A stretch of 64,000 bases of DNA from the NCBI GenBank assembly GCA_910586545.1, contig CAJUIQ010000002.1:39090-103089 (forward strand), written 5' to 3'. Shown here one piece after another: positions 1-64,000 of this stretch (its first letter is position 1; each line of letters starts with the position of its first letter). A program made the position numbers and the translations under genes. Source of the stretch: an uncultured Eubacteriales bacterium. Its GTDB lineage: Bacteria; Bacillota; Clostridia; Oscillospirales; CAG-272. A model generated the notes under the pieces. It had not been told where the DNA came from. It saw only the letters and a list, made by a program, of their open reading frames with translations, and did not search any database.

Positions 1-93
1 ATTGTTCCCGGGGCTGTGCATACGGATTTGTACGATAATACGGATATGATCCCCTTCGGGGCCATCACAGACTTTTTACTGGAACATTTGTAA
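1..93 (+). CDS. 3' end of a CDS entering from upstream of the window; product not assignable
   Basis: Frame 1 is open from base 1 to TAA at 91-93 (..AITDFLLEHL). The stop overlaps the next ATG (TAATG). Only 30 codons are visible. Confidence 0.35.
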   Translation: MVPGAVHTDLYDNTDMIPFGAITDFLLEHL

Positions 94-596
94 TGGTACA
101 GAAAATTCTATTCTTACTTTTATCAATTTTGCTTCTGTTTATCGGCCGTAAAGTTGACGCAACAGTATCCGCCGATTCTCTCATGGAATTGATGACAAAA
201 AATACGGAAAGCGCTACGCCAGAATCCCAAAATAGCAAAGAATTGATTTTATCCGTAAACGGCGTACTGCTTCCTGTAACGTGGGAAGACAACGACTCCA
301 TCGCCGCCCTTTACGCGTTGGCGGAAGAAGGAATAATAACGGTTCATACAGAAAATTACGGTAGATTTGAACAGGTGGGGACCCTACCACAAAGCATTGT
401 GAACAATGATGTTGAAATAACAACCACTCCAGGCGATATTGTTTTATATTCCGGGAATGCACTCGTACTTTTCTATGGTTCCAATACATGGACGTATACA
501 AAACTGGGTCATATAGACGGATTCTCCGCAGATGCATACGAAACTTTACTTAGTGGCAGTAAAACGACTGTGACACTGAGCCTATCGGAAGAATAA
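93..596 (+). CDS. secreted cyclophilin-like fold protein
   Basis: N-terminal signal peptide (MVQKILFLLLSILLLFIGRKVDA). The body, with ..TTTPGDIVLYSGNALVLFYGSNTWTYTKLG, resembles the cyclophilin-like superfamily (Cyclophil_like2 type). Confidence 0.55.
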   Translation: MVQKILFLLLSILLLFIGRKVDATVSADSLMELMTKNTESATPESQNSKELILSVNGVLLPVTWEDNDSIAALYALAEEGIITVHTENYGRFEQVGTLPQSIVNNDVEITTTPGDIVLYSGNALVLFYGSNTWTYTKLGHIDGFSADAYETLLSGSKTTVTLSLSEE

Positions 597-626
597 AAAG
601 GGACGGCATTATGCCATCCCTTTTTC
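595..626. terminator. bidirectional intrinsic terminator between convergent genes
   Basis: Hairpin GGGACGGCA-UUA-UGCCAUCCC flanked by an A-run and a T-run. Confidence 0.6.
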
Positions 627-644
627 CGATTAGCCTTCAAATAT

Positions 645-1487
645 TTAGTCTGCCTTACCGTCGGAACCGCAAAGCTGAATCTTATGCCGGCAAAGCTCGA
701 TTACTGCTTCTCTTGCTGGTCCCATATATTTCTTAGGGTCAATCATCGCTTCATCTTCCAAGGCGCTGCGTACTGCCTTTGTCGCCGCCGCACGCAATTC
801 TGTCGCAAAGTTTACCTTGTTGATCCCCAGTTCAATGGTACGGCGGATCATTTCGTCGGGAATGCCGGAACCTCCGTGCAGCACTAGAGGCGCGTCAATT
901 TTATCCCGCAAAGTCGCCAAAAGTTCAAAATTCAGCTTCGGTTCTCCCTTATAGAAGCCGTGCGCTGTACCGATAGCAACAGCAAAAATATCCACGCCGG
1001 TGCGGGTAAAGAAATCCACTGCCTCTGCCGGATCGGTATACGCAATGTCTGCGCTGCGTCCGTCTTCTTTACCGCCTACCGTGCCCAGTTCTGCCTCTAC
1101 GGTAACGCCGTGGGCAGCAGCCATCTCCACTACCTTGCGAGTCAGCGCGATGTTCTCTTCATAGGGCAGCTTGGAGCCGTCAATCATTACGGAAGTGTAT
1201 CCCTCCTGTACAGCATCCCGCACACCCTCGAAGCTTTCACAGTGGTCCAGATGGAGCGCTACCGGCACGTCTGCAGCCTCCCCTTCGGCACGCACCATCG
1301 CCACTGCCTGACGCAGGGTGAGGTATTTTACTGTAGTAGGTGTTGTCTGGATCATCACAGGAGAACGCAGCTGACTGGCTGCCGCGACAATCGCCTGCAC
1401 CATCTCCAGATTTTCCGCATTGAATGCAGGCACTGCATATCCCCCTGCACGGGCCTTTTGAATCATTTCTTTGCTTGTTGTATACAT
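645..1487 (-). CDS. class II ketose-bisphosphate aldolase (fructose/tagatose-1,6-bisphosphate aldolase family)
   Basis: 280 aa. N-terminus ..AGGYAVPAFNAENLEMVQAI, plus HLDH and HGGSG motifs typical of the FbaA/GatY/KbaY family. Confidence 0.85.
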   Translation of the reverse strand: MYTTSKEMIQKARAGGYAVPAFNAENLEMVQAIVAAASQLRSPVMIQTTPTTVKYLTLRQAVAMVRAEGEAADVPVALHLDHCESFEGVRDAVQEGYTSVMIDGSKLPYEENIALTRKVVEMAAAHGVTVEAELGTVGGKEDGRSADIAYTDPAEAVDFFTRTGVDIFAVAIGTAHGFYKGEPKLNFELLATLRDKIDAPLVLHGGSGIPDEMIRRTIELGINKVNFATELRAAATKAVRSALEDEAMIDPKKYMGPAREAVIELCRHKIQLCGSDGKAD

Positions 1488-1567
1488 GTTTTTGGTACTC
1501 TATACCTTTCTTTGAATTTATGATAATTTCAGCATGGCCAAATGCGGCATACCTGCACCGCAAAAGG

Positions 1568-2515
1568 TCATTCCAAAATATTGTCCGCGATCATTTTTTC
1601 TACGTTTTCCCGGGAAATATCCCCTTCCATAGGGCCAAAGGCAGCCGTATTCAGTGAAGCGGCAGCCGTAGCCATTTTTGCCGCGTCTTCAATGGATTTC
1701 CCCTCTAGCAGGGCGCATAGAAACGCACCGTCAAAGCTGTCGCCCGCTCCGGTTGCATCCAGCACGGGCACAGCATATACGCCAAACGCAAACTGCTTTT
1801 CTCGGGTATATATGACACATCCCTTCTTCCCATTTTTCAGCGCAATGATCTCCAAAGCAGGATGCACTCGAAATAGCTCCTGTACGGCCTCTTCAATATC
1901 CTGGCATCCGGAAAGCATACGCAGTTCACTTTTGCCGGGCAGGAACACGTTGGTCTGTTCCAATACCGCCGCAATAAGTTCTTTTGCCTCAGGATCCTTC
2001 ATCAGCTCCGGACGGACATTGGGATCAAAGGATATCTTTGCGCCGGCAGCTATCGCTGCCTGCATGGTTTCCACGATCCGACGGCCAAAAGTCATATCCG
2101 CCATAAGCGAACAACCCATAATATGGAAAAATCCAAGGCCTTCCAGCTTCTCTGCCGACGGGGCAGACGCCAGCACGGCAGGGGTGTTTCCAATATGGAA
2201 AATAAATTTTCTCTCTCCGTCAGAGAAATATGTAACAAAGGCGCAGCCAGTGGAAATCCGATCATTTTTGATCACGCAGGAGCAGTCCACACCGTCTCCT
2301 TCCAGACGATCCAAAAGACACTTTCCAAAATCATCGTCGCCAACACCGCCTACAATTGCGGCGCCATGGCCCAGGCGCGCTACTGTATCGATGAAAATAG
2401 CCGGTGCTCCGGAAGGGTACGGGCCACGGAACACGCCTGCCTTATCCAGAGGTTGATCCACACCGTCCCGCATAATCTCAACGATGATCTCCCCCATGGT
2501 CATAATTTCTGCCAT
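1568..2515 (-). CDS. PfkB-family sugar kinase
   Basis: 315 aa. Ribokinase/PfkB signatures (GGxGDD-like region near the N-terminus, C-terminal DATGAGDSFDGAF). RBS AAAGGA lies upstream of the ATG. Confidence 0.85.
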   Translation of the reverse strand: MAEIMTMGEIIVEIMRDGVDQPLDKAGVFRGPYPSGAPAIFIDTVARLGHGAAIVGGVGDDDFGKCLLDRLEGDGVDCSCVIKNDRISTGCAFVTYFSDGERKFIFHIGNTPAVLASAPSAEKLEGLGFFHIMGCSLMADMTFGRRIVETMQAAIAAGAKISFDPNVRPELMKDPEAKELIAAVLEQTNVFLPGKSELRMLSGCQDIEEAVQELFRVHPALEIIALKNGKKGCVIYTREKQFAFGVYAVPVLDATGAGDSFDGAFLCALLEGKSIEDAAKMATAAASLNTAAFGPMEGDISRENVEKMIADNILE

Positions 2516-2543
2516 TGGTTTCTATCCTTTCCGCGCTCTCTGT

Positions 2544-3413
2544 TTAAGCGCCGACAAACTGTTTTTTCAGGAATACAAGAGAATCTGCGATCATTTTATC
2601 CATCCCGGCTTCATCTGCGCCGCCGGACAAGTCACGCCATACCTTGATATCGCTGCCAACGGTGCCGCCAGATTTCATAAAGGGTTCCATAACGACCATT
2701 TTGTCATAGCCGATATCACGCAGCGCCTGACCGATTTCTGCCCAGGGCAGATGTCCCATACCAGGCAGTTTCCGGTTACCCTCTCCTACATGCACGTGGG
2801 CAAGAAGATTTCCTGCCTTTCGAATCGCATCAGGCAGATCATCCTCTTCAATATTCATATGGAACGTATCCAAAAGCAATTTCACAGAGTCACGGCCTAC
2901 ATCTTTGCAGAAACGAATGCCCTCTTCGCAATCGGTAAGCAGAATGGTTTCAAATCGGTTGAGTATCTCCAGACAAATGGTAATGCCAAGACGGTCTGCC
3001 TCATCGCCTACCTCCTGCATGCCTTTGACCGCACGCGCCCACAGCGCGTCTTTATCCAAATCTTTGAAATCATAGGGCCAGCAATTGTACAGGGCGCCAA
3101 TCAGGGTATTACAGTCGATTTTAACCATCTGATGCATAATATCTACTAAAAACTGAACGCCGGCCTGACGAATAGCAGGATCCGCAGAAGATACGTCCTT
3201 GTCTCTGGGAGGGCCAAGATTTGCAGAAATCTCCAACCCCAGCTCTTTTGTTACAGTCCGCAGCTCGGCCAGCTGCGCATCGCTCATATTTACCAGATCG
3301 CCGCCGCCAATTTCAATTACATCAAAACCGGCTTTTTTCGCTTTTCTAGCCATTTCGCAGTAGTCTGCGCCCCAGTTGCTTACCCAGTAAGCATATAATG
3401 TTCCAAATTTCAT
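2544..3413 (-). CDS. ketose 3-epimerase-like TIM-barrel protein (D-psicose/D-tagatose 3-epimerase family)
   Basis: 289 aa. The N-terminus MKFGTLYAYWVSNWGADY..AGFDVIEIG parallels known D-psicose 3-epimerases. Xylose-isomerase-like fold. Confidence 0.7.
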   Translation of the reverse strand: MKFGTLYAYWVSNWGADYCEMARKAKKAGFDVIEIGGGDLVNMSDAQLAELRTVTKELGLEISANLGPPRDKDVSSADPAIRQAGVQFLVDIMHQMVKIDCNTLIGALYNCWPYDFKDLDKDALWARAVKGMQEVGDEADRLGITICLEILNRFETILLTDCEEGIRFCKDVGRDSVKLLLDTFHMNIEEDDLPDAIRKAGNLLAHVHVGEGNRKLPGMGHLPWAEIGQALRDIGYDKMVVMEPFMKSGGTVGSDIKVWRDLSGGADEAGMDKMIADSLVFLKKQFVGA

Positions 3414-3443
3414 TGTATAATCCTTTCTTTCTTATATGTTTCT

Positions 3444-5483
3444 TTATCGTTGTCCATCAATCCCATATACAAGCTGCATAGGGCTGACAGCAAGAGAAAA
3501 AGCTTTTTCAATACCGGTCTGGTTATACGTCACCGGAATACCCAGTTCGTTTACCATATCATACCATGCCCGATATCCCGCCGCATAGGCCTCGCGTTGC
3601 GCTTCTGTACCATTCATATACTGATCCTCGTATGTAGCGCTATAGCCCAGGAACAGCATATGTACCGACAAACGACGGACATTTTCCCGCTCCCAATCAG
3701 TCTCACAAGCTGACATAGCCTGCGCAAACAGCTCCTGCATGGTAGCAAAGTGCGTGGCGAAATAGGTTTTTGAATAGATATCAAAGGGATATTCATAATC
3801 GTTGAGCACACAACCCATTTCATCCCCCGCCTGAATGAGCATTTTGATATATGTATATATATGCGACCACCCCGGTCCGTAATATGCCTGCAGATATTCT
3901 TCCATACGCAGGATATATTCTTCCTCTACCATGCCGCCGTCCCACATAAGCTCGGAAAGAAGATATGCGTCCAGTCCTTCGAAGGAACTGCCGGCCGTAC
4001 CCACTACGTAAAATCCGGTGGCTTTATGCTCCATAAACCATACAAAGTCGTTATATAGATTGGCAAGATTGGGCTGCGGGCACAGCAAATAATAGATGTT
4101 TGTAGGATAATACCAGATATAAGTCTGTGAACAATGCTCCGTCCATCCAAGATAATAGGCTTCTTCCTTGATATTGGAGTAGCCCAGGCTGTTGCCACCC
4201 GCTGCACATTCTCCGCTGCCTATCGGATGATTTGCACAGCCGTTCCAACAATATAGCAGTACGACTTCCTCATTCAGCACCGCATCCTTTGGCGGAATAC
4301 GCACGTCTCCATAGGCGTTGGTAATTACCCGAATGCCCGGATATTCCCTGCGCAGGACATCGTCAATTCGATTTACAAAGGGCACCAACACACCGGCCTG
4401 GCTCCCCTCCTCCTGATAGGTGGCGCTACACTCCGCGCACACGCAGAATCGGCCCTCTGCAGAATAGGCACAGGATATTTCCGTAATATCCTTTCCCACA
4501 ACGCCTCCGGCGGCGATCCGCTCGTCCAGCAGCTTTTTCATGTTAGCAAGACAGGTTTCATAAGAGGTTTCTGAGGATAGACAAGGCACAGCGGTGTCCG
4601 GAATAAAGTAGTCCAGGGAATGGGCGTTCAAAAACAGACGCTGGATTCCGTATCCATACTCCGGCCGCAGCATACTGGATTGGGCACTGCATCCGCTGAG
4701 CTTGCGCTTGATTACGGAAGAATATGTATAATCATTTTTAAAAGGATCGATAGTGACGCAACGGTATCGCACCGAAGGCACCTGTTCGTCACGCATTCCA
4801 TCCGGCAGATCTACTGTTTGGGCTGTATACAGAACTTTGTCGTTATACCCTAAAAATCGATATCCGACATATTCCTCCAACAGCTCATACACGCCATACA
4901 TTACGCCTCTTGCAGCGCCGCCCATTATGGTCAGCGTTCCATCAAAAACAGAAATAGAAAATCCGTCGTCTCCCAAATTGCGGGATCCGTCATCGGCGCA
5001 CAGTACAATCTGGTAGGGAGCGGATGAGGCGCCCTCCGCAATGGAAAGTGTTCTGCCACAGGCTTCCTTTACATATTTTTGCAGTTCTTCCGCTGCAAAC
5101 ACAATATTTGCGTTGCTGGGATCTGCTACCAAAATAGTATATTTCCCAATATTTTCTCCCGCAATCGTGATGGTTCCGACATTGGTATCGGGCACGGGAT
5201 ATTTTTCCGTTATATTAATTGCTCCAGCTAAATGCAATTTGAGCGCCAAGCTATCCATCGCAAGAATCTCACCATCTCCGTCCACGTCTGCAAGATCCAG
5301 TTCGATCCAATCAGTTGCGTTGGCAAGATACTTCATCAATTCCAAAGCATCCATAGGTGTCAGTTCACCATCTCCGTCAATATCCCCCCGCAGAAAGGAT
5401 GCCGCACCAGCCGGTGCGGCAACGACAACAGCTGAAAGGAGCATGGAAAGAACCAAAAGTGCAGAGATCAGCTTCTTTTTCAT
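3444..5483 (-). CDS. secreted protein with an N-terminal dockerin and a DUF4838-like (glycoside-hydrolase-associated) body
   Basis: Signal peptide followed by two EF-hand-like dockerin loops (DIDGDGELT, DVDGDGEIL). The remaining roughly 580 aa resemble the DUF4838 family. Confidence 0.7.
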   Translation of the reverse strand: MKKKLISALLVLSMLLSAVVVAAPAGAASFLRGDIDGDGELTPMDALELMKYLANATDWIELDLADVDGDGEILAMDSLALKLHLAGAINITEKYPVPDTNVGTITIAGENIGKYTILVADPSNANIVFAAEELQKYVKEACGRTLSIAEGASSAPYQIVLCADDGSRNLGDDGFSISVFDGTLTIMGGAARGVMYGVYELLEEYVGYRFLGYNDKVLYTAQTVDLPDGMRDEQVPSVRYRCVTIDPFKNDYTYSSVIKRKLSGCSAQSSMLRPEYGYGIQRLFLNAHSLDYFIPDTAVPCLSSETSYETCLANMKKLLDERIAAGGVVGKDITEISCAYSAEGRFCVCAECSATYQEEGSQAGVLVPFVNRIDDVLRREYPGIRVITNAYGDVRIPPKDAVLNEEVVLLYCWNGCANHPIGSGECAAGGNSLGYSNIKEEAYYLGWTEHCSQTYIWYYPTNIYYLLCPQPNLANLYNDFVWFMEHKATGFYVVGTAGSSFEGLDAYLLSELMWDGGMVEEEYILRMEEYLQAYYGPGWSHIYTYIKMLIQAGDEMGCVLNDYEYPFDIYSKTYFATHFATMQELFAQAMSACETDWERENVRRLSVHMLFLGYSATYEDQYMNGTEAQREAYAAGYRAWYDMVNELGIPVTYNQTGIEKAFSLAVSPMQLVYGIDGQR

Positions 5484-5672
5484 AACAATCTCCCAAAATA
5501 ATTTCTATAACCGTTGCTGCACAAAGCGGCAGCACAGTAAAAATGCAACGATTTTATAGTGACAAAGTTCTACTTTTATTATAATATACCTTCCGTTTTT
5601 TTTCAATAGCTTTTCCCTATCTAGTATAGAAAATCCTCCGCTTTGCAGGGCATAGTTTGATTGTAACGCCGG

Positions 5673-5702
5673 TTGACAAACATACGCATATTTTGTTATA
5701 AT
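5673..5702 (+). promoter_or_regulatory. sigma-A type promoter for the histidine phosphatase gene
   Basis: TTGACA at 5673-5678, 18 nt spacer, TGT-TATAAT (extended -10) at 5694-5702. Confidence 0.55.
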
Positions 5703-5733
5703 ATGGGTAGTTATTTATAAAGGGGAAATCGGT

Positions 5734-6477
5734 ATGGACAAAAACGAGCGCAAATGTGCACACATCAATTTTGCATCCACTCCAGGCACTCCTCTGCTGT
5801 TCTGTACACCTGCGCAAGCGACTGCCCTACTTTCTGAAGAACGTAAACCTGTTTTCCTGGTGCGTCATGGTCTCACCGCATGGAATATGCAGATGCGGCT
5901 TCAAGGCAGGGAAGACATTCCTTTAAATGAAGAAGGTCGTGAGCAAGCGCTCTACTGCGCTTCTTTCTTGGGAAAAGCCCTTATAAGCAGCAAATTGAAA
6001 ACGCAAAAAGTATATAGTTCTCCCTTAATGCGGGCTTACGATACAGCGTCTTACATCTGTGAAAGTCTTAGCGTTGAAAGCCCCACTATTGAAGAAGGGC
6101 TGATCGAGCGGGACTACGGCTCTTTGTCCGGGCTGCCCCCTGCGAAAAAGAAAGAAATCTATCCCACACCGGCCGAATATCCAAAAGATGTGGAAAGTAT
6201 TCCCCATGCTGCCCGGCGTATGAAACGTACCCTTTCTCAACTGTGCCTTACAAGTGACGAAGGGCTAATTGTGGCTGTAACGCATGGAGGCATTATGAAC
6301 GCTTTGTTCTCCTCATTGACTGGAGGCAGGGCTGGTCTGGGACCGAATATCACGCGAAACTGTACGGTTGCTATGGTTGCCGTCGGAAAATATGATGTGA
6401 TTCCATTGTCGTTTAATCTGACAGACCATGTTTTTCCTGAGTATGTACGGGAAATCCATTTTCCCATGTCTGTTTAA
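5734..6477 (+). CDS. histidine phosphatase family protein (phosphoglycerate mutase-like)
   Basis: RHG motif (FLVRHGLTAWN) and a later TH motif (AVTHGG). RBS AAAGGGGA. There is a roughly 38 aa N-terminal extension before the RHG core. Confidence 0.8.
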   Translation: MDKNERKCAHINFASTPGTPLLFCTPAQATALLSEERKPVFLVRHGLTAWNMQMRLQGREDIPLNEEGREQALYCASFLGKALISSKLKTQKVYSSPLMRAYDTASYICESLSVESPTIEEGLIERDYGSLSGLPPAKKKEIYPTPAEYPKDVESIPHAARRMKRTLSQLCLTSDEGLIVAVTHGGIMNALFSSLTGGRAGLGPNITRNCTVAMVAVGKYDVIPLSFNLTDHVFPEYVREIHFPMSV

Positions 6478-6519
6478 TAAGCAAAAGCATCCCGCCAACG
6501 GCGGGATGCTTTTGCTTAT
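6478..6519. terminator. bidirectional intrinsic terminator
   Basis: GCAAAAGCATCCCGCC-AACG-GCGGGATGCTTTTGC perfect hairpin between convergent genes. Confidence 0.75.
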
Positions 6520-6540
6520 TAAACAATTCAAAATACAATT

Positions 6541-7713
6541 TTATCGCAGGCGGGCTAAACGGTGTATTTCACAGTCCAGTACATCTGCAAACCGCGAAAG
6601 CTCTTCCTCTGTATTCTGATGAGACAAGCTGATACGCAGAGAACAATCTGCCTCGCGCTGGCTTAGACCAAACGCCAAAAGTGTTGGACTTATTTTTTGA
6701 GCCCGGGCGCTGCAGGCACTCCCCGCGCTGACACAGATACCCGCGGCAGACAATGCCCGCAGCATCACTTCGCTTTTTATGTTCGGAAGTGTTATATTCA
6801 CAATGGCGTCCACACTGTTTTTTGGCGCATTGATTTGCACCAAAGGATGCAGCTTCTCCAAAAGAGCAGCCCGCAGATGATGCAATATCTGCGCCCGCGT
6901 CTCTGCCTCCTGCATTCCCTCTAAAGCCGCGGCGCCAAAAGCGGCGATTGCCGGAACATTTTCCGTACCGCTGCGCAGTCCCCCCTCCTGACCACCGCCC
7001 ATGAGCAAGGGAATGATTCGTTTCCCGCGAAGCATTTCCGGAGAGACATACAGTGCCCCTGCACCTTTGGGAGCGTATATCTTATGGGCACTTACCGACA
7101 GCAGATCCACTCCCAGAGTAACCGGTGTGACAGGAACACGCATATACGCCTGTACCGCATCACAGTGCACCACTGCCCCGGGGCTATTTCGACGGACAAT
7201 TTCCGTCACGGTGCGGACAGGATACAGAGCGCCGGTCTCGTTGTTGACCAGCATCATCGATGCCAGAATCACGCTATCGTCTGCTTCCTGCTCCAAATAT
7301 TCCAAATCCAGCGCTCCATTACGGGTGGGAACGCGCACCACGGTAAATCCGTCTAATTCCAATCTTGCAGCGGTGTTTTCAACGGAGGGGTGTTCTCCCT
7401 CTGTAATAAGAATCTTTCCCCTGCTGCCGTTTTTCTCCGGTCTGTTCTTGGCATAGACAGTTCCCCAAATTGCTTGATTATTTGCTTCTGTTCCACAGGA
7501 ACAAAATAAAATTTGCCCGTCCGTCCGCCGACGCACTCCTAAAGATGCCGCCACATTTCGCCTTGCTTCTTCCAGCAGACGATGGGCGTCTATTCCGACT
7601 CGGTGAACGGAACCAGGATTTCCATAACATATGCACAAGGCTTCCCGCATTTTTTGCAGGGAAGCCTCTGAGGGTTTCGTAGTTGCGCTATTATCTAAGT
7701 AAATTTCTTTCAT
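6541..7713 (-). CDS. cysteine desulfurase (class V aminotransferase, NifS/IscS-like)
   Basis: 390 aa. PLP-lysine context SAHKIYAPKGAGALYV and a C-terminal active-site Cys region (SAGSACS). Confidence 0.85.
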   Translation of the reverse strand: MKEIYLDNSATTKPSEASLQKMREALCICYGNPGSVHRVGIDAHRLLEEARRNVAASLGVRRRTDGQILFCSCGTEANNQAIWGTVYAKNRPEKNGSRGKILITEGEHPSVENTAARLELDGFTVVRVPTRNGALDLEYLEQEADDSVILASMMLVNNETGALYPVRTVTEIVRRNSPGAVVHCDAVQAYMRVPVTPVTLGVDLLSVSAHKIYAPKGAGALYVSPEMLRGKRIIPLLMGGGQEGGLRSGTENVPAIAAFGAAALEGMQEAETRAQILHHLRAALLEKLHPLVQINAPKNSVDAIVNITLPNIKSEVMLRALSAAGICVSAGSACSARAQKISPTLLAFGLSQREADCSLRISLSHQNTEEELSRFADVLDCEIHRLARLR

Positions 7714-7727
7714 ATACTTTATACGCC

Positions 7728-8255
7728 TTATTTAAATGCAAAATGCTCCAGCACCAGATCCAGTTCGTCCAGATGATCCTCGTAATACTCCGGAGTGGAA
7801 GTGTAGGTAATATAATATATATAATTTTCTCGTAGGGCAGCAACAATTATATATCGATATTCCTTTTCGTTCAGCGTTGCGTCAAATGTATACTTCATTC
7901 CATCGATGCCACCCAGTACCGCCTCTTCTTGGGCAGTCACTTCCATTTTTTCATAAATGCCTGTAAATTGTTCCGTATAGTTTTCCCACCAGGAAGAAAC
8001 AGTATCGTCCGTCATATTCACGCCAAATGCTGTAACGGATATGCTGGTAGCGTCTCCGGATGAAAAATAGGCAGCAGCGTAAAGGGAGGATTTGTCCACC
8101 CGCCAGCCTTCCGGCACATAAAACAGATAATCCGCATCTTCCGATGAGGCAAGCTGCATCCCGGCGGGAACATCCGAAGCCTGTTTTTCACACCCGCACA
8201 GAATCATACTCAGGGCAAGCAGAAGCGTCACCAGCAAAAATCCTGTTCTCTTCAT
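7728..8255 (-). CDS. lipoprotein of unknown function
   Basis: An internal ATG at 8255 is preceded by GGAAGGTAAGGA. Lipobox LLALSMILCGC. The longer ORF-track start would overlap glyA. Confidence 0.6.
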   Translation of the reverse strand: MKRTGFLLVTLLLALSMILCGCEKQASDVPAGMQLASSEDADYLFYVPEGWRVDKSSLYAAAYFSSGDATSISVTAFGVNMTDDTVSSWWENYTEQFTGIYEKMEVTAQEEAVLGGIDGMKYTFDATLNEKEYRYIIVAALRENYIYYITYTSTPEYYEDHLDELDLVLEHFAFK

Positions 8256-8300
8256 CGTTATATCCTTACCTTCCTTTGGATTCAAGCAAACTACTCCCAC

Positions 8301-9545
8301 TTACTCGTAGATAGGATACTGCTTGCAAATCTGTGTAACTGCGTCCCGGATATAATCTGCTTTGGCGTCAAAATCTGTTGCGGCCAAAGCCATCAGCTTG
8401 GCCAGAGTCTTCATCTCAGAAACACCCAGACCTCGCGTCGTTACTGCCGGCGTACCAACACGGATACCGCTGGTGACGAAAGGTTTTTCCGGGTCATTGG
8501 GAATGGAATTTTTATTTACAGTGATATATACCTGATCCAGTCTCTGCTCCATTTCTTTGCCAGTGATATGCATAGGCCGCAGGTCTACCAACATCAAATG
8601 ATTGTCCGTTCCGCCGGACACCAAATCAAAGCCTTCAGCAAGAAGTCCTTCGGCAAGGGCCTTTGCATTTTCTACAATTCTTTTCTGATATTCCTTAAAG
8701 GAAGGATCCAAAGCTTCCCCAAAACAAACAGCTTTAGAGGCGATAATATGCTCAAGAGGGCCGCCCTGCATACCAGGGAACACTGCTTTATTAATCCTCT
8801 TTGCAATCTCTTCATCATTGCAGAGGATCAGGCCGCCTCTAGGGCCGCGCAGCGTCTTGTGGGTTGTAGTAGTCACCACATCCGCATATGGAATGGGAGA
8901 AGGATGAAGCCCTGCCGCAACCAGACCGGCAATATGTGCCATGTCTACCATAAACATAGCGCCGACATCTTTAGCAATTCTAGAAATCCGCTCAAAATCA
9001 ATGGTTCTAGCGTATGCAGACGCTCCGGCAATGATCAGTTTGGGGCTGCACTCTTTTGCGGTCTTTTCCATAACGTCGTAATCAATAAAGCCATTTTCGT
9101 CTACGCCGTAGGGAACAAAATTATAATTTATACCGGAAAAGTTTACAGGGCTGCCGTGGGTCAAGTGACCGCCATGTGCCAGATTCATGCCCATAACGGT
9201 ATCCCCATGGGAAAGCAGCGCCATATAAACAGCAGTATTTGCCTGTGCACCGGAGTGAGGCTGCACATTCGCAAAGTTTGCACCGAAAAGCTTGCAAGCA
9301 CGCTGAATGGCAATGGTTTCAATTACATCCACACATTCGCAGCCACCATAATATCTGCGGCCCGGATAGCCTTCTGCATATTTATTTGCGGGGGGGGTTG
9401 CCATTGCGAGCATAACAGCTTCTGAAATCATATTCTCGCTGGCGATCAGTTCTAAGCCTCTTTTTTCCCGCTGCAATTCTGCGGCAACGGCATTGCCGAT
9501 TTCAGGATCTGCCTTTTGAAGTTTTTCAATCACTGACTGAACCAT
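8301..9545 (-). CDS. glyA: serine hydroxymethyltransferase
   Basis: 414 aa. Collinear with GlyA, including the [17 protein letters not shown]-binding motif. Confidence 0.95.
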
Positions 9546-9590
9546 TATTATATCTTCCCTTCATTTTCTATTTCTTGAAATAATACTTTT

Positions 9591-9619
9591 ATTATACAGG
9601 ATGTACTGGCGCTTTGCAA
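9591..9619 (-). promoter_or_regulatory. sigma-A type promoter for glyA
   Basis: On the minus strand: TTGCAA (9614-9619), 17 nt spacer, TATAAT (9591-9596). Confidence 0.5.
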
Positions 9620-9651
9620 CAGAATTTTATGAACATAAAAGGATTTTGCAC

Positions 9652-9685
9652 AAAAAAGCCGCAGGTGATTACCTGCGGCTTTTTT
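9652..9685. terminator. intrinsic terminator downstream of the cohesin-like gene
   Basis: AAAAAAGCCGCAGGT-GATT-ACCTGCGGCTTTTTT. Confidence 0.75.
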
Positions 9686-9696
9686 AAATCTAAATT

Positions 9697-12048
9697 TTAT
9701 ACCGTTTCCTTCTTCTTACGGATCAGGACAACTACTGTACATGCTGCAGCCGCAACTGCTGCTGCAATAAAGATATACATCATATTGTCACCAGTCTGCG
9801 GAGTTTTATTGTTACCGCCTGCAGAAGCAGTGGTATCCTCTCCTTCAGGAACAGTCGTTACGGGAGGTTCTGGCTCTGTTGTTCCGTTTTTATCAGCCTC
9901 ATAAGCTTTGTACAAGGCAAGATATGCTTCATATGCCGGTGTAGATACAAGCTTAAAATGTGCCAATTCAACGGGAGACAATCCACCAATTGTAGCAATA
10001 ATCTCTTCAAAAGCTGCTTTGTCTGCGTCTGTCATATCCTCATATGCCGGCAGTGCAAGAATTTTTTCTTCCAAGCTAGCCAGAAGTTCGTAGTCTACAT
10101 CTTCCGTGCTGAGAATTTCAGCATACTTCACAACGAGACCATAGAAAGTATCCGGATAATTCAATGCAATATAATCAGAGTTAATGGAATCCTCTTCTTC
10201 CATGCGTACCAAGGAATACAGTAACTCGATTACCTGTGCTTTTTCTTCTGCTGTTACTGCATCAGCAGCCAACAGTTTTTCTGCAGCGTCAATAAATGCA
10301 TGTACTTGATCCATATCTACTGCATCCGTGCCGCCATAAGCCAGCTTAAAGAAAGCGTTTACAAAGTTGTCATATGCTTCGGGAACTTCCTGTTTGAGCT
10401 GCGGCGCAAGGAAGCTGCCCAATACAGTCTCATACAGATCTGTTACTTCATCCAGAGAATCTTCTGTGATCTCTTCGTAGTTAGGAAGCGCTTCCAGACG
10501 TTCAATCAAAGCTTTTACCATCATATCCTGCTGATACAGCACATAGTTTGCCGCCAATTTTGTGAGCGCGTCACCATAATTGTCCAGCAGATACTGCTGA
10601 TCTGCAGTGTCTTCAATTGTTCCCATCAGTGCTACCAGTTCCAGCATTTCTGCAACCTGGTCTTCTGTCATGTCATAATAGCTATCAGGAAGTGCAGCAA
10701 TTCTTGCACCCACTGCATCCAGTTCCTGTACGCGTGTATATCTTGCATAAGATGCCTGGAGTCTGGTGTAAGCATCGCTGTAATTTTCTTTAATATAGGT
10801 TGCATCTGCTTCAGGCATAGCCTCAAGCTGTTCAACCAGTGCGAGCATCTCTTCAACTTGTGCGGCACTCATTTCTGCATATGCAGGCAGTGCTTCTACT
10901 TTTGCGCCTACAACTTTCAGTTCTTCAATATGAGCATAAGCAGCCAGAGAAGCTTCAAATCTTGCATAGTCGTCTGCAAAGGTATTTTTCACATAGGTCA
11001 AATCGTCAGCAGCCAGCGCCTTCAATTCTTCCTGCAAAGCCAGCATTTCTGTGATCTGTGCCTCGGTCATCTGATCAAAGGCCGGCAGAGCAGCCAATTT
11101 TGCGCCGTATGCTTTCAGGCCTTCCTCGTGCATAAATGCATCATAGGAAGCTTCCAGGCGTGCAATTGCATCTGCATATGTAGTTTCCACATATGTTTTT
11201 GCTTCGCCTTCCAATGCAGCAAGCTCTGTACGCAGCGTAAGCATTTCTGCGACCTGTGCCTCGCTCATCTCTGCATATGCGGGCAGTGCTTCTACTTTTG
11301 CACCCAGTTCATCCAGTTTTACTTTTTCCTGTGCCCACAAATGTGCAGCATACAGTCCATCAATTTTCTCGATTGCATCTGCATGACTTTCTGCAAAGTA
11401 AGCCGCTGCTCTGCCTTCCAATCCATGAACATCTTCATAAAGGGACAGCATAGCAGTGATCTCGTCTTCTGTCAAGTCGTCATATTCACCCAGCGCCAAC
11501 ACATCCGTAGCCAGTTGATCCAATTCAGTTGTATCAATGGGAACATACTGCGGGCACTCGTTAATGATTTCCATAGTATGCGGAACTTTGGTTCCATCGT
11601 CTGTTACACCAAAAACTTCTTTGGGGTTAATAGTCAGATTTACATTAAAGTCTGCATCCTCGTTAAGGATATCAAACGTGTAAACAGCAACAACACCACT
11701 ATTTGTATTGTTGACATTATAAGCAACAGACTGCGCATAATATGTTACAGGATTGCTGTTGATATTACCAGCAAGGTATTCCTGTGCGGACCACACATCC
11801 TTATTTTCGATAGATGTGAGTTTCAATGCGTTTGCATTGTAGCCAACAAAGGCTCTGTAACACCACAGGCCAGGGTTATTGCCCAGTGTTACCGTCATAG
11901 TTAACGTAGTTTTGTCGTCGCTGATTTCTCCTGTAATATGGGTATATAGATCTGATTCAGGAAGATCAGCGGCTGTTCCCGGAACAACGGCCACAATTCC
12001 AGCAACAAGCATTGCTGCAACAACCAGCAATGAAATAAGCTTTTTCAT
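9697..12048 (-). CDS. cell-wall-anchored surface protein: cohesin-like N-terminal domain, eight helical repeats of about 63-72 aa, and an LPXTG-like sorting signal
   Basis: Start chosen at MKKLISLL (GGAGGT RBS). A promoter lies inside the longer ORF-track extension. Domain order: signal peptide; beta-rich module of about 140 aa (TMTVTLGNNPGLWCYRAFVGYNANALKL..); repeats with the ALPAYAEM(S/T)EAQVxEML core; C-terminal KTPQTGD plus a hydrophobic helix plus RKKKE. Confidence 0.75.
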   Translation of the reverse strand: MKKLISLLVVAAMLVAGIVAVVPGTAADLPESDLYTHITGEISDDKTTLTMTVTLGNNPGLWCYRAFVGYNANALKLTSIENKDVWSAQEYLAGNINSNPVTYYAQSVAYNVNNTNSGVVAVYTFDILNEDADFNVNLTINPKEVFGVTDDGTKVPHTMEIINECPQYVPIDTTELDQLATDVLALGEYDDLTEDEITAMLSLYEDVHGLEGRAAAYFAESHADAIEKIDGLYAAHLWAQEKVKLDELGAKVEALPAYAEMSEAQVAEMLTLRTELAALEGEAKTYVETTYADAIARLEASYDAFMHEEGLKAYGAKLAALPAFDQMTEAQITEMLALQEELKALAADDLTYVKNTFADDYARFEASLAAYAHIEELKVVGAKVEALPAYAEMSAAQVEEMLALVEQLEAMPEADATYIKENYSDAYTRLQASYARYTRVQELDAVGARIAALPDSYYDMTEDQVAEMLELVALMGTIEDTADQQYLLDNYGDALTKLAANYVLYQQDMMVKALIERLEALPNYEEITEDSLDEVTDLYETVLGSFLAPQLKQEVPEAYDNFVNAFFKLAYGGTDAVDMDQVHAFIDAAEKLLAADAVTAEEKAQVIELLYSLVRMEEEDSINSDYIALNYPDTFYGLVVKYAEILSTEDVDYELLASLEEKILALPAYEDMTDADKAAFEEIIATIGGLSPVELAHFKLVSTPAYEAYLALYKAYEADKNGTTEPEPPVTTVPEGEDTTASAGGNNKTPQTGDNMMYIFIAAAVAAAACTVVVLIRKKKETV
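9950..11530 (-). repeat. in-frame tandem coding repeats (about 190-215 nt units, 8 copies)
   Basis: Repeated peptide core L(P)AYxEMxEAQ. Near-identical DNA stretches of about 45 nt at 10862-10908 and 11260-11305 are about 396 nt apart. Confidence 0.8.
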
Positions 12049-12082
12049 CTGGATTTTACCTCCAAGTTTATGATACATTTTT

Positions 12083-12111
12083 ATTATAGTTCTTTGCAGT
12101 CTGAATGTCAA
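12083..12111 (-). promoter_or_regulatory. sigma-A type promoter for the cohesin-like gene
   Basis: On the minus strand: TTGACA (12106-12111), 17 nt spacer, TATAAT (12083-12088). Confidence 0.6.
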
Positions 12112-12213
12112 GTCATTTTTATTTTATTTCATTGAAAAATACAAGCATATTTTATAATTTTTTCACTTTTAATCCATTATTTTTTATTGCTTCCTACAAT
12201 AGCTATTGTGAGC

Positions 12214-12245
12214 AAAAAAAGCCTCCACATTTGTGGAGGCTTTTT
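12214..12245 (-). terminator. intrinsic terminator after the LamG/dockerin gene
   Basis: GCCTCCACA-TT-TGTGGAGGC hairpin with a T-run on the minus strand. Confidence 0.75.
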
Positions 12246-12265
12246 CTTACTGTGCCTTATATAAC

Positions 12266-15112
12266 TTAGGCATTTTCACCTGCAAGATGTTTTCTGATAC
12301 GGAGCTGGTCTTTTGCATCAATAGAACCATCAAAGTTCACATCTGCTCTGGACTTAGCTGTAAATCCCTCTTCATCAATAATCTTTGCAAGATATTGTCT
12401 CATAAGCAGAGCATCCGATACAGTGATATCGTTGTCACCATCTACGTCGCCATTCCAATCCTTGTTCCAGGAGAAGTCACGGCTACCGATATGGAAATCA
12501 TCCATATCAAACGCTATACCATAGTTCCAGAAGTAGAAAGCATCAATCGCATCGGAGCCATATTTGCACTGCGCCCAAGCGTCACGAGGTGCCATTTCTA
12601 CAACTTTCACACCATTTACATACAAAGCAAGCTCAGAACTCATCATATCAGCTGCATTTTCAGGGGTGTAGAATTTCACTTCAAAGTTGTATTTCTCACC
12701 AGGAACCAGCTTAATCGTAGAACTGTCGGTACGTTTGAAAGCGCCATTATACCCTCTGATAAAGAATACTTCATTATCAGCATCGTAGCCAACCTGTGCC
12801 TGGCCTAGCGCCTGTTTACCAATATTAAGAGCAAACACATGACCATAGGACTCAGTTGCAGGAGTATCATAAGTATCGTTGAAAATGAAATCAAATCCAA
12901 TGGTAAAGCCGTTATTATTCAGATCAGAACCGTTGCGGTTTGTACCCAACTTAATACGGTTGTAGTTGTCTTCGCTATCCGTATATCTGGCAACACCATC
13001 TTCAAAGATAAAGGAAACTTCTTCTTTACTTGATGTAATCTGCATGAAGTCATCTGTAAAGTCATGGAAGAACGTCAGCTCACCTGTATAGGTATCTGCT
13101 TCAGGAAGGAAAGCAAATCTCTTCTCCGTGCAGCCACTGCTTGTTTTACATGTGGTGTAAATGATCTTGTTTCCTTCATCATTTTCTTCAACACGGGTGA
13201 AGTCATAGTCATAGTAGCTATGCTGCAGCTTTGCTACTTCTTTTTGGGGATCAGCGGCACCGCAAATATAACATGTATAGGTGTTTGTACCCTCGTCATA
13301 GCACTTAGGCTCTGTTGTTCTTGCCCATCTGTACACATGTCCGTTTGCATTACAGAAATCTTCGCCGGTTGCTTTTACATCGTCAACCGTTGTAAAGGAA
13401 CTTTCTCCGTCGCCAATTTCAAATCCATCGGTCTGCAGCGTAAATTCTGCATCATAGATTTTATAGTTGTCAATAACAGCAGTACCGTTATTCATATATA
13501 AAATGTTAACTCCATCAAAGAACTGCATACCTGTATTCGCGGTGTACACTTCTTGCTGGTCAATATACAGAGTCACACTACCGTATGCAACAAGAAGTGC
13601 TACATTATGGAAATCACCAGCTGCCCAAGGAGTCATATTTTTTACAGCATCTGGAGCGCCTGTAGCATCTTCGCCATAGTACCACAGGTCTTTGCCCTTA
13701 CCTACAAATTTGTCACCGAATTTCACACGGCTGTTATCACCGTCTGCCATTTTATTGATAACAAATTCAACCCATGTACCGTTGTTGTACTTGTCGCTGA
13801 AGTTCGTAATATTTTCCTGGTCAGGATACAATGCTACGTCAAAAACTACAGCATAGCTGGCAGCAGTGTAAGCGTTATCCTGGGTAAGATATGCAGCGTT
13901 CGGCGTCTTCGGATTGGGGTTCTTATCACTATTGAATCCACTTCTCAGAATAAAGCCTTCGCCTTCTACAGTGTCAGTGGAAATGTGATCAAAAAGGTTG
14001 ATCTCCGGAACTTTATATTCGTTCTGTACCAGGCCGTCGCCAGTAAAGGAATCTGCCCAGTCATTACCCTCAAAATCAATTGCAGCAGCATTACCTACTT
14101 TGAGGTTATCCATAGCCAGACCTTCAGCGGTGAAGGTAAGGCCAGTATCAGTAAGAGAAGCGCCGGACAGTACAGGAAAATCACTGTCGCCGGTTACTTC
14201 CACACCGTTTACAAAAATCTGAGTTTTTGTCGTGCCAACAGCATACTCTACATAATACCATTCATCAGCCTTAAAAGTATAAGATGCAGTGGTCGTTCCT
14301 ACACCGATTGCATCACTGGTGATGGAAATGCCATCGCCGTCAGATGTCAGTGCATGATTTGCTGCCCTTACAATTTCTTCGCCTGTGAAGCTGATATCAA
14401 AGCCAATTGTATAAGTGCCGTCTTCATTTTTCCAGTTGTCACCCACATTTACAGTGGTAGCGGCCGGTGTTTCAGCAGCTACGGCGTGATTCAAGCCCAG
14501 CTCACGTCTGTATTCAATACCAGTAATCTTATCGCCGCTAGCCTGCCCTGAACCCTTCTCTGTTCCATCAAAATCACGTGAGAACTGTGTATCGTTACCA
14601 TCGCTCATTGTAATGTTGTCCATAGCGATATTCGAACCGCCGCTAAATAAGTTTTTTTCGTGAGGAAGCTGACCGTCTACCGAACCAATCTTCACATCGT
14701 TGACGAAAATGTCCGTCTTGCCTGCTTCAGCGTCGCCGGTTCTTATTTTAATGGAATACTTTGTGTTGATATCAAACGCATAAGGAATCGTTTTGTTTTC
14801 CTGATTTAGCTTGATACCGATTTCTGAAGAGGTAACATACCATCTGTTGTCACTACCATAAGTAGCGTCAGAACCGAGGTATCCATCTTCTGACAGGAAC
14901 CACAAATCAAAGTGGAAATTGCGGTTCGTGGCAGAGAGATCACCGATCTCCAAATATGATACTTTTGCAGCAGTCGATCCAAAGGGAACCGTATACACAT
15001 TTTCGTACTTAGGTCCATCTGTGTACGAAACTTGGTAGGCAGCCGACAGGCCTACAGCCAGCGTACCTACAAGCATTGTCAAAGTAAGCACAAGTGCTAA
15101 TACTTTCTTCAT
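12266..15112 (-). CDS. secreted multi-LamG (concanavalin-like lectin) protein with a C-terminal dockerin
   Basis: Start at MKKVLALV (GGAGG RBS) with a signal peptide. At least four ..(F/Y)VNGV.V.. LamG-like modules. A Cys-rich insert (CNANGHVYRW..CYDEG..CYICG). C-terminal dockerin loops DVDGDNDIT and DVNFDGSID. Confidence 0.7.
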   Translation of the reverse strand: MKKVLALVLTLTMLVGTLAVGLSAAYQVSYTDGPKYENVYTVPFGSTAAKVSYLEIGDLSATNRNFHFDLWFLSEDGYLGSDATYGSDNRWYVTSSEIGIKLNQENKTIPYAFDINTKYSIKIRTGDAEAGKTDIFVNDVKIGSVDGQLPHEKNLFSGGSNIAMDNITMSDGNDTQFSRDFDGTEKGSGQASGDKITGIEYRRELGLNHAVAAETPAATTVNVGDNWKNEDGTYTIGFDISFTGEEIVRAANHALTSDGDGISITSDAIGVGTTTASYTFKADEWYYVEYAVGTTKTQIFVNGVEVTGDSDFPVLSGASLTDTGLTFTAEGLAMDNLKVGNAAAIDFEGNDWADSFTGDGLVQNEYKVPEINLFDHISTDTVEGEGFILRSGFNSDKNPNPKTPNAAYLTQDNAYTAASYAVVFDVALYPDQENITNFSDKYNNGTWVEFVINKMADGDNSRVKFGDKFVGKGKDLWYYGEDATGAPDAVKNMTPWAAGDFHNVALLVAYGSVTLYIDQQEVYTANTGMQFFDGVNILYMNNGTAVIDNYKIYDAEFTLQTDGFEIGDGESSFTTVDDVKATGEDFCNANGHVYRWARTTEPKCYDEGTNTYTCYICGAADPQKEVAKLQHSYYDYDFTRVEENDEGNKIIYTTCKTSSGCTEKRFAFLPEADTYTGELTFFHDFTDDFMQITSSKEEVSFIFEDGVARYTDSEDNYNRIKLGTNRNGSDLNNNGFTIGFDFIFNDTYDTPATESYGHVFALNIGKQALGQAQVGYDADNEVFFIRGYNGAFKRTDSSTIKLVPGEKYNFEVKFYTPENAADMMSSELALYVNGVKVVEMAPRDAWAQCKYGSDAIDAFYFWNYGIAFDMDDFHIGSRDFSWNKDWNGDVDGDNDITVSDALLMRQYLAKIIDEEGFTAKSRADVNFDGSIDAKDQLRIRKHLAGENA

Positions 15113-15422
15113 AGGAAAAACCTCCATATAATTTTGGTAAAATTATTGTAGCATTCCTATAACAAAATGTCAATACTTTTGCGGTACTTTTTTGTGCATT
15201 TTACAGGGCATACGGACTGGATTTGGCAGAAAAAGCATGTATTTTTTACAAACCACCTTATGGATTGAGGCAATACATACCACAGGATCAATATGTTACG
15301 GCGAAATTTGTAAAAACAGGCGCATTCTATTTTTTAACGATTTCGTTTCAAAATATTTACTTTTTTACCAATTAAAAAGTTTGCATAAATCCACCGTTGT
15401 CATCTATAACGAGGTAAAAACA

Positions 15423-15452
15423 AAAAAACCGTTTGCAATTGCAAACGGTTTT
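15423..15452 (-). terminator. intrinsic terminator after tRNA-Thr
   Basis: AAACCGTTTGC-AATT-GCAAACGGTTT with flanking A and T runs. Confidence 0.7.
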
Positions 15453-15528
15453 TGGAGCTGATAGGCGGATTCGAACCGCCGACCTCGTCATTACCAATGA
15501 CGTGCTCTGCCAGCTGAGCTATATCAGC
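15453..15528 (-). tRNA. tRNA-Thr (anticodon GGU)
   Basis: The 76 nt reverse complement, GCUGAUAUAGCUCAGCUGG..CGUCAUUGGUAAUGACG..GGUUCGAAUCC..UCAGCUCCA, folds as a cloverleaf. The anticodon loop UUGGUAA gives GGU. CCA is encoded. Confidence 0.9.
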
Positions 15529-15602
15529 AAATAGGCGAAAAGGACTTATATGATTTCCGCTTGCCTATTATAGCAAAGAAATACGTGCTTGTCAATACTG
15601 TT

Positions 15603-16805
15603 TCACTGAAAATATCCATGATATTGTATGGTTTTCTCCCGTGGGAAGAGATACTGGTGCAATTCCACAAAATAATCATCCGTCATAGATGCGATATAAT
15701 CTGTGACAATGGTATGAGGATCCGTCTCTTCATAAGGAAGCGGACGCACATAGTGACGATTGGATCCGGAGGTTATAAATGCAATATGGTCCCGGAACAC
15801 GGGAGACTCCCGGCGGCCGGTTTTTACATCGTCTACCAATTTTCGGTACAGGCGCTCAAACATAGGCCGAATGACATCCCGCTGCGGACCAACCACAGCA
15901 GGACTTTGATAAATTTGCTGATAGTTGCTGCGTTTAACGGCAGAAAGTGCATCGAAATACCGCTGGTCCATTTTGATATAGGGTTTTCCGTAGCTATTTT
16001 CAATAATATTGACGCTCAAATTATTGATAATTTCTGCATTGATCCGTCCGATAGCACCATATTCGAAAGCATCTTCCTTTGCGATAAGTCCTGCCTTTTG
16101 GGCGTCCTGCCGGTCCTTTCCCAAATAAGAAATGATATCGCAAATGCGCACCAGACAGCCTTCCAAGGTAGAGGGCATCAAGCTGCGGTTGTTGGCCTGA
16201 TCTTTATAGCAGCCTTCCATCGCCGCATCCAAATCAGAAAAACTCTCCATAGGGCTGGGACGGTATTCATCACATTCAATCTCTCCATTATGGGACAGGA
16301 TGCCATTTAAGGTCTGAAGCGTTATATTATAAGGAAAGATACCGTCCAGAACCCGGACAGAGTGGACATTATGAGCAAAGTGACGGCCTGTTTCTGAAAA
16401 ATACAGCTCGTCCAGATAGGTTTCACCCGCATGTCCAAAGGGTGTATGGCCCATATCGTGGCCTAAGGCGATGGCCTCGATAAGATCCAGATTAAGACCC
16501 AGAACGCTGCCGATGGTACGGGCAATCCGAGACACCAATTGGACATGGAGGGCACGACGGGCGATATCGTCGTTTTTATAAAAGGAAAACACCTGGGTTT
16601 TGTCCGTAAAGCGATTATAATACGCGGAATGGAGAATTTTATCCGTATCCCGAACAAAAGGAGGACGCCACAGGGTCGGGCGATCCCGTTCGGGAATTCT
16701 GCGCTGGGCCATATCGTCAGAAAAGCCCATCTTTAAAGACGTGCCATGCTGTCGGTCATAGCAAATTCGGTCCTGTATTTCTTTGGACAAAGTATCGTAT
16801 TTCAC
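15603..16805 (-). CDS. dGTP triphosphohydrolase-like HD-domain protein
   Basis: 400 aa. HD motif region ALGHDMGHTPFGHAGE. Collinear with the Dgt-like family. Confidence 0.8.
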   Translation of the reverse strand: MKYDTLSKEIQDRICYDRQHGTSLKMGFSDDMAQRRIPERDRPTLWRPPFVRDTDKILHSAYYNRFTDKTQVFSFYKNDDIARRALHVQLVSRIARTIGSVLGLNLDLIEAIALGHDMGHTPFGHAGETYLDELYFSETGRHFAHNVHSVRVLDGIFPYNITLQTLNGILSHNGEIECDEYRPSPMESFSDLDAAMEGCYKDQANNRSLMPSTLEGCLVRICDIISYLGKDRQDAQKAGLIAKEDAFEYGAIGRINAEIINNLSVNIIENSYGKPYIKMDQRYFDALSAVKRSNYQQIYQSPAVVGPQRDVIRPMFERLYRKLVDDVKTGRRESPVFRDHIAFITSGSNRHYVRPLPYEETDPHTIVTDYIASMTDDYFVELHQYLFPREKTIQYHGYFQ

Positions 16806-16837
16806 GGGCGGTCTCCTTTAAAATTACGCTTTGGACA

Positions 16838-16889
16838 GTAAAGGGACAGAGGGAGAGATCCAACTGTAAGTCTCCCTACGTCCCTTTAC
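16838..16889. other. long imperfect inverted repeat (10 + 7 bp stems) between uppP and the dGTPase-like gene
   Basis: GTAAAGGGAC-AG-AGGGAGA..14 nt..TCTCCCT-AC-GTCCCTTTAC. No U-tract on either strand. Confidence 0.6.
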
Positions 16890-16905
16890 TAGGTAGATGC
16901 AAATA

Positions 16906-17763
16906 TTATGGATGTACAAACAAGAAATACAGGAGCACAGCGGCGCCTAAGGCAATACGGTACCAACCAAAGCTTTCGAAGCTGTGGCGGCGTACAAAGC
17001 TGACCAGGAAGCGAATAACGGCCAGGGACACAAGGAAAGCGGTAATCGTACCCACCAAAAGAACCAGCAGTTCTGTGGTACTGAACATCGCTGTTTCACC
17101 AGAGGCCACTTTGGCAACATATTTAAGTCCCCGCAGGCCGCTTGCGCCAAACATGACAGGCACAGCCAGGAAGAAAGAAAACTCTGCTGCCGCAGTTCGG
17201 GACACACCCAGAAGCATTGCGCCTACGATGGTAGCACCGCTGCGGGAGGTTCCGGGAATCAGGGCAAGGACCTGAAACATTCCAATAAACAGAGCTGTTT
17301 TCATATCGATATCTTCCGGTTTTTCGATACGGAAGGGCTTTTTACTGCGCGTACGCTCAATGATGATAAAGGCTATACCATATAAGATGAGGGTAATGGC
17401 TACCACTACAAAAGTGGACAGCTTCTGGTCGATAATATCATCAAACAGCAAGCCAATTACCGCCGCCGGAAGCACGGCAACGATAATCTTTCCCCACATT
17501 TTCAATGTATAGCTATTTTCAGCGAGGGTTTTCTTTTTGCTCCAGGGATTGAGCCGGGAGAAATAGATCACCACCACTGCCAGAATCGAGCCCAGTTGGA
17601 TAACCACATCGAACATGGACATAAAAGCGTCGGAGGTTTCCTTTAAAGGAAAAAATTCATTAAAAAGAATCAGGTGGCCGGTGCTGCTCACGGGGAGCCA
17701 TTCGGTAATCCCCTGGATAATGCCCAGAAGCAGCGATTTAATAAGTTCGACGATCATTAGCAT
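16906..17763 (-). CDS. uppP: undecaprenyl-diphosphate phosphatase
   Basis: 285 aa polytopic membrane protein with the BacA/UppP motif GITEWLPVSSTGHL and PGTSRSG. Confidence 0.92.
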   Translation of the reverse strand: MLMIVELIKSLLLGIIQGITEWLPVSSTGHLILFNEFFPLKETSDAFMSMFDVVIQLGSILAVVVIYFSRLNPWSKKKTLAENSYTLKMWGKIIVAVLPAAVIGLLFDDIIDQKLSTFVVVAITLILYGIAFIIIERTRSKKPFRIEKPEDIDMKTALFIGMFQVLALIPGTSRSGATIVGAMLLGVSRTAAAEFSFFLAVPVMFGASGLRGLKYVAKVASGETAMFSTTELLVLLVGTITAFLVSLAVIRFLVSFVRRHSFESFGWYRIALGAAVLLYFLFVHP

Positions 17764-17825
17764 AAGAGACGTGCCTTTCTTGGAAGTTTACGATATTGCA
17801 TTGGAAAAGCAAGACATAAATATGT

Positions 17826-19049
17826 TCAGCCTTCCCGTAGAACATCCCCCGCCTGCACCGGAAAGGGAGGGCGCAAAAGAAACGTCATCCCCGGATGGGG
17901 AGCCGTTTCCAGGGGGGCTCCGGCAGCATCCCACATAGCGTCAGCCATAAAGGGACGACCGGGACAACCGGGAGCAAGAATTTCGACGGCAGCGCCCCGC
18001 ACTGTTTTATTACGCTGGACAAAGGGAACGCGGCCCTGTTCGTCAGCAGAACCAACAGCCACAGCCAAATACGCTTTTTCCCGGATATATCCGGGCTGCG
18101 TGACCAGGTTCGGATCCGTTTTCGGATTGTGAAAGAAAAAGCCGGTATCATACTCTCGATGGGATACGGAATCCAGTTCCCGCTGCCAAGCAGAATCAAA
18201 GTGATATCCGGCAGGATCCTTCATATAGGCATCCAGGGCCATTTTATATGTATTCGTCACAACGGCGGTATAGTACGCGCTGCGGACTCGGCCTTCCAGC
18301 TTCAGACTATTGATTCCAGCCTGTACAAGCTCCGGAACATGCGCAATCATGCACATATCCTTAGAACTCATAATAAAGCTTTCTCCCCCATCCTCTACAA
18401 TGGGCAGCCGCTCACTGGCGCGCTTTTCCTCCGCAATCTCCCCGGAGTAAATCCAGCGGCAAGGCTGGGCGCACGCGCCCCGGTTGGCGTCACGCCCTAC
18501 ATAATACTGAGAAAGAAGGCATCTGCCGCTATAAGCCACACACATGGAACCATGGACAAAGGTCTCCAGTTCCACCTCATCGGGGAGGGCGGTCCGTATA
18601 GCCGCGATTTCTTCTAAAGATAGTTCTCTTGCCAGAACGATCCGCCGCGCTCCCATTTTATGCCAGGCCATACATGTAGCGGCAGATACTGTAGAAGCCT
18701 GGGTAGAAATATGAATTTCCAGATTTGGCGCACATACCCTGGCAAGGGCGACGACGCCCAAATCGGATACGATAGCCGCATCTGCACCGATAGCCTGCAG
18801 ATACTGCAGATATCGCTCCAAAACAGGATACTCTGCATCTCTCGGCATAATATTGACGGTAACGTACACCCGTACGCCTCGTTCATGGGCATATTCCACA
18901 GCCTGTACCAGTTCTTCATTTGTAAAATTGCCGGAAGCGGCACGCATACCAAAGGCCTTTCCGGCCAGGTACACCGCATCCGCTCCAAAATAAATGGCGC
19001 TTTTTAATTTTTCAAAGTCGCCGGCAGGCGACAGCAGTTCCGGCCGCAT
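17826..19049 (-). CDS. peptidase U32 family protein (RlhA/TrhP-type)
   Basis: Start at MRPELLSPAG, typical of U32 N-termini. Its ATG overlaps the upstream stop (TGATG). Confidence 0.8.
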   Translation of the reverse strand: MRPELLSPAGDFEKLKSAIYFGADAVYLAGKAFGMRAASGNFTNEELVQAVEYAHERGVRVYVTVNIMPRDAEYPVLERYLQYLQAIGADAAIVSDLGVVALARVCAPNLEIHISTQASTVSAATCMAWHKMGARRIVLARELSLEEIAAIRTALPDEVELETFVHGSMCVAYSGRCLLSQYYVGRDANRGACAQPCRWIYSGEIAEEKRASERLPIVEDGGESFIMSSKDMCMIAHVPELVQAGINSLKLEGRVRSAYYTAVVTNTYKMALDAYMKDPAGYHFDSAWQRELDSVSHREYDTGFFFHNPKTDPNLVTQPGYIREKAYLAVAVGSADEQGRVPFVQRNKTVRGAAVEILAPGCPGRPFMADAMWDAAGAPLETAPHPGMTFLLRPPFPVQAGDVLREG

Positions 19050-19363
19050 CACTCTGCAAAATCCATGCACATTCGGGCATGGGTATAAGGCCGCACATAT
19101 GTATCGGCAGCGGCCTGGTGCAGGGGATGCTTTTGATAGGCCAGCAGAGCTGCTTCATCTGTAAAAGCAGTGTCCAGCATCATATCGCCGGTGGAGGTTG
19201 CAAGTCCTTCCACCTTCACCGTGGCGGAAAGCAGGCCCGGTATTTGACCCCGGAGGGCCTCCAGGGCCTCTTTGGCATTTTGTTTCACAAGCTCCAGCCG
19301 ATCTCCCGTAAGCTCTTCTTTTAATTTCCAAATGACAATATGTCTGACCATTTTTGCATACAT
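19049..19363 (-). CDS. Dabb (stress-responsive A/B barrel) domain protein
   Basis: 104 aa. VRHIVIWKLKEE.. and the overall size fit the Dabb family. Confidence 0.7.
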   Translation of the reverse strand: MYAKMVRHIVIWKLKEELTGDRLELVKQNAKEALEALRGQIPGLLSATVKVEGLATSTGDMMLDTAFTDEAALLAYQKHPLHQAAADTYVRPYTHARMCMDFAE

Positions 19364-19366
19364 CCT

Positions 19367-21028
19367 TTATACGTTCATGATCACAGGAAGGATCATAGGT
19401 TTTCTCTTGGTTTTGCTAAACAGATATTTCGTAAGGCTCTCCTTGACGCTGTTTTTCATCTGCGTCCATTCGGTGACGCCGGAATCCAACGCATCGGTAA
19501 GCACCTTCGTAGCAATCCGCCGCACTTCTTCCATCAATTCCTCCGCCTCCCGAACATAAACGAATCCACGGGAAACGATATCCGGTCCGCTGGCCAGAGT
19601 CTTCTCTTCCACATCTACTGTAGCTACCACCACAATCAGGCCATCCTGCGCCAGATGACGCCGATCCCGCAGAACGATATTGCCTACGTCGCCCACACCG
19701 TATCCGTCAATAAGCACCCGTCCGGAAGGAACGGTGCCCGCCCGTTTACAACTATTTTTATCCAGTTCCAGCACATCGCCGGTAGCGGTGACAAAAATAT
19801 TTTTCGGATCCATGCCCATAAACTCCGCAAGCTCTTTATGCTGCATCAAATGCCGGTATTCTCCGTGGATGGGCATAAAGAATTTAGGCCGCGCCAGATT
19901 GTGCATCAACTTTAGTTCTTCCTGACAGGCATGACCGGACACATGCACTTCGGGATCATCGTGATATACGTTGACGCCCCGCTTATACAGTTCGTTGATA
20001 ATTCGGCCCACCAGCAGCTCATTTCCAGGAATCGCATGGGAGGACAGCACAACCAAATCCTTAGAAGACAGCTCAATCTGACTGTGATCGGAAAAGGCCA
20101 TCCGGTACAGGGCGGACATAGGCTCTCCCTGGGAGCCGGTGGTGACCACAGTAACCATCTCACCGGGATATTTGTTAATATCGCTCAGGTCAATCAGCAC
20201 GTTTTCCGGGACCTTCATATAGCCCAGCCGAACCGCCGCGCCCACTACATTGATCATGCTGCGCCCGGTAACCGCTACCTTCCGTCCGAATTTCACACTG
20301 GTATTGATAATTTGCTGCACCCGGTGTACATTAGATGAAAAAGTCGCGATAATGATTCGCTTATCCGAATTAGACAAGAAAATATGATCCAGCGAATGGC
20401 CGACCGTACGCTCCGACGGGGTATATCCGGACCGCTCCACATTGGTGGATTCACACATAAGCAGCAGTACGCCCTCGTTGCCGTACTCCCCCAAACGGGT
20501 GACGTCCATCATGCTGCCATCGATGGGGGAAACATCCAGTTTAAAGTCGCCGGTATGAAGAACAACCCCCACTGGTGTACGCACAGCAATGGCGCAAGCA
20601 TCTGCAATAGAGTGGTTCACACGGATAAATTCACATTTAAATACGCCGGCGTTTACCACGCTGCCGGCTTCTACGGTAATAAGCTTAGCCTTTTTTGTAA
20701 GCTTGTGCTCTGCCAGTTTGTTTTCCAAAATGCCCAAGGTCAAACGAGTGCCGTAAATCGGCGGATTGATACTGCGCAGCACATAAGGCAGCGCGCCGAT
20801 ATGGTCCTCATGACCATGGGTAAGAAAAATGCCTCGAATTTTGGAGGCGTTTTTCTCCAGATAGGTAATGTCGGGAATAACCAGATCGATACCCAGCATA
20901 TCCTCGTCAGGAAACGCGAGACCGCAGTCAATTACCACAATATCCTCACCATATTCCAAAACTGCAATATTTTTGCCGATTTCGTTCAGTCCACCCAGCA
21001 TCATAACTCTGAGTTTATTTTTTGCCAT
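19367..21028 (-). CDS. rnj: ribonuclease J
   Basis: Start at MAKNKLRV (RBS GAAAGGAAC). Metallo-beta-lactamase motif THGHEDHIG, beta-CASP and C-terminal domain, collinear with RNase J1/J2. Confidence 0.92.
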   Translation of the reverse strand: MAKNKLRVMMLGGLNEIGKNIAVLEYGEDIVVIDCGLAFPDEDMLGIDLVIPDITYLEKNASKIRGIFLTHGHEDHIGALPYVLRSINPPIYGTRLTLGILENKLAEHKLTKKAKLITVEAGSVVNAGVFKCEFIRVNHSIADACAIAVRTPVGVVLHTGDFKLDVSPIDGSMMDVTRLGEYGNEGVLLLMCESTNVERSGYTPSERTVGHSLDHIFLSNSDKRIIIATFSSNVHRVQQIINTSVKFGRKVAVTGRSMINVVGAAVRLGYMKVPENVLIDLSDINKYPGEMVTVVTTGSQGEPMSALYRMAFSDHSQIELSSKDLVVLSSHAIPGNELLVGRIINELYKRGVNVYHDDPEVHVSGHACQEELKLMHNLARPKFFMPIHGEYRHLMQHKELAEFMGMDPKNIFVTATGDVLELDKNSCKRAGTVPSGRVLIDGYGVGDVGNIVLRDRRHLAQDGLIVVVATVDVEEKTLASGPDIVSRGFVYVREAEELMEEVRRIATKVLTDALDSGVTEWTQMKNSVKESLTKYLFSKTKRKPMILPVIMNV

Positions 21029-21424
21029 AATTATGTCTGTTCCTTTCTTCTTAGTCAGCAATTTCGGCTGACTGCCTGTGAAAAATGTATATTTGAAGTG
21101 AGGCACGCTCCATTTTCACAGAATCCTCTTTGGACGAAATATATCATCCTGTTTTGGTACGCAATCCCGTTCGTTTTTCTTATCTAAAATAATTATATAA
21201 AAAGACAGGCGTCCGCAAAAAAGTGTAACACAAGCAAACCCGAACAAACGTCCGGGTACAGCGATATGTCCGAAGGCGGCGGTACATACCGTTATCTTGC
21301 TTTTTACTATTTATCAAATACAAACTGCTACCGCAGGCGGCCACGCGCCTGTCTTTTAAGCCCAAAACAAAATCAATGTCCCAGGCAATCGTCCCACAAG
21401 GGACAACACGAACAAATTACTCCA
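21029..21424 (-). promoter_or_regulatory. long structured 5' leader of rnj; the core element at 21199-21357 is closed by a 12 bp stem
   Basis: AAAAGACAGGCG (5') pairs with CGCCUGUCUUUU (3') and encloses several local hairpins (ACCCGGAC-GUUU-GUUCGGGU; GGUAUGU..ACAUAUC). A U-rich tract follows. No match to any riboswitch class I can recall. Confidence 0.45.
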
Positions 21425-21430
21425 TTTACT

Positions 21431-21458
21431 ATTATACACAAAAAAGCCCCGCTGTCAA
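21431..21458 (-). promoter_or_regulatory. sigma-A type promoter driving the rnj leader
   Basis: On the minus strand: TTGACA (21453-21458), 16 nt spacer, TATAAT (21431-21436). Confidence 0.6.
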
Positions 21459-21462
21459 TAGA

Positions 21463-21753
21463 TCAACGAACGAGAGAACATATGAGCATCACAAGACCAA
21501 ATAAAAAGGAGCAAACAGAAATTCCACCCCAAAATGCCCGGTTACGGCGACGACGCTTTCTCTCTCGGCGGGGAGACAATGCCGCACTGCTCCCCTCGGC
21601 GATTTTTACAGCCTCCTGCACAATATCCATTTCACTGACGCCCCCGTCATCGGAAAAATCACCGCCGCGGCGGAGAATCAGATATGCCTCCTCAAAATAA
21701 GGGCTGCCTGTGTTGGTGATATGGATAATCTTTTTCTGGCATCCTTTGATCAT
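21463..21753 (-). CDS. small tail-anchored membrane protein of unknown function
   Basis: 96 aa. Soluble N-terminal part (KIIHITNTGSPYFEEAYLIL), an Arg-rich stretch (RRERKRRRRNR), then one C-terminal TM helix. Confidence 0.5.
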   Translation of the reverse strand: MIKGCQKKIIHITNTGSPYFEEAYLILRRGGDFSDDGGVSEMDIVQEAVKIAEGSSAALSPRRERKRRRRNRAFWGGISVCSFLFGLVMLICSLVR

Positions 21754-22043
21754 ACTGTCACGTCCTTCCCCGGAGAAAATTCCGGCTGTTTCTCCGGTAG
21801 TATTGCCCTCCCCTTTACAAATATGCAGGATAAAGGAAAATTTTTCTATGTTGAATAAAGGTTAGACGGTTCTCTCTTACATGCAACATAAAAATTACTT
21901 TTTACGTAAAATAATTCATTTTTCGTAATTTTGAAATAACTGTTATTGCATATATAAATAACCGTTCGCGTATAAATAATTTAAAGAATCATCTAAAATA
22001 ATATATAGATGTTTATTCACAAGTGCCAAAGGAGACTGGAAAA

Positions 22044-22223
22044 ATGCCTACAAACAAATTGCCGTTCACCTTTCACTTAGACGAGGACGTTCTACGAAAG
22101 GTAAAGATCATTGCTAAGGCAGAGACCAGAAGCGCAAGTAACCTTCTGGAATATCTGTGCAAGAAGTGCATACGTGAATATGAAATGGAACATGGGGAAA
22201 TCAACCTGACAGAGGAAACATAA
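22044..22223 (+). CDS. ribbon-helix-helix (Arc/CopG-like) DNA-binding protein
   Basis: 59 aa from an ATG preceded by AAGGAGA. The pattern FTFHLDEDVLRKVKIIAKAETRSASNLLEYL fits the RHH strand-helix-helix fold. Confidence 0.6.
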   Translation: MPTNKLPFTFHLDEDVLRKVKIIAKAETRSASNLLEYLCKKCIREYEMEHGEINLTEET

Positions 22224-22254
22224 AAATTTCCCTTTGCAAACACCTGGTCAAAAT

Positions 22255-22294
22255 AAAAAACAAGGAGGCTGCATGCAGCCTCCTTGTTGCTTTT
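22255..22294. terminator. bidirectional intrinsic terminator
   Basis: CAAGGAGGCTGC-AT-GCAGCCTCCTTG between convergent genes, flanked by A and T runs. Confidence 0.75.
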
Positions 22295-22318
22295 GTCAAT
22301 GTCCCGGCAAAAATTTTA

Positions 22319-22633
22319 CTAGTTTTCGGCAGAGTTTTCATCTGCCTGCCCGTCGGATGCGGCCTCCGCCTGCGCCAGAGCCAACGCCCCATCATAAGCC
22401 TGAATAACCGCTGTTTCCAGTTCCGCGCGAAATGCACCGTTAATGGGATGCACAATATCCCGGAAGGTGCCATCTGCATTTTTTCTGCTGGGCATAACGA
22501 TAAAATATTTATCGCGAGCATAAATCACTTTGATGTCATGTACGGCCAGCTGATCGTCAAAGGTGACAGATGCAATAGCTTTCATAGGACCGTCCTCAAA
22601 CAGTTTTCGAATTTTCACGTCTGTGATATTCAT
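22319..22633 (-). CDS. spoVG: septation protein SpoVG
   Basis: Start MNITDVKIRK.. Collinear with SpoVG (..IASVTFDD..VHDIKVI..FIVMPSRK..). RBS GGAAGG. Confidence 0.92.
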   Translation of the reverse strand: MNITDVKIRKLFEDGPMKAIASVTFDDQLAVHDIKVIYARDKYFIVMPSRKNADGTFRDIVHPINGAFRAELETAVIQAYDGALALAQAEAASDGQADENSAEN

Positions 22634-22998
22634 AGTAGCCTTCCTTTCATAAAGTTGAATGAAATTGCTGTTCCTATTATCCACTGATTTTCTGACAGTA
22701 TGCGTGGTACCAAAAAATTTGCCGCCGGGCTTTGTATTTGCATAAATTTATGGTACAATATAACTATAACACAAACTTCTGCAAAATGATATAATAATAC
22801 TATGACAGAATATGAAAATCTGATTTAAAAAACTTGGCGAATTTTGTGAATAAAATGGAAACGAATGTTTGAATTCCCGCTGGATCCAGCAGGCGTTCTG
22901 TTCTGGGCCCCCTGTTTGCGGCTCTGTATGGAACCCGCTGCCCCGCGTTTCCATAGGCGAAATCGCCTCAAAAGCAACGAAAGGTATGGTCATAAACT

Positions 22999-24414
22999 AT
23001 GGCACTACAAAATACACATTTTGGGGCTGCTGCAATTGAAAAAGTGCTTTTTGGAGGCCCGAAAAAAATCTTTTTTGCGGGGATTGGCGGCATCAGCATG
23101 TGCTCTCTGGCACGGGTATCGCAGTTGAGGGGGCACATTGTCAGCGGATATGACCGCACCCCGTCCGATATTACCAACCAGCTGACAGAGAATGGCATTA
23201 CGGTATATTACGAAGGAGATCCCTCTCATGTAGAAGGCTGCAGCATGTTGGTCTACACCGTAGCTATGCCGGCTGACAATCCGGAATATGCTGCCGCCCA
23301 AGCCGCCGGCATCCCATGTGTTTCCAGAGCCGATTATCTTGGATATTTGATGTCCGGCTATGGCTGCCGTATTGGCGTCAGCGGTATGCATGGCAAATCT
23401 ACTACCACATCTATGCTAGAAAAGGTGTTTTCCGACGCAGGAACAGATCCTACTGTAAGCTGCGGCGCACGGATGGTCAGTCAGAACAGCGCGCACCGCA
23501 TTGGGGGAGAAGAATACTTTATTTTTGAAGCCTGCGAATATATGGATTCCTTTTTAGATTTTTATCCTACCATTGCCATAATATTAAATATTGAAATGGA
23601 CCATGTGGATTATTTCCATTCGATGGAACAGATTCACACCTCTTTCCATAACTTTTTGGAACGCACCGGTCCTGACGGCATCGCCCTTGTGAACTATGCC
23701 GACGACGATGTGATGCGGGCTGCACAGGGATATTCCGGGAAATTGGTCACTTTTGGTGTGGAAGAGCCGGAGGCGGACTACTGCGCCGATACCATATCCT
23801 TTGAAAAGGGCTGCGCCCAATTCAACATTCGGCATAGAAAAGAACTGCTGTGTACCGTATCTCTCCGTGTGCCTGGCGCCCATGCCGTGTGCGACGCACT
23901 CGCTGCCGCCGCCGCCGCCCATCTGTGTGGTATATCCGGCAAAGAAATAGCCCAGGCGCTTGCCTCTTTTCAAGGATTAGGACGGCGAATGGAACCCTGT
24001 GGCCACGCCAAATGCGGTGCGGCCATCTATTCCGACTATGCACACCATCCTACAGAAATCGCCGCCAGTCTTTCCGCCGCAGCGCAGATGGGGTTTGAAA
24101 GAGTCTTTTGTGTATTCCAGCCCCATACCTATTCCAGAACCAGTCGGTTGTTTGACGACTTCGCGGATGCGCTCTCCAAAATACAGCGGGGGGAAATTGT
24201 GCTGGCTCCTATTTATTCAGCGCGTGAAGTCAACACGTATGGAGTTTCTGCCGAAAGTCTTTCGGACGCCATTGTTAAAAACGGAGCCGAATGTCGGTTT
24301 ATCGCGCAATTTCAGGATATTGCCGCGTATCTCAACGAACACGGCGACGAAAAAGATATGTTTCTTATTATGGGAGCCGGGGATATTCCTAAGGTAATTC
24401 CCTATCTGCAGTAA
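22999..24414 (+). CDS. murC: UDP-N-acetylmuramate--L-alanine ligase
   Basis: 471 aa. IFFAGIGGISM, GMHGKSTTTSM P-loop and the Mur ligase C-terminal domain. Confidence 0.92.
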   Translation: MALQNTHFGAAAIEKVLFGGPKKIFFAGIGGISMCSLARVSQLRGHIVSGYDRTPSDITNQLTENGITVYYEGDPSHVEGCSMLVYTVAMPADNPEYAAAQAAGIPCVSRADYLGYLMSGYGCRIGVSGMHGKSTTTSMLEKVFSDAGTDPTVSCGARMVSQNSAHRIGGEEYFIFEACEYMDSFLDFYPTIAIILNIEMDHVDYFHSMEQIHTSFHNFLERTGPDGIALVNYADDDVMRAAQGYSGKLVTFGVEEPEADYCADTISFEKGCAQFNIRHRKELLCTVSLRVPGAHAVCDALAAAAAAHLCGISGKEIAQALASFQGLGRRMEPCGHAKCGAAIYSDYAHHPTEIAASLSAAAQMGFERVFCVFQPHTYSRTSRLFDDFADALSKIQRGEIVLAPIYSAREVNTYGVSAESLSDAIVKNGAECRFIAQFQDIAAYLNEHGDEKDMFLIMGAGDIPKVIPYLQ

Positions 24415-24549
24415 TTCGCGGCAAATCGTATGGAGAAAATCGAGCTGCCGTCCGTAGCGCACGGGAAAGTCGGCTTTACCACATCCCACTGGAAAGGACG
24501 TCCCGTGCGCTCTTTGCGGTATTTTTAGTAAAAAAATTTGCAAAACCTA

Positions 24550-24578
24550 TTGCAAAGTACACTCTTTTATGCTAAAAT
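24550..24578 (+). promoter_or_regulatory. promoter for tRNA-Trp
   Basis: TTGCAA (24550-24555), 17 nt spacer, TGc-TAAAAT extended -10 (24570-24578). Confidence 0.5.
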
Positions 24579-24610
24579 ACGTACTGCTACCGAAGTGTAG
24601 CAGTAAATAT

Positions 24611-24686
24611 AGGGGTATAGCTCAGTTGGTAGAGCAGCGGTCTCCAAAACCGCGTGTCCAGAGTTCGAGTCTTTGTGCCCCTGCCA
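24611..24686 (+). tRNA. tRNA-Trp (anticodon CCA)
   Basis: AGGGGUAUAGCUCAGUUGGUAGAGC..GCGGUCUCCAAAACCGC..GUUCGAGUC..UGCCCCUGCCA. Anticodon loop CUCCAAA, discriminator G, CCA encoded. Confidence 0.9.
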
Positions 24687-24706
24687 GCGGTGCGTTGCCG
24701 CTCATA

Positions 24707-24740
24707 AACCCGGATGCAGATATGCGTTCGGGTTTTGTTT
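24707..24740 (+). terminator. intrinsic terminator after tRNA-Trp
   Basis: AACCCGGAUGCA-GAUA-UGCGUUCGGGUU followed by UUGUUU. Confidence 0.65.
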
Positions 24741-24810
24741 ATCCCACGCAGATAAGCGCGCTTCGCTTTTAGCAAAATATATTCCTGAAGACTATAAATC
24801 CTTTAACCTA

Positions 24811-24840
24811 AAAAAAACAGCCCCTAGGGCTGTTTTTTTA
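24811..24840. terminator. bidirectional intrinsic terminator ending the guaA..nadE block
   Basis: AAAAAAACAGCCC-CTA-GGGCTGTTTTTTT. Confidence 0.8.
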
Positions 24841-24848
24841 GAAGAAGC

Positions 24849-25577
24849 TCAGGACTTATAAACTGCAATACCTTCTCTTTTGTGCGCGCTTACCCGATGC
24901 ATCCGCTCCACGATCTGTTTTTTATCCTCCGGAATATCTCCCCCCGCGAGAAAAGCGTCAAGTTCCGCATAGGTAACGCCCATTTCTGTTTCATCCGTCT
25001 GCCCGTCAAAGAGCGCTGCCGACGGCGCCTTTTCTATTACGCATTTCGGAGCATCCAGATACCGCAAAAATGCATAAACCTCCGTAACGGTAAGATCCGC
25101 AATGGGATTAAAGTCGCAGCCGCCGTCGCCCCATTTTGTAAAATATCCTACATAGGCCTCGCTTTTATTGCCCGTTCCGGCAACCAGTCTATTTTCTGCC
25201 GCCGCAACCGCATACAGTGTGAGCATGCGCAAGCGGGGCGCTATATTTGCCAGTGCCGTCGTATTCAATGCGGCAACTCCGTTCAGCGCCTGTATCTCCG
25301 CCTCTTTGACAGGAGTAAGATCTACTGTACGGGTTTCGATATTGTACTTATCGGCAACCTCCACGGCGTCTGCGGCATCCTGAGTATAATTTCGCTGTGA
25401 TGTACACGGCAGAATGATTCCCACTGTATTGTCACAAGCGGCCTTGCAGAGAATGCTCACCAAAGCAGAGTCTTTGCCGCCGCTGTTTCCATAAACAATA
25501 CCGGAAGCTCCGCTCCGGTCTAAAACAGACTTTATAAAAGCAACTCTATTTTCAAATTCTACTTTATAATCACGCAT
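24849..25577 (-). CDS. nadE: NH3-dependent NAD+ synthetase
   Basis: 242 aa. PP-loop GNSGGKDSALV. The start overlaps the dapL stop (TAATG). Confidence 0.88.
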   Translation of the reverse strand: MRDYKVEFENRVAFIKSVLDRSGASGIVYGNSGGKDSALVSILCKAACDNTVGIILPCTSQRNYTQDAADAVEVADKYNIETRTVDLTPVKEAEIQALNGVAALNTTALANIAPRLRMLTLYAVAAAENRLVAGTGNKSEAYVGYFTKWGDGGCDFNPIADLTVTEVYAFLRYLDAPKCVIEKAPSAALFDGQTDETEMGVTYAELDAFLAGGDIPEDKKQIVERMHRVSAHKREGIAVYKS

Positions 25578-26773
25578 TATAATCCCTTCTTTCTAAGCAG
25601 TCCGGCAATACGGCAGGCTGCTTCTTTTGTATCCTCGGGACTGCCGAAGGTCGAAAAACGGAAATATCCGTCTCCGCAGGCTCCAAAGCCTTCACCAGGC
25701 GTTCCCACTACTTGAATTTCCCTTAAAAGATAATCAAAAAATGCCCAACTGCCCATACCATCCGGACACTGCATCCAAATATATGGCGCGTTTTTTCCGC
25801 CGCAGTACCAGATACCAAGCCCATCAAGCGCTTCCATAAGAACCTTGGCGTTATTTTTGTAAACAGCGATATTTTCTTGAATTTGCCGCTGTCCTTCCGG
25901 TGTAAATACAGCGGCGCCGCCCTTTTGGATAATGTAGGAACCCCCGTTTGTCTTTGTGGTACGGTTGCGCACCCACATTTCATGAAAATGCATACCGCCC
26001 CGGGAAAGGGCCTTGGGTACTACAGTGTATCCCAACCGGGTACCGGTAAAGCCTGCAGTTTTGGAAAGAGAGCAGATTTCAATGGCGCAGGTTTCTGCTC
26101 CGTCCAGTTCAAAAATACTGTGGGGCAGGGTCGGATCCTCAATAAAGGCTTCGTAAGCAGCATCAAACAGAATCACCGAACCATTTTCATTGGCGAAATC
26201 CACCCAATCCTGCAGCTGACTGCGACTGAACACCGCACCGGTGGGATTGTTCGGGGAGCATATGTAAAGGATATCCGCCTTTACATCCTTCTGAGGCGAC
26301 GGCAAAAACGCGTTTTCCCGTCCGCAAGGCAGATGCAAGATTTTTCTGCCAGCCATTACATTTGCATCCACATAAGCCGGATATGCCGGCTCAATCACAA
26401 GCGCGCTGCTGCTCCGATCAAACAAATCCAGAATGTCTCCCAGCTCGTCGCTGGCGCCGCTGGATACAAACACTTCATCCGCCGATATCTGCACGCCCCG
26501 CTCCCTATAGTATCTCGCAATGGCCTCTCTGAGAAACGGCGCGCCGCACTCCGGCATATAACCGTGAAAATGATCTTTTACGGCCTGATCGTCCACAGCA
26601 TCGTGCAGAGCCTGGATAACAGCCTTCGGAAGCGGAAGAGATACGTCGCCAATCCCCATACGATAAAGATATTTATCTGGATTTGCTTCCAAATACGCTT
26701 TCGTCTTTTGAGCGATATTATAAAAGAGATAAGAATCCTTTAAATCCGCATAATGCATATTAGGCGTAATCAT
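25577..26773 (-). CDS. dapL: LL-diaminopimelate aminotransferase
   Basis: N-terminus ..YADLKDSYLFYNIAQK..MGIGDVSLPLP is typical of DapL, with the PLP-Lys region SLSKTAGFTG. The start could instead be 26785 (MEIDM..). Confidence 0.85.
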   Translation of the reverse strand: MITPNMHYADLKDSYLFYNIAQKTKAYLEANPDKYLYRMGIGDVSLPLPKAVIQALHDAVDDQAVKDHFHGYMPECGAPFLREAIARYYRERGVQISADEVFVSSGASDELGDILDLFDRSSSALVIEPAYPAYVDANVMAGRKILHLPCGRENAFLPSPQKDVKADILYICSPNNPTGAVFSRSQLQDWVDFANENGSVILFDAAYEAFIEDPTLPHSIFELDGAETCAIEICSLSKTAGFTGTRLGYTVVPKALSRGGMHFHEMWVRNRTTKTNGGSYIIQKGGAAVFTPEGQRQIQENIAVYKNNAKVLMEALDGLGIWYCGGKNAPYIWMQCPDGMGSWAFFDYLLREIQVVGTPGEGFGACGDGYFRFSTFGSPEDTKEAACRIAGLLRKKGL

Positions 26774-26785
26774 ATCAATCTCCAT

Positions 26786-26856
26786 TCTGCCGACTTCGCC
26801 GGCACAGCTGATTTTGGGTGTAAAATTGGTTAACTACATGCTTCATACATGTTTTT
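26786..26856 (-). promoter_or_regulatory. dapL leader element, paralogous to the dapF leader
   Basis: Minus-strand RNA AACAUGUAUGAAGCAUGUAGUUAACCAAUUU..GUGCCGGCGAAGUCGGCAGAAUGGAGAUUGAUAUG aligns with the dapF leader. Confidence 0.6.
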
Positions 26857-27648
26857 TCACACCACTGTCTCTCCTTCATAAATGGTTTTAGCAGGGCCGG
26901 TCATCGTTACAGTATTGTCCGGAGCAATTTGGATATTCAGCGTACCGCCGTCCAGGCGTACATATATAGGGATGTCATAGCCGCAGTATCCCTTAGCCAC
27001 CGCTGCCATTGCACTGGCGCATGCCCCTGTTCCGCAAGCCATCGTTACGCCGCTGCCCCGTTCCCATACACGCATACGCAGTTCGTTTTCCGAAAGGACC
27101 TGGACAAACTCCACATTCACACCGTCCGGAAAAGCCTCATGATGTTCAAGCCTTGGACCAAGCTCCGTCAGAGGCGCTGTTTCTATGTCATCTACAAAAA
27201 TAACCGCATGGGGATTGCCCACAGAAACCGGCGTGCAGTGTACATAGACGCCATCCAGTTCCAGAGTTCTGTCCTGCTCCGGCACAGCAGCGCCCATGTG
27301 AACGGCGACTGTTTTTACTTTCCCGCCGACGAGCTGCAAATCAAGATATTTAATGCCGGACAATGTTTCAATTTTCAAGTGGGTTTTGTCAGTATATCCC
27401 TTGTCATACACATACTTGCCTACGCAACGGATGCCGTTTCCGCACATTTTCGCCTCACTGCCGTCCGCATTGAAAATACGCATTTTAAAATCAGCAATAT
27501 CGGAGGGAGAAATATAAATCATTCCGTCGGAGCCGGCCCCAAAATGCCGCTGAGACAGGTCTCTGGAAAGCTGCGCAATGTCTTCAGGAACCTCGCCATA
27601 AACATACAGATAATCGTTTCCAAGCCCGTGCATTTTTGTAAAGTGCAT
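26857..27648 (-). CDS. dapF: diaminopimelate epimerase
   Basis: Start MHFTKMHGLGNDY. Both catalytic Cys regions are present (MCGNG.., ACGTGA). Confidence 0.9.
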   Translation of the reverse strand: MHFTKMHGLGNDYLYVYGEVPEDIAQLSRDLSQRHFGAGSDGMIYISPSDIADFKMRIFNADGSEAKMCGNGIRCVGKYVYDKGYTDKTHLKIETLSGIKYLDLQLVGGKVKTVAVHMGAAVPEQDRTLELDGVYVHCTPVSVGNPHAVIFVDDIETAPLTELGPRLEHHEAFPDGVNVEFVQVLSENELRMRVWERGSGVTMACGTGACASAMAAVAKGYCGYDIPIYVRLDGGTLNIQIAPDNTVTMTGPAKTIYEGETVV

Positions 27649-27737
27649 AAAAATCTCCATTCCACCGCACTGCTGCGGCACAAATTGTTTAACTACATGC
27701 CTTGATCCATGTTATCTACACACTACATCCTCCCCGA
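27649..27737 (-). promoter_or_regulatory. dapF leader element, paralogous to the dapL leader
   Basis: Minus-strand RNA AACAUGGAUCAAGGCAUGUAGUUAAACAAUUUGUGCCGCAGCAGUGCGGUGGAAUGGAGAUUUUUAUG. Confidence 0.6.
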
Positions 27738-30700
27738 CTATTCATCGTCTATTTTAGATATTCCAATGGTTACTTCCTCCAGAACCTCAAGAAGCATCTT
27801 TACCGTATCCAGAGAAGTAAGCATCGTAATATTGTTCTGAGAGGCGCATCGGCGAATGGCTACGCCGTCTTCGTAATGCACTCCGGAAAGGATCGCACGG
27901 GTACAGATTACATAGCTGACATATCCTGCCCGAATAGATTCCAAAATCTCTTCACTGCCCTCAGAGAGCTTGCGGCGGATACGCGTACGAATGCCCTTCT
28001 CTTTTAAAAAGAGCGCTGTGCCTATTGTGGCTTCAATATTGAAGCCCATATCATAAAACCGGCGTACAAGAGGCAGCGCCTCTTCCTTGTCCTCATCGGC
28101 AAGGGTGACGACCACCGTGCCATAATTTTGCACCTTGATGCCGGAGGCGATCATCGCCTTATACATCGCCCGATGCAGCTTTTTATCATATCCAATGGCT
28201 TCTCCGGTTGACTTCATCTCAGGAGAGAGGTATGCGTCCATCCCGTATAGCTTAGAGAATGAAAACGCGGGAACCTTTACATAATAGCGACTTTTTTCCG
28301 TAGGATAAATTTCCGTGATGCCCTGTTCGGCAAGACTCTTTCCAAGTATAACGAGGGTGGCGATATCGGCCAGGCTGTAGCCGGTTGCCTTTGAAAGAAA
28401 CGGTACCGTTCGGGAAGAGCGGGGATTCACCTCAATAATATAAACATCCTCAAGGTCGTCTACGATAAACTGGATGTTGAACAGCCCCACGATGCCGATT
28501 CCAAGCCCTAACCTTTCGGTATAATCCAAAATGGTGTTTTTTACCTTTTCGGATATGCTGTAGGTGGGGTAGATGCTGATGGAGTCGCCGGAGTGTACGC
28601 CGGTTCTCTCCACAAGTTCCATAATACCGGGAACAAATACCTGCTTACCGTCGCAAATCGCGTCGACTTCCACCTCTTTGCCGCGGATATATTTATCTAC
28701 CAGCACGGGTTTGTCCTCATCGATTTCCACGGCGGTTTTCAAATAATTACGGAGCGCTTCTTCCTTAGCGACAATCTGCATTGCCCGGCCGCCCAGCACA
28801 AAGCTAGGACGAACAAGCACTGGATATCCAATTTCCTCGGCCGCCCGGATGCCCTCCTCTATACTGGTTACGGCGCGGCCCTTCGGTTGGGGAATTTTCA
28901 AAGCGGAAAGCAGCCGCTCAAAGGCGTCTCTATTTTCCGCACGCTCAATCGCATCGCAGTCCGTACCGATAATTTTAACGCCACGCTCTCGCAGAGGCTG
29001 CGCCAGGTTGATTGCCGTCTGACCGCCCAAAGTTGCGATAACTCCTTCTGGCTGCTCCAGCGCGATGACATTCATAACATCTTCCACGCACAGAGGTTCA
29101 AAATACAGCTTATCGGAGCAGGTATAATCGGTGGAAACCGTTTCCGGATTGTTGTTGATAATTATAGCCTCGTAGCCGGCTTCCTTAATGGTCTGCACGG
29201 CGTGGACAGTGGAATAATCAAACTCTACGCCTTGGCCAATCCGGATAGGACCGGAGCCCAGCACAATAATTTTTTTCTTTTCGGATACAATGGACTCGTT
29301 TTCGTCTTCATAGGTAGAGTAGAAGTATGGGATATAACTGTCAAATTCGGAGGCGCAGGTATCAATCATTTTATATACAGGGACGATGCTGTGCACACAC
29401 CGCAAATGAAAGATTTCCGTCTCCGTTTGATTCCAGAGCGCCCCGATCTCCCTATCGGAAAAGCCCATTTGCTTTGCCTCACGCAAGATATGGACATCTC
29501 TGGGATGCTCTTTGAGCACCTGTTCCTTGTCCACAATATTTTTCAGCTTACGGATAAAGAATGGATCTATAGCGGTTACCGCCGCAATATCCTGCGTTTT
29601 GCAGCCAAGCCGCAAAAGTTGGGCGATCGCATAAATACGGTCGTCCGTACCAATTTTAATATAATCCAGCAGCTGCGATTCCGACATATCATCAAACTTG
29701 CCGCTATGCAAATGATACAGCCCAATTTCAAGAGAGCGAATCGCCTTAAGTAAGCTCTCCTCCACTGTCCTGCCAATGCTCATAACCTCGCCGGTAGCCT
29801 TCATCTGCGTAGAAAGCGCGTTGTCCGCCTCTGCGAACTTGTCAAATGGGAAACGAGGCATTTTGCTTACTACATAGTCAAGGGTTGGTTCAAAAGACGC
29901 AGGTGTATTTGCAATCTGAATTTCATCCAGCGTCATTCCAACTCCGATTTTGGCAGACACACGGGCAATAGGGTAGCCGCTGGCCTTAGAAGCCAAGGCG
30001 GAGGAACGAGATACTCTGGGATTGACTTCGATGAGATAGTACTGAAAAGACTGGGGATCAAGGGCAAACTGTACGTTACATCCGCCTTCAATTTTTAATG
30101 CGCGGATCAATTTTAGCGCACTGTCTCTAAGCATTTGGTATTCCTTGTTGGTTAGCGTCTGCGACGGACAAACCACAATGGAATCGCCGGTATGAATCCC
30201 AACAGGATCCAGATTTTCCATGTTACAGATTGTGATGGCAGTGTCATTGCTGTCCCGCATCACTTCGTATTCAATTTCCTTATATCCCTTGATGCTCTTT
30301 TCAATCAACACCTGACCAACGGGAGAGAGAGAAAGCGCATTTTTCATCAGCGGCAGAAGCTCCTCCTCGTTATCGGCAAATCCACCGCCAGTACCGCCAA
30401 GAGTAAACGCGGGACGGAGGACGACAGGATATCCGATTCTTTTCGCAACCGCTGCCCCTTCCTCCATAGAGTTGGCAATATCGGAAGGAAGGACTGGCTC
30501 GCCAAGCGCTTCGCAAAGCGCCTTGAACAGCTCCCTGTCTTCCGCCTGGGCAATACTGCTGCTTTGTGTTCCCAGCAGCTCCACCCGGCATTCGGAAAGG
30601 ATGCCTTTCTTTTCCAAACTCATTGCAAGATTCAGTCCGGTTTGTCCTCCGATTCCGGGCAAAATCGCATCGGGACGCTCAAAGCGTATGATTTTAGCGA

Positions 30701-30920
30701 TATATTCCAGGGTTAGGGGCTCCATATAAACCTTGTCGCAGATAGACGTATCGGTCATAATCGTCGCGGGGTTGGAGTTGCAGAGAACCACCTCATACCC
30801 TTCTTCTTTTAGGGCGAGGCACGCCTGCGTTCCCGCATAGTCGAATTCCGCCGCCTGGCCGATTACGATAGGACCACTGCCGATGACAAGAATTTTTTTA
30901 ATATCCGTTCTTTTGGGCAT
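27738..30920 (-). CDS. carB: carbamoyl-phosphate synthase large subunit
   Basis: 1060 aa. Duplicated ATP-grasp halves and an MGS-like C-terminus, collinear with CarB. Confidence 0.95.
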
Positions 30921-30982
30921 TGCTCTTTCTTTCCTCCATCCGTCGTCATTTTAATAAGATGACAGGCTGTAAAAATATACGC

Positions 30983-32065
30983 TTACCTACAGCTTTCCAT
31001 TTTTTCAATAAAGCGGTCAAACAGATACGCGCTGTCCTGGGGGCCGGGCGCGCTTTCGGGATGATACTGCACGCTGAACACCTTATCCCGGTCGCACTTT
31101 ACACCTTCCACAGTCTGATCCAACAGATTGATATGGGTGGCTGTCAAAGCCGTATTCGCAAGGCTGCCGGCGTCTACCGCATAGGAATGATTTTGCGATG
31201 TAATTTCAATTTTGCCGTTCTCCAGGTTTCGGACAGGATGATTTCCACCCCGGTGTCCGAATTTCAGCTTATAGGTTCTGGCTCCATACGCCAACGAAAT
31301 AATCTGGTGGCCCAGACAAATCCCGAATATCGGATATTTGCCAAGCAGCGTTTTTACCACGGCGATGGTTTCCGGTACATCGGTAGGATCTCCGGGGCCG
31401 TTGGAAATAAAGACTCCGTCGGGATGCAGATTTTCAATGGTGCCGGCAGGCGTGTTCCACGGAACAACCGTGACCTTGCAGCCGCGTTTATGCAAGGAGC
31501 GGACAATATTCATTTTCATACCGCAATCGATAGCCACAACGTGGTATTTCTCCGGCCGCACGCTGGAAATCCACATGGTGTCGCAGCTCACTCGTGAAAC
31601 CGCGTCCTTTGGAATCGCGTTTTCCCTAAGTATCGCAAGCCCCTTCTCTATCGGAGTGGAAGCATTTGTAATCAGAACCTTTCGACTGCCCACGTCACGG
31701 ATGGAACGAGTCAGCTTTCGCGTGTCAATGCCGGATACTCCGGGAATATGATAGGACCGCATTACCTCGGAAAGTGTGGCGGCGCTTCTGAAGTTAGAAG
31801 GCTCATCATTGTATTCCCGAACGATCAGCGCGCCAATAGTAGGCGTTTTTGTCTCATAGTCGTCCTCGGCCATTCCATAGTTTCCAATCAGCGGATAGGT
31901 CATCACAACCGCCTGATATGTATAAGACGGGTCGGAAATGATTTCCTGATAGCCCACCATAGAGGTGTTAAATACAATCTCGCATACCCTGTCCTCTTCA
32001 CTTCCAAAGGAATATCCAAAGTACTCCTGTCCGTCCTCTAAAATAATTTTTCTGTTAAAATCCAT
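30983..32065 (-). CDS. carA: carbamoyl-phosphate synthase small (glutaminase) subunit
   Basis: Start MDFNRKIILEDG (RBS GAGGTGA). GATase class I triad region (GICLGHQ, ..HPE). Confidence 0.92.
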   Translation of the reverse strand: MDFNRKIILEDGQEYFGYSFGSEEDRVCEIVFNTSMVGYQEIISDPSYTYQAVVMTYPLIGNYGMAEDDYETKTPTIGALIVREYNDEPSNFRSAATLSEVMRSYHIPGVSGIDTRKLTRSIRDVGSRKVLITNASTPIEKGLAILRENAIPKDAVSRVSCDTMWISSVRPEKYHVVAIDCGMKMNIVRSLHKRGCKVTVVPWNTPAGTIENLHPDGVFISNGPGDPTDVPETIAVVKTLLGKYPIFGICLGHQIISLAYGARTYKLKFGHRGGNHPVRNLENGKIEITSQNHSYAVDAGSLANTALTATHINLLDQTVEGVKCDRDKVFSVQYHPESAPGPQDSAYLFDRFIEKMESCR

Positions 32066-32075
32066 GCAGTTCACC

Positions 32076-33506
32076 TCATTTTTTAACATCCGACAGACGC
32101 TGTTCAAAACGGTTTTTTCGGGTATCCATCGGAATCTTTGTGGGGTAATTGCCGTCAAAGCAGGCGCTGCAGAAGCCGTGACTGCCGATAAGACAATGCA
32201 GGCTTTCTACCGGAAGATAGCCGAGAGAATCCGCGCCGATAATCTGAGAAATCTGCTCCGTGGTATATTTACAGGCAATCAAATGCTCTTCGGAATCAAT
32301 GTCGGTGCCATAATAGCAGGGATGCAGGAAAGGCGGCGCCGAAATACGCATGTGTATTTCCCTTGCGCCTGCCTGACGCAGAAGATTCACAATGCGCCCG
32401 CTTGTTGTGCCGCGGACAATAGAGTCGTCGATCAATACCACGCGCTTTCCCTTGACGGCGCTCTCAATTGCCGCAAGCTTAATTTTGACCTTATCCAGCC
32501 TGTCTCCGGGAGATATAAATGTTCTGCCGATGTACTTGTTTTTCAATAGGCCAATGCCGTAAGGAATCCCCGACGCCTCGCTGAAACCAAGGGCCGCGTC
32601 CAATCCGGAGTCGGGTACGCCAATCACAATATCCGCTTTGACCGGGTGCGCCTTTGCCAAAATCTTTCCAGCAAAAATCCGTGCGTCGTGAACGGAAACC
32701 CCGTCAATCACAGAATCAGGACGGGCAAAATAAATATACTCAAAGATGCAGAGCTTTTTATCTTTTTTGCCGCAATGCTCTCTTCTGGATTCTACCCCGT
32801 TTTTGCCAAATACCAGAATTTCACCCGGCTCCACATCTCGAATGACTTCGCCGCCAACGGCTCGAATAGCACATCCCTCAGAGGCGACTACATACATGCC
32901 GTCGGGCGTCTTTCCGTAGCAAAGGGGGCGGAAACCATACGGATCTCGTGCGCAAATCAGCTTTTGCGGCGACATCAGCACCAGAGAATAAGCGCCGTCC
33001 AGCGTATGCATAGCCCGACTTAAAGCTTCTTCAATGGAAGGCGCCTGCAGCCGTTCCTTTGTTATGATATACGCAATGGTCTCCGTATCACTGGTAGTAT
33101 GGAAAATGGCGCCGGACAGCTCCAACGCATTTCGAAGCTCTGCCGCATTGGAAAGATTTCCATTGTGAGCCAGCGCCATCCTTCCTTTTTGGTGATTGAC
33201 CTCAATTGGCTGGCAGTTATTGCGGTTTGTGCCCCCGGTAGTGCCGTAGCGCACATGGGCGACCGCCATTGTGCCGGCCGGCAAACGAGACAGGACATCC
33301 TTCGAAAAAACCTCGCTGACAAGTCCCATGTCTTTATGCGACGCAAACACACCGTCGTCATTGACAACAATGCCGCAGCTTTCCTGTCCCCTGTGCTGCA
33401 GCGCATATAATCCATAGTAGGAAATACCTGCGACATCGGCAGGCTCGGCAGCAATTACGCCAAATACGCCGCACTCTTCATGAATTTCCGACTGGGAGTA
33501 CATCAT
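32076..33506 (-). CDS. purF: amidophosphoribosyltransferase
   Basis: Short propeptide followed by the CGVFGV N-terminal nucleophile, plus a PRTase domain (VLIDDSIVRGTT) and C-terminal Cys ligands. Start ambiguous (33506, 33503 or 33530). Confidence 0.92.
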   Translation of the reverse strand: MMYSQSEIHEECGVFGVIAAEPADVAGISYYGLYALQHRGQESCGIVVNDDGVFASHKDMGLVSEVFSKDVLSRLPAGTMAVAHVRYGTTGGTNRNNCQPIEVNHQKGRMALAHNGNLSNAAELRNALELSGAIFHTTSDTETIAYIITKERLQAPSIEEALSRAMHTLDGAYSLVLMSPQKLICARDPYGFRPLCYGKTPDGMYVVASEGCAIRAVGGEVIRDVEPGEILVFGKNGVESRREHCGKKDKKLCIFEYIYFARPDSVIDGVSVHDARIFAGKILAKAHPVKADIVIGVPDSGLDAALGFSEASGIPYGIGLLKNKYIGRTFISPGDRLDKVKIKLAAIESAVKGKRVVLIDDSIVRGTTSGRIVNLLRQAGAREIHMRISAPPFLHPCYYGTDIDSEEHLIACKYTTEQISQIIGADSLGYLPVESLHCLIGSHGFCSACFDGNYPTKIPMDTRKNRFEQRLSDVKK

Positions 33507-33605
33507 CCTCTTACCTCTCTCTATGTACAATGGTAGCCTTTACTGCGGTAAATCGTCTTCGATTTGCGTGCGTGGAACAGACTATATATGTCTTCTGCAC
33601 TTATC

Positions 33606-35141
33606 TTACTCCCACTCCACCGTTGCCGGAGGTTTAGAAGTAATATCATACACCACTCTCGATATACCTGCCACTTCGTTTGTGATCCGGCTGCTTGCCC
33701 TCTCTAAAACCTCATAGGGAAGCCGCGTCCACTCAGCTGTCATAAAATCGTCTGTTGTGACCGCTCTGAGCGCCACTGTACAGCCATATGTTCTAAAATC
33801 GCCCATCACGCCAACACTGCGCAGATCGGTAAGCACGGCAAAATACTGATTGGTCTTGTCTGCTAGCCCGGCAGATGCAATCTCTTCCCGAAAAATTGCG
33901 TCCGCATCCCGCAGCAGTTCCAGCTTCTCCTTTGTAATCGCACCGATTACGCGGACCGCAAGTCCCGGTCCGGGAAAGGGTTGCCGCCATACCAGTTCAT
34001 GGGGAATGCCAAGCTGAATCCCGGCGCGGCGCACTTCATCCTTGAAAAGCTCCCGCAGCGGTTCAACAATTTCTTCAAAAGAAATGACGTCCGGCAGCCC
34101 CCCAACATTGTGATGGCTTTTAATCACCGCTGAATCGCCCTTGCCGCTTTCCACCACGTCAGGATAGATTGTGCCTTGGGCAAGAACGTGAATTTTTCCA
34201 AGCTTCGCCGCCTCATCTTCAAATACACGGATAAATTCTTCACCGATGATTTTACGTTTTGTCTCCGGGTCGCACACACCGGCAAGTTTGTCAAGAAATC
34301 TTTTTTCGGCGTTTACCCGGATGAGGTTCATACCGAATGTACCGCGAAAGGTCTGTTCTACAAAATCTCCCTCACCCTTGCGCAGAAGTCCGTGATCTAC
34401 AAATACGCAGGTCAGGTTCCGACCGATTGCCTTATGGAGCAAAACGGCGGCAACGGAGGAATCCACGCCGCCCGACAGTGCGAGCAGCACTTTTTTGCCG
34501 GCAAGCTCCCTACGATATTTTTCTATGGAGCGTTCCACAAAACTTTCCATTTTCCAATCCGCTTCGCATGCACAGATGTGGAAAAGAAAGTTTGCAAGAA
34601 TCCGCTGTCCGTAAACAGTATGCGTTACTTCCGGGTGGAACTGAACGCCGTACAGCTTTCTGTCTGTATCGCACATGGCCGCACAAGGGCATTTGTCAGT
34701 ATGAGCGATCACTTCAAACCCTTTTGGGGGCTGGCTGATAAAATCCGTATGGCTCATCCAGCAGATGCTTTCACCGGGAATATCCTGAAAGAGGATATTG
34801 TCTGCGGTAAAAACAGTCGTTTTTCCATATTCGCTGGAATTTTCGGCGCTGGAAACCTTACCGCCCGCCATGTACGCCAGCAGCTGGTCCCCGTAGCAGA
34901 TACCCAAAATCGGCACGCCAAGCTGCAGAATATCCGGATCATAATGGGGTGACGACGTATCATAGACACTGTTTGGCCCCCCGGTAAAAATGACGCCTTT
35001 ATATCCGGCGTCTTTTATTTCCTGCACCGTAATCCTGTTGTATGGCTTGATTTCAGCATAAACATTCTGTTCTCGAACCCTGCGGGCTATCAGTTGGTTA
35101 TACTGGCCGCCGAAATCCAAAATAAGTATTTTATCATCCAC
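33606..35141 (-). CDS. guaA: GMP synthase (glutamine-hydrolysing)
   Basis: 511 aa with a GTG start. GATase class I domain plus the PP-loop [11 protein letters not shown]-terminus ..PPATVEWE. Confidence 0.95.
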
Positions 35142-35302
35142 TGTGTTTACCGTCCTTTTATCGTTTGCTTTCGTGCTGGGGGCCGTTTTTATAGATGTAT
35201 CTTCCTGCTCCGGGCCAACAGAAATATAGGCGGGGGCAGTTTATCCGTTTTTCTATATCGGCGTTCTTTGCCTGCATCGTTCCCTCTCTAGCTGACTTCC
35301 GA

Positions 35303-35356
35303 CAAAAAAGGCAATGCTGCTTTAATGCGTATACATTAAAGACACCATTGCCTTTA
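35303..35356 (-). promoter_or_regulatory. guaA leader attenuator: hexaloop hairpin (35337-35356) overlapping an intrinsic terminator
   Basis: RNA UAAAGGC[AAUGGU]GUCUUUA. Alternative fold GGCAAUG..CUUUAAUG-UAUACG-CAUUAAAG..CAUUGCC followed by UUUUUU. Confidence 0.6.
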
Positions 35357-35412
35357 TCTGCTATTGTCTTTTTGCACACGGGAAAATAAAGGCTTTTTGA
35401 AAAGAATTCGCA

Positions 35413-35428
35413 AAGACGCCTTTGCCCT
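35413..35428 (-). promoter_or_regulatory. guaA leader distal hexaloop hairpin
   Basis: RNA AGGGC[AAAGGC]GUCUU, beginning about 10 nt after the -10 box. It can alternatively fold as GCAAAG-GCGU-CUUUGC. Confidence 0.55.
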
Positions 35429-35436
35429 GCTTTAAT

Positions 35437-35465
35437 ACTATACTCTTTTTTGCGTAATTTGTCAA
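35437..35465 (-). promoter_or_regulatory. sigma-A type promoter for guaA
   Basis: On the minus strand: TTGACA (35460-35465), 17 nt spacer, TATAGT (35437-35442). Confidence 0.6.
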
Positions 35466-35538
35466 CTATACGAGAGAAATGTTTTAAAAATATTCGAAAT
35501 TTACCGCCACCCCATACTTCTTTAATAGACGGCTTATT

Positions 35539-37293
35539 CTATTCCACATCTTGCAGAGCGTCGTACCCTTCCTCACCGGTACGCACTTTCACAACATTTT
35601 CTACATCATAAATAAATATTTTACCGTCCCCAATATGTCCTGTGTATAGAACATTTTTTGCTGTTTCAACGACATCGCGGACGGGAACCTTACTCACAAC
35701 GATATCAACTTGAATTTTCGGCAGCAAATTTGCTTCCAGCTGAACGCCGCGATAGTATTCCAGCTTCCCCTTTTGTACGCCACATCCAAGCACATGGGAT
35801 ACCGTCATACCGGTAATTCCAATCTCCATCATGGCAGTTTTAAGCGCTTCAAATCTGGATTCCTTACAGATAATTTCCACCTTGGTAAGCTTGAAAGCGC
35901 CGCTTTCCACTGCGGGAACTCTTTGTACGGGAACGGCTTCGGCAGCAGGAATCTCTCCGGATACGTAGACCGCTTCTTCATATCCATAATTGAGTCCTTC
36001 CACAGCCGGAACAAAATCCGCATACGCGCTGGGCAGACCATGCTCAGTGCTGTCCAACCCCTTGATTTCTTCCTCAGCCGATACACGAAGCCCTATTGTT
36101 TTTTTGATAATAACGAATGTAATGGTCATCATTACAGCAGTCCATGCAAGAATAGCCGTTATACCGATAGCCTGTATTCCAAGAAGTCGGAAGCTTCCCG
36201 TATAGAAAAGACCTCCAAGCTCTGCCGGCGCAGCAGGATTGGCCAAAAGTCCGACTGCAAGTGTGCCCCAAACGCCATTGGCAAGATGCACGCCTACCGC
36301 GCCTACCGGATCATCAATGTGAAGTTTTAAATCAAGCCCCTCCACAACAACAACGACAAGGATACCGGACACAAGACCAATGACGGCGGAACCAAGGGCG
36401 TCCACTGCGTCACAGCCAGCTGTTACGCCTACAAGCCCTGCCAGCGCGCCGTTCAGACACATGGATACGTCAGGCTTGCCGGTTTTGATCCAGGTAAAGA
36501 ACATCGTAGCGCAGGTGGCAACCGCCGGCGCAATGGTTGTAGTTACAAAAATCGATGCAAGAGATCCGCCGTCCCAGGCAGCCGCGCCGTTAAAGCCGTA
36601 CCAGCCAAACCAAAGGATAAAGCAGCCCAATGCGCCAAGGGTAATCGAATGACCAGGAATTGCATTTACCTTTTCCACCTTGCCGGCTTTATTCTTTATA
36701 TATTTTCCAAGCCGCGGGCCTACCATGATGGCGCCGATTAAAGCGGTAATACCACCGACAGAGTGAATCGCCGCTGATCCTGCAAAATCGTGGAATCCAA
36801 GCTGCGCAAGCCAGCCGTTGGAATTCCATACCCAGCCGGCTTCTATGGGATATACAAAAAGCGAGATGACGCCGGAATATATACAATAGGAAACAAACTT
36901 TGTTCTCTCCGCCATAGAACCGGATACAATTGTGGCAGCCGTAGCGCAAAAGACAAGATTAAACACAAACGCAGGAGCCATGCCGCCGTTCAGGAATGCG
37001 CCGAAATCTGTTAAAATATCCAGATTTGGCACACCGATGATTCCAAAGACGTAATCCTCCGCCATCATAAGGCTAAACCCAAGCAGCACAAATACAACCG
37101 TCCCAATACAAAAGTCCATTAAATTTTTCATTATGATGTTGCCTGCGTTCTTCGCTCTGGTAAATCCTGTTTCAACCATTGCAAATCCGGCCTGCATAAA
37201 GAATACCAGCGCGGCGCCGATTAAAAACCAGACGCCGAAAACCTCACTGGTGACAGAATCCTTTACCAATCTGGTGAGTTCTTCTATTGCCAA
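35539..37293 (-). CDS. amt: ammonium transporter fused to a C-terminal PII (GlnB/GlnK) domain
   Basis: 584 aa. About 410 aa of Amt core (FFMQAGFAMVETG..), a linker of about 60 aa, then about 112 aa of PII with a T-loop-like GCGVQKGKLEYYRG. Confidence 0.88.
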   Translation of the reverse strand: MAIEELTRLVKDSVTSEVFGVWFLIGAALVFFMQAGFAMVETGFTRAKNAGNIIMKNLMDFCIGTVVFVLLGFSLMMAEDYVFGIIGVPNLDILTDFGAFLNGGMAPAFVFNLVFCATAATIVSGSMAERTKFVSYCIYSGVISLFVYPIEAGWVWNSNGWLAQLGFHDFAGSAAIHSVGGITALIGAIMVGPRLGKYIKNKAGKVEKVNAIPGHSITLGALGCFILWFGWYGFNGAAAWDGGSLASIFVTTTIAPAVATCATMFFTWIKTGKPDVSMCLNGALAGLVGVTAGCDAVDALGSAVIGLVSGILVVVVVEGLDLKLHIDDPVGAVGVHLANGVWGTLAVGLLANPAAPAELGGLFYTGSFRLLGIQAIGITAILAWTAVMMTITFVIIKKTIGLRVSAEEEIKGLDSTEHGLPSAYADFVPAVEGLNYGYEEAVYVSGEIPAAEAVPVQRVPAVESGAFKLTKVEIICKESRFEALKTAMMEIGITGMTVSHVLGCGVQKGKLEYYRGVQLEANLLPKIQVDIVVSKVPVRDVVETAKNVLYTGHIGDGKIFIYDVENVVKVRTGEEGYDALQDVE

Positions 37294-37311
37294 AATAGCT
37301 CCCCTTCTTTC

Positions 37312-39408
37312 TCATTTTACGCTGAACAGCAAGTCAGCATATGTCGGATAGGGCCACCAACTCTTTGCGGTAATCGTTTCCGCCTCATCACAGGCAACGC
37401 GCAGTTCCCCCATCTTTACCAGTACGCTGTCGCGAATCATAGCGGACTGTGCAAAGATATCCTCGCACTTCTGCAAAAACAGCAGAGCGTCTTCCAGTTC
37501 CTCTACCTTGCCCGCGATTCTGTCGGTCAGGGCGGATAATTTCTTCACGACGCCAAGCTCATAGCTGCAGGCAAGACTTGCATCCAGCGCTTTCTTTGCT
37601 GCCGCGCTTTTTGCAACATCTGCCGCATATCCTTCCACGGCAGGCGCAATTTGCGTCTTAGCCATATCCGCCATGGTACTTGCTTCGATTACAACAGTCT
37701 TGCAGTAGTTTTCTAACATAATATCGCATCTGGAACGCAGTTCCGCTTCGGAAAACACCCCGTGCCCCGTCAGCATATCCACGTTTTTCTTGTCCAGCAG
37801 ATGCGGCATACAATCGGGCGTGGTACGATAGTTGAGAAGTCCGCGTTTTTCTGTAGCTTCTCTGATCCAGCTATCGTCATAACCGTTGCCGTTAAAAATA
37901 ATATGCTTATGATCGCGAATCGTTTTCTGAATCATTCCGTGAAGGGCGGTTTCAAAATCTTTCGCCCCTTCCAGACGGTCAGCATAAATTTTGAGGCTTT
38001 CGGCAACCGCGCTGTTCAGCATAATGTTTGCACAGGCGATACTGTTGGAGGATCCAAGCATACGAAATTCAAATTTGTTTCCGGTAAACGCAAAGGGAGA
38101 CGTTCTGTTGCGGTCGGTGGTATCTCGGTTAAACTTTGGCAAAACATCCACGCCAAGCTTCATCTGTGTTTTTTTAGCGCCTTCGTACGGGGTATCGTTT
38201 TCAATCGCCTGGAGCACCGCATTCAACTCGTCTCCAAGGAAAATGGAAACAACGGCAGGCGGCGCCTCGTTGGCGCCCAACCGGTGATCGTTGCCGGCAG
38301 TAGCTACGGAGATACGAAGCAAATCCTGATAATCGTCCACAGCTTTGATTACCGCGCAGAGGAACAAGAGAAACTGCGCATTTTCATAGGGCGTCTCTCC
38401 AGGGGAAAGCAGATTCTGGCCTGCATCGGTAGCAATCGACCAGTTATTGTGCTTGCCGCTGCCGTTTACTCCAGCGAAAGGCTTTTCGTGAAGCAAACAG
38501 ACAAGACCGTGCTTTGCAGCGATTTTCTGCATAATTTCCATTGTGAGCTGGTTGTGATCGGTTGCAATATTGGTCGTCGTATAGATGGGCGCAAGCTCAT
38601 GCTGCGCGGGAGCAACCTCGTTATGTTCTGTTTTCGCCAGGATGCCTAGCTTCCAGAGTTCATGGTTCAACTCTTCCATAAAAGCTGCGACTCTAGGCTT
38701 GATCACGCCGAAATAGTGGTCGTCCATTTCCTGTCCCTTGGGCGGTTTTGCACCAAATAATGTGCGACCTGTGAACCGCAGGTCTGGCCGCTGATCATAC
38801 ATCTCCTGCGTCACAAGAAAGTATTCCTGTTCGGGACCTACGGAAGAACGGACGCATTTTGCAGTATTATTGCCAAATAGGCGCAGGATACGGAGCGCCT
38901 GCTTATTAAGCGCGCCCATGGAGCGCAGCAGAGGTGTTTTCTTATCCAGCGCTTCTCCGCCGTAAGAACAGAACGCCGTGGGAATGCACAAGGTCCGTCC
39001 CTTGATAAACGCATAGGAGGTAGGATCCCATGCGGTATAGCCTCTCGCCTCAAAAGTTGCGCGCAGACCACCGCTGGGGAAAGACGACGCATCCGGCTCG
39101 CCTTTAATCAGCTCCTTGCCAGAAAACTCCATAATTACGCCGCCGTCCGGAGAAGGAGAGATAAAACTGTCATGCTTTTCCGCCGTGATTCCGGTAAGAG
39201 GCTGGAACCAATGGGTATAATGGGTGGCCCCCTTAGAAATCGCCCAATCCTTCATTGCGGCTGCCACCGCATTTGCGACGCCGATATCCAGTGCGGTACC
39301 CTCGTCAATCGTCTTTTTTAAAGAGCCATATACCTTAGCGCTCAGCGTTGCTTTCATGACTCTGTCGTCGAACACCAAACTTCCAAAATATTCCGATACA
39401 GTTTCCAT
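37312..39408 (-). CDS. glnN: glutamine synthetase type III
   Basis: 698 aa. The N-terminus ..[15 protein letters not shown].. and the length are typical of GSIII. Only 18 nt separate it from amt. Confidence 0.9.
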
Positions 39409-39428
39409 GATCCTATCTCCTTTTTTCT

Positions 39429-39486
39429 AAGTAATAAAGGCAAAAACGTCTCTCTGCCGATCAGCACGAAAGACGCCTTTGCCTTT
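39429..39486 (-). promoter_or_regulatory. glnN leader: hexaloop hairpin (39469-39486) embedded in a 16 bp terminator-like hairpin
   Basis: RNA AAAGGC[AAAGGC]GUCUUU. Alternative fold AAAGGCAAAGGCGUCU..19 nt..AGACGUUUUUGCCUUU followed by AUUACUU (weak U-tract). Confidence 0.55.
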
Positions 39487-39503
39487 GGTTTACAATTTAT
39501 TTT

Positions 39504-40851
<1,348 letters not shown>

Positions 40852-40860
40852 TTATTTGCG

Positions 40861-40920
40861 GAAAAGAAAAAGACGCTTACATGGCGGATCCTCCCACCAT
40901 GAAAGACGTCTTTGCCTTCC
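40861..40920 (-). promoter_or_regulatory. gdhA leader proximal attenuator: hexaloop hairpin (40901-40920) overlapping a terminator
   Basis: RNA GGAAGGC[AAAGAC]GUCUUUC. Alternative fold AAAGACG..CAUGGUGG-GAGGAU-CCGCCAUG..CGUCUUU followed by UUCUUUU. Confidence 0.6.
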
Positions 40921-40950
40921 CACATATATTATAGTATTATTTAGGATTTA

Positions 40951-40999
40951 CAAAAAAGAAAAGGGCGTCCTTGTATCCTCTCCAAGACGCCCTTGCCTT
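40951..40999 (-). promoter_or_regulatory. gdhA leader distal attenuator: hexaloop hairpin (40984-40999) overlapping a strong terminator
   Basis: RNA AAGGC[AAGGGC]GUCUU. Alternative fold AAGGGCGUCUUG-GAGAGGAUA-CAAGGACGCCCUU followed by UUCUUUUUUG. Confidence 0.6.
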
Positions 41000-41009
41000 T
41001 ACGCACTTT

Positions 41010-41038
41010 ATCTTACACCTGCAGGGAAGATTTGTCAA
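41010..41038 (-). promoter_or_regulatory. candidate promoter for gdhA, divergent from the glt promoter
   Basis: On the minus strand: TTGACA (41033-41038), 17 nt spacer, TAAGAT (41010-41015). The spacer contains TGCAGGT. Confidence 0.45.
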
Positions 41039-41097
41039 GCCTTTTTGCAATATTTTTTTCAAAACCTGCAAAAAAAATGAAATCTTTTGTTTTGCCC

Positions 41098-41126
41098 TTG
41101 ACAAAATGCAGGTACAGATGTATAAT
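41098..41126 (+). promoter_or_regulatory. sigma-A type promoter for the glt-like/glnA/ANTAR operon
   Basis: TTGACA (41098-41103), 17 nt spacer containing TGCAGGT, TATAAT (41121-41126). Confidence 0.65.
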
Positions 41127-41134
41127 ACTTGCAA

Positions 41135-41198
41135 ATGGGCAAAGGAGTTCATTTCCGTGCAGACATGTATGCGCGGGAATGGCTCCTTTTGTTTTTTA
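41135..41198 (+). promoter_or_regulatory. glt operon leader attenuator: hexaloop hairpin (41135-41152) overlapping a strong terminator
   Basis: RNA AUGGGC[AAAGGA]GUUCAU. Alternative fold AAAGGAG-UU-CAUUUCCGUGC-AGACAUGUAU-GCGCGGGAAUG-G-CUCCUUU followed by UGUUUUUU. Confidence 0.65.
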
Positions 41199-41224
41199 CA
41201 TTTTTCTGAAAGGAAAAATTTGAT

Positions 41225-42319
41225 ATGAAATTAGAAGGCCAAGTACGAATCCCCTCCGGATGTGCGATTGCCGCTGTTATTTCTAAAGAGGGAAATAAAA
41301 TGTCCGGCGAACGAGTCGCCAGCGCCATGAAGCCGATGCATGACCGTTCCAACGGACTGGGAGGCGGGTTTGCCGGATATGGCATCTACCCCGCGTATAA
41401 AGATTTTTACGCGCTGCATATGTTTTTTGACGAGCGCTCCACTCGGAAAAACTGTGAAGTATTTCTAAAAGAACGATTTGAAATTGTAAAATCGGAAATT
41501 ATCCCCACCAGGAAAATCCCGGCAATTACCGACGAACCGATTATATGGAGATATTTCGTAGCCCCGCTGCAATCTGTTCTTGCCAATTTACAGTTGGATG
41601 AAAAGGAATTTGTAGCGCGCACCGTTATGAAAATTAACACGGAAATGAAGGGGGCCTATGTTTTCTCCAGCGGAAAAAACATGGGAACCTTTAAGGCGGT
41701 TGGGTTTCCCGAAGACGTAGCGCTTTTTTATAAATTAGAAGAATACGCAGGCTACTCCTGGACGGCCCATGGCCGTTACCCCACCAACACGCCCGGATGG
41801 TGGGGCGGCGCCCATCCCTTTACGCTGCTGGATTACTCTATCGTACATAACGGGGAAATTTCATCTTACGACGCCAACCGTCGTTTTATAGAAATGTTTG
41901 GTTACAAATGTACCCTGCAAACCGACACCGAGGTCATCACCTATATAATGGATTATCTTGTGCGGGTTCAGGGACTGACCCTTGATGAAGCGGCAAGCGT
42001 GATCGCCGCCCCCTTTTGGAGTACCATCGAAGATAAAACAGACATAGAGGATAAAGAAAAGCATATCTATCTGCGCACCCTCTTTCCCAGCTTGCTGATA
42101 ACAGGACCGTTTTCCATCGTTCTTGGATTTAACGGCGGTCTGATGGCGCTTAACGACCGTCTCAAGCTCCGTTCCATGGTAGTTGGAGAAAAGGACGATA
42201 AAGTATTTATCGCCAGCGAGGAGGCGGCAATCCGTATGATGGAGCCGGACGCTACTAATATTTGGGCTCCCGCCGGCGGCGAGCCGGTTATAGTCAAAGT
42301 AAAGGATGGTGCGTACTGA
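41225..42319 (+). CDS. class II glutamine amidotransferase domain protein (GltB domain 1-like / GlxB-like)
   Basis: 364 aa. Ntn-type Cys in ..IPSGCAIAAVISKEG. Collinear with the amidotransferase domain of the glutamate synthase large subunit. Its stop overlaps the next start (TGATG). Confidence 0.8.
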   Translation: MKLEGQVRIPSGCAIAAVISKEGNKMSGERVASAMKPMHDRSNGLGGGFAGYGIYPAYKDFYALHMFFDERSTRKNCEVFLKERFEIVKSEIIPTRKIPAITDEPIIWRYFVAPLQSVLANLQLDEKEFVARTVMKINTEMKGAYVFSSGKNMGTFKAVGFPEDVALFYKLEEYAGYSWTAHGRYPTNTPGWWGGAHPFTLLDYSIVHNGEISSYDANRRFIEMFGYKCTLQTDTEVITYIMDYLVRVQGLTLDEAASVIAAPFWSTIEDKTDIEDKEKHIYLRTLFPSLLITGPFSIVLGFNGGLMALNDRLKLRSMVVGEKDDKVFIASEEAAIRMMEPDATNIWAPAGGEPVIVKVKDGAY

Positions 42320-43824
42320 TGCGTGCAGAATTTGTATATCCGGAATTTGAAGTCATCCGCAATGCCGACCGCTGTATTGAATGCCGGGTTTGTGAGCGGC
42401 AATGTGCCAACGGGGTACATGCATTGCATCCTGAAAAGGGCGTTATGATCAGCGATGAGAGAGCCTGTGTAAACTGCCAGCGTTGTGTGGCGCTCTGCCC
42501 CACCAGAGCGCTGAAAATTGTAAAAAGCGACTGCGCCCTCCGAGAAAATGCCAACTGGTCAAGCGATACGATTCAGGAAATCTACAAACAGGCCGACAGC
42601 GGCGGCGTGCTCCTTTCCTCTATGGGCAATCCGAAGCCTATGCCCGTGTACTGGGATAAAATTCTCATCAACGCCTCCCAAGTAACCAACCCGCCCATTG
42701 ATCCCCTGCGGGAGCCTATGGAAACCCGTGTGTCTCTCGGCAAAAAGCCACATCAGGTTCAGCGGGACGAAACCGGCAGGCTAAAATGCCAGCTTCCTCC
42801 CCAGCTTACCCTTTCCATGCCCATCCTGTTTTCGGCAATGAGCTATGGTTCCATCAGTTATAACGCGCATGCCGCGCTCGCCCGTGCCGCCACCGAGCTT
42901 GGCATCCTATATAACACCGGCGAGGGAGGACTGCATGAAGATTTCTATTGCTACGGTGAAAACACGATTGTGCAGGTTGCGTCGGGCCGATTTGGCGTGC
43001 ATGAGGACTATTTGAAGGCCGGCGCAGCCATTGAAATTAAAATGGGACAGGGCGCAAAGCCGGGGATCGGCGGACATCTGCCCGGTACAAAAATTGTGGG
43101 CGACGTCTCCCGTACCCGTATGATTCCCGAAGGCTCAGACGCAATTTCCCCGGCGCCCCACCACGACATATATTCCATTGAGGATCTGCGGCAGCTTGTT
43201 TTTTCCTTGAAAGAGACCACTGAATATAAAAAGCCGGTAATTGTAAAGGTGGCAGCCGTACATAATATTGCCGCAATTGCCAGCGGTATTGCCAGAAGCG
43301 GCGCGGACATCATCGCCATCGATGGATTCCGCGGCGGCACCGGCGCGGCGCCTACCAGAATTCGGGACAATGTGGGCATCCCCATTGAGCTTGCTCTGGC
43401 AGCAGTTGATCAGCGGCTTCGGGACGAGGGAATCCGCAATGATATATCTCTTGTAGTAGGCGGTTCTATTCGCAGCGCGTCAGACGTGATCAAGGCCATT
43501 GCCCTAGGCGCGGACGCTTGTTATATTGCGACGGCAGCGCTTCTTGCTCTTGGTTGCCACCTCTGTCGCACCTGTCAAAGCGGCAAATGCAACTGGGGAA
43601 TCGCAACCCAGCGTCCTGAACTGGTAAAACGTCTGGATCCCGATATAGGGAGTCAGCGTCTTATCAATCTGATGCACGCATGGCAGCACGAAATCAAAGA
43701 ACTAATGGGCGGCATGGGAATCAATTCCATTGAATCCCTGCGAGGCAATCGTCTGATGCTGCGCGGTATTGGTATGACAGATAAAGAACTGGAAATTTTG
43801 GGCATCTCCCATGCGGGAGAATGA
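42319..43824 (+). CDS. glutamate synthase FMN-domain protein with an N-terminal 2x[4Fe-4S] ferredoxin-like domain
   Basis: Start MRAEFVYP. Two CxxCxxCxxxCP-type clusters (CIECRVCERQC, CVNCQRCVALCP), then a GltB domain 2-like TIM barrel (..GEGG..KMGQGAKPGIGGHLPG..). Confidence 0.85.
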   Translation: MRAEFVYPEFEVIRNADRCIECRVCERQCANGVHALHPEKGVMISDERACVNCQRCVALCPTRALKIVKSDCALRENANWSSDTIQEIYKQADSGGVLLSSMGNPKPMPVYWDKILINASQVTNPPIDPLREPMETRVSLGKKPHQVQRDETGRLKCQLPPQLTLSMPILFSAMSYGSISYNAHAALARAATELGILYNTGEGGLHEDFYCYGENTIVQVASGRFGVHEDYLKAGAAIEIKMGQGAKPGIGGHLPGTKIVGDVSRTRMIPEGSDAISPAPHHDIYSIEDLRQLVFSLKETTEYKKPVIVKVAAVHNIAAIASGIARSGADIIAIDGFRGGTGAAPTRIRDNVGIPIELALAAVDQRLRDEGIRNDISLVVGGSIRSASDVIKAIALGADACYIATAALLALGCHLCRTCQSGKCNWGIATQRPELVKRLDPDIGSQRLINLMHAWQHEIKELMGGMGINSIESLRGNRLMLRGIGMTDKELEILGISHAGE

Positions 43825-43920
43825 CGCTGAAAAATACCTATTAGAGATGAGAAAATAGCCTTTGTGCCGTTTTTTCTCTCTAAATCTATAGAAATAAGGT
43901 TGGAGGTGCGGTATAATATT

Positions 43921-44640
43921 ATGGTAATTGATGCTGGCTGCCTTGATTACAAGGCTTTGAACGATACGCTTCGCAAGGCAGAGGAAAATTGCAAAATCGT
44001 GGGTTGCTGCGGACAGCGCTTTATCGCGGCGGGTATGTCTCAAAAAAATATTGCGATTCAGGGAATCCCCGGAAACGCCCTTGGCGCATACTTGAACGGG
44101 GCCTGCATTACCGTAAACGGAAGCGTGCAGGATGCTGTTGGAGACACAATGAACGCAGGCAAAATTATTGTGCACGGCAATATAGGAGACGCGGCAGGAT
44201 ATGCAATGCGGGGTGGCAGAATTTTTGTTAAAGGAAATGCCGGATACCGTGCCGGGATCCACATGAAAGCATACAACGAAAAAATGCCGGTTATGGTGAT
44301 TGGCGGCACGGCCGGAAGTTTTCTTGGCGAATATCAGGCAGGCGGCGTAATCGTTGTTCTTGGACTTACAGCGCCGGATAAAAAAATTGTAGGGTATTTC
44401 CCCTGTACTGGAATGCATGGCGGAAAAATGTTTCTGCGTTCCGACTGCAGCGACGTTAAATTTCCAGATCAGGTTACGGCGCGTGCCGCCGGAGATGCAG
44501 ATCTGGAAGAACTCAAAACATATATTACCGAATATTGCGATTTGTTCGGATATGATACGCAGGCCGTGCTGGACGCGCCCTTTACCGTAGTTACCCCTGA
44601 CAGCAGGAACCCCTATAAACAGATGTATGTAGCCAATTAA
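43921..44640 (+). CDS. GXGXG-motif protein (GltB C-terminal domain-like / GlxC-like)
   Basis: Start MVIDAG (RBS GGAGGTG). Repeated beta-helix motif (..GNIGDAAGYAMRGGRIFVKGNAGYRAG..). Confidence 0.8.
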   Translation: MVIDAGCLDYKALNDTLRKAEENCKIVGCCGQRFIAAGMSQKNIAIQGIPGNALGAYLNGACITVNGSVQDAVGDTMNAGKIIVHGNIGDAAGYAMRGGRIFVKGNAGYRAGIHMKAYNEKMPVMVIGGTAGSFLGEYQAGGVIVVLGLTAPDKKIVGYFPCTGMHGGKMFLRSDCSDVKFPDQVTARAAGDADLEELKTYITEYCDLFGYDTQAVLDAPFTVVTPDSRNPYKQMYVAN

Positions 44641-44663
44641 AAAAGCAGGAATGGAGATGCATT

Positions 44664-45875
44664 ATGAAATATTCAAAGGAAGAGGTTATGCAGTATGTCC
44701 GGGAAGAAGACGTAAAATTTATCCGTCTTGCGTTCTGCGACGTATTTGGCAAACAAAAAAATATATCCATTATGCCGCAGGAGCTGCCTCGCGCTTTTGA
44801 ATATGGAATTGCTTTCGACGCCTCGGCAATCGCAGGATTTGGAGGCGAGACACATTCTGATCTTTTGCTGCATCCGATTGCCGAAACGCTGATGCTGCTT
44901 CCGTGGAGGCCGGAACACGGCAAGGTGGTCCGTATGTTTTCAAGAATTTCCTATCCTGACGGTACGCCGTTTGAATGTGATACCCGCAGTCTGTTGGAAA
45001 GGGCCATGGCCGACGCCCAGAAGACGGGATATAGCTTTGCTTTTGGCGCCGAACAGGAATTCTATTTATTCAAGCTGAATGAAAACGGCATACCTACGCA
45101 GGACCCCCATGACATGGCAGGATATATGGATATTGCTCCCGATGATCGAGGAGAAAATATACGCCGTGAGATTTGTCTCACATTGGAGCAAATGGGCATT
45201 CGACCGGAAAGCTCCCATCATGAGGAAGGGTTCGGGCAGAACGAAATAGACTTTCGTTATTCCGACGCGCTGACAGCGGCTGACAACGCGCTGACCTTTC
45301 AAACGGTTGTAAAAACAGCCGCTCACCGCAACGGACTTTTTGCAGATTTTTCTCCCAAACCCCTTGCAAACAATCCGGGCAACGGATTTCACATCAACAT
45401 GTCTGTAAAGCCCTGCACAGGATCTGAAAACCTTTGTTATATGATTGCCGGGATTCTTGCAAAAGTGGAGGAGATGACCATATTTTTCAATCCCACGGAA
45501 GACTCCTATAAGCGGTTCGGTCAGAACAAAGCGCCCAAATATATATCCTGGTCCAGTGAAAACCGTTCTCAGCTTGTGAGAATTCCTGCCGCAATTGGAG
45601 AATATCGCCGCGCGGAACTGCGCTCACCGGATCCCACGGCCAATCCATATCTTGCCTTTGCTCTGCTGATCTACGCAGGTCTTTTCGGAATTGAAAATAA
45701 ACTTGATTTGCCTGCGGCGTCTAATGTGAATTTATATACGGCGGATGCGAAAACTCTGGAGCGTTTTAAACGACTGCCGCAGGATCTTTCCGCCGCACGC
45801 AAGGTTGCGGCAGCCAGTGCCTTCATCAAAGCGCATGTACCTGCCCAAATTTTAGATATCTATTGCGGCAGATAA
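44664..45875 (+). CDS. glnA: glutamine synthetase family protein (type I-like, short form)
   Basis: 403 aa. A beta-grasp N-domain (VKFIRLAFCDVFGKQKN) plus the catalytic domain (..GFHINMS.., ..NRSQLVRIP..ELRSPD). The substrate (ammonia or an amine) cannot be read from the sequence. Confidence 0.8.
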   Translation: MKYSKEEVMQYVREEDVKFIRLAFCDVFGKQKNISIMPQELPRAFEYGIAFDASAIAGFGGETHSDLLLHPIAETLMLLPWRPEHGKVVRMFSRISYPDGTPFECDTRSLLERAMADAQKTGYSFAFGAEQEFYLFKLNENGIPTQDPHDMAGYMDIAPDDRGENIRREICLTLEQMGIRPESSHHEEGFGQNEIDFRYSDALTAADNALTFQTVVKTAAHRNGLFADFSPKPLANNPGNGFHINMSVKPCTGSENLCYMIAGILAKVEEMTIFFNPTEDSYKRFGQNKAPKYISWSSENRSQLVRIPAAIGEYRRAELRSPDPTANPYLAFALLIYAGLFGIENKLDLPAASNVNLYTADAKTLERFKRLPQDLSAARKVAAASAFIKAHVPAQILDIYCGR

Positions 45876-45910
45876 AGTTTTATTTGGCAAGTGGAAAGGA
45901 GGGGAGCAAA

Positions 45911-46495
45911 ATGAGTCTTAAAGAACAAGGTTACAGCGTTTTGGTAGTTTCGGCGTCAGAAACTATGAACAGCGCCATATCCGCTTTGCTCCCCGAATCT
46001 AAATACAGCCCCATCCGTTTTGTATCAAGCGTGAGCGCCGCGAAGAGAGCGTTCGCTGAATATGCTTTCGATTTCGTAATTGTCAATGCTCCGCTGCCGG
46101 ACGATATGGGCGTTCGTTTCGCAATTGACGCATGCAGCGCAAAGGGAACGGTTGTTCTTCTGCTGGTACGTGCGGAACTGCATGACGAAATTTATGATAA
46201 GGTTGCGGAACACGGCGTTTTTACGCTCGCAAAGCCAACCGCAAAGCCGACCATTATTATCGCGCTTGGCTGGATGTCCAGCGCCCGTGAAAGGCTGAGA
46301 AAGTCTGAGAAAAAAACGCTTTCCATTGAAGAAAAGATGGAGGAAATTCGAATTGTCAACAAAGCAAAATGGCTTCTTATTCGGGAACTGAAAATGGATG
46401 AACCCCAGGCGCACCGCTATATTGAAAAGCAGGCGATGGATCGCTGTGTGACAAGGCGTGAGATTGCAGAAGATATTATTAAAATCTATCATTGA
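45911..46495 (+). CDS. ANTAR-domain RNA-binding antiterminator with a pseudo-receiver domain
   Basis: Start MSLKEQG (RBS AGGAGG). The C-terminal ..IVNKAKWLLIRELKMDEPQAHRYIEKQAMDRCVTRREIAEDII matches the ANTAR three-helix pattern. The N-terminal REC-like fold lacks the acidic pocket (VVSASE; FVIVNAPLP has Asn where the phospho-Asp is expected). Confidence 0.8.
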   Translation: MSLKEQGYSVLVVSASETMNSAISALLPESKYSPIRFVSSVSAAKRAFAEYAFDFVIVNAPLPDDMGVRFAIDACSAKGTVVLLLVRAELHDEIYDKVAEHGVFTLAKPTAKPTIIIALGWMSSARERLRKSEKKTLSIEEKMEEIRIVNKAKWLLIRELKMDEPQAHRYIEKQAMDRCVTRREIAEDIIKIYH

Positions 46496-46530
46496 AAAAA
46501 TTACATCGGAAGAAAAACAGAGTCTTTCGC

Positions 46531-46559
46531 TTGACAAATATTTGCGGTGATGGTATAAT
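46531..46559 (+). promoter_or_regulatory. sigma-A type promoter for the T-box leader
   Basis: TTGACA (46531-46536), 17 nt spacer, TATAAT (46554-46559). Confidence 0.65.
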
Positions 46560-46875
46560 GTATAAAATTGAATATCATAAACCGTTGATGCGGAGATAAC
46601 GGCAATGATGCCTTTACAGAGAGCCTGCGACGCTGAAAGTCAGGTAGGAAACAAGTTGTCAAATGGGCCGCTTAGGGTGCAGTCAAATGTGATTTCACAG
46701 AGTATTCTGCAACGTGTTGGCATACGTCAGTTGCCGAGGATATACAGGTATCCTGCTAAGAGCACGGGGTTGTCTCGTGAATGCAAGGTGGCACCGCGGA
46801 TCGTGGTACATGAAAAACAATGTATCGTATTCGTCCTTGACAAAGCGTATTTTGTCGAGGGCATTTTTATTTTTA
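46560..46875 (+). promoter_or_regulatory. T-box riboswitch leader (probably Trp-specific)
   Basis: AG-box AGAGAG (about 46617). T-box sequence AAUGCAAGGUGGCACCGCG (46780-46798). Terminator CCUUGACAAA-GCGUAU-UUUGUCGAGG plus a U-run (46835-46875). Candidate specifier UGG at 46664-46666. The downstream gene is trpB. Confidence 0.8.
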
Positions 46876-46946
46876 AGCTTCTTTGACAAAACATGCGTCA
46901 GAGGAGTTTTTTCTGTTTTTAACCAATTTCACACTCAAATTTAGCT

Positions 46947-46966
46947 TAGAAACGGTACCGTTTCTA
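46947..46966. other. perfect 20 bp palindrome between the T-box terminator and trpB
   Basis: TAGAAACGGTACCGTTTCTA. Confidence 0.7.
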
Positions 46967-47117
46967 CCTACTTCTTTGGCATAGCGAAATTTTATGGATA
47001 CTTGTCGAAATGGAGATTATTATGCTGGTACAATCCAAACGATGGCGGCGCTCACATAAAATCGCCCCATAAAAAACGAACAAAACCAACTATTTTACTA
47101 TTTTGGAGGATGCAAAA

Positions 47118-48335
47118 ATGCAATTCAATCATATTGATTTTGATACCTACTTTAAAAACTATCCCGATGCAGACGGCTTTTTTGGCAAATACGGCGGATC
47201 CTATATCCCGCAGGAGCTCCAGACCGCCATGGATGAAATCACGGAAGCTTACTATACCATCTGCAAATCCAGCAAATTTGTAAGCGAACTGCGCCGGATC
47301 CGCAAGGAATTTCAGGGCAGACCCACGCCGGTTTCCTATTTGGAGAGACTGTCCGGCAAGCTTGGCAATGTACAACTTTACGTGAAACGTGAGGATTTGA
47401 ACCATACCGGCGCACACAAGCTGAACCACTGTATGGGAGAAGCCCTTCTCGCCAAGTATATGGGCAAGAAAAAGGTAATTGCCGAGACGGGCGCCGGGCA
47501 GCACGGCGTCGCCCTTGCAACTGCCGCCGCCTACTTCGGACTTTCATGCGACATTTATATGGGTGCTGTGGATATTAAAAAGCAGGCCCCCAATGTAGCT
47601 AGAATGAAAATTCTCGGCGCCAATGTAATTGAGGTGACCGACGGTCTGCAAACGCTGAAAGAAGCTGTAGACGCTGCGTTCATGGCATATTGTAAAGAAT
47701 ATAAAGACGCCATTTACTGCATTGGCTCCGTAGTAGGCCCCCATCCGTTCCCTATGATGGTGCGGGACTTCCAAAGTATTGTAGGAATAGAAGCAAGAGA
47801 ACAGTTTATGGAAATGACCGGCGAGCTGCCGGATGCCGTTGTCGCCTGCGTAGGCGGCGGCTCCAATGCGATGGGCATTTTTTCCGGATTTCTCAATGAT
47901 CCTGTAGATATTTACGGCGTTGAGCCTTTGGGAAGAGGCCCCGCCCTCGGGGATCATGCTGCAAGTCTTGCATACGGATCAGAAGGCGTTATGCATGGAT
48001 TCAACAGTATCATGCTTAAAGATGCAAACGGCGGCCCTGCTCCGGTTTATTCTGTAGCCAGTGGTCTGGATTATCCTTCATCCGGCCCTGAGCACGCATT
48101 TCTGCACGACCTGGGCAGAGTGAAGTATGACGTTATATCTGACGACGAAACCATTGACGCATTCTTCGAGCTTTCCAGAATGGAAGGCATTATCCCAGCT
48201 ATTGAAAGTTCCCACGCCGTCGCCTACGGAATAAAACTGGCGAAGCAGATGAACAAAGGCTCCATTCTGATTAATCTCTCCGGAAGAGGAGATAAGGATA
48301 TGGATTATATTATTGAAAAATATGGCATCAGATAA
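47118..48335 (+). CDS. trpB: tryptophan synthase beta chain (stand-alone)
   Basis: Start MQFNHID (RBS GGAGG). [15 protein letters not shown] and the PLP-Lys context HTGAHKLNH. No trpA or other trp genes lie next to it. Confidence 0.9.
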
Positions 48336-48360
48336 CCTGTGATATACGGTACAAAGCATT

Positions 48361-48398
48361 GGCGGAGGTCCCATAAGGGCGCTCCGCCTTTTTTCTTT
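48361..48398 (+). terminator. intrinsic terminator after trpB
   Basis: GGCGGAG..GUCCCAUAAGGGC..CUCCGCC followed by UUUUUUC. Confidence 0.7.
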
Positions 48399-48501
48399 TA
48401 TACTGTAAATAAACCGTTAAGGAATCGACACAATCCTTGACAAGCATACAAATTGAGGTAAAATATTTAATGGAAATATATTATATCAGGAGAGATATCA
48501 C

Positions 48502-49896
48502 ATGAAAGCCGACAAAAATTTCTTGGCGACGGAGCCTGTTGGCAAACTTTTGCTAAAGCTTGCTTTACCTACGGTGACCGCCCAACTTATCAATATGCTT
48601 TACAATATCGTGGACCGGATTTATATCGGACATATTGCCGACGTTGGGGCCCTGGCGCTGACCGGCGTGGGCGTTTGTATGCCGCTGATTATGATTGTAA
48701 CAGCGTTCTCCGCTTTTGCCGGATACGGCGGCGCTCCTCGCGCTTCTATTTTTATGGGGAAGAAGGATCCCGACTCTGCGGAAAAGACACTGGGAAACTG
48801 CTTTATTGTACAAATCCTGATTTCTCTGCTGCTGACAGGCGCTCTGCTCATTTGGAATCGGGATCTGCTGTCTGCCTTTGGCGCAAGCGAGAATACAATT
48901 CGATATAGTGTGGAGTATATGCAAATCTACTCCCTTGGCACCATTTTTGTGCAGCTGACGCTGGGAATGAACGCTTTTATTACCGCACAGGGATTTGCCA
49001 AAACAGGCATGCTGTCCGTACTGATCGGTGCGGTGGTAAATATTGTATTGGATCCGATTCTGATTTTCGGGCTAAATATGGGCGTACAGGGAGCAGCCTT
49101 GGCCACTGTTCTTTCTCAAGCAGTATCCTGCATATGGGTGTTGGCGTTTTTGTTTGGAAAAAAGACCAACCTGCGCATCAAAAAAGAACATTTCCGTTTG
49201 CAGGCCAAAATAATTCTGCCCGCTTTTGCGCTTGGTTCATCTGTCTTTGTTATGCAGGCAAGCGAAAGTGTTATTTCCGTTTGCTTCAATTCTTCCCTCC
49301 TTCGCTACGGTGGGGATATTGCGGTGGGCGCTATGACCATTCTCACCAGCGTAATGCAGTTTGCCATGTTGCCCCTGCAGGGACTGGGACAGGGTGCGCA
49401 ACCCATTATTAGCTACAACTACGGCGCGGGTAATGGGGAACGGGTAAAGTCGGCGTTTTGGCTGCTGCTGCGCGCAGATATGTGTTACGCCACGCTTTTA
49501 TGGTTGCTTGTCATGCTTTTCCCAGGGGGCTTTGCCGCCATGTTCACCTCTGACATCCAGCTAATCGCCTTCACAAAGACGGCCTTGCGGATTTACATAG
49601 CATGCCTGCTACTGTTTGGTATCCAAATGTCTTGCCAAATGACCTTCACCTCTATTGGATATGCCAAAGCGTCCATTATTGTAGCCGTGATGCGAAAATT
49701 CGTTCTGCTGATCCCACTGATCTACATCTTGCCTCACATTCTGCCTATAGATAAAACCTGGGCAGTATATGCGGCGGAACCTGTCGCCGATTTTTTGGCA
49801 GTGGCGTTTACTACCGTCCTCTTTACGTTCCAATTCAAAAAGGCCCTGCGGCAGCTTGACGATAAAAAAGCGCCGCAGGAAATACAATCTCAATAA
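48502..49896 (+). CDS. MATE family efflux transporter
   Basis: 464 aa with 12 predicted TM segments. The N-terminus ..LLKLALPTVTAQLINMLYNIVDRIYIG is typical of MATE/NorM/DinF proteins. Confidence 0.85.
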   Translation: MKADKNFLATEPVGKLLLKLALPTVTAQLINMLYNIVDRIYIGHIADVGALALTGVGVCMPLIMIVTAFSAFAGYGGAPRASIFMGKKDPDSAEKTLGNCFIVQILISLLLTGALLIWNRDLLSAFGASENTIRYSVEYMQIYSLGTIFVQLTLGMNAFITAQGFAKTGMLSVLIGAVVNIVLDPILIFGLNMGVQGAALATVLSQAVSCIWVLAFLFGKKTNLRIKKEHFRLQAKIILPAFALGSSVFVMQASESVISVCFNSSLLRYGGDIAVGAMTILTSVMQFAMLPLQGLGQGAQPIISYNYGAGNGERVKSAFWLLLRADMCYATLLWLLVMLFPGGFAAMFTSDIQLIAFTKTALRIYIACLLLFGIQMSCQMTFTSIGYAKASIIVAVMRKFVLLIPLIYILPHILPIDKTWAVYAAEPVADFLAVAFTTVLFTFQFKKALRQLDDKKAPQEIQSQ

Positions 49897-49915
49897 GAAT
49901 GCGCAGGAAAAAGAA

Positions 49916-50626
49916 ATGGCAACAATATATGATAATCGTGTGACCCGACAGCGGGAAACGCTGAAGGATTTTTTCGGCGGCGATGAAAAAGAAGAAATCC
50001 CGGACGAATTGCTGGACAGACTGTTCCAGTTTGAAGCCCTGATGACAAAATATCGCTGCGCCATTCGAGAAATTACTACCAAGCTGGAAATTCTCAACGA
50101 CGAATTGTCTGCTTCTACGAAACAAAATCCTATTGAAACCATACAATCCCGCATCAAACGGCCCTATAGTATTGCAGAAAAGCTGAAACGCCAAAAGCAA
50201 CCGGTAACGGTAGAATCAATCGCCCGCCATTTAAATGATGTGGCAGGCATCCGGGTAATCTGTCCTTTTATAAAAGACATTTATGCTGTAGAAAAAATGT
50301 TGATTCAACAGGACGATGTGCATTTGATTGCGCGAAAGGACTACATTCGCAGCCCCAAGGAAAGCGGATATCGCAGCCTTCATTTGGTAGTAGAAATTCC
50401 TGTTTTCTTTTCCATGAAAAAAGAAAACATTCGGGTGGAAATACAGATTCGAACAGTGGCCATGAATTTTTGGGCAAGTCTGGAGCACCAGATTCGGTAT
50501 AAAAACGAGTCGCAAGGCGTGCAGGATATTGTAAAGGAACTAAGGGAATGCGCGGACACTATCGCCAAAACAGACGAAAAAATGCAGGAACTGAAGCTGC
50601 GTATAGAAAATCATGAAGAAAAATAA
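49916..50626 (+). CDS. small alarmone synthetase (RelA/SpoT-domain GTP pyrophosphokinase, RelQ/RelP-like)
   Basis: 236 aa from MATIYDN. Motifs DVAGIRVICPF, ESGYRSLHLVV and EIQIRTVAMNFWASLEHQIRYK. Confidence 0.88.
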   Translation: MATIYDNRVTRQRETLKDFFGGDEKEEIPDELLDRLFQFEALMTKYRCAIREITTKLEILNDELSASTKQNPIETIQSRIKRPYSIAEKLKRQKQPVTVESIARHLNDVAGIRVICPFIKDIYAVEKMLIQQDDVHLIARKDYIRSPKESGYRSLHLVVEIPVFFSMKKENIRVEIQIRTVAMNFWASLEHQIRYKNESQGVQDIVKELRECADTIAKTDEKMQELKLRIENHEEK

Positions 50627-50640
50627 GTGCCAGGTAATAT

Positions 50641-50668
50641 AAAAAGAAGGCCTACGGCCTTCTTTTTA
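50641..50668. terminator. bidirectional intrinsic terminator
   Basis: AAAAAGAAGGCC-TAC-GGCCTTCTTTTT between convergent genes. Confidence 0.8.
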
Positions 50669-51175
50669 TATTACCTGGCGAACAATCTCCTCCACAGTTT
50701 CTTCCAAAGAAACCGCTGCGGATACGGTGATGTCCGCGTATCGTTCATACAGAGGAGCACGACGGGCGTATACATCCCCGAGATTTTCTCCGGGACCCAT
50801 AGCGATTCCACGCGTTTTAATGTTGGATATCCGCTGCTGAATCTGAGAAAGGGGAAGCTGTAAATATACAATCTGTCCCATTTCACCCAGTCTTGCCATG
50901 GCGGCCTCTCCCAGTACTACGCTGCCGCCAGTAGCGATCACCATTTTGTCCGCGTCTTCTAAAGCTGCTACCGTCTCGTTTTCCAACTGCAAAAACGCAT
51001 CCATACCGTCGTCTCGGATTATCTCATATAATTTTTTCCCCGCTCGCTGCTGCAGCAGTAAATCTGTATCTAAAAAACTATATCCCAAAGTTTTGGCCAG
51101 CAAAACGCCAGCCGTACTCTTACCGCAGCCGGGCATTCCAATCAAAATAACATTTTTTATGCTATTCACCGCCAT
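50666..51175 (-). CDS. aroK: shikimate kinase
   Basis: Start MAVNSIKNVILIGMPGCGKST (Walker A), followed by the FLDTD motif. RBS GGAGGG overlaps the upstream stop. Confidence 0.88.
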   Translation of the reverse strand: MAVNSIKNVILIGMPGCGKSTAGVLLAKTLGYSFLDTDLLLQQRAGKKLYEIIRDDGMDAFLQLENETVAALEDADKMVIATGGSVVLGEAAMARLGEMGQIVYLQLPLSQIQQRISNIKTRGIAMGPGENLGDVYARRAPLYERYADITVSAAVSLEETVEEIVRQVI

Positions 51176-51176
51176 A

Positions 51177-52319
51177 TCATCCCTCCGCATTTGGATCATA
51201 TACCACCGAATCAATAGGAGCCTGTGCCTTAACCCGGAAGGAAAGGGGCTTCAATGCCTCCTTGCCCTCTTCCACAGGCGTGCGGAAAAGAGAAATTTCG
51301 TCCGCTTTCTTATGTTCTACGGTAACGCCTTCCATATAATGTTCCACAAAAGACAAGGGTACCCATATCGCCGTATCCGCCAAACGGCAGGGGCCGGCCA
51401 TATTCACATTGACGCCGTTAATATTTGCAGTAAAAGATCCCACTGTAAACAAAACAATTTCCTCTGTTCCATTGCCTGCACTGTCGCTGCTTTCATCAGA
51501 TGGGATAATAAAGCGCATATAGTGAAGGCTCCCTGCCATAGGCATGTCTAACAGTGCGGCCAACCGGGTAAAGTCCACATATACTATACCATTATAATAA
51601 GCAGTGGCGCCGTCCGCCTCAAAAGATGCATCTTTACCCATACTGTACGTAACAACACCAGGCTTTTCGCCGCTGTTTCCATAGAATAAAGAAAAATACG
51701 CCCCCGCCAAAACCATGCAAACCAGCAAAAACACAATGGTAAAGCGCAGCAAAATTCCCCGGACCTGCGCAGCAAGTTTTTTTCGCCGCTGTCTCTTTTG
51801 ACGCAGCGCTTCACGGCGCGCCGCCTCCTGCCGCTGTCTGGCCCGCTGCATCTCCACCTGTCGACGTTGTCTGTAGTACCGGTCAAACTCAGCTTTGTTT
51901 TGGGATCCTCCACGCTCCGGGTAAATCCATCCGGGCCTGCCTTCTCCGGGACCGGACGGACGGGGGCCGCGCGGGCTGCTCGTTTGGGCTGGTCGCTGTC
52001 CCTGAACGGGCCGCCTTTGTCCTGTTCCTACTCCAGGTCGTGGAGGAGTGGGTCTGCTTCCATTTCCATGCGGACGTGCAGGCGCTTTTCCTGCCTGGTG
52101 GGTCGGACGAATAGGCGGGGCATTTCGTGTTGAAGGAACAGCGGGCCGCCTTGTCGGCGACTGCGCAGGGCCTCGGACTCCCCCTGCCGGATGCGCCTTT
52201 TGTCGGGGCACGCCCACTCCTGGAGGAGGCGCCCCTTGTTTCCTTGGCCGGTTCACCGTTCCGTCCGCGTTTACATAACCCCGGGGGACAGGGCGTGAGC
52301 CATATGTTTTATTGTTCAC
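51177..52319 (-). CDS. single-pass membrane protein with a roughly 125 aa Pro/Arg/Gly-rich N-terminal region and an extracytoplasmic C-terminal domain
   Basis: 380 aa. Low-complexity N-terminus (..RPRKQGAPPPGVGVPRQKAHPAGG..), a basic coiled segment, a TM helix (ILLRFTIVFLLVCMVLAGAYF), then a beta-rich domain. Confidence 0.6.
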   Translation of the reverse strand: MNNKTYGSRPVPRGYVNADGTVNRPRKQGAPPPGVGVPRQKAHPAGGVRGPAQSPTRRPAVPSTRNAPPIRPTHQAGKAPARPHGNGSRPTPPRPGVGTGQRRPVQGQRPAQTSSPRGPRPSGPGEGRPGWIYPERGGSQNKAEFDRYYRQRRQVEMQRARQRQEAARREALRQKRQRRKKLAAQVRGILLRFTIVFLLVCMVLAGAYFSLFYGNSGEKPGVVTYSMGKDASFEADGATAYYNGIVYVDFTRLAALLDMPMAGSLHYMRFIIPSDESSDSAGNGTEEIVLFTVGSFTANINGVNVNMAGPCRLADTAIWVPLSFVEHYMEGVTVEHKKADEISLFRTPVEEGKEALKPLSFRVKAQAPIDSVVYDPNAEG

Positions 52320-52341
52320 AGCCTCGCCCCCTCACAAAGGT

Positions 52342-52896
52342 TTATTTCGTTTCTGCAATCATAAAATACGGAGATGTAGGAGAATTCAACATTTGAAATT
52401 TTCCGATACTCAACTTGTATCGGCTAAGTGTGGAAAAGTATGCCTGGAGCGCTTCTCCTTCCGCAGCCCCCTCCGGGTGGCCTGGATATACCGCCACCAG
52501 CAGGATACTGTCCCGCCCCAACATTGAAAGCGCGCCTTCCACTGCGGGCAGTGTAGTTTCACGCATAGTAGTCAGCGCCTTATTGCCGCTACCCGGCATA
52601 TATCCCAGATTAAACATCCCCGCACGGATAGGACCGGGAACAACCTCACCAGCCAAATGGTGGGAACGGCAAAACAGATGCCAATTATCCGGACAACCTT
52701 CCTCACGCAGACGGCGGGCGGTGCTTTCCAAAGCAGCCGGCTGGATGTCAAACGCCGCCACCTGGCCGCTCTCCCCTACCGTTTTCGATAAAAATGCCGT
52801 ATCGTGTCCGTTGCCCATCGTAAAATCACAAGCAGTATCTCCCGGCCCCAGATGGGTCAGGATAAAATGCTTTTGCAGCGCCAGCAGATCCACCAT
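52342..52896 (-). CDS. mnmM: SAM-dependent methyltransferase of the YtqB/MnmM family (tRNA mnm5s2U34 methyltransferase)
   Basis: 184 aa. Motifs TMGNGHDT, FNLGYMPG and VYPGHPEG parallel B. subtilis YtqB as I recall it. Confidence 0.7.
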   Translation of the reverse strand: MVDLLALQKHFILTHLGPGDTACDFTMGNGHDTAFLSKTVGESGQVAAFDIQPAALESTARRLREEGCPDNWHLFCRSHHLAGEVVPGPIRAGMFNLGYMPGSGNKALTTMRETTLPAVEGALSMLGRDSILLVAVYPGHPEGAAEGEALQAYFSTLSRYKLSIGKFQMLNSPTSPYFMIAETK

Positions 52897-53480
52897 TACT
52901 GCGCCCTTTTATGGCTTGCGGCCATATCAAAAGCCCGCAGGTTAATCTCTTTCGCTTTGGCCGGAACACATTCTTCCACCGCACCTCGAAGCACGGCAGT
53001 GTCAAACCCAAGTACGTGAGCGCCAAGACCAATGAGCGCTACATTAGCGGCTCTGCCGTTTCCGGCTGCCTGTGCAATGGCTGCCGCGTCTTCCGCAATA
53101 ATGTTTATACCAAGCTCGTCGATTTTCTTAGCAAGATCAGCAGGATACTCTGCCGCGCCGATGATTACCGGCATGGGATTAATCTCCTGAGTTGCGGTGA
53201 TCAATGTGCCGCCGGGCCGCAGGAAGGGCAGCCATCTGGCTGCCTCCAGCAGTTCGAAGGACAAGATCACATCCGCCTCGCCCTGACAAATCACAGGAGA
53301 GCTTACTTCCTCCCCGTAACGCACATAAGTTACTACGGAACCGCCTCTCTGACTCATGCCGTGCACTTCAGAAATCTTCACTTCATATCCGCCGGCCGTC
53401 GCGGCAGCGCCCAAAATTCTGCTTGCCAGCAGAGACCCCTGTCCGCCCACGCCGACGATCATTATATTTTTTGTAATCAT
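52896..53480 (-). CDS. iorB: indolepyruvate ferredoxin oxidoreductase subunit beta
   Basis: Start MITKNIMIVGVGGQGSLLASRILG (RBS GGAGAGGGG). Typical IorB size and N-terminus. Confidence 0.85.
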   Translation of the reverse strand: MITKNIMIVGVGGQGSLLASRILGAAATAGGYEVKISEVHGMSQRGGSVVTYVRYGEEVSSPVICQGEADVILSFELLEAARWLPFLRPGGTLITATQEINPMPVIIGAAEYPADLAKKIDELGINIIAEDAAAIAQAAGNGRAANVALIGLGAHVLGFDTAVLRGAVEECVPAKAKEINLRAFDMAASHKRAQ

Positions 53481-53493
53481 GATTCCCCTCTCC

Positions 53494-55242
53494 TTATGCT
53501 TCTGTTGATGTAAATGCACCGAAGGGGCACATCTCTTCGCACAGACCACAGCCGACGCACATGGTTTCGTCCACTTTAGCCTTTACGCCGTCTTCTCCTG
53601 CCTCCATAGAAATACAGGGGCAGCCGATTTTCATACACGCCTTACAACCGCGGCATTTTTCTCTATCCACACGCAGGGCGGGCTTTTTCTCTACGCCCTT
53701 CAAAAGCGCGCAGGGACGCCGGCAGATTACCACAGATGGAACGTCTGCGGCCAGTTCTTCTTTCAGAATTTTCTCAAGCTCTGCCGGCTTTGCAGGATCC
53801 ACCACACGGATATGTGCCCTGTCCACACCCAGACCCGCACAAATATCCTCCAGACAAATGTAGGGAGCAGGCTGATTTTTCAGAGTCAGCCCGGTGAGGG
53901 GATTTTGCTGGTGACCGGTCATACCGGTGATCCGGTTGTCCAGAATCACCACGGTAGACGCACCGCCGTTATAGATGATATTTACGAGGCCGGTCATACC
54001 GGAATGCATAAAGGTAGAGTCGCCGATCACCGCCACAGACTTTGCCTCGTCTCCCCGTACCTTATTGAAGCCGTGAAGAGCAGAAATAGACGCGCCCATG
54101 CAAAGGGTGGTGTCCATAGCGCCCAGGGGCGCCACTGCTCCAAGGGTATAGCAGCCGATATCTCCCGATACCATCAGCCCCATTTTCTTTAAAGTGTAGA
54201 ACACACCCCGGTGAGGACATCCCGGACAAAGCACCGGCGGGCGCACGGGAATCTCGTCTGCTACCGAAACGGTGCAGGGTTCTTCGCCCAGCAGCTTTTC
54301 CCGGAGCAATTCCTGCGAATATTCGCCGCATAGGGGAAGCACGTCTTTGACGGTAACCTGGATACCCAAGGAACGGCAGAAGGACTCAATCACCCCGTCC
54401 AGTTCTTCTATTACCACCACAGAATCCACAGAGGCTGCAAATTCCCGAATCTGCTTTTCCGACAGAGGATGGATCAATCCCAGCTTCAAATAAGAGGCGT
54501 CTACCCCATACACTTCTTTTGCATAGTTATAGCAGTTACCCGCTGTGATTACACCCACAGCAGTGCTGCCCATCTCCACCCGGTTCAGGGGGCTGGTGTA
54601 TGCATAATCGGCAAGTTCTTCCAAACGCTGCTCCACTACAGGATGCCGACGTTTGGCATTCCCAGGCATCATCACGTGCTTTGCAGGATCTTTAGTATAT
54701 TCCTTGATGGGATGCTCTTGCCGTTCCTCCAGTTCTACCGCGCTGCCGGAGTGGGACACGCGCGTGGTAAGCCGCAGGATAAAGGGCGTGTCAAACTGCT
54801 CGGACAAGGTATACGCCAGCTTTGTAAATTCCTTACACTCCGCAGAGTTGGCAGGCTCGATCATAGGCAGTTTTGCGCCGATTGCATAATGCCGGCTGTC
54901 CTGCTCATTTTGAGATGAATGCATACCCGGATCATCCGCAACACCGATGACAAGACCGCCGCCCACGCCGGTATATGCCGTAATAAACAGTGGGTCAGCC
55001 GCTACGTTAAGACCCACATGTTTCATAGCGGAAAACGCACGTCCGCCACCAAAGCTTGCGCCGATAGCGGCTTCCAGCGCCACCTTCTCATTTGGCGCCC
55101 ATTCCGCATACACCTCGTCATATTTTGCGGCGAATTCGGATATTTCCGTACTGGGCGTTCCAGGATAACTGGAAACAAAACGCACGCCGGCTTCATACAG
55201 TCCTCTTGCGACTGCCTCATTGCCAAGCATAATCTTTTTCAT
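53494..55242 (-). CDS. iorA: indolepyruvate ferredoxin oxidoreductase subunit alpha
   Basis: 582 aa. N-terminus MLGNEAVARGLYEAGV..SSYPGTPSTEI, a TPP-binding region and a C-terminal 2x[4Fe-4S] motif. Confidence 0.9.
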   Translation of the reverse strand: MKKIMLGNEAVARGLYEAGVRFVSSYPGTPSTEISEFAAKYDEVYAEWAPNEKVALEAAIGASFGGGRAFSAMKHVGLNVAADPLFITAYTGVGGGLVIGVADDPGMHSSQNEQDSRHYAIGAKLPMIEPANSAECKEFTKLAYTLSEQFDTPFILRLTTRVSHSGSAVELEERQEHPIKEYTKDPAKHVMMPGNAKRRHPVVEQRLEELADYAYTSPLNRVEMGSTAVGVITAGNCYNYAKEVYGVDASYLKLGLIHPLSEKQIREFAASVDSVVVIEELDGVIESFCRSLGIQVTVKDVLPLCGEYSQELLREKLLGEEPCTVSVADEIPVRPPVLCPGCPHRGVFYTLKKMGLMVSGDIGCYTLGAVAPLGAMDTTLCMGASISALHGFNKVRGDEAKSVAVIGDSTFMHSGMTGLVNIIYNGGASTVVILDNRITGMTGHQQNPLTGLTLKNQPAPYICLEDICAGLGVDRAHIRVVDPAKPAELEKILKEELAADVPSVVICRRPCALLKGVEKKPALRVDREKCRGCKACMKIGCPCISMEAGEDGVKAKVDETMCVGCGLCEEMCPFGAFTSTEA

Positions 55243-55334
55243 ATATGTAAATTCCTTTCTTTAGGCAGTGAATATTTTACGCCAAACTTCATCTAATATT
55301 ATACCGTTGCAGGCGAATTGTGTCAAGGGCTGGC

Positions 55335-55937
55335 CTATTTTGTATCCCGCCTTTTCCTGGGAGCACGCAGCCGCTTCTTTTGCATACGTCGGGCTTTTCT
55401 CTCCGCTTTCTTCTCTTCCTTTTGTGCCCGCATAAAAAGGATTTGTTCTAAAGCGTCGGGACGTTTCAATATAGCGGCAGCCCGCAGGAAAACAACGGCG
55501 GGGCAAAGCAGCAGAGGGGCACAAAGGGAAATTCCAAGAAGCAGAAGCGGCCTGCCGTCTCTTACAAAGGCGGTGCAGCCCCAAACGCCTAAATACAGAA
55601 AAATTGCCCATAAGAAAGACGTGACCACGGCAATTGGCCGGATCAGGCGACTATGGTCGGACAGGATAGACGCAATTACCACAAAAACGCAAAGAACAAC
55701 GGCAACCAAAACGGCAAAAAATATGAGCTGATACAGCGTGTCCGTTCCGCCGTTTGTCTGCATTTTTATAAAATATAAAATAGAAGGTATTCCTGCGCCG
55801 AAAAAACCGGCGGCAGCGGCAGCCAGAAAAAAATATCCCATCGTAAGATATCGTTTTCGGTTTGGTTGAGTATAGGAAAGAATCATAGCGACAGTTCCTG
55901 TGATTCCCCAAAAAAGTATTGCTGCTATTGCTATCAT
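55335..55937 (-). CDS. polytopic membrane protein of unknown function with a polybasic C-terminal tail
   Basis: 200 aa with about 5 hydrophobic helices. Tail ..KEEKKAERKARRMQKKRLRAPRKRRDTK. Confidence 0.55.
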   Translation of the reverse strand: MIAIAAILFWGITGTVAMILSYTQPNRKRYLTMGYFFLAAAAAGFFGAGIPSILYFIKMQTNGGTDTLYQLIFFAVLVAVVLCVFVVIASILSDHSRLIRPIAVVTSFLWAIFLYLGVWGCTAFVRDGRPLLLLGISLCAPLLLCPAVVFLRAAAILKRPDALEQILFMRAQKEEKKAERKARRMQKKRLRAPRKRRDTK

Positions 55938-56024
55938 ATTTATATCGCTCCATTCTCTATCGGTTACGGATTATTCGCGCGCCTGTTTATCATTGACATA
56001 CCCGTAAAAACCAATATAATAATA

Positions 56025-56939
56025 TTATTCCAAAAGGGAACGCTCCAAGGCGGGAATCACATCGTTTCCCCGAGAAAGAAGCACGGTGTGACGTTCTCGC
56101 GTCCATTTTTTTATGTACCGGTCATACCGATATACGTCTGTAGTCTTTTTCAAAGGGACATAATAAAGAAAAAGCCAAACGTCATATCCCTGTGTCTCAC
56201 ATGCCGCAGCACAGCGGCAGAGCAGGTCCGATACAAAAGAAGGATCCTCCGCCTCCACCTGTAGATAGCTGGAAGCGACACGATATTTTCCAAAGATATA
56301 GTCCCGGAAGCCGTTTCGACAGAGTATATCGGCACTTTGAGACAAATCTGTAAGACACAGCCCCTCCCGCTGGAGTGCGGGCACATCAAAGCCCCATCGT
56401 GCGGCGGTTTCCCGGATCCAAGGCTTGTCCTTTTCCTGAAATTTAGAGCTGCTGCAGGAAAGTGTGTCCATATAAACAGAGGACAGGGCAAGGAAATCCG
56501 CTTGCCTGTCCGGCGCAAGGCCATGGGTCATCGCCGCCTCATAAATTACACGACCGGCGGAGCTTGCCGACTCGTTTTGGTATACAGGAATATCCGGCGC
56601 ATCCATTGTCGGATGATGGTCGGCGCAGGCGATTACCCTGCCGGGCAGCTTTGTTGTGTGGCAGTCGCATAAAATCAGCAAAGCGTCCTCCGGCAATGGA
56701 GAAAACAACAACGCCGGATCCCAGCCATACTTTTTCAGCACAGCGCCGCCGTGGGCGTCCATCTGTCCATACAGACAGATCCTGGTATCTATCTCCAGCT
56801 GGTGCAAAAAATGCCGCATCAACAGACAAGACGCGGCGCTGTCATAATCCGGATGAAGATGCCCGGTGAGTACCACGGGCCCCTGATTTATTCCAATCTG
56901 CGTCAAAATCCCGGAAAACAACATATGCTTCTTCCCCAT
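56025..56939 (-). CDS. DHH-family phosphoesterase-like protein
   Basis: 304 aa. HPDYDSAAS and CADHHPT motifs resemble DHH motifs I and III. No clear DHHA1/2 assignment. Confidence 0.55.
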   Translation of the reverse strand: MGKKHMLFSGILTQIGINQGPVVLTGHLHPDYDSAASCLLMRHFLHQLEIDTRICLYGQMDAHGGAVLKKYGWDPALLFSPLPEDALLILCDCHTTKLPGRVIACADHHPTMDAPDIPVYQNESASSAGRVIYEAAMTHGLAPDRQADFLALSSVYMDTLSCSSSKFQEKDKPWIRETAARWGFDVPALQREGLCLTDLSQSADILCRNGFRDYIFGKYRVASSYLQVEAEDPSFVSDLLCRCAAACETQGYDVWLFLYYVPLKKTTDVYRYDRYIKKWTRERHTVLLSRGNDVIPALERSLLE

Positions 56940-57013
56940 TCCCGCAAAAATTACATATTACAAGTTTACCCCATCCGTTATACTTTGTCAATCATGATAT
57001 GGAGGATAATTCC

Positions 57014-57880
57014 ATGCTGCCAGAAACAATCATCGACCACATAAACAGCCTTAAAATAAAAAGAATTATCGTTGACTGTGATGCCGGCGCGGACGGGGAC
57101 GACCAGTTCGCCTTGGCCTATGCGCTGCGTGCCCCGGATCGGGTGGAAGTGCTGGCCGTAAACTCCGCCCCCTTCAACGACAATTCTGCCGATATGGCCG
57201 CAGCAGGGAAACTGGAATGTGAAGCAATTATTTCGGCAGCAGGACTTTCGGATAAGGTGTCCGCTTTCACCGGATCACCTGACTTCATCACCCGTGTCGG
57301 CGGTCCCTTGAAAAGCCCCGCTGCCGAAAATATCCGCCGGGCCGTACTTTCTACCCCAGAGCCTGTATATGTGGTGGTCACTGGCTGCTGCACCAATGTA
57401 GCCAGCGCCCTCGCCTTATATCCGGAAATTCGAGAACGGCTGGTAGTAGTATGGCTGGCATTAGATGATCTGGAAGGAAACAGCAATACAGGAGAATACA
57501 ACTATCACAACGACATGGAGGGAGGCCGACTGCTGTTTTCCCTTGCTGAAAATATGGTATTGGTCTGCGCAGGAAAAGTGGTGGGGCCATTTCGCAGAAC
57601 AGATGATGAAATCGACGCCATGTTCAGCGCAGACAATCCGTTGAGCGCTTGGCTGCGCAAACGGTTTCGGGAAATCACATGGGCCAAAGGCCTTTGGGAT
57701 CTATGCGCCGAGGGACTGCTCATCTGTCCCGATGCCTGCGAAATGGAGATACACGACCGCCCTCTCTTTGGAGAGGACGGTGAAATCGTGGGATTTGACC
57801 CAGCTCGACAAATTGTGGTCGTGAATAAAAATGATCCGGATAAAATTGTCTGGGATGTAATGCGCCGCATAAATGGATAG
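57014..57880 (+). CDS. nucleoside hydrolase (IUNH) family protein, paralogue 1
   Basis: RBS GGAGGA before the ATG at 57014. N-terminal Asp cluster IIVDCDAGADGDDQFAL. Confidence 0.7.
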   Translation: MLPETIIDHINSLKIKRIIVDCDAGADGDDQFALAYALRAPDRVEVLAVNSAPFNDNSADMAAAGKLECEAIISAAGLSDKVSAFTGSPDFITRVGGPLKSPAAENIRRAVLSTPEPVYVVVTGCCTNVASALALYPEIRERLVVVWLALDDLEGNSNTGEYNYHNDMEGGRLLFSLAENMVLVCAGKVVGPFRRTDDEIDAMFSADNPLSAWLRKRFREITWAKGLWDLCAEGLLICPDACEMEIHDRPLFGEDGEIVGFDPARQIVVVNKNDPDKIVWDVMRRING

Positions 57881-57887
57881 GCGCCCC

Positions 57888-58418
57888 TTATCCCCGAATC
57901 ACACCACAGGCAATTCTTCCTCCTGCATCTCCCGCCGGCTGGCTGTGAAAATCGTCCACATGGGCGTGAACGATTACCGTACGACCTAAGATTTCTTCCA
58001 CCGTAAACCGATTGGTAGCTACAATCATAAACGCACTGCCGTTGTTGACAAACAGCGGCGGCAGATCCCCTGCATGATAGGGATGCGGACAGCCGACGCC
58101 CCCAGCCGTCAATGTTTTGTCATAATGGGAACCTGCATCGGCAAAAGGATCCGTATCGTTACCCGTACAACTGCCGCCTGCATGTATATGCAGACCTAAA
58201 ATGCTGCCTCCGCATGTTCCGTTGCCCTGGGATTGGCGGATTTCATCCGGCAATCCCACAAAATTTGCCTGCACAAGCACCTGGTCTGCAAGCTGATAAA
58301 AGCTTACAATCCCCCGAATTGCCCGATATTCCCTGCTTCCCAGCACTTTTGCTGCCGCGTCTGCGCGGCCCCGGAGCCGGGTCATGATTTCCGGATTTTG
58401 ATATGTATGAAAAAACAT
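57888..58418 (-). CDS. sodC: Cu/Zn superoxide dismutase family protein with no signal peptide
   Basis: GLHIHAGGSC, GSHYD, HPYHAGDLP and VIVHAHVDD match the Cu/Zn ligand motifs. The N-terminus is hydrophilic. Confidence 0.7.
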   Translation of the reverse strand: MFFHTYQNPEIMTRLRGRADAAAKVLGSREYRAIRGIVSFYQLADQVLVQANFVGLPDEIRQSQGNGTCGGSILGLHIHAGGSCTGNDTDPFADAGSHYDKTLTAGGVGCPHPYHAGDLPPLFVNNGSAFMIVATNRFTVEEILGRTVIVHAHVDDFHSQPAGDAGGRIACGVIRG

Positions 58419-58575
58419 GGTTCACCCTATCTTTCTTTTTCTTTCAGTATATTCCCGTTTCCCGCAAGTGTGCCCAAAGTTTCGACAGGGCTTTGTAAAT
58501 TTTAAAAAGGCGTAGACACAAAGGGGCGGGATATGATAAAATATTCACAAAGATTCACCGGAAAGGAATCCATCT

Positions 58576-60102
58576 ATGAGTTTTAAACAAAATTGTGAAA
58601 TATCCTTAGTGCAAAATCCTCACGCCGCAGAAAATGTGTTTATTGGAAAAGAAGTGGAAAATACACCCCTGCCTACCTTTGAGCAGGAGCGTGACCGCTT
58701 GCCAAGTCCTGTTTGGCAGGGACATGCGGACGCCATTTCTTGCTATTGGAAGGCGTGGGAGCTGGCTTTTGGAAACTTAGGCCGACCCCAGCCCGGATCC
58801 GGTTTTGTATCCAATTTTATTGACACTGCCTTCAACGGTTGCCTTTTTATGTGGGATTCTTCCTTTATCCTTATGTTCGGCAAATACGGCAGCAGAAGCT
58901 TCAATTTTCAGGGTACCTTAGATAACTTTTATGCGCTCCAGCATAAAGACGGCTTTATTTGCCGGGAAATCATTGAGGAAAACGGAGAAGACCGGTTTAC
59001 CCGGTTTGATCCCGCTGCCACCGGGCCCGATATTATGCCCTGGTGCGAATGGGAATATTTTAAAAACTTCGGCGACATGGAGCGGCTTGCGAAGGTGTTC
59101 CCGCCGTTGATGGCGTATCACGAATGGCTGCGCCTGAATCATACCTGGCCCGACGGTACATATTGGTCCAGCGGATGGGGCTGCGGCATGGATAACCTGC
59201 CCCGGCAACAGCCCGGTTATGTAATTATGTTTTCCCATGGACATATGGTGTGGAACGACGCATGTCTTCAGGAATTGATGAACTGCAATATTTTGATGGA
59301 AATGGCCCGTCTGCTGGGTCGGGAAGAAGAAATTTCCCACCTGCGCCAGGAACGGGACAACCTGGAGCAGGTAATTAATAAAAAGCTGTGGGATGAGGAC
59401 ACCGCTTTCTACTATGATCTGTGGAAAAACGGGGAACTGAACATGGTAAAGCATATTGGCGCATACTGGGCGCTGATGGCCGAGGCGGTGCCGGCAGAAC
59501 GGGTGGATCGGTTTGTGGCGCACTTGGAGAATGAAAAGGAATTTAAATGTCCCCACCGAATTCCTGCCCTGTCGGCAGACCACCCATGGTTTGGCAAAGA
59601 CGGCGGATACTGGAACGGCGGTATTTGGGCGCCTACCAACTATATGGTGCTGGGCGGGCTGGACAAATACGGCAAGTTTGCTCTTTCTCATGAGATTGCC
59701 ATGAATCATTTGGAAAATGTGGTGCAGGTATATAAAAAAACCGGCACAGTCTTTGAAAATTATGCGCCTTTTCCGGGAGAAGACGGAAAGGCAAGACCGG
59801 GAAATCCGGCCAAAGGAGACTTTGTGGGCTGGACGGGGCTTGTGCCTATCGCCGTCTTACTGGAGCATGTGATAGGTATTAAACCAGATGCGGAAAAAAA
59901 TACAATTTCCTGGCATATCAATCTGCTGGAACGACACGGCGTGGAGAGATATCCCTTTGGAAAAAGCGCAACGCTCACACTGCTGTGTGAGGAACGGGAC
60001 AGCAAAAGCGAGGAACCGCGGGTAACCATCGAATCTACCGAACCAGTGACAGTACGGCTCATTTGGGACGGCGGCACAAAGGTAATAGAAGCGGGAAAAT
60101 AA
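58576..60102 (+). CDS. (alpha/alpha)6-barrel glycoside hydrolase, GH63/GH37-like (MGH1-like)
   Basis: 508 aa with no signal peptide. Motifs FMWDSSF and ..GWGCGMDN.., with a Trp/Tyr-rich pattern typical of six-hairpin glycosidases. Confidence 0.6.
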   Translation: MSFKQNCEISLVQNPHAAENVFIGKEVENTPLPTFEQERDRLPSPVWQGHADAISCYWKAWELAFGNLGRPQPGSGFVSNFIDTAFNGCLFMWDSSFILMFGKYGSRSFNFQGTLDNFYALQHKDGFICREIIEENGEDRFTRFDPAATGPDIMPWCEWEYFKNFGDMERLAKVFPPLMAYHEWLRLNHTWPDGTYWSSGWGCGMDNLPRQQPGYVIMFSHGHMVWNDACLQELMNCNILMEMARLLGREEEISHLRQERDNLEQVINKKLWDEDTAFYYDLWKNGELNMVKHIGAYWALMAEAVPAERVDRFVAHLENEKEFKCPHRIPALSADHPWFGKDGGYWNGGIWAPTNYMVLGGLDKYGKFALSHEIAMNHLENVVQVYKKTGTVFENYAPFPGEDGKARPGNPAKGDFVGWTGLVPIAVLLEHVIGIKPDAEKNTISWHINLLERHGVERYPFGKSATLTLLCEERDSKSEEPRVTIESTEPVTVRLIWDGGTKVIEAGK

Positions 60103-60120
60103 GGATTTTGTAAAAATAAG

Positions 60121-60149
60121 AAAAAAGGATGTGAACACATCCTTTTTTC
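60121..60149 (+). terminator. intrinsic terminator after the glycoside hydrolase gene
   Basis: AAAAAAGGATGTG-AAC-ACATCCTTTTTT. Confidence 0.75.
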
Positions 60150-60256
60150 TTTCCTGAAACCTTGTTTTACTCTTGACTTTTCGACCGCATAACCGTATAC
60201 TATTTCTCGTTATAGCGGCGAATATGCCGTCACAGATTGCAAAAGGAGTATATCAA

Positions 60257-61162
60257 ATGGGACGAAGCATTATTTTGGATACCGACATCGCCGGAGACAT
60301 CGACGATTCCTGGGCGCTGGGCCTTGCGCTGGCATCGCCGGCGTTAGATATTAAACTGGTAGTGTCCTGCCTGGACGATACCACCCACAGAGCAGCGGTC
60401 ATGGCAAAATTTTTGGAGCAAACCGGGCGCACAGACGTTCCCGTGGGAATCGGACTGCGAACCTCCGATAAAATTTACAACCTGCGTCCTTGGCTTGGGG
60501 ACTACACGCTGGGAGATTATCCCGGAACCGTCTACGCAGACGGTGTGCAGGCGATTGTAGATACCATTATGCAAAGCAGCGAACCTGTTACCATCATCGC
60601 GGAAGGCCCTATGACCAATATTGCCGCGGCGCTGGAGAGAGAACCCCGCATCGCCGAAAAATGCGAGATCATCGCTACCATGGGCAGTATTTATCAGGGA
60701 CATAGCTTGGACGATATACATAAAGACTCCGATTACAATATTCGGGCCAATATCCCGGCGGCAAGGCAGGTTTTGGCCGCTCCCTGGAAGATTACCGCAG
60801 TACCGCTGGACGTGACCGCGCATCTTGTGATTGGAGACGACAATTACCAAAAGCTATTGGCCGTTCGCGCCTCCAATCCCATTGTAAAAACTATTCTGGA
60901 AAACTTTGACTGCTGGATGGAAGAAAACAACTGCACGTATTATAAAACCCACAGCACCGCCCTTTACGATTTAGCCGCCGTTTATATGGCGGAAATGGGA
61001 GATTACAATCTAATTACCGAGGACCTGTATCTCACCATTGACGACGGTGGGTATACAAATATCGATGAGAAAGCAGGCCGACTCTGTCACTGCGCCGTTT
61101 ATTGGCGATATATTGATATGTTTTATAAATTTATCACAGAACGCCTCTGTGGAGAGAGATAA
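60257..61162 (+). CDS. nucleoside hydrolase (IUNH) family protein, paralogue 2
   Basis: Start MGRSIILDTDIAGDIDDSWAL (RBS AAGGAG). Confidence 0.75.
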   Translation: MGRSIILDTDIAGDIDDSWALGLALASPALDIKLVVSCLDDTTHRAAVMAKFLEQTGRTDVPVGIGLRTSDKIYNLRPWLGDYTLGDYPGTVYADGVQAIVDTIMQSSEPVTIIAEGPMTNIAAALEREPRIAEKCEIIATMGSIYQGHSLDDIHKDSDYNIRANIPAARQVLAAPWKITAVPLDVTAHLVIGDDNYQKLLAVRASNPIVKTILENFDCWMEENNCTYYKTHSTALYDLAAVYMAEMGDYNLITEDLYLTIDDGGYTNIDEKAGRLCHCAVYWRYIDMFYKFITERLCGER

Positions 61163-61207
61163 AAAAGGGAGCGCGCCGTTCATTCGGCGCGCTCCTTTTT
61201 TTATTTT
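61161..61207. terminator. bidirectional intrinsic terminator
   Basis: GGGAGCGCGCCG-TTCATT-CGGCGCGCTCC flanked by A and T runs. Confidence 0.8.
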
Positions 61208-61212
61208 AAAAT

Positions 61213-62061
61213 TTAGTCAGACAGGAACGCAAGCAAAGACGTTCGTTTCGCCAGCGCATCGCTCCTTCCCAAATCATACATCTCCTGTATTTTTGCTTTG
61301 TCCTTTTCAATCCGGCGGATAGGTACTGTCCTAGAAGGCCGCAGCACAAATACTTTTCCTTCCCTCTCCAATGCCGCGACCAGCTCTGCCGAAGCGTTAT
61401 AGTTTTTGTATCGCGTATGAATCGCCTGGGCCAGATGAGGATAGTTTTTATAATATATATCCGGCAGGCGGCCTCCCCCCTCTTTCTTCCGATATTCTAT
61501 AGGCCTTGTAAGCACCGTTATGATTTTGTCAAATCCCATGTCCAACATTTTTGTAATAGGAATGCTGTCCGCAATGCCGCCGTCCAAATACTTTTTGTCT
61601 CCCACCGGCACAGGTCGGGACACAAACGGCATGGATCCGGACGCCCGCAAGTATTCCAGCTGTTCTTCTTTTTGCAAATCCTCTATTTGTATATACTCCG
61701 CCTGTCCTGTCTCCATGTTGGTAACTACGGCATAAAACGTCATCGGATTTTCTCGAAACGCCGCAAAGTCCACCGGATCCAACTGGTTTACGATTTTGTT
61801 AAAGCAAAAGTCCCGGTTCATAATATTTCCCGTGGTAAGAAGAGAATAAAGACCCATGTAGTGTCTGTCTCCAGCATACTGCAGATTGTAGCGGAGCACG
61901 CGTCCGGCTTGCCTCGACTTATAGTTCATGCCAAACAATGCCCCTGCAGATACGCCCACCACCGTGTTCGCACGTATATCTTCTTCCATAAACACATCCA
62001 GAACACCGGCAGTGTATAAGCCGCGCATGGCCCCACCTTCCAACAAAAGTCCGATTTTCAT
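61213..62061 (-). CDS. patatin-like phospholipase
   Basis: GGAMRG oxyanion motif and the GVSAGA nucleophile elbow. Start uncertain (62061 or 62085). Confidence 0.82.
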   Translation of the reverse strand: MKIGLLLEGGAMRGLYTAGVLDVFMEEDIRANTVVGVSAGALFGMNYKSRQAGRVLRYNLQYAGDRHYMGLYSLLTTGNIMNRDFCFNKIVNQLDPVDFAAFRENPMTFYAVVTNMETGQAEYIQIEDLQKEEQLEYLRASGSMPFVSRPVPVGDKKYLDGGIADSIPITKMLDMGFDKIITVLTRPIEYRKKEGGGRLPDIYYKNYPHLAQAIHTRYKNYNASAELVAALEREGKVFVLRPSRTVPIRRIEKDKAKIQEMYDLGRSDALAKRTSLLAFLSD

Positions 62062-62150
62062 ATTTTGACATGCCCTTCTTTCCATTTTCGATCCGGTTCA
62101 CTATATCCCAAAAAGTAGTCCCGCTCCAAACAAATGGGGCGGGACATATA

Positions 62151-63476
62151 TTATTGTTCTGCCGCTACAGCTTTCGTCTGCCGCCAAATCCGCACAGACC
62201 GGGGCAGCGCTCCATCCATTTGTGTAATTTGGAAACGGTATCCCTGATAGAGTACCTCCGGCGTCTGATCCCGGGAGGGAACATAGCCAAGGCTGTCCAG
62301 CATAAACCCGCCCAGCGTATCGTAATCTTCTTTCGGCGCCGGCAATCCCAGACAATCGCAAAGCAATTCAAACTGCGTTTGTCCGTCGGCGGTCCAGGAA
62401 CCGTCCTCATTTTTGCAAACCGTTTCTTCCTTTTCTACCGTACCAACGATTTCCTGAATGATATCCATAATCGTAATGATTCCGCAGGTGCCACCGTAAT
62501 CGTCTACCACTACGGCAAGCTGTTCCCCCGAATTTTTCATGTCGGCAAAAATTTCATCCACCGGTTTCTTCTCAAACACAAAGTACGGAGGACGCATATA
62601 TTGGGAAACAGAATTCTTCGCAATGGAGCCGTCTTTGCTGTACAGAGGAAATATATCCTTCATGTACACCACGCCCACAACCTCGTCGATATCCTCTTTG
62701 GTTACGGGAAATTTCGTGTGGCCGGTCTCTGCCATGCGTTCAATCAGCTCTCCAACCATGGCGGTTACTTCTATGTCCTCAATTTCCGTACGATGCGTCA
62801 TAACACGCTCCGCATCCAAGTCGGTAAAGGCAAATACATTAGAGAGCAGCTCTACTTCCTGCTCTTCGATTTCGCCTTGGGCCTGCCCTTCCCGCATCAT
62901 AAGCAGAATGTCCTCTTCCGTAACGCGTTCGCCCGCTTCCCCCTGTTCCACACGCAGAAGCCGCAGCACACCGTTTGTAGTGACGGAAAGCAGACATACC
63001 AGCGGACGGGTTACCTTGGAAAGAATATGAATCAGCGATACGATTCCTCTGGCGGTTTTTTCAGGACGCACCATAGCTATGCGCTTTGGCACCAATTCCC
63101 CGAACACCAGCATAAAGAAGGTCATCAGCAGGGTAATAAGAAACGTGCTCGCGCCGCCGATTACAGTCAGTATGGTGCCCGCGGCGCCCATTTCTGCCGC
63201 AAAGGCTACAATAGGGGCGGCCAGAGAATCTGCCGCAAAGGCGCCGGACAAAAGCCCCGCAAGGGTAATACCAATTTGAATGGTAGATAAAAAGTCGCTT
63301 GGGCGTTCCTTCATCGTGAGCAGCAGGCGCGCCTTTTTGTCCCCTGACTGGGCGGCCGCCTGCAGCTTTGTACCGGACAAACCCATCATGGCGATTTCCG
63401 CCGATGCAAGCATACCGTTGATCGCTACCAGTACGATTGTAATGAGTATAGCAATCCATGGACTGCCGTCTTCCAT
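62151..63476 (-). CDS. CNNM/TlyC-family protein (DUF21 + CBS pair + CorC_HlyC domain)
   Basis: 441 aa. N-terminal TM domain, a CBS pair and a C-terminal transporter-associated domain, collinear with hemolysin-family/CorC-like proteins. Confidence 0.85.
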   Translation of the reverse strand: MEDGSPWIAILITIVLVAINGMLASAEIAMMGLSGTKLQAAAQSGDKKARLLLTMKERPSDFLSTIQIGITLAGLLSGAFAADSLAAPIVAFAAEMGAAGTILTVIGGASTFLITLLMTFFMLVFGELVPKRIAMVRPEKTARGIVSLIHILSKVTRPLVCLLSVTTNGVLRLLRVEQGEAGERVTEEDILLMMREGQAQGEIEEQEVELLSNVFAFTDLDAERVMTHRTEIEDIEVTAMVGELIERMAETGHTKFPVTKEDIDEVVGVVYMKDIFPLYSKDGSIAKNSVSQYMRPPYFVFEKKPVDEIFADMKNSGEQLAVVVDDYGGTCGIITIMDIIQEIVGTVEKEETVCKNEDGSWTADGQTQFELLCDCLGLPAPKEDYDTLGGFMLDSLGYVPSRDQTPEVLYQGYRFQITQMDGALPRSVRIWRQTKAVAAEQ

Positions 63477-63570
63477 AATTAAATTCTTCCTCCATAAAAA
63501 TTATAATATTGTATGATCTTCACCACAGGTAAAGTACAAAGGGGCATATTCTTTATCCTGTTTCCGAACC

Positions 63571-64000
63571 TTACTTTTTCAAATGCCGTTTAATACATTT
63601 TGCAATTTCCACAATAGGAATAATTGCCAGCGCAATACCTAGCGCAGCGAAAAACTCAGCGACAGACAGGGCCACCAGAGAAAACGCCGTATTCAAACCA
63701 GGCACATAGATCACGCCTGCTGTGAGTACAAAGCTAAGAATCATAGCGCCGGTGAGCAGCTTATTATGTCCGCGCACCTGCAGCAATGATTTCTCTCTGC
63801 TGCGCAAATTGATCGAATGGAAAATTTCACACATGGATAAAGTGAGAAAAGCCATTGTCATACCGGTCGCATGCGACTGGGCGTTTCCAATAAAGAACGA
63901 CCACAAGGTCAGTGCGGCAATGGCCACACCCTGTAAAATCACATCGATTCCCAGCCCGCCGGAAAACATCGTTTCCCGGGCATCTCTAGGTGGTTTTTGC
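63571..64000 (-). CDS. C-terminal part of a cation-transporting P-type ATPase (partial; continues beyond the window)
   Basis: The frame is open to the window edge (..QKPPRDARETMFSGGLG..). Hydrophobic helices match the cation ATPase C-terminal domain. Confidence 0.75.
   Translation of the reverse strand, partial: QKPPRDARETMFSGGLGIDVILQGVAIAALTLWSFFIGNAQSHATGMTMAFLTLSMCEIFHSINLRSREKSLLQVRGHNKLLTGAMILSFVLTAGVIYVPGLNTAFSLVALSVAEFFAALGIALAIIPIVEIAKCIKRHLKK

Follow-up and report, generated by a model that had tools for sequence, protein, structure and literature searches.

Single hexaloop hairpins in nitrogen-gene leaders are predicted targets of an ANTAR antiterminator in Clostridia

Introduction

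Antitermination by ANTAR proteins has been linked to nitrogen metabolism in several Firmicutes. NitR of Clostridium saccharobutylicum and C. acetobutylicum (glnA-nitR; Stutz 2007, cited in PMC6316151 and PMC4676874) is an ANTAR protein whose gene directly follows a GS gene, and it is reported to antiterminate and induce GS/GOGAT on nitrogen limitation. More broadly, ANTAR targets overlap terminators and belong mostly to nitrogen genes, including GS-ANTAR-GOGAT loci in Firmicutes (Ramesh 2012, PMC3369931), and regulons have been predicted in Desulfotomaculum, Desulforudis, Carboxydothermus, Alkaliphilus and C. thermocellum (Ramesh 2012, Table S2).

The canonical ANTAR substrate consists of two hexaloop hairpins, P1 and P2, which lie 5-12 nt apart in eut; each has A1 and G4 in its loop and a stem of >=3 bp whose closing pairs are conserved and whose lower part covaries (Ramesh 2012, PMC3369931). 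For EutV, both hairpins are required in vivo, and extending the linker by 20 nt abolished antitermination (PMC3369931; PMC8934654). Published ANTAR work also places the minimal binding site in a single hexaloop, and Walshe 2022 left open to what extent a lone hexaloop is functional in ANTAR control (PMC8934654).

Here, we analysed a 64-kb stretch of DNA from an uncultured Eubacteriales bacterium (hereafter, the window). As in the NitR loci, the gene order is GS then ANTAR, and the predicted targets in the window include the glt and glnN operons.

Results

Six copies of one hairpin precede nitrogen genes

A preliminary description of the window had listed six hairpin units, and re-reading the DNA recovered all six with exactly the sequences and coordinates given there (Table 1). 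Each has a stem of 5-8 bp and a hexaloop of the form A-A-N-G-R-N, closed by a C-G pair that is followed by a G.U pair; A1 and G4 are present in 6/6. The units fall into two sequence classes, class A in the gdhA, glnN and guaA leaders and class B in the glt leader. A covariance model (20 nt, 7 bp) built from the six window sites scored them at 24.6-28.5 bits, while the next best match in the 64 kb, inside a T-box leader, reached 14.1. The core AAGACGYCYTTGCC occurs four times, as had been counted by eye, against 0.00 expected from shuffles. A looser top-of-stem pattern, GGCAANGNNGTC, has six exact matches in the window, five of which are unit sites. Because the sixth, at 44919 within the GS-like gene, has no stem, the specific element is the full hairpin and not the loop alone.

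Table 1 Features of the glt, gdhA-glnN-amtB and guaA leaders and of the genes that they precede.
Feature	Coordinates	Strand	Details
Sigma-70-type promoter, glt-GS-like-ANTAR operon	41098..41126	+	TTGACA-17-TATAAT, 12/12 consensus match
glt class B unit, predicted antiterminator hairpin, leader 5' end	41134..41153	+	AAUGGGC[AAAGGA]GUUCAUU; 25.0 bits
glt leader terminator with U-run	41137..41197	+	loop and 3' half of the unit supply the 5' arm; MFE -36.6 kcal/mol, z = -5.7
Promoter, gdhA-glnN-amtB transcription unit	41010..41038	-	TTGACA-17-TAAGAT
gdhA distal class A unit	40982..41001	-	UAAAGGC[AAGGGC]GUCUUGG; 25.9 bits
First gdhA terminator with U-run	40946..41000	-	AAGGGCGUCUU / AAGGACGCCCUU; -20.5 kcal/mol
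gdhA proximal class A unit	40901..40920	-	GGAAGGC[AAAGAC]GUCUUUC; 26.4 bits
Second gdhA terminator with U-rich tail	40855..40919	-	-27.6 kcal/mol
glnN class A unit, gdhA-glnN intergenic region	39468..39487	-	CAAAGGC[AAAGGC]GUCUUUC; 28.5 bits
glnN terminator, weak U-run	39430..39486	-	near-perfect 19-bp stem; -31.6 to -34 kcal/mol, z = -6.5
guaA promoter	35437..35465	-	TTGACA-17-TATAGT
guaA distal class A unit	35411..35430	-	GCAGGGC[AAAGGC]GUCUUUG; 24.6 bits
Weak terminator-like alternative at guaA distal unit	35380-35423	-	folding
guaA proximal class A unit	35337..35356	-	UAAAGGC[AAUGGU]GUCUUUA; 28.0 bits
guaA proximal terminator with U6 run	35300..35355	-	-25.9 kcal/mol
Split glutamate synthase, behind class B leader	41225..44640	+	GATase_2, Fer4+FMN and GXGXG domain proteins
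Truncated type-I glutamine-synthetase paralogue, directly upstream of ANTAR gene	44664..45875	+	403 aa
Pseudo-receiver and ANTAR regulator, last gene of glt operon	45911..46495	+	194 aa; Pfam ANTAR 60.7 bits
gdhA (frameshifted in the window), glnN (GS type III), amtB-PII fusion	35539..40839	-	
guaA (GMP synthase)	33606..35141	-	

Hairpin and terminator are mutually exclusive

Folding bore out the proposal that five of the units compete with a terminator. At 5/6 units, the loop and the 3' half of the hairpin also form the 5' arm of a strong intrinsic terminator, and the two folds exclude each other. Folding energies are -20 to -37 kcal/mol for the terminators, whereas the small hairpin reaches only -1.9 to -5.9. 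The guaA distal unit lacks a convincing terminator and has a weak option, either AAAGGC/GCCUUU followed by AUUUU or GCAAAG/CUUUGC. The U-run behind the glnN hairpin had been called weak and proved so on re-examination. In related loci (see below), 118/141 homologous units overlap a terminator-like hairpin with a U-rich tail. The glt terminator itself covaries: an RNAalifold consensus of 28 orthologous leaders contains 19 pairs, 11 of which show compensatory changes.

Three units begin within a few nucleotides of a predicted transcription start. Their distance from the -10 box, given earlier as 11-13 nt, measured 9, 11 and 9 nt when counted from the last bases of the hexamers (41126, 41010 and 35437), and the promoter-to-hairpin spacing of the glt leader recurs in orthologous leaders. 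For the glnN unit, no promoter of its own was detected in the gdhA-glnN intergenic region.

Leaders of this kind could be metabolite-sensing riboswitches (e.g., for glutamine) or factor-independent attenuators, as their nitrogen-related genes and tandem attenuators, also known from some riboswitches, might suggest. However, conservation is confined to the 20-nt hairpin while the rest of the leader is variable terminator sequence, and no Rfam 15 family, including the glutamine riboswitch and the T-box, matched the leaders at the gathering score or even at E <= 5. The sole Rfam match in the region is a T-box at 46576-46841. Furthermore, the terminator outweighs the hairpin by 15-30 kcal/mol, which makes a compensating ligand pocket implausible. 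We thus regard a ligand-sensing or factor-independent leader as highly improbable.

The unit is conserved in front of nitrogen genes

The preliminary description had proposed a covariance-model scan of related genomes. The unit recurs in ~80 related Clostridia loci and ~120 metagenome stretches, where it nearly always stands ahead of glnN, gdhA, the split glutamate-synthase operon, amtB-PII or amidotransferase and nucleotide genes. The scan covered 1.1 Mb of sequence flanking ANTAR orthologues, which came from many Clostridia families, and yielded 141 matches. It placed units at orthologous nitrogen-gene leaders alongside the ANTAR orthologue, a co-occurrence that is partly built in because these loci were chosen for containing an ANTAR gene. 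The genes behind the units were glnN (56), gltB (21), gdhA (12), GS-like/ANTAR (11) and amtB (4). Counted from the genes, a unit lies upstream of 43/44 glnN, 7/8 gdhA and 26/33 gltB first genes, versus 0/153 operon-internal genes. A metagenome scan that started from the RNA motif gave a similar picture: 78/131 matches precede glnN, gdhA, amtB, purC, pyrG or purF, and others lie ahead of purA, NAD synthase, gltS and an aminotransferase. The metagenome contigs were mostly too short to show ANTAR co-occurrence.

These distributions bear on whether the unit is just one of a family of generic repeats or terminators that lack any specific regulatory function. Its embedding in terminators and the mirror-image matches on the opposite strand of some terminators would fit such a family. 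Against this, the window holds just six copies, all in nitrogen-gene leaders and well separated in score from any other match; operon-internal genes lack the unit while nearly all glnN genes carry it; and the motif-based scan falls mainly on nitrogen and amidotransferase genes. A generic repeat is scarcely credible.

The extension of the regulon to guaA, also put forward earlier, is supported in the window, where guaA follows two units and where purF-like, carA and carB genes (27738-33530) come after guaA with no intervening terminator. Because 0/5 other guaA genes carry the unit, the guaA link is lineage-specific. Relatives place purA, purC, pyrG or nadE behind the unit rather than guaA, and in two loci (L007 and L029) purC is preceded by a nearly identical copy of the guaA proximal unit. 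Two complete attenuators in series are common among relatives, with tandem units 59-127 nt apart, each with its own terminator.

The pattern of conservation suggests that the hairpin acts as sense-strand RNA

Among 90 distinct homologous units, A1 is conserved in 89/90 and G4 in 90/90, and A2 is invariant. The closing C-G pair is invariant as well, and orthologues of the glt unit read AAUGAGC[AAAGGC]GUUCAUU in >30 loci. Across the alignment, 91% of stem cells pair and double changes occur at 5/7 pairs; most of this covariation separates just two sequence classes, so the independent events are few. Like every other computational check put forward in the preliminary description, this one spoke for its reading: orthologous leaders are conserved, and both hairpin and terminator covary.

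Three units sit at about +1 to +20 of strong promoters and their sequence is an imperfect inverted repeat, as would be found if a nitrogen transcription factor, bound to the DNA just past the promoter, repressed transcription or formed a roadblock, with only an incidental hairpin in the RNA. The G.U pair, which is conserved (85 and 89 of 90 sequences), argues otherwise: neither DNA nor the antisense strand could form it without a mismatch, which suggests sense-strand RNA. Moreover, unit orientation always equals that of the downstream gene; units also occur 60-130 nt past promoters and in the promoter-less gdhA-glnN spacer; they are interlocked with covarying terminators both in the window and in relatives; and no DNA-binding regulator is encoded in the locus. 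A DNA operator is therefore very unlikely.

Each terminator overlaps a single hairpin

The preliminary description had cautioned that it saw one unit per terminator where ANTAR substrates are paired, and that caveat holds. A partner hairpin within 35 nt was found upstream of 4% and downstream of 10% of units versus a background of 9.2%, i.e., no enrichment. With no closely spaced partner, the units are single hexaloops. The glt, gdhA distal and guaA distal units leave no room for P1, because they start 7-9 nt after the -10 box.

An adjacent ANTAR protein is the candidate ligand

The regulator gene named in the preliminary description was identified again by Pfam (PF03861, 60.7 bits against a cut-off of 27.3), and the PDB matches of its product are Rv1626, AmiR, EutV and NasR. 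Equivalents of EutV Met172, Lys147, Lys149 and Glu160 are retained, and the G4-stacking Tyr164 is replaced by His, as in AmiR. In 80/80 orthologues, Asn replaces the phospho-acceptor Asp and Ser-Ala replaces the acidic pocket (i.e., a pseudo-receiver); the Response_reg score of the window protein falls below the Pfam cut-off, and no histidine kinase is encoded in the locus. Gut and rumen Clostridia very commonly encode members of the family, which has 6613 homologues at E <= 1e-10 and orthologues across Lachnospiraceae, Oscillospiraceae and Christensenellales. Of 80 ANTAR loci, 75 contain the GS-like gene, and in every locus whose layout was examined it directly precedes the ANTAR gene.

The earlier assignment of the hairpins to ANTAR recognition gained support from their loop and closing pair, which match experimentally validated P2 hairpins (eutA UUAAGC[AAAGGC]GCUUAA, eutP GGC[AAAGGA]GCC and nasF GGAU[AAAGGC]GUCC). 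Another trans-acting factor, be it a different RNA-binding protein, the GS-like protein itself, a PII-type protein or a small RNA, might recognise the hairpin, with the ANTAR gene linked merely through a shared nitrogen locus. The P1 partner on which EutV depends in vivo is indeed missing from the units, and the way the locus set was chosen built in part of the co-occurrence. However, besides the match to validated P2 hairpins, no RNA-binding regulator other than the ANTAR protein was recognised in the locus, the ANTAR gene lies 3' of a class B unit in most related loci, and the gene content equals that of published ANTAR regulons. A different factor is thus unlikely, and the hairpins are very probably the targets of the adjacent ANTAR antiterminator, to which we predict that they bind.

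A model for protein-dependent attenuation

We consider it probable (roughly 0.8) that nitrogen assimilation is under protein-dependent transcription attenuation here and that the six units serve this regulon as cis-acting antiterminator hairpins. Left to itself, a leader would fold into the terminator, and transcription would end ahead of gdhA, glnN-amtB, the glt operon or guaA. On exit from the polymerase, the hexaloop hairpin would be gripped by a dimer of the co-encoded ANTAR protein, and a hairpin held in this way until the polymerase clears the U-run would allow read-through. The two complete attenuators in series at gdhA and guaA would be expected to sharpen the response. Because one target operon ends with the regulator gene, the class B leader would also control expression of the ANTAR protein, and the circuit would be positively autoregulated. 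Control of gdhA with the same sign as GS/GOGAT is physiologically unusual and counts against this scheme.

AmiR and NasT have pseudo-receiver domains that are controlled by an adjacently encoded ligand-binding partner. Because the receiver in the window cannot be phosphorylated, a protein partner most likely controls it too, after the manner of AmiC-AmiR and NasS-NasT. The truncated GS paralogue is the leading candidate and may be that sensor partner, at somewhat less than even odds in our judgement: it could report glutamine or nitrogen status and free the antiterminator under nitrogen limitation. Its catalytic motifs are kept, and the GS-like protein may therefore simply be an enzyme.

Discussion

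Combining these elements gives a broader, tentative picture that we regard as possible rather than probable. In it, ANTAR antitermination across a large family of gut Clostridia would need no more than a single P1-less hexaloop, and a dedicated, truncated GS paralogue would be the glutamine sensor that switches a pseudo-receiver ANTAR protein. Together they would govern a master nitrogen regulon (glnN, gdhA, split GOGAT and amtB-PII plus guaA, purA, purC, purF, pyrG and nadE) in which tandem attenuators give a steep response. The last six genes would represent, in such a regulon, the main consumers of glutamine or aspartate nitrogen.

The large, clean set of single terminator-overlapping ANTAR-type hairpins offers a natural test of the two-hairpin EutV model. 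If a GS paralogue does control a pseudo-receiver ANTAR protein, it would be a new type of partner for the family. The 20-nt motif also provides a simple predictor of the nitrogen regulon in gut and rumen Clostridia.

Among described systems, the likeness to EutV/EutW of the Enterococcus faecalis eut locus (PMC3369931; PMC8934654) lies in the A1/G4 hexaloop, the C-G closing pair and the overlap with the 5' arm of a terminator. The eutA P2 hairpin, AAGC[AAAGGC]GCUU, is nearly identical to the window units; both regulators combine receiver, coiled-coil and ANTAR domains, and both loci contain several target leaders. In contrast, eut uses hairpin pairs that are both needed in vivo whereas the window units are single and autonomous; EutV is phosphorylated by EutW whereas the window receiver has no acceptor Asp and no kinase nearby; and the eut pathway serves ethanolamine use rather than central nitrogen assimilation.

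AmiC-AmiR (Pseudomonas aeruginosa amidase) and NasS-NasT/NasR (nitrate assimilation) likewise control nitrogen-related operons by ANTAR antitermination, and AmiR shares the His at the G4-stacking position. Their partners are periplasmic-binding-protein-like sensors, whereas the candidate here is a glutamine-synthetase paralogue, and they act on one operon rather than on a multi-operon regulon with single-hairpin units. A signalling role for glutamine synthetase has a parallel in Bacillus subtilis, whose type I-alpha GS is a trigger enzyme that relays glutamine status to TnrA and GlnR by direct contact. TnrA and GlnR are DNA-binding MerR-type factors, whereas the putative contact here would be between a GS-like protein and an ANTAR protein.

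The regulons predicted by Ramesh 2012 resemble this one in being multi-operon and in having terminator-overlapping ANTAR matches ahead of genes for glutamine synthetase, glutamate synthase, PII, ammonium transporters and the ANTAR protein. Their matches came from a dual-hairpin model (45-70 nt) whereas the window units are single. GMP synthase, CTP synthase and glutamate dehydrogenase are absent from the Ramesh 2012 tables, and the tandem complete attenuators seen here are not described in them; nor does the ANTAR literature searched (papers and supplementary tables) mention links to nucleotide and NAD synthesis. Compared with NitR, the main GS target in the window is type III glnN, the regulon adds gdhA, amtB-PII and guaA, and the GS beside the regulator is a 403-aa truncated paralogue. 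Our interpretation is not new in kind, because ANTAR nitrogen regulons in Firmicutes have already been published (NitR; Ramesh 2012). What is different here is the autonomous, P1-less single-hexaloop unit, its arrangement in tandem attenuators and the extension of the regulon to amidotransferase genes of nucleotide and NAD synthesis.

Six hexaloop hairpins in the window, five of them overlapping terminators

Re-reading of the window bore out the six hexaloop hairpin units of the preliminary description, in both position and sequence. The 14-nt core AAGACGYCYTTGCC occurs four times in the window, against 0.00 expected from dinucleotide shuffles. The pattern GGCAANGNNGTC, which covers the top of the stem and the loop, is by itself not specific: its sixth exact match sits, stemless, within the coding region of a glutamine-synthetase paralogue (GS-like). 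A 20-nt, 7-bp covariance model built from the six units (R1) scored them at 24.6-28.5 bits, and the next best site on both strands of the 64 kb reached 14.1 bits. This seventh site was rejected because it lies within Stem I of a T-box leader. Opposite-strand matches beside true units, in the window as in related loci (examples in the table), were rejected as the reverse complement of the terminator 3' arm. Rfam gave no match at the leaders, either at gathering score or at E <= 5.

Folding placed the small hairpin at -1.9 to -5.9 kcal/mol. In five leaders the loop and 3' half of the unit form the 5' arm of a -20 to -37 kcal/mol hairpin followed by a U-run; the guaA-distal unit has weak alternative folds only. 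No promoter was detected in the spacer between gdhA and glnN, the site of the glnN unit.

Features of the window and of related ANTAR loci (L numbers)
Feature	Position	Strand	Remark
tRNA gene	15456-15528	-	
tRNA gene	24611-24683	+	
carB, carA, purF-like, guaA	27738-35141	-	followed by guaA leader
amtB-PII fusion, glnN (type III glutamine synthetase)		-	followed by glnN leader; upstream of guaA group
Opposite-strand R1 match	39435-39454		rejected
gdhA		-	followed by gdhA leader; upstream of glnN leader
gdhA frameshift region	40444-40469	-	G7 run near 40455-40461
Three genes of domain-split glutamate synthase	41225-44640	+	
403-aa type-I GS paralogue	44664-45875	+	
194-aa receiver-ANTAR protein	45911-46495	+	
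T-box leader	46576-46841	+	region 46531-46870
R1 site, 14.1 bits	46597		rejected
Terminal terminator of T-box leader	46833-46862		
TrpB-like PLP enzyme	47103-48335		downstream of T-box leader
Palindromic terminators	L018 8574-8623; L021 3133-3182; L026 8562-8611		between divergent glnN and GS-like genes
Opposite-strand R1 matches	L018 8574; L081 3418		rejected
Unit before 862-aa protein	L061 1094-3723; L056 1094; L027 2084		class-B-like
Transposase-like ORF with flanking units	L030 6321-8454		units at 6321 and 8435

The gdhA gene is broken into two frames by a +1 frameshift: a G7 run within a conserved 15-residue motif holds one G too many. In a close relative (88% ANTAR identity) the 444-aa gdhA is uninterrupted. 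The frameshift reflects a homopolymer sequencing error, recent pseudogene formation or phase variation at this site. In the same relative, purA with its own tandem units takes the place of amtB behind glnN. All four genes behind the guaA leader encode glutamine-dependent amidotransferases (the purF-like product being an amidophosphoribosyltransferase), and because no terminator was found in the guaA-purF gap, they may form one operon under the guaA attenuators. The glutamate synthase consists of three proteins (GATase_2; Fer4-dicluster plus FMN; GXGXG), a layout kept in related loci, and none of the glt operon genes was recognised as coding for a gltD-like small subunit. The T-box leader, preceded by a perfect TTGACA-17-TATAAT promoter with a TG extension, scored 73.2 bits (E = 1e-14), below the Rfam gathering score of 93, and is hence absent from the default scan, whose sole matches in the window are the two tRNA genes.

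The unit recurs upstream of nitrogen genes

A search at E <= 1e-10 gave 6613 homologues of the ANTAR protein. Scanning 80 loci from different species (Lachnospiraceae, Oscillospiraceae, Christensenellales, Erysipelotrichales and others; 62-76% identity; 1.1 Mb) with R1 yielded 141 units. Of these, 118 overlap a hairpin that resembles a terminator and has a U-rich tail. Carriers of the system include the cultivable relatives Merdimmobilis hominis, Allobaculum stercoricanis and [Eubacterium] hominis. By sequence, the units form two classes. Class A, aAAAGGC[AANGGC]GUCUUUg (loop in brackets), precedes glnN (56), gdhA (12), amtB-PII (4), purC and pyrG; class B, AAUGAGC[AAAGGC]GUUCAUU, lies directly 3' of a TTGACA-17-TATAAT promoter and precedes the glt operon (21) or the GS-like/ANTAR pair (11). 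Counted by gene, a unit lies upstream of glnN in 43 of 44 cases, gdhA in 7 of 8 and gltB first genes in 26 of 33, and upstream of 0 of 153 operon-internal genes (FMN, GXGXG, ANTAR). None of five other guaA genes has a unit, so the guaA link is lineage-specific.

Metagenome contigs were also searched, without regard to the ANTAR gene, for exact matches to the pattern AAAGGCAANGGCGTCTTT; this returned 131 matches in 120 stretches. Seventy-eight lie upstream of glnN (54), gdhA (8), purC (8), amtB (4), pyrG (3) or purF (1), and several of the unassigned downstream genes that we sampled are nitrogen-related: the gltS Na+/glutamate symporter, purA, NAD synthase (twice), a class IV aminotransferase and a CobQ-type amidotransferase. 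The minority of matches without nitrogen context (ATP synthase b, an LRR protein, a histidine kinase) is consistent with chance, given 17 specified bases and a very large collection. Judged by this gene context, the motif is therefore no marker of terminators in general.

Three related loci carry a palindromic terminator with a full-scoring unit on each strand, a hairpin region that could act as an attenuator for transcription either way. The records label these contigs Bacteroidales, yet they hold the clostridial system and are thus probably mis-binned. In three others, a class-B-like unit with its own terminator (UUGAAGC[AAAGGC]GUUUCAU or GAAGAGC[AAAGGC]GUUCUUA) precedes an uncharacterised 862-aa protein, a candidate regulon member in which PPDK_N (PEP-utilising, ATP-binding) is the only recognised domain. 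In a further locus, two identical units flank a 575-aa transposase-like ORF, which looks like an insertion-sequence insertion in a glnN leader that duplicated the motif.

Covariation in the hairpin and in the terminator

In the hairpin, 91% of cells are paired and both-sided changes occur in 5 of 7 pairs; every shuffle and every slid register gave a lower pairing score. The majority of double changes distinguish class A from class B, so independent covariation events are few. Pairing is also kept in further variants, GAAGC/GUUUC and AAGAGC/GUUCUU among them, and the top two stem pairs, C-G and then G.U, are invariant. Because neither duplex DNA nor the antisense strand can pair at the position of this G.U, its conservation argues for the sense RNA as the functional form.

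For 28 orthologous glt leaders, RNAalifold predicted a terminator whose 5' arm begins at the first loop base and whose consensus has compensatory changes in 11 of 19 pairs. Of the loop bases, positions 5 and 6 change together with the terminator 3' arm, and A1, A2 and G4 are unchanged throughout. These fixed bases suggest to us that more than terminator pairing constrains the loop, the simplest candidate being recognition by a protein.

The candidate regulator resembles AmiR and lies beside a glutamine synthetase paralogue

The regulator's ANTAR domain scored 60.7 bits, and its closest solved relatives are Rv1626, AmiR, EutV and NasR. In alignment with EutV, Met172 (the hexaloop "plug"), Lys147, Lys149 and Glu160 are retained, whereas Tyr164, which stacks on G4, is replaced by His, as in AmiR. 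The phospho-acceptor Asp of the receiver domain is Asn in 80 of 80 orthologues, the acidic pocket is Ser-Ala, and no kinase is encoded near the regulator. The domain is therefore a pseudo-receiver of the kind found in AmiR and NasT, both of which are controlled by partner proteins.

The obvious candidate partner is the GS paralogue, whose gene ends 35 nt upstream of the ANTAR gene; of the 80 loci, 75 have a GS-like gene, directly upstream wherever the layout was read. The paralogue is homologous to type I-alpha GS, with 342 bits to Methanosarcina/Bacillus-type GS; it misses the NCBIfam GlnA cut-off, lacks about 40 residues at its C-terminus and keeps the catalytic motifs. AmiC-AmiR, NasS-NasT and B. 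subtilis GS-TnrA offer the analogy by which we tentatively suggest, at somewhat less than even odds, that the paralogue senses glutamine and gates the antiterminator.

Hexaloop units are single, and some form attenuators in series

The canonical ANTAR substrate has two hexaloop hairpins, P1 and P2, 5-12 nt apart; EutV needs both in vivo, and adding 20 nt to the linker abolishes antitermination (Ramesh 2012, PMC3369931; Walshe 2022, PMC8934654). EutV substrates are dual, whereas the units here are single. The alternative that a partner hairpin had been missed was rejected: by eye and by script, the window held two candidates, both at chance level, one within the glt terminator (GGG[AAUGGC]UCC) and one overlapping the gdhA-proximal unit (GUCUUUC[AUGGUG]GGAGGAU). 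Among 99 homologous units there was no enrichment, a second A1/G4 hexaloop hairpin lying within 35 nt upstream of 4% and downstream of 10%, versus a background of 9.2%. Moreover, the 20-nt glt, gdhA-distal and guaA-distal units start only 7-9 nt past the -10 box of consensus promoters, leaving no room for P1.

Where a leader has two units, these are spaced 59-127 nt apart (median about 80), with a separate terminator for each; they are two complete attenuators in series, an arrangement kept before glnN, gdhA and purC in many genomes. In sequence, the single unit matches P2, the antitermination hairpin, of validated substrates (eutA, UUAAGC[AAAGGC]GCUUAA; eutP, GGC[AAAGGA]GCC; nasF, GGAU[AAAGGC]GUCC). 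An ANTAR dimer touches one hexaloop at a time, and the minimal binding site has been redefined as a single hexaloop, with the role of natural single-hexaloop sites left open (Walshe 2022, PMC8934654).

We propose that the default fold is the terminator. An ANTAR dimer would capture the 5'-proximal hexaloop hairpin within the 25-45 nt of transcription before the terminator 3' arm and so block strand exchange, giving read-through. Tandem attenuators would multiply the effect, and positive autoregulation would result from the class B unit ahead of the regulator and its putative sensor. By analogy with NitR, the response would be on under nitrogen limitation.

Relation to known ANTAR systems

The preliminary observation is thus confirmed, and its interpretation as a nitrogen-responsive antitermination regulon is supported by computation. 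Literature on NitR targets, or on ANTAR with glnN, yielded no description of the motif within a limited searchable record. Nor did that record, in which absence is not proof, describe elsewhere the autonomous single-hexaloop unit, serial attenuators, type III glnN and gdhA as targets, or the recurrent recruitment of guaA, purA, purC, purF, pyrG and nadE. Reports on C. saccharobutylicum and C. acetobutylicum place the NitR gene after glnA and describe its targets as on under nitrogen limitation (PMC6316151, PMC4676874). In Alkaliphilus, Desulforudis, Carboxydothermus, Desulfotomaculum, C. thermocellum and others, covariance matches that overlap terminators have been reported upstream of GS, glutamate synthase, PII and amt as well as of the ANTAR gene itself (Ramesh 2012, PMC3369931). 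Because ANTAR control of nitrogen assimilation in Firmicutes is already published, the system in the window is of the same known kind.
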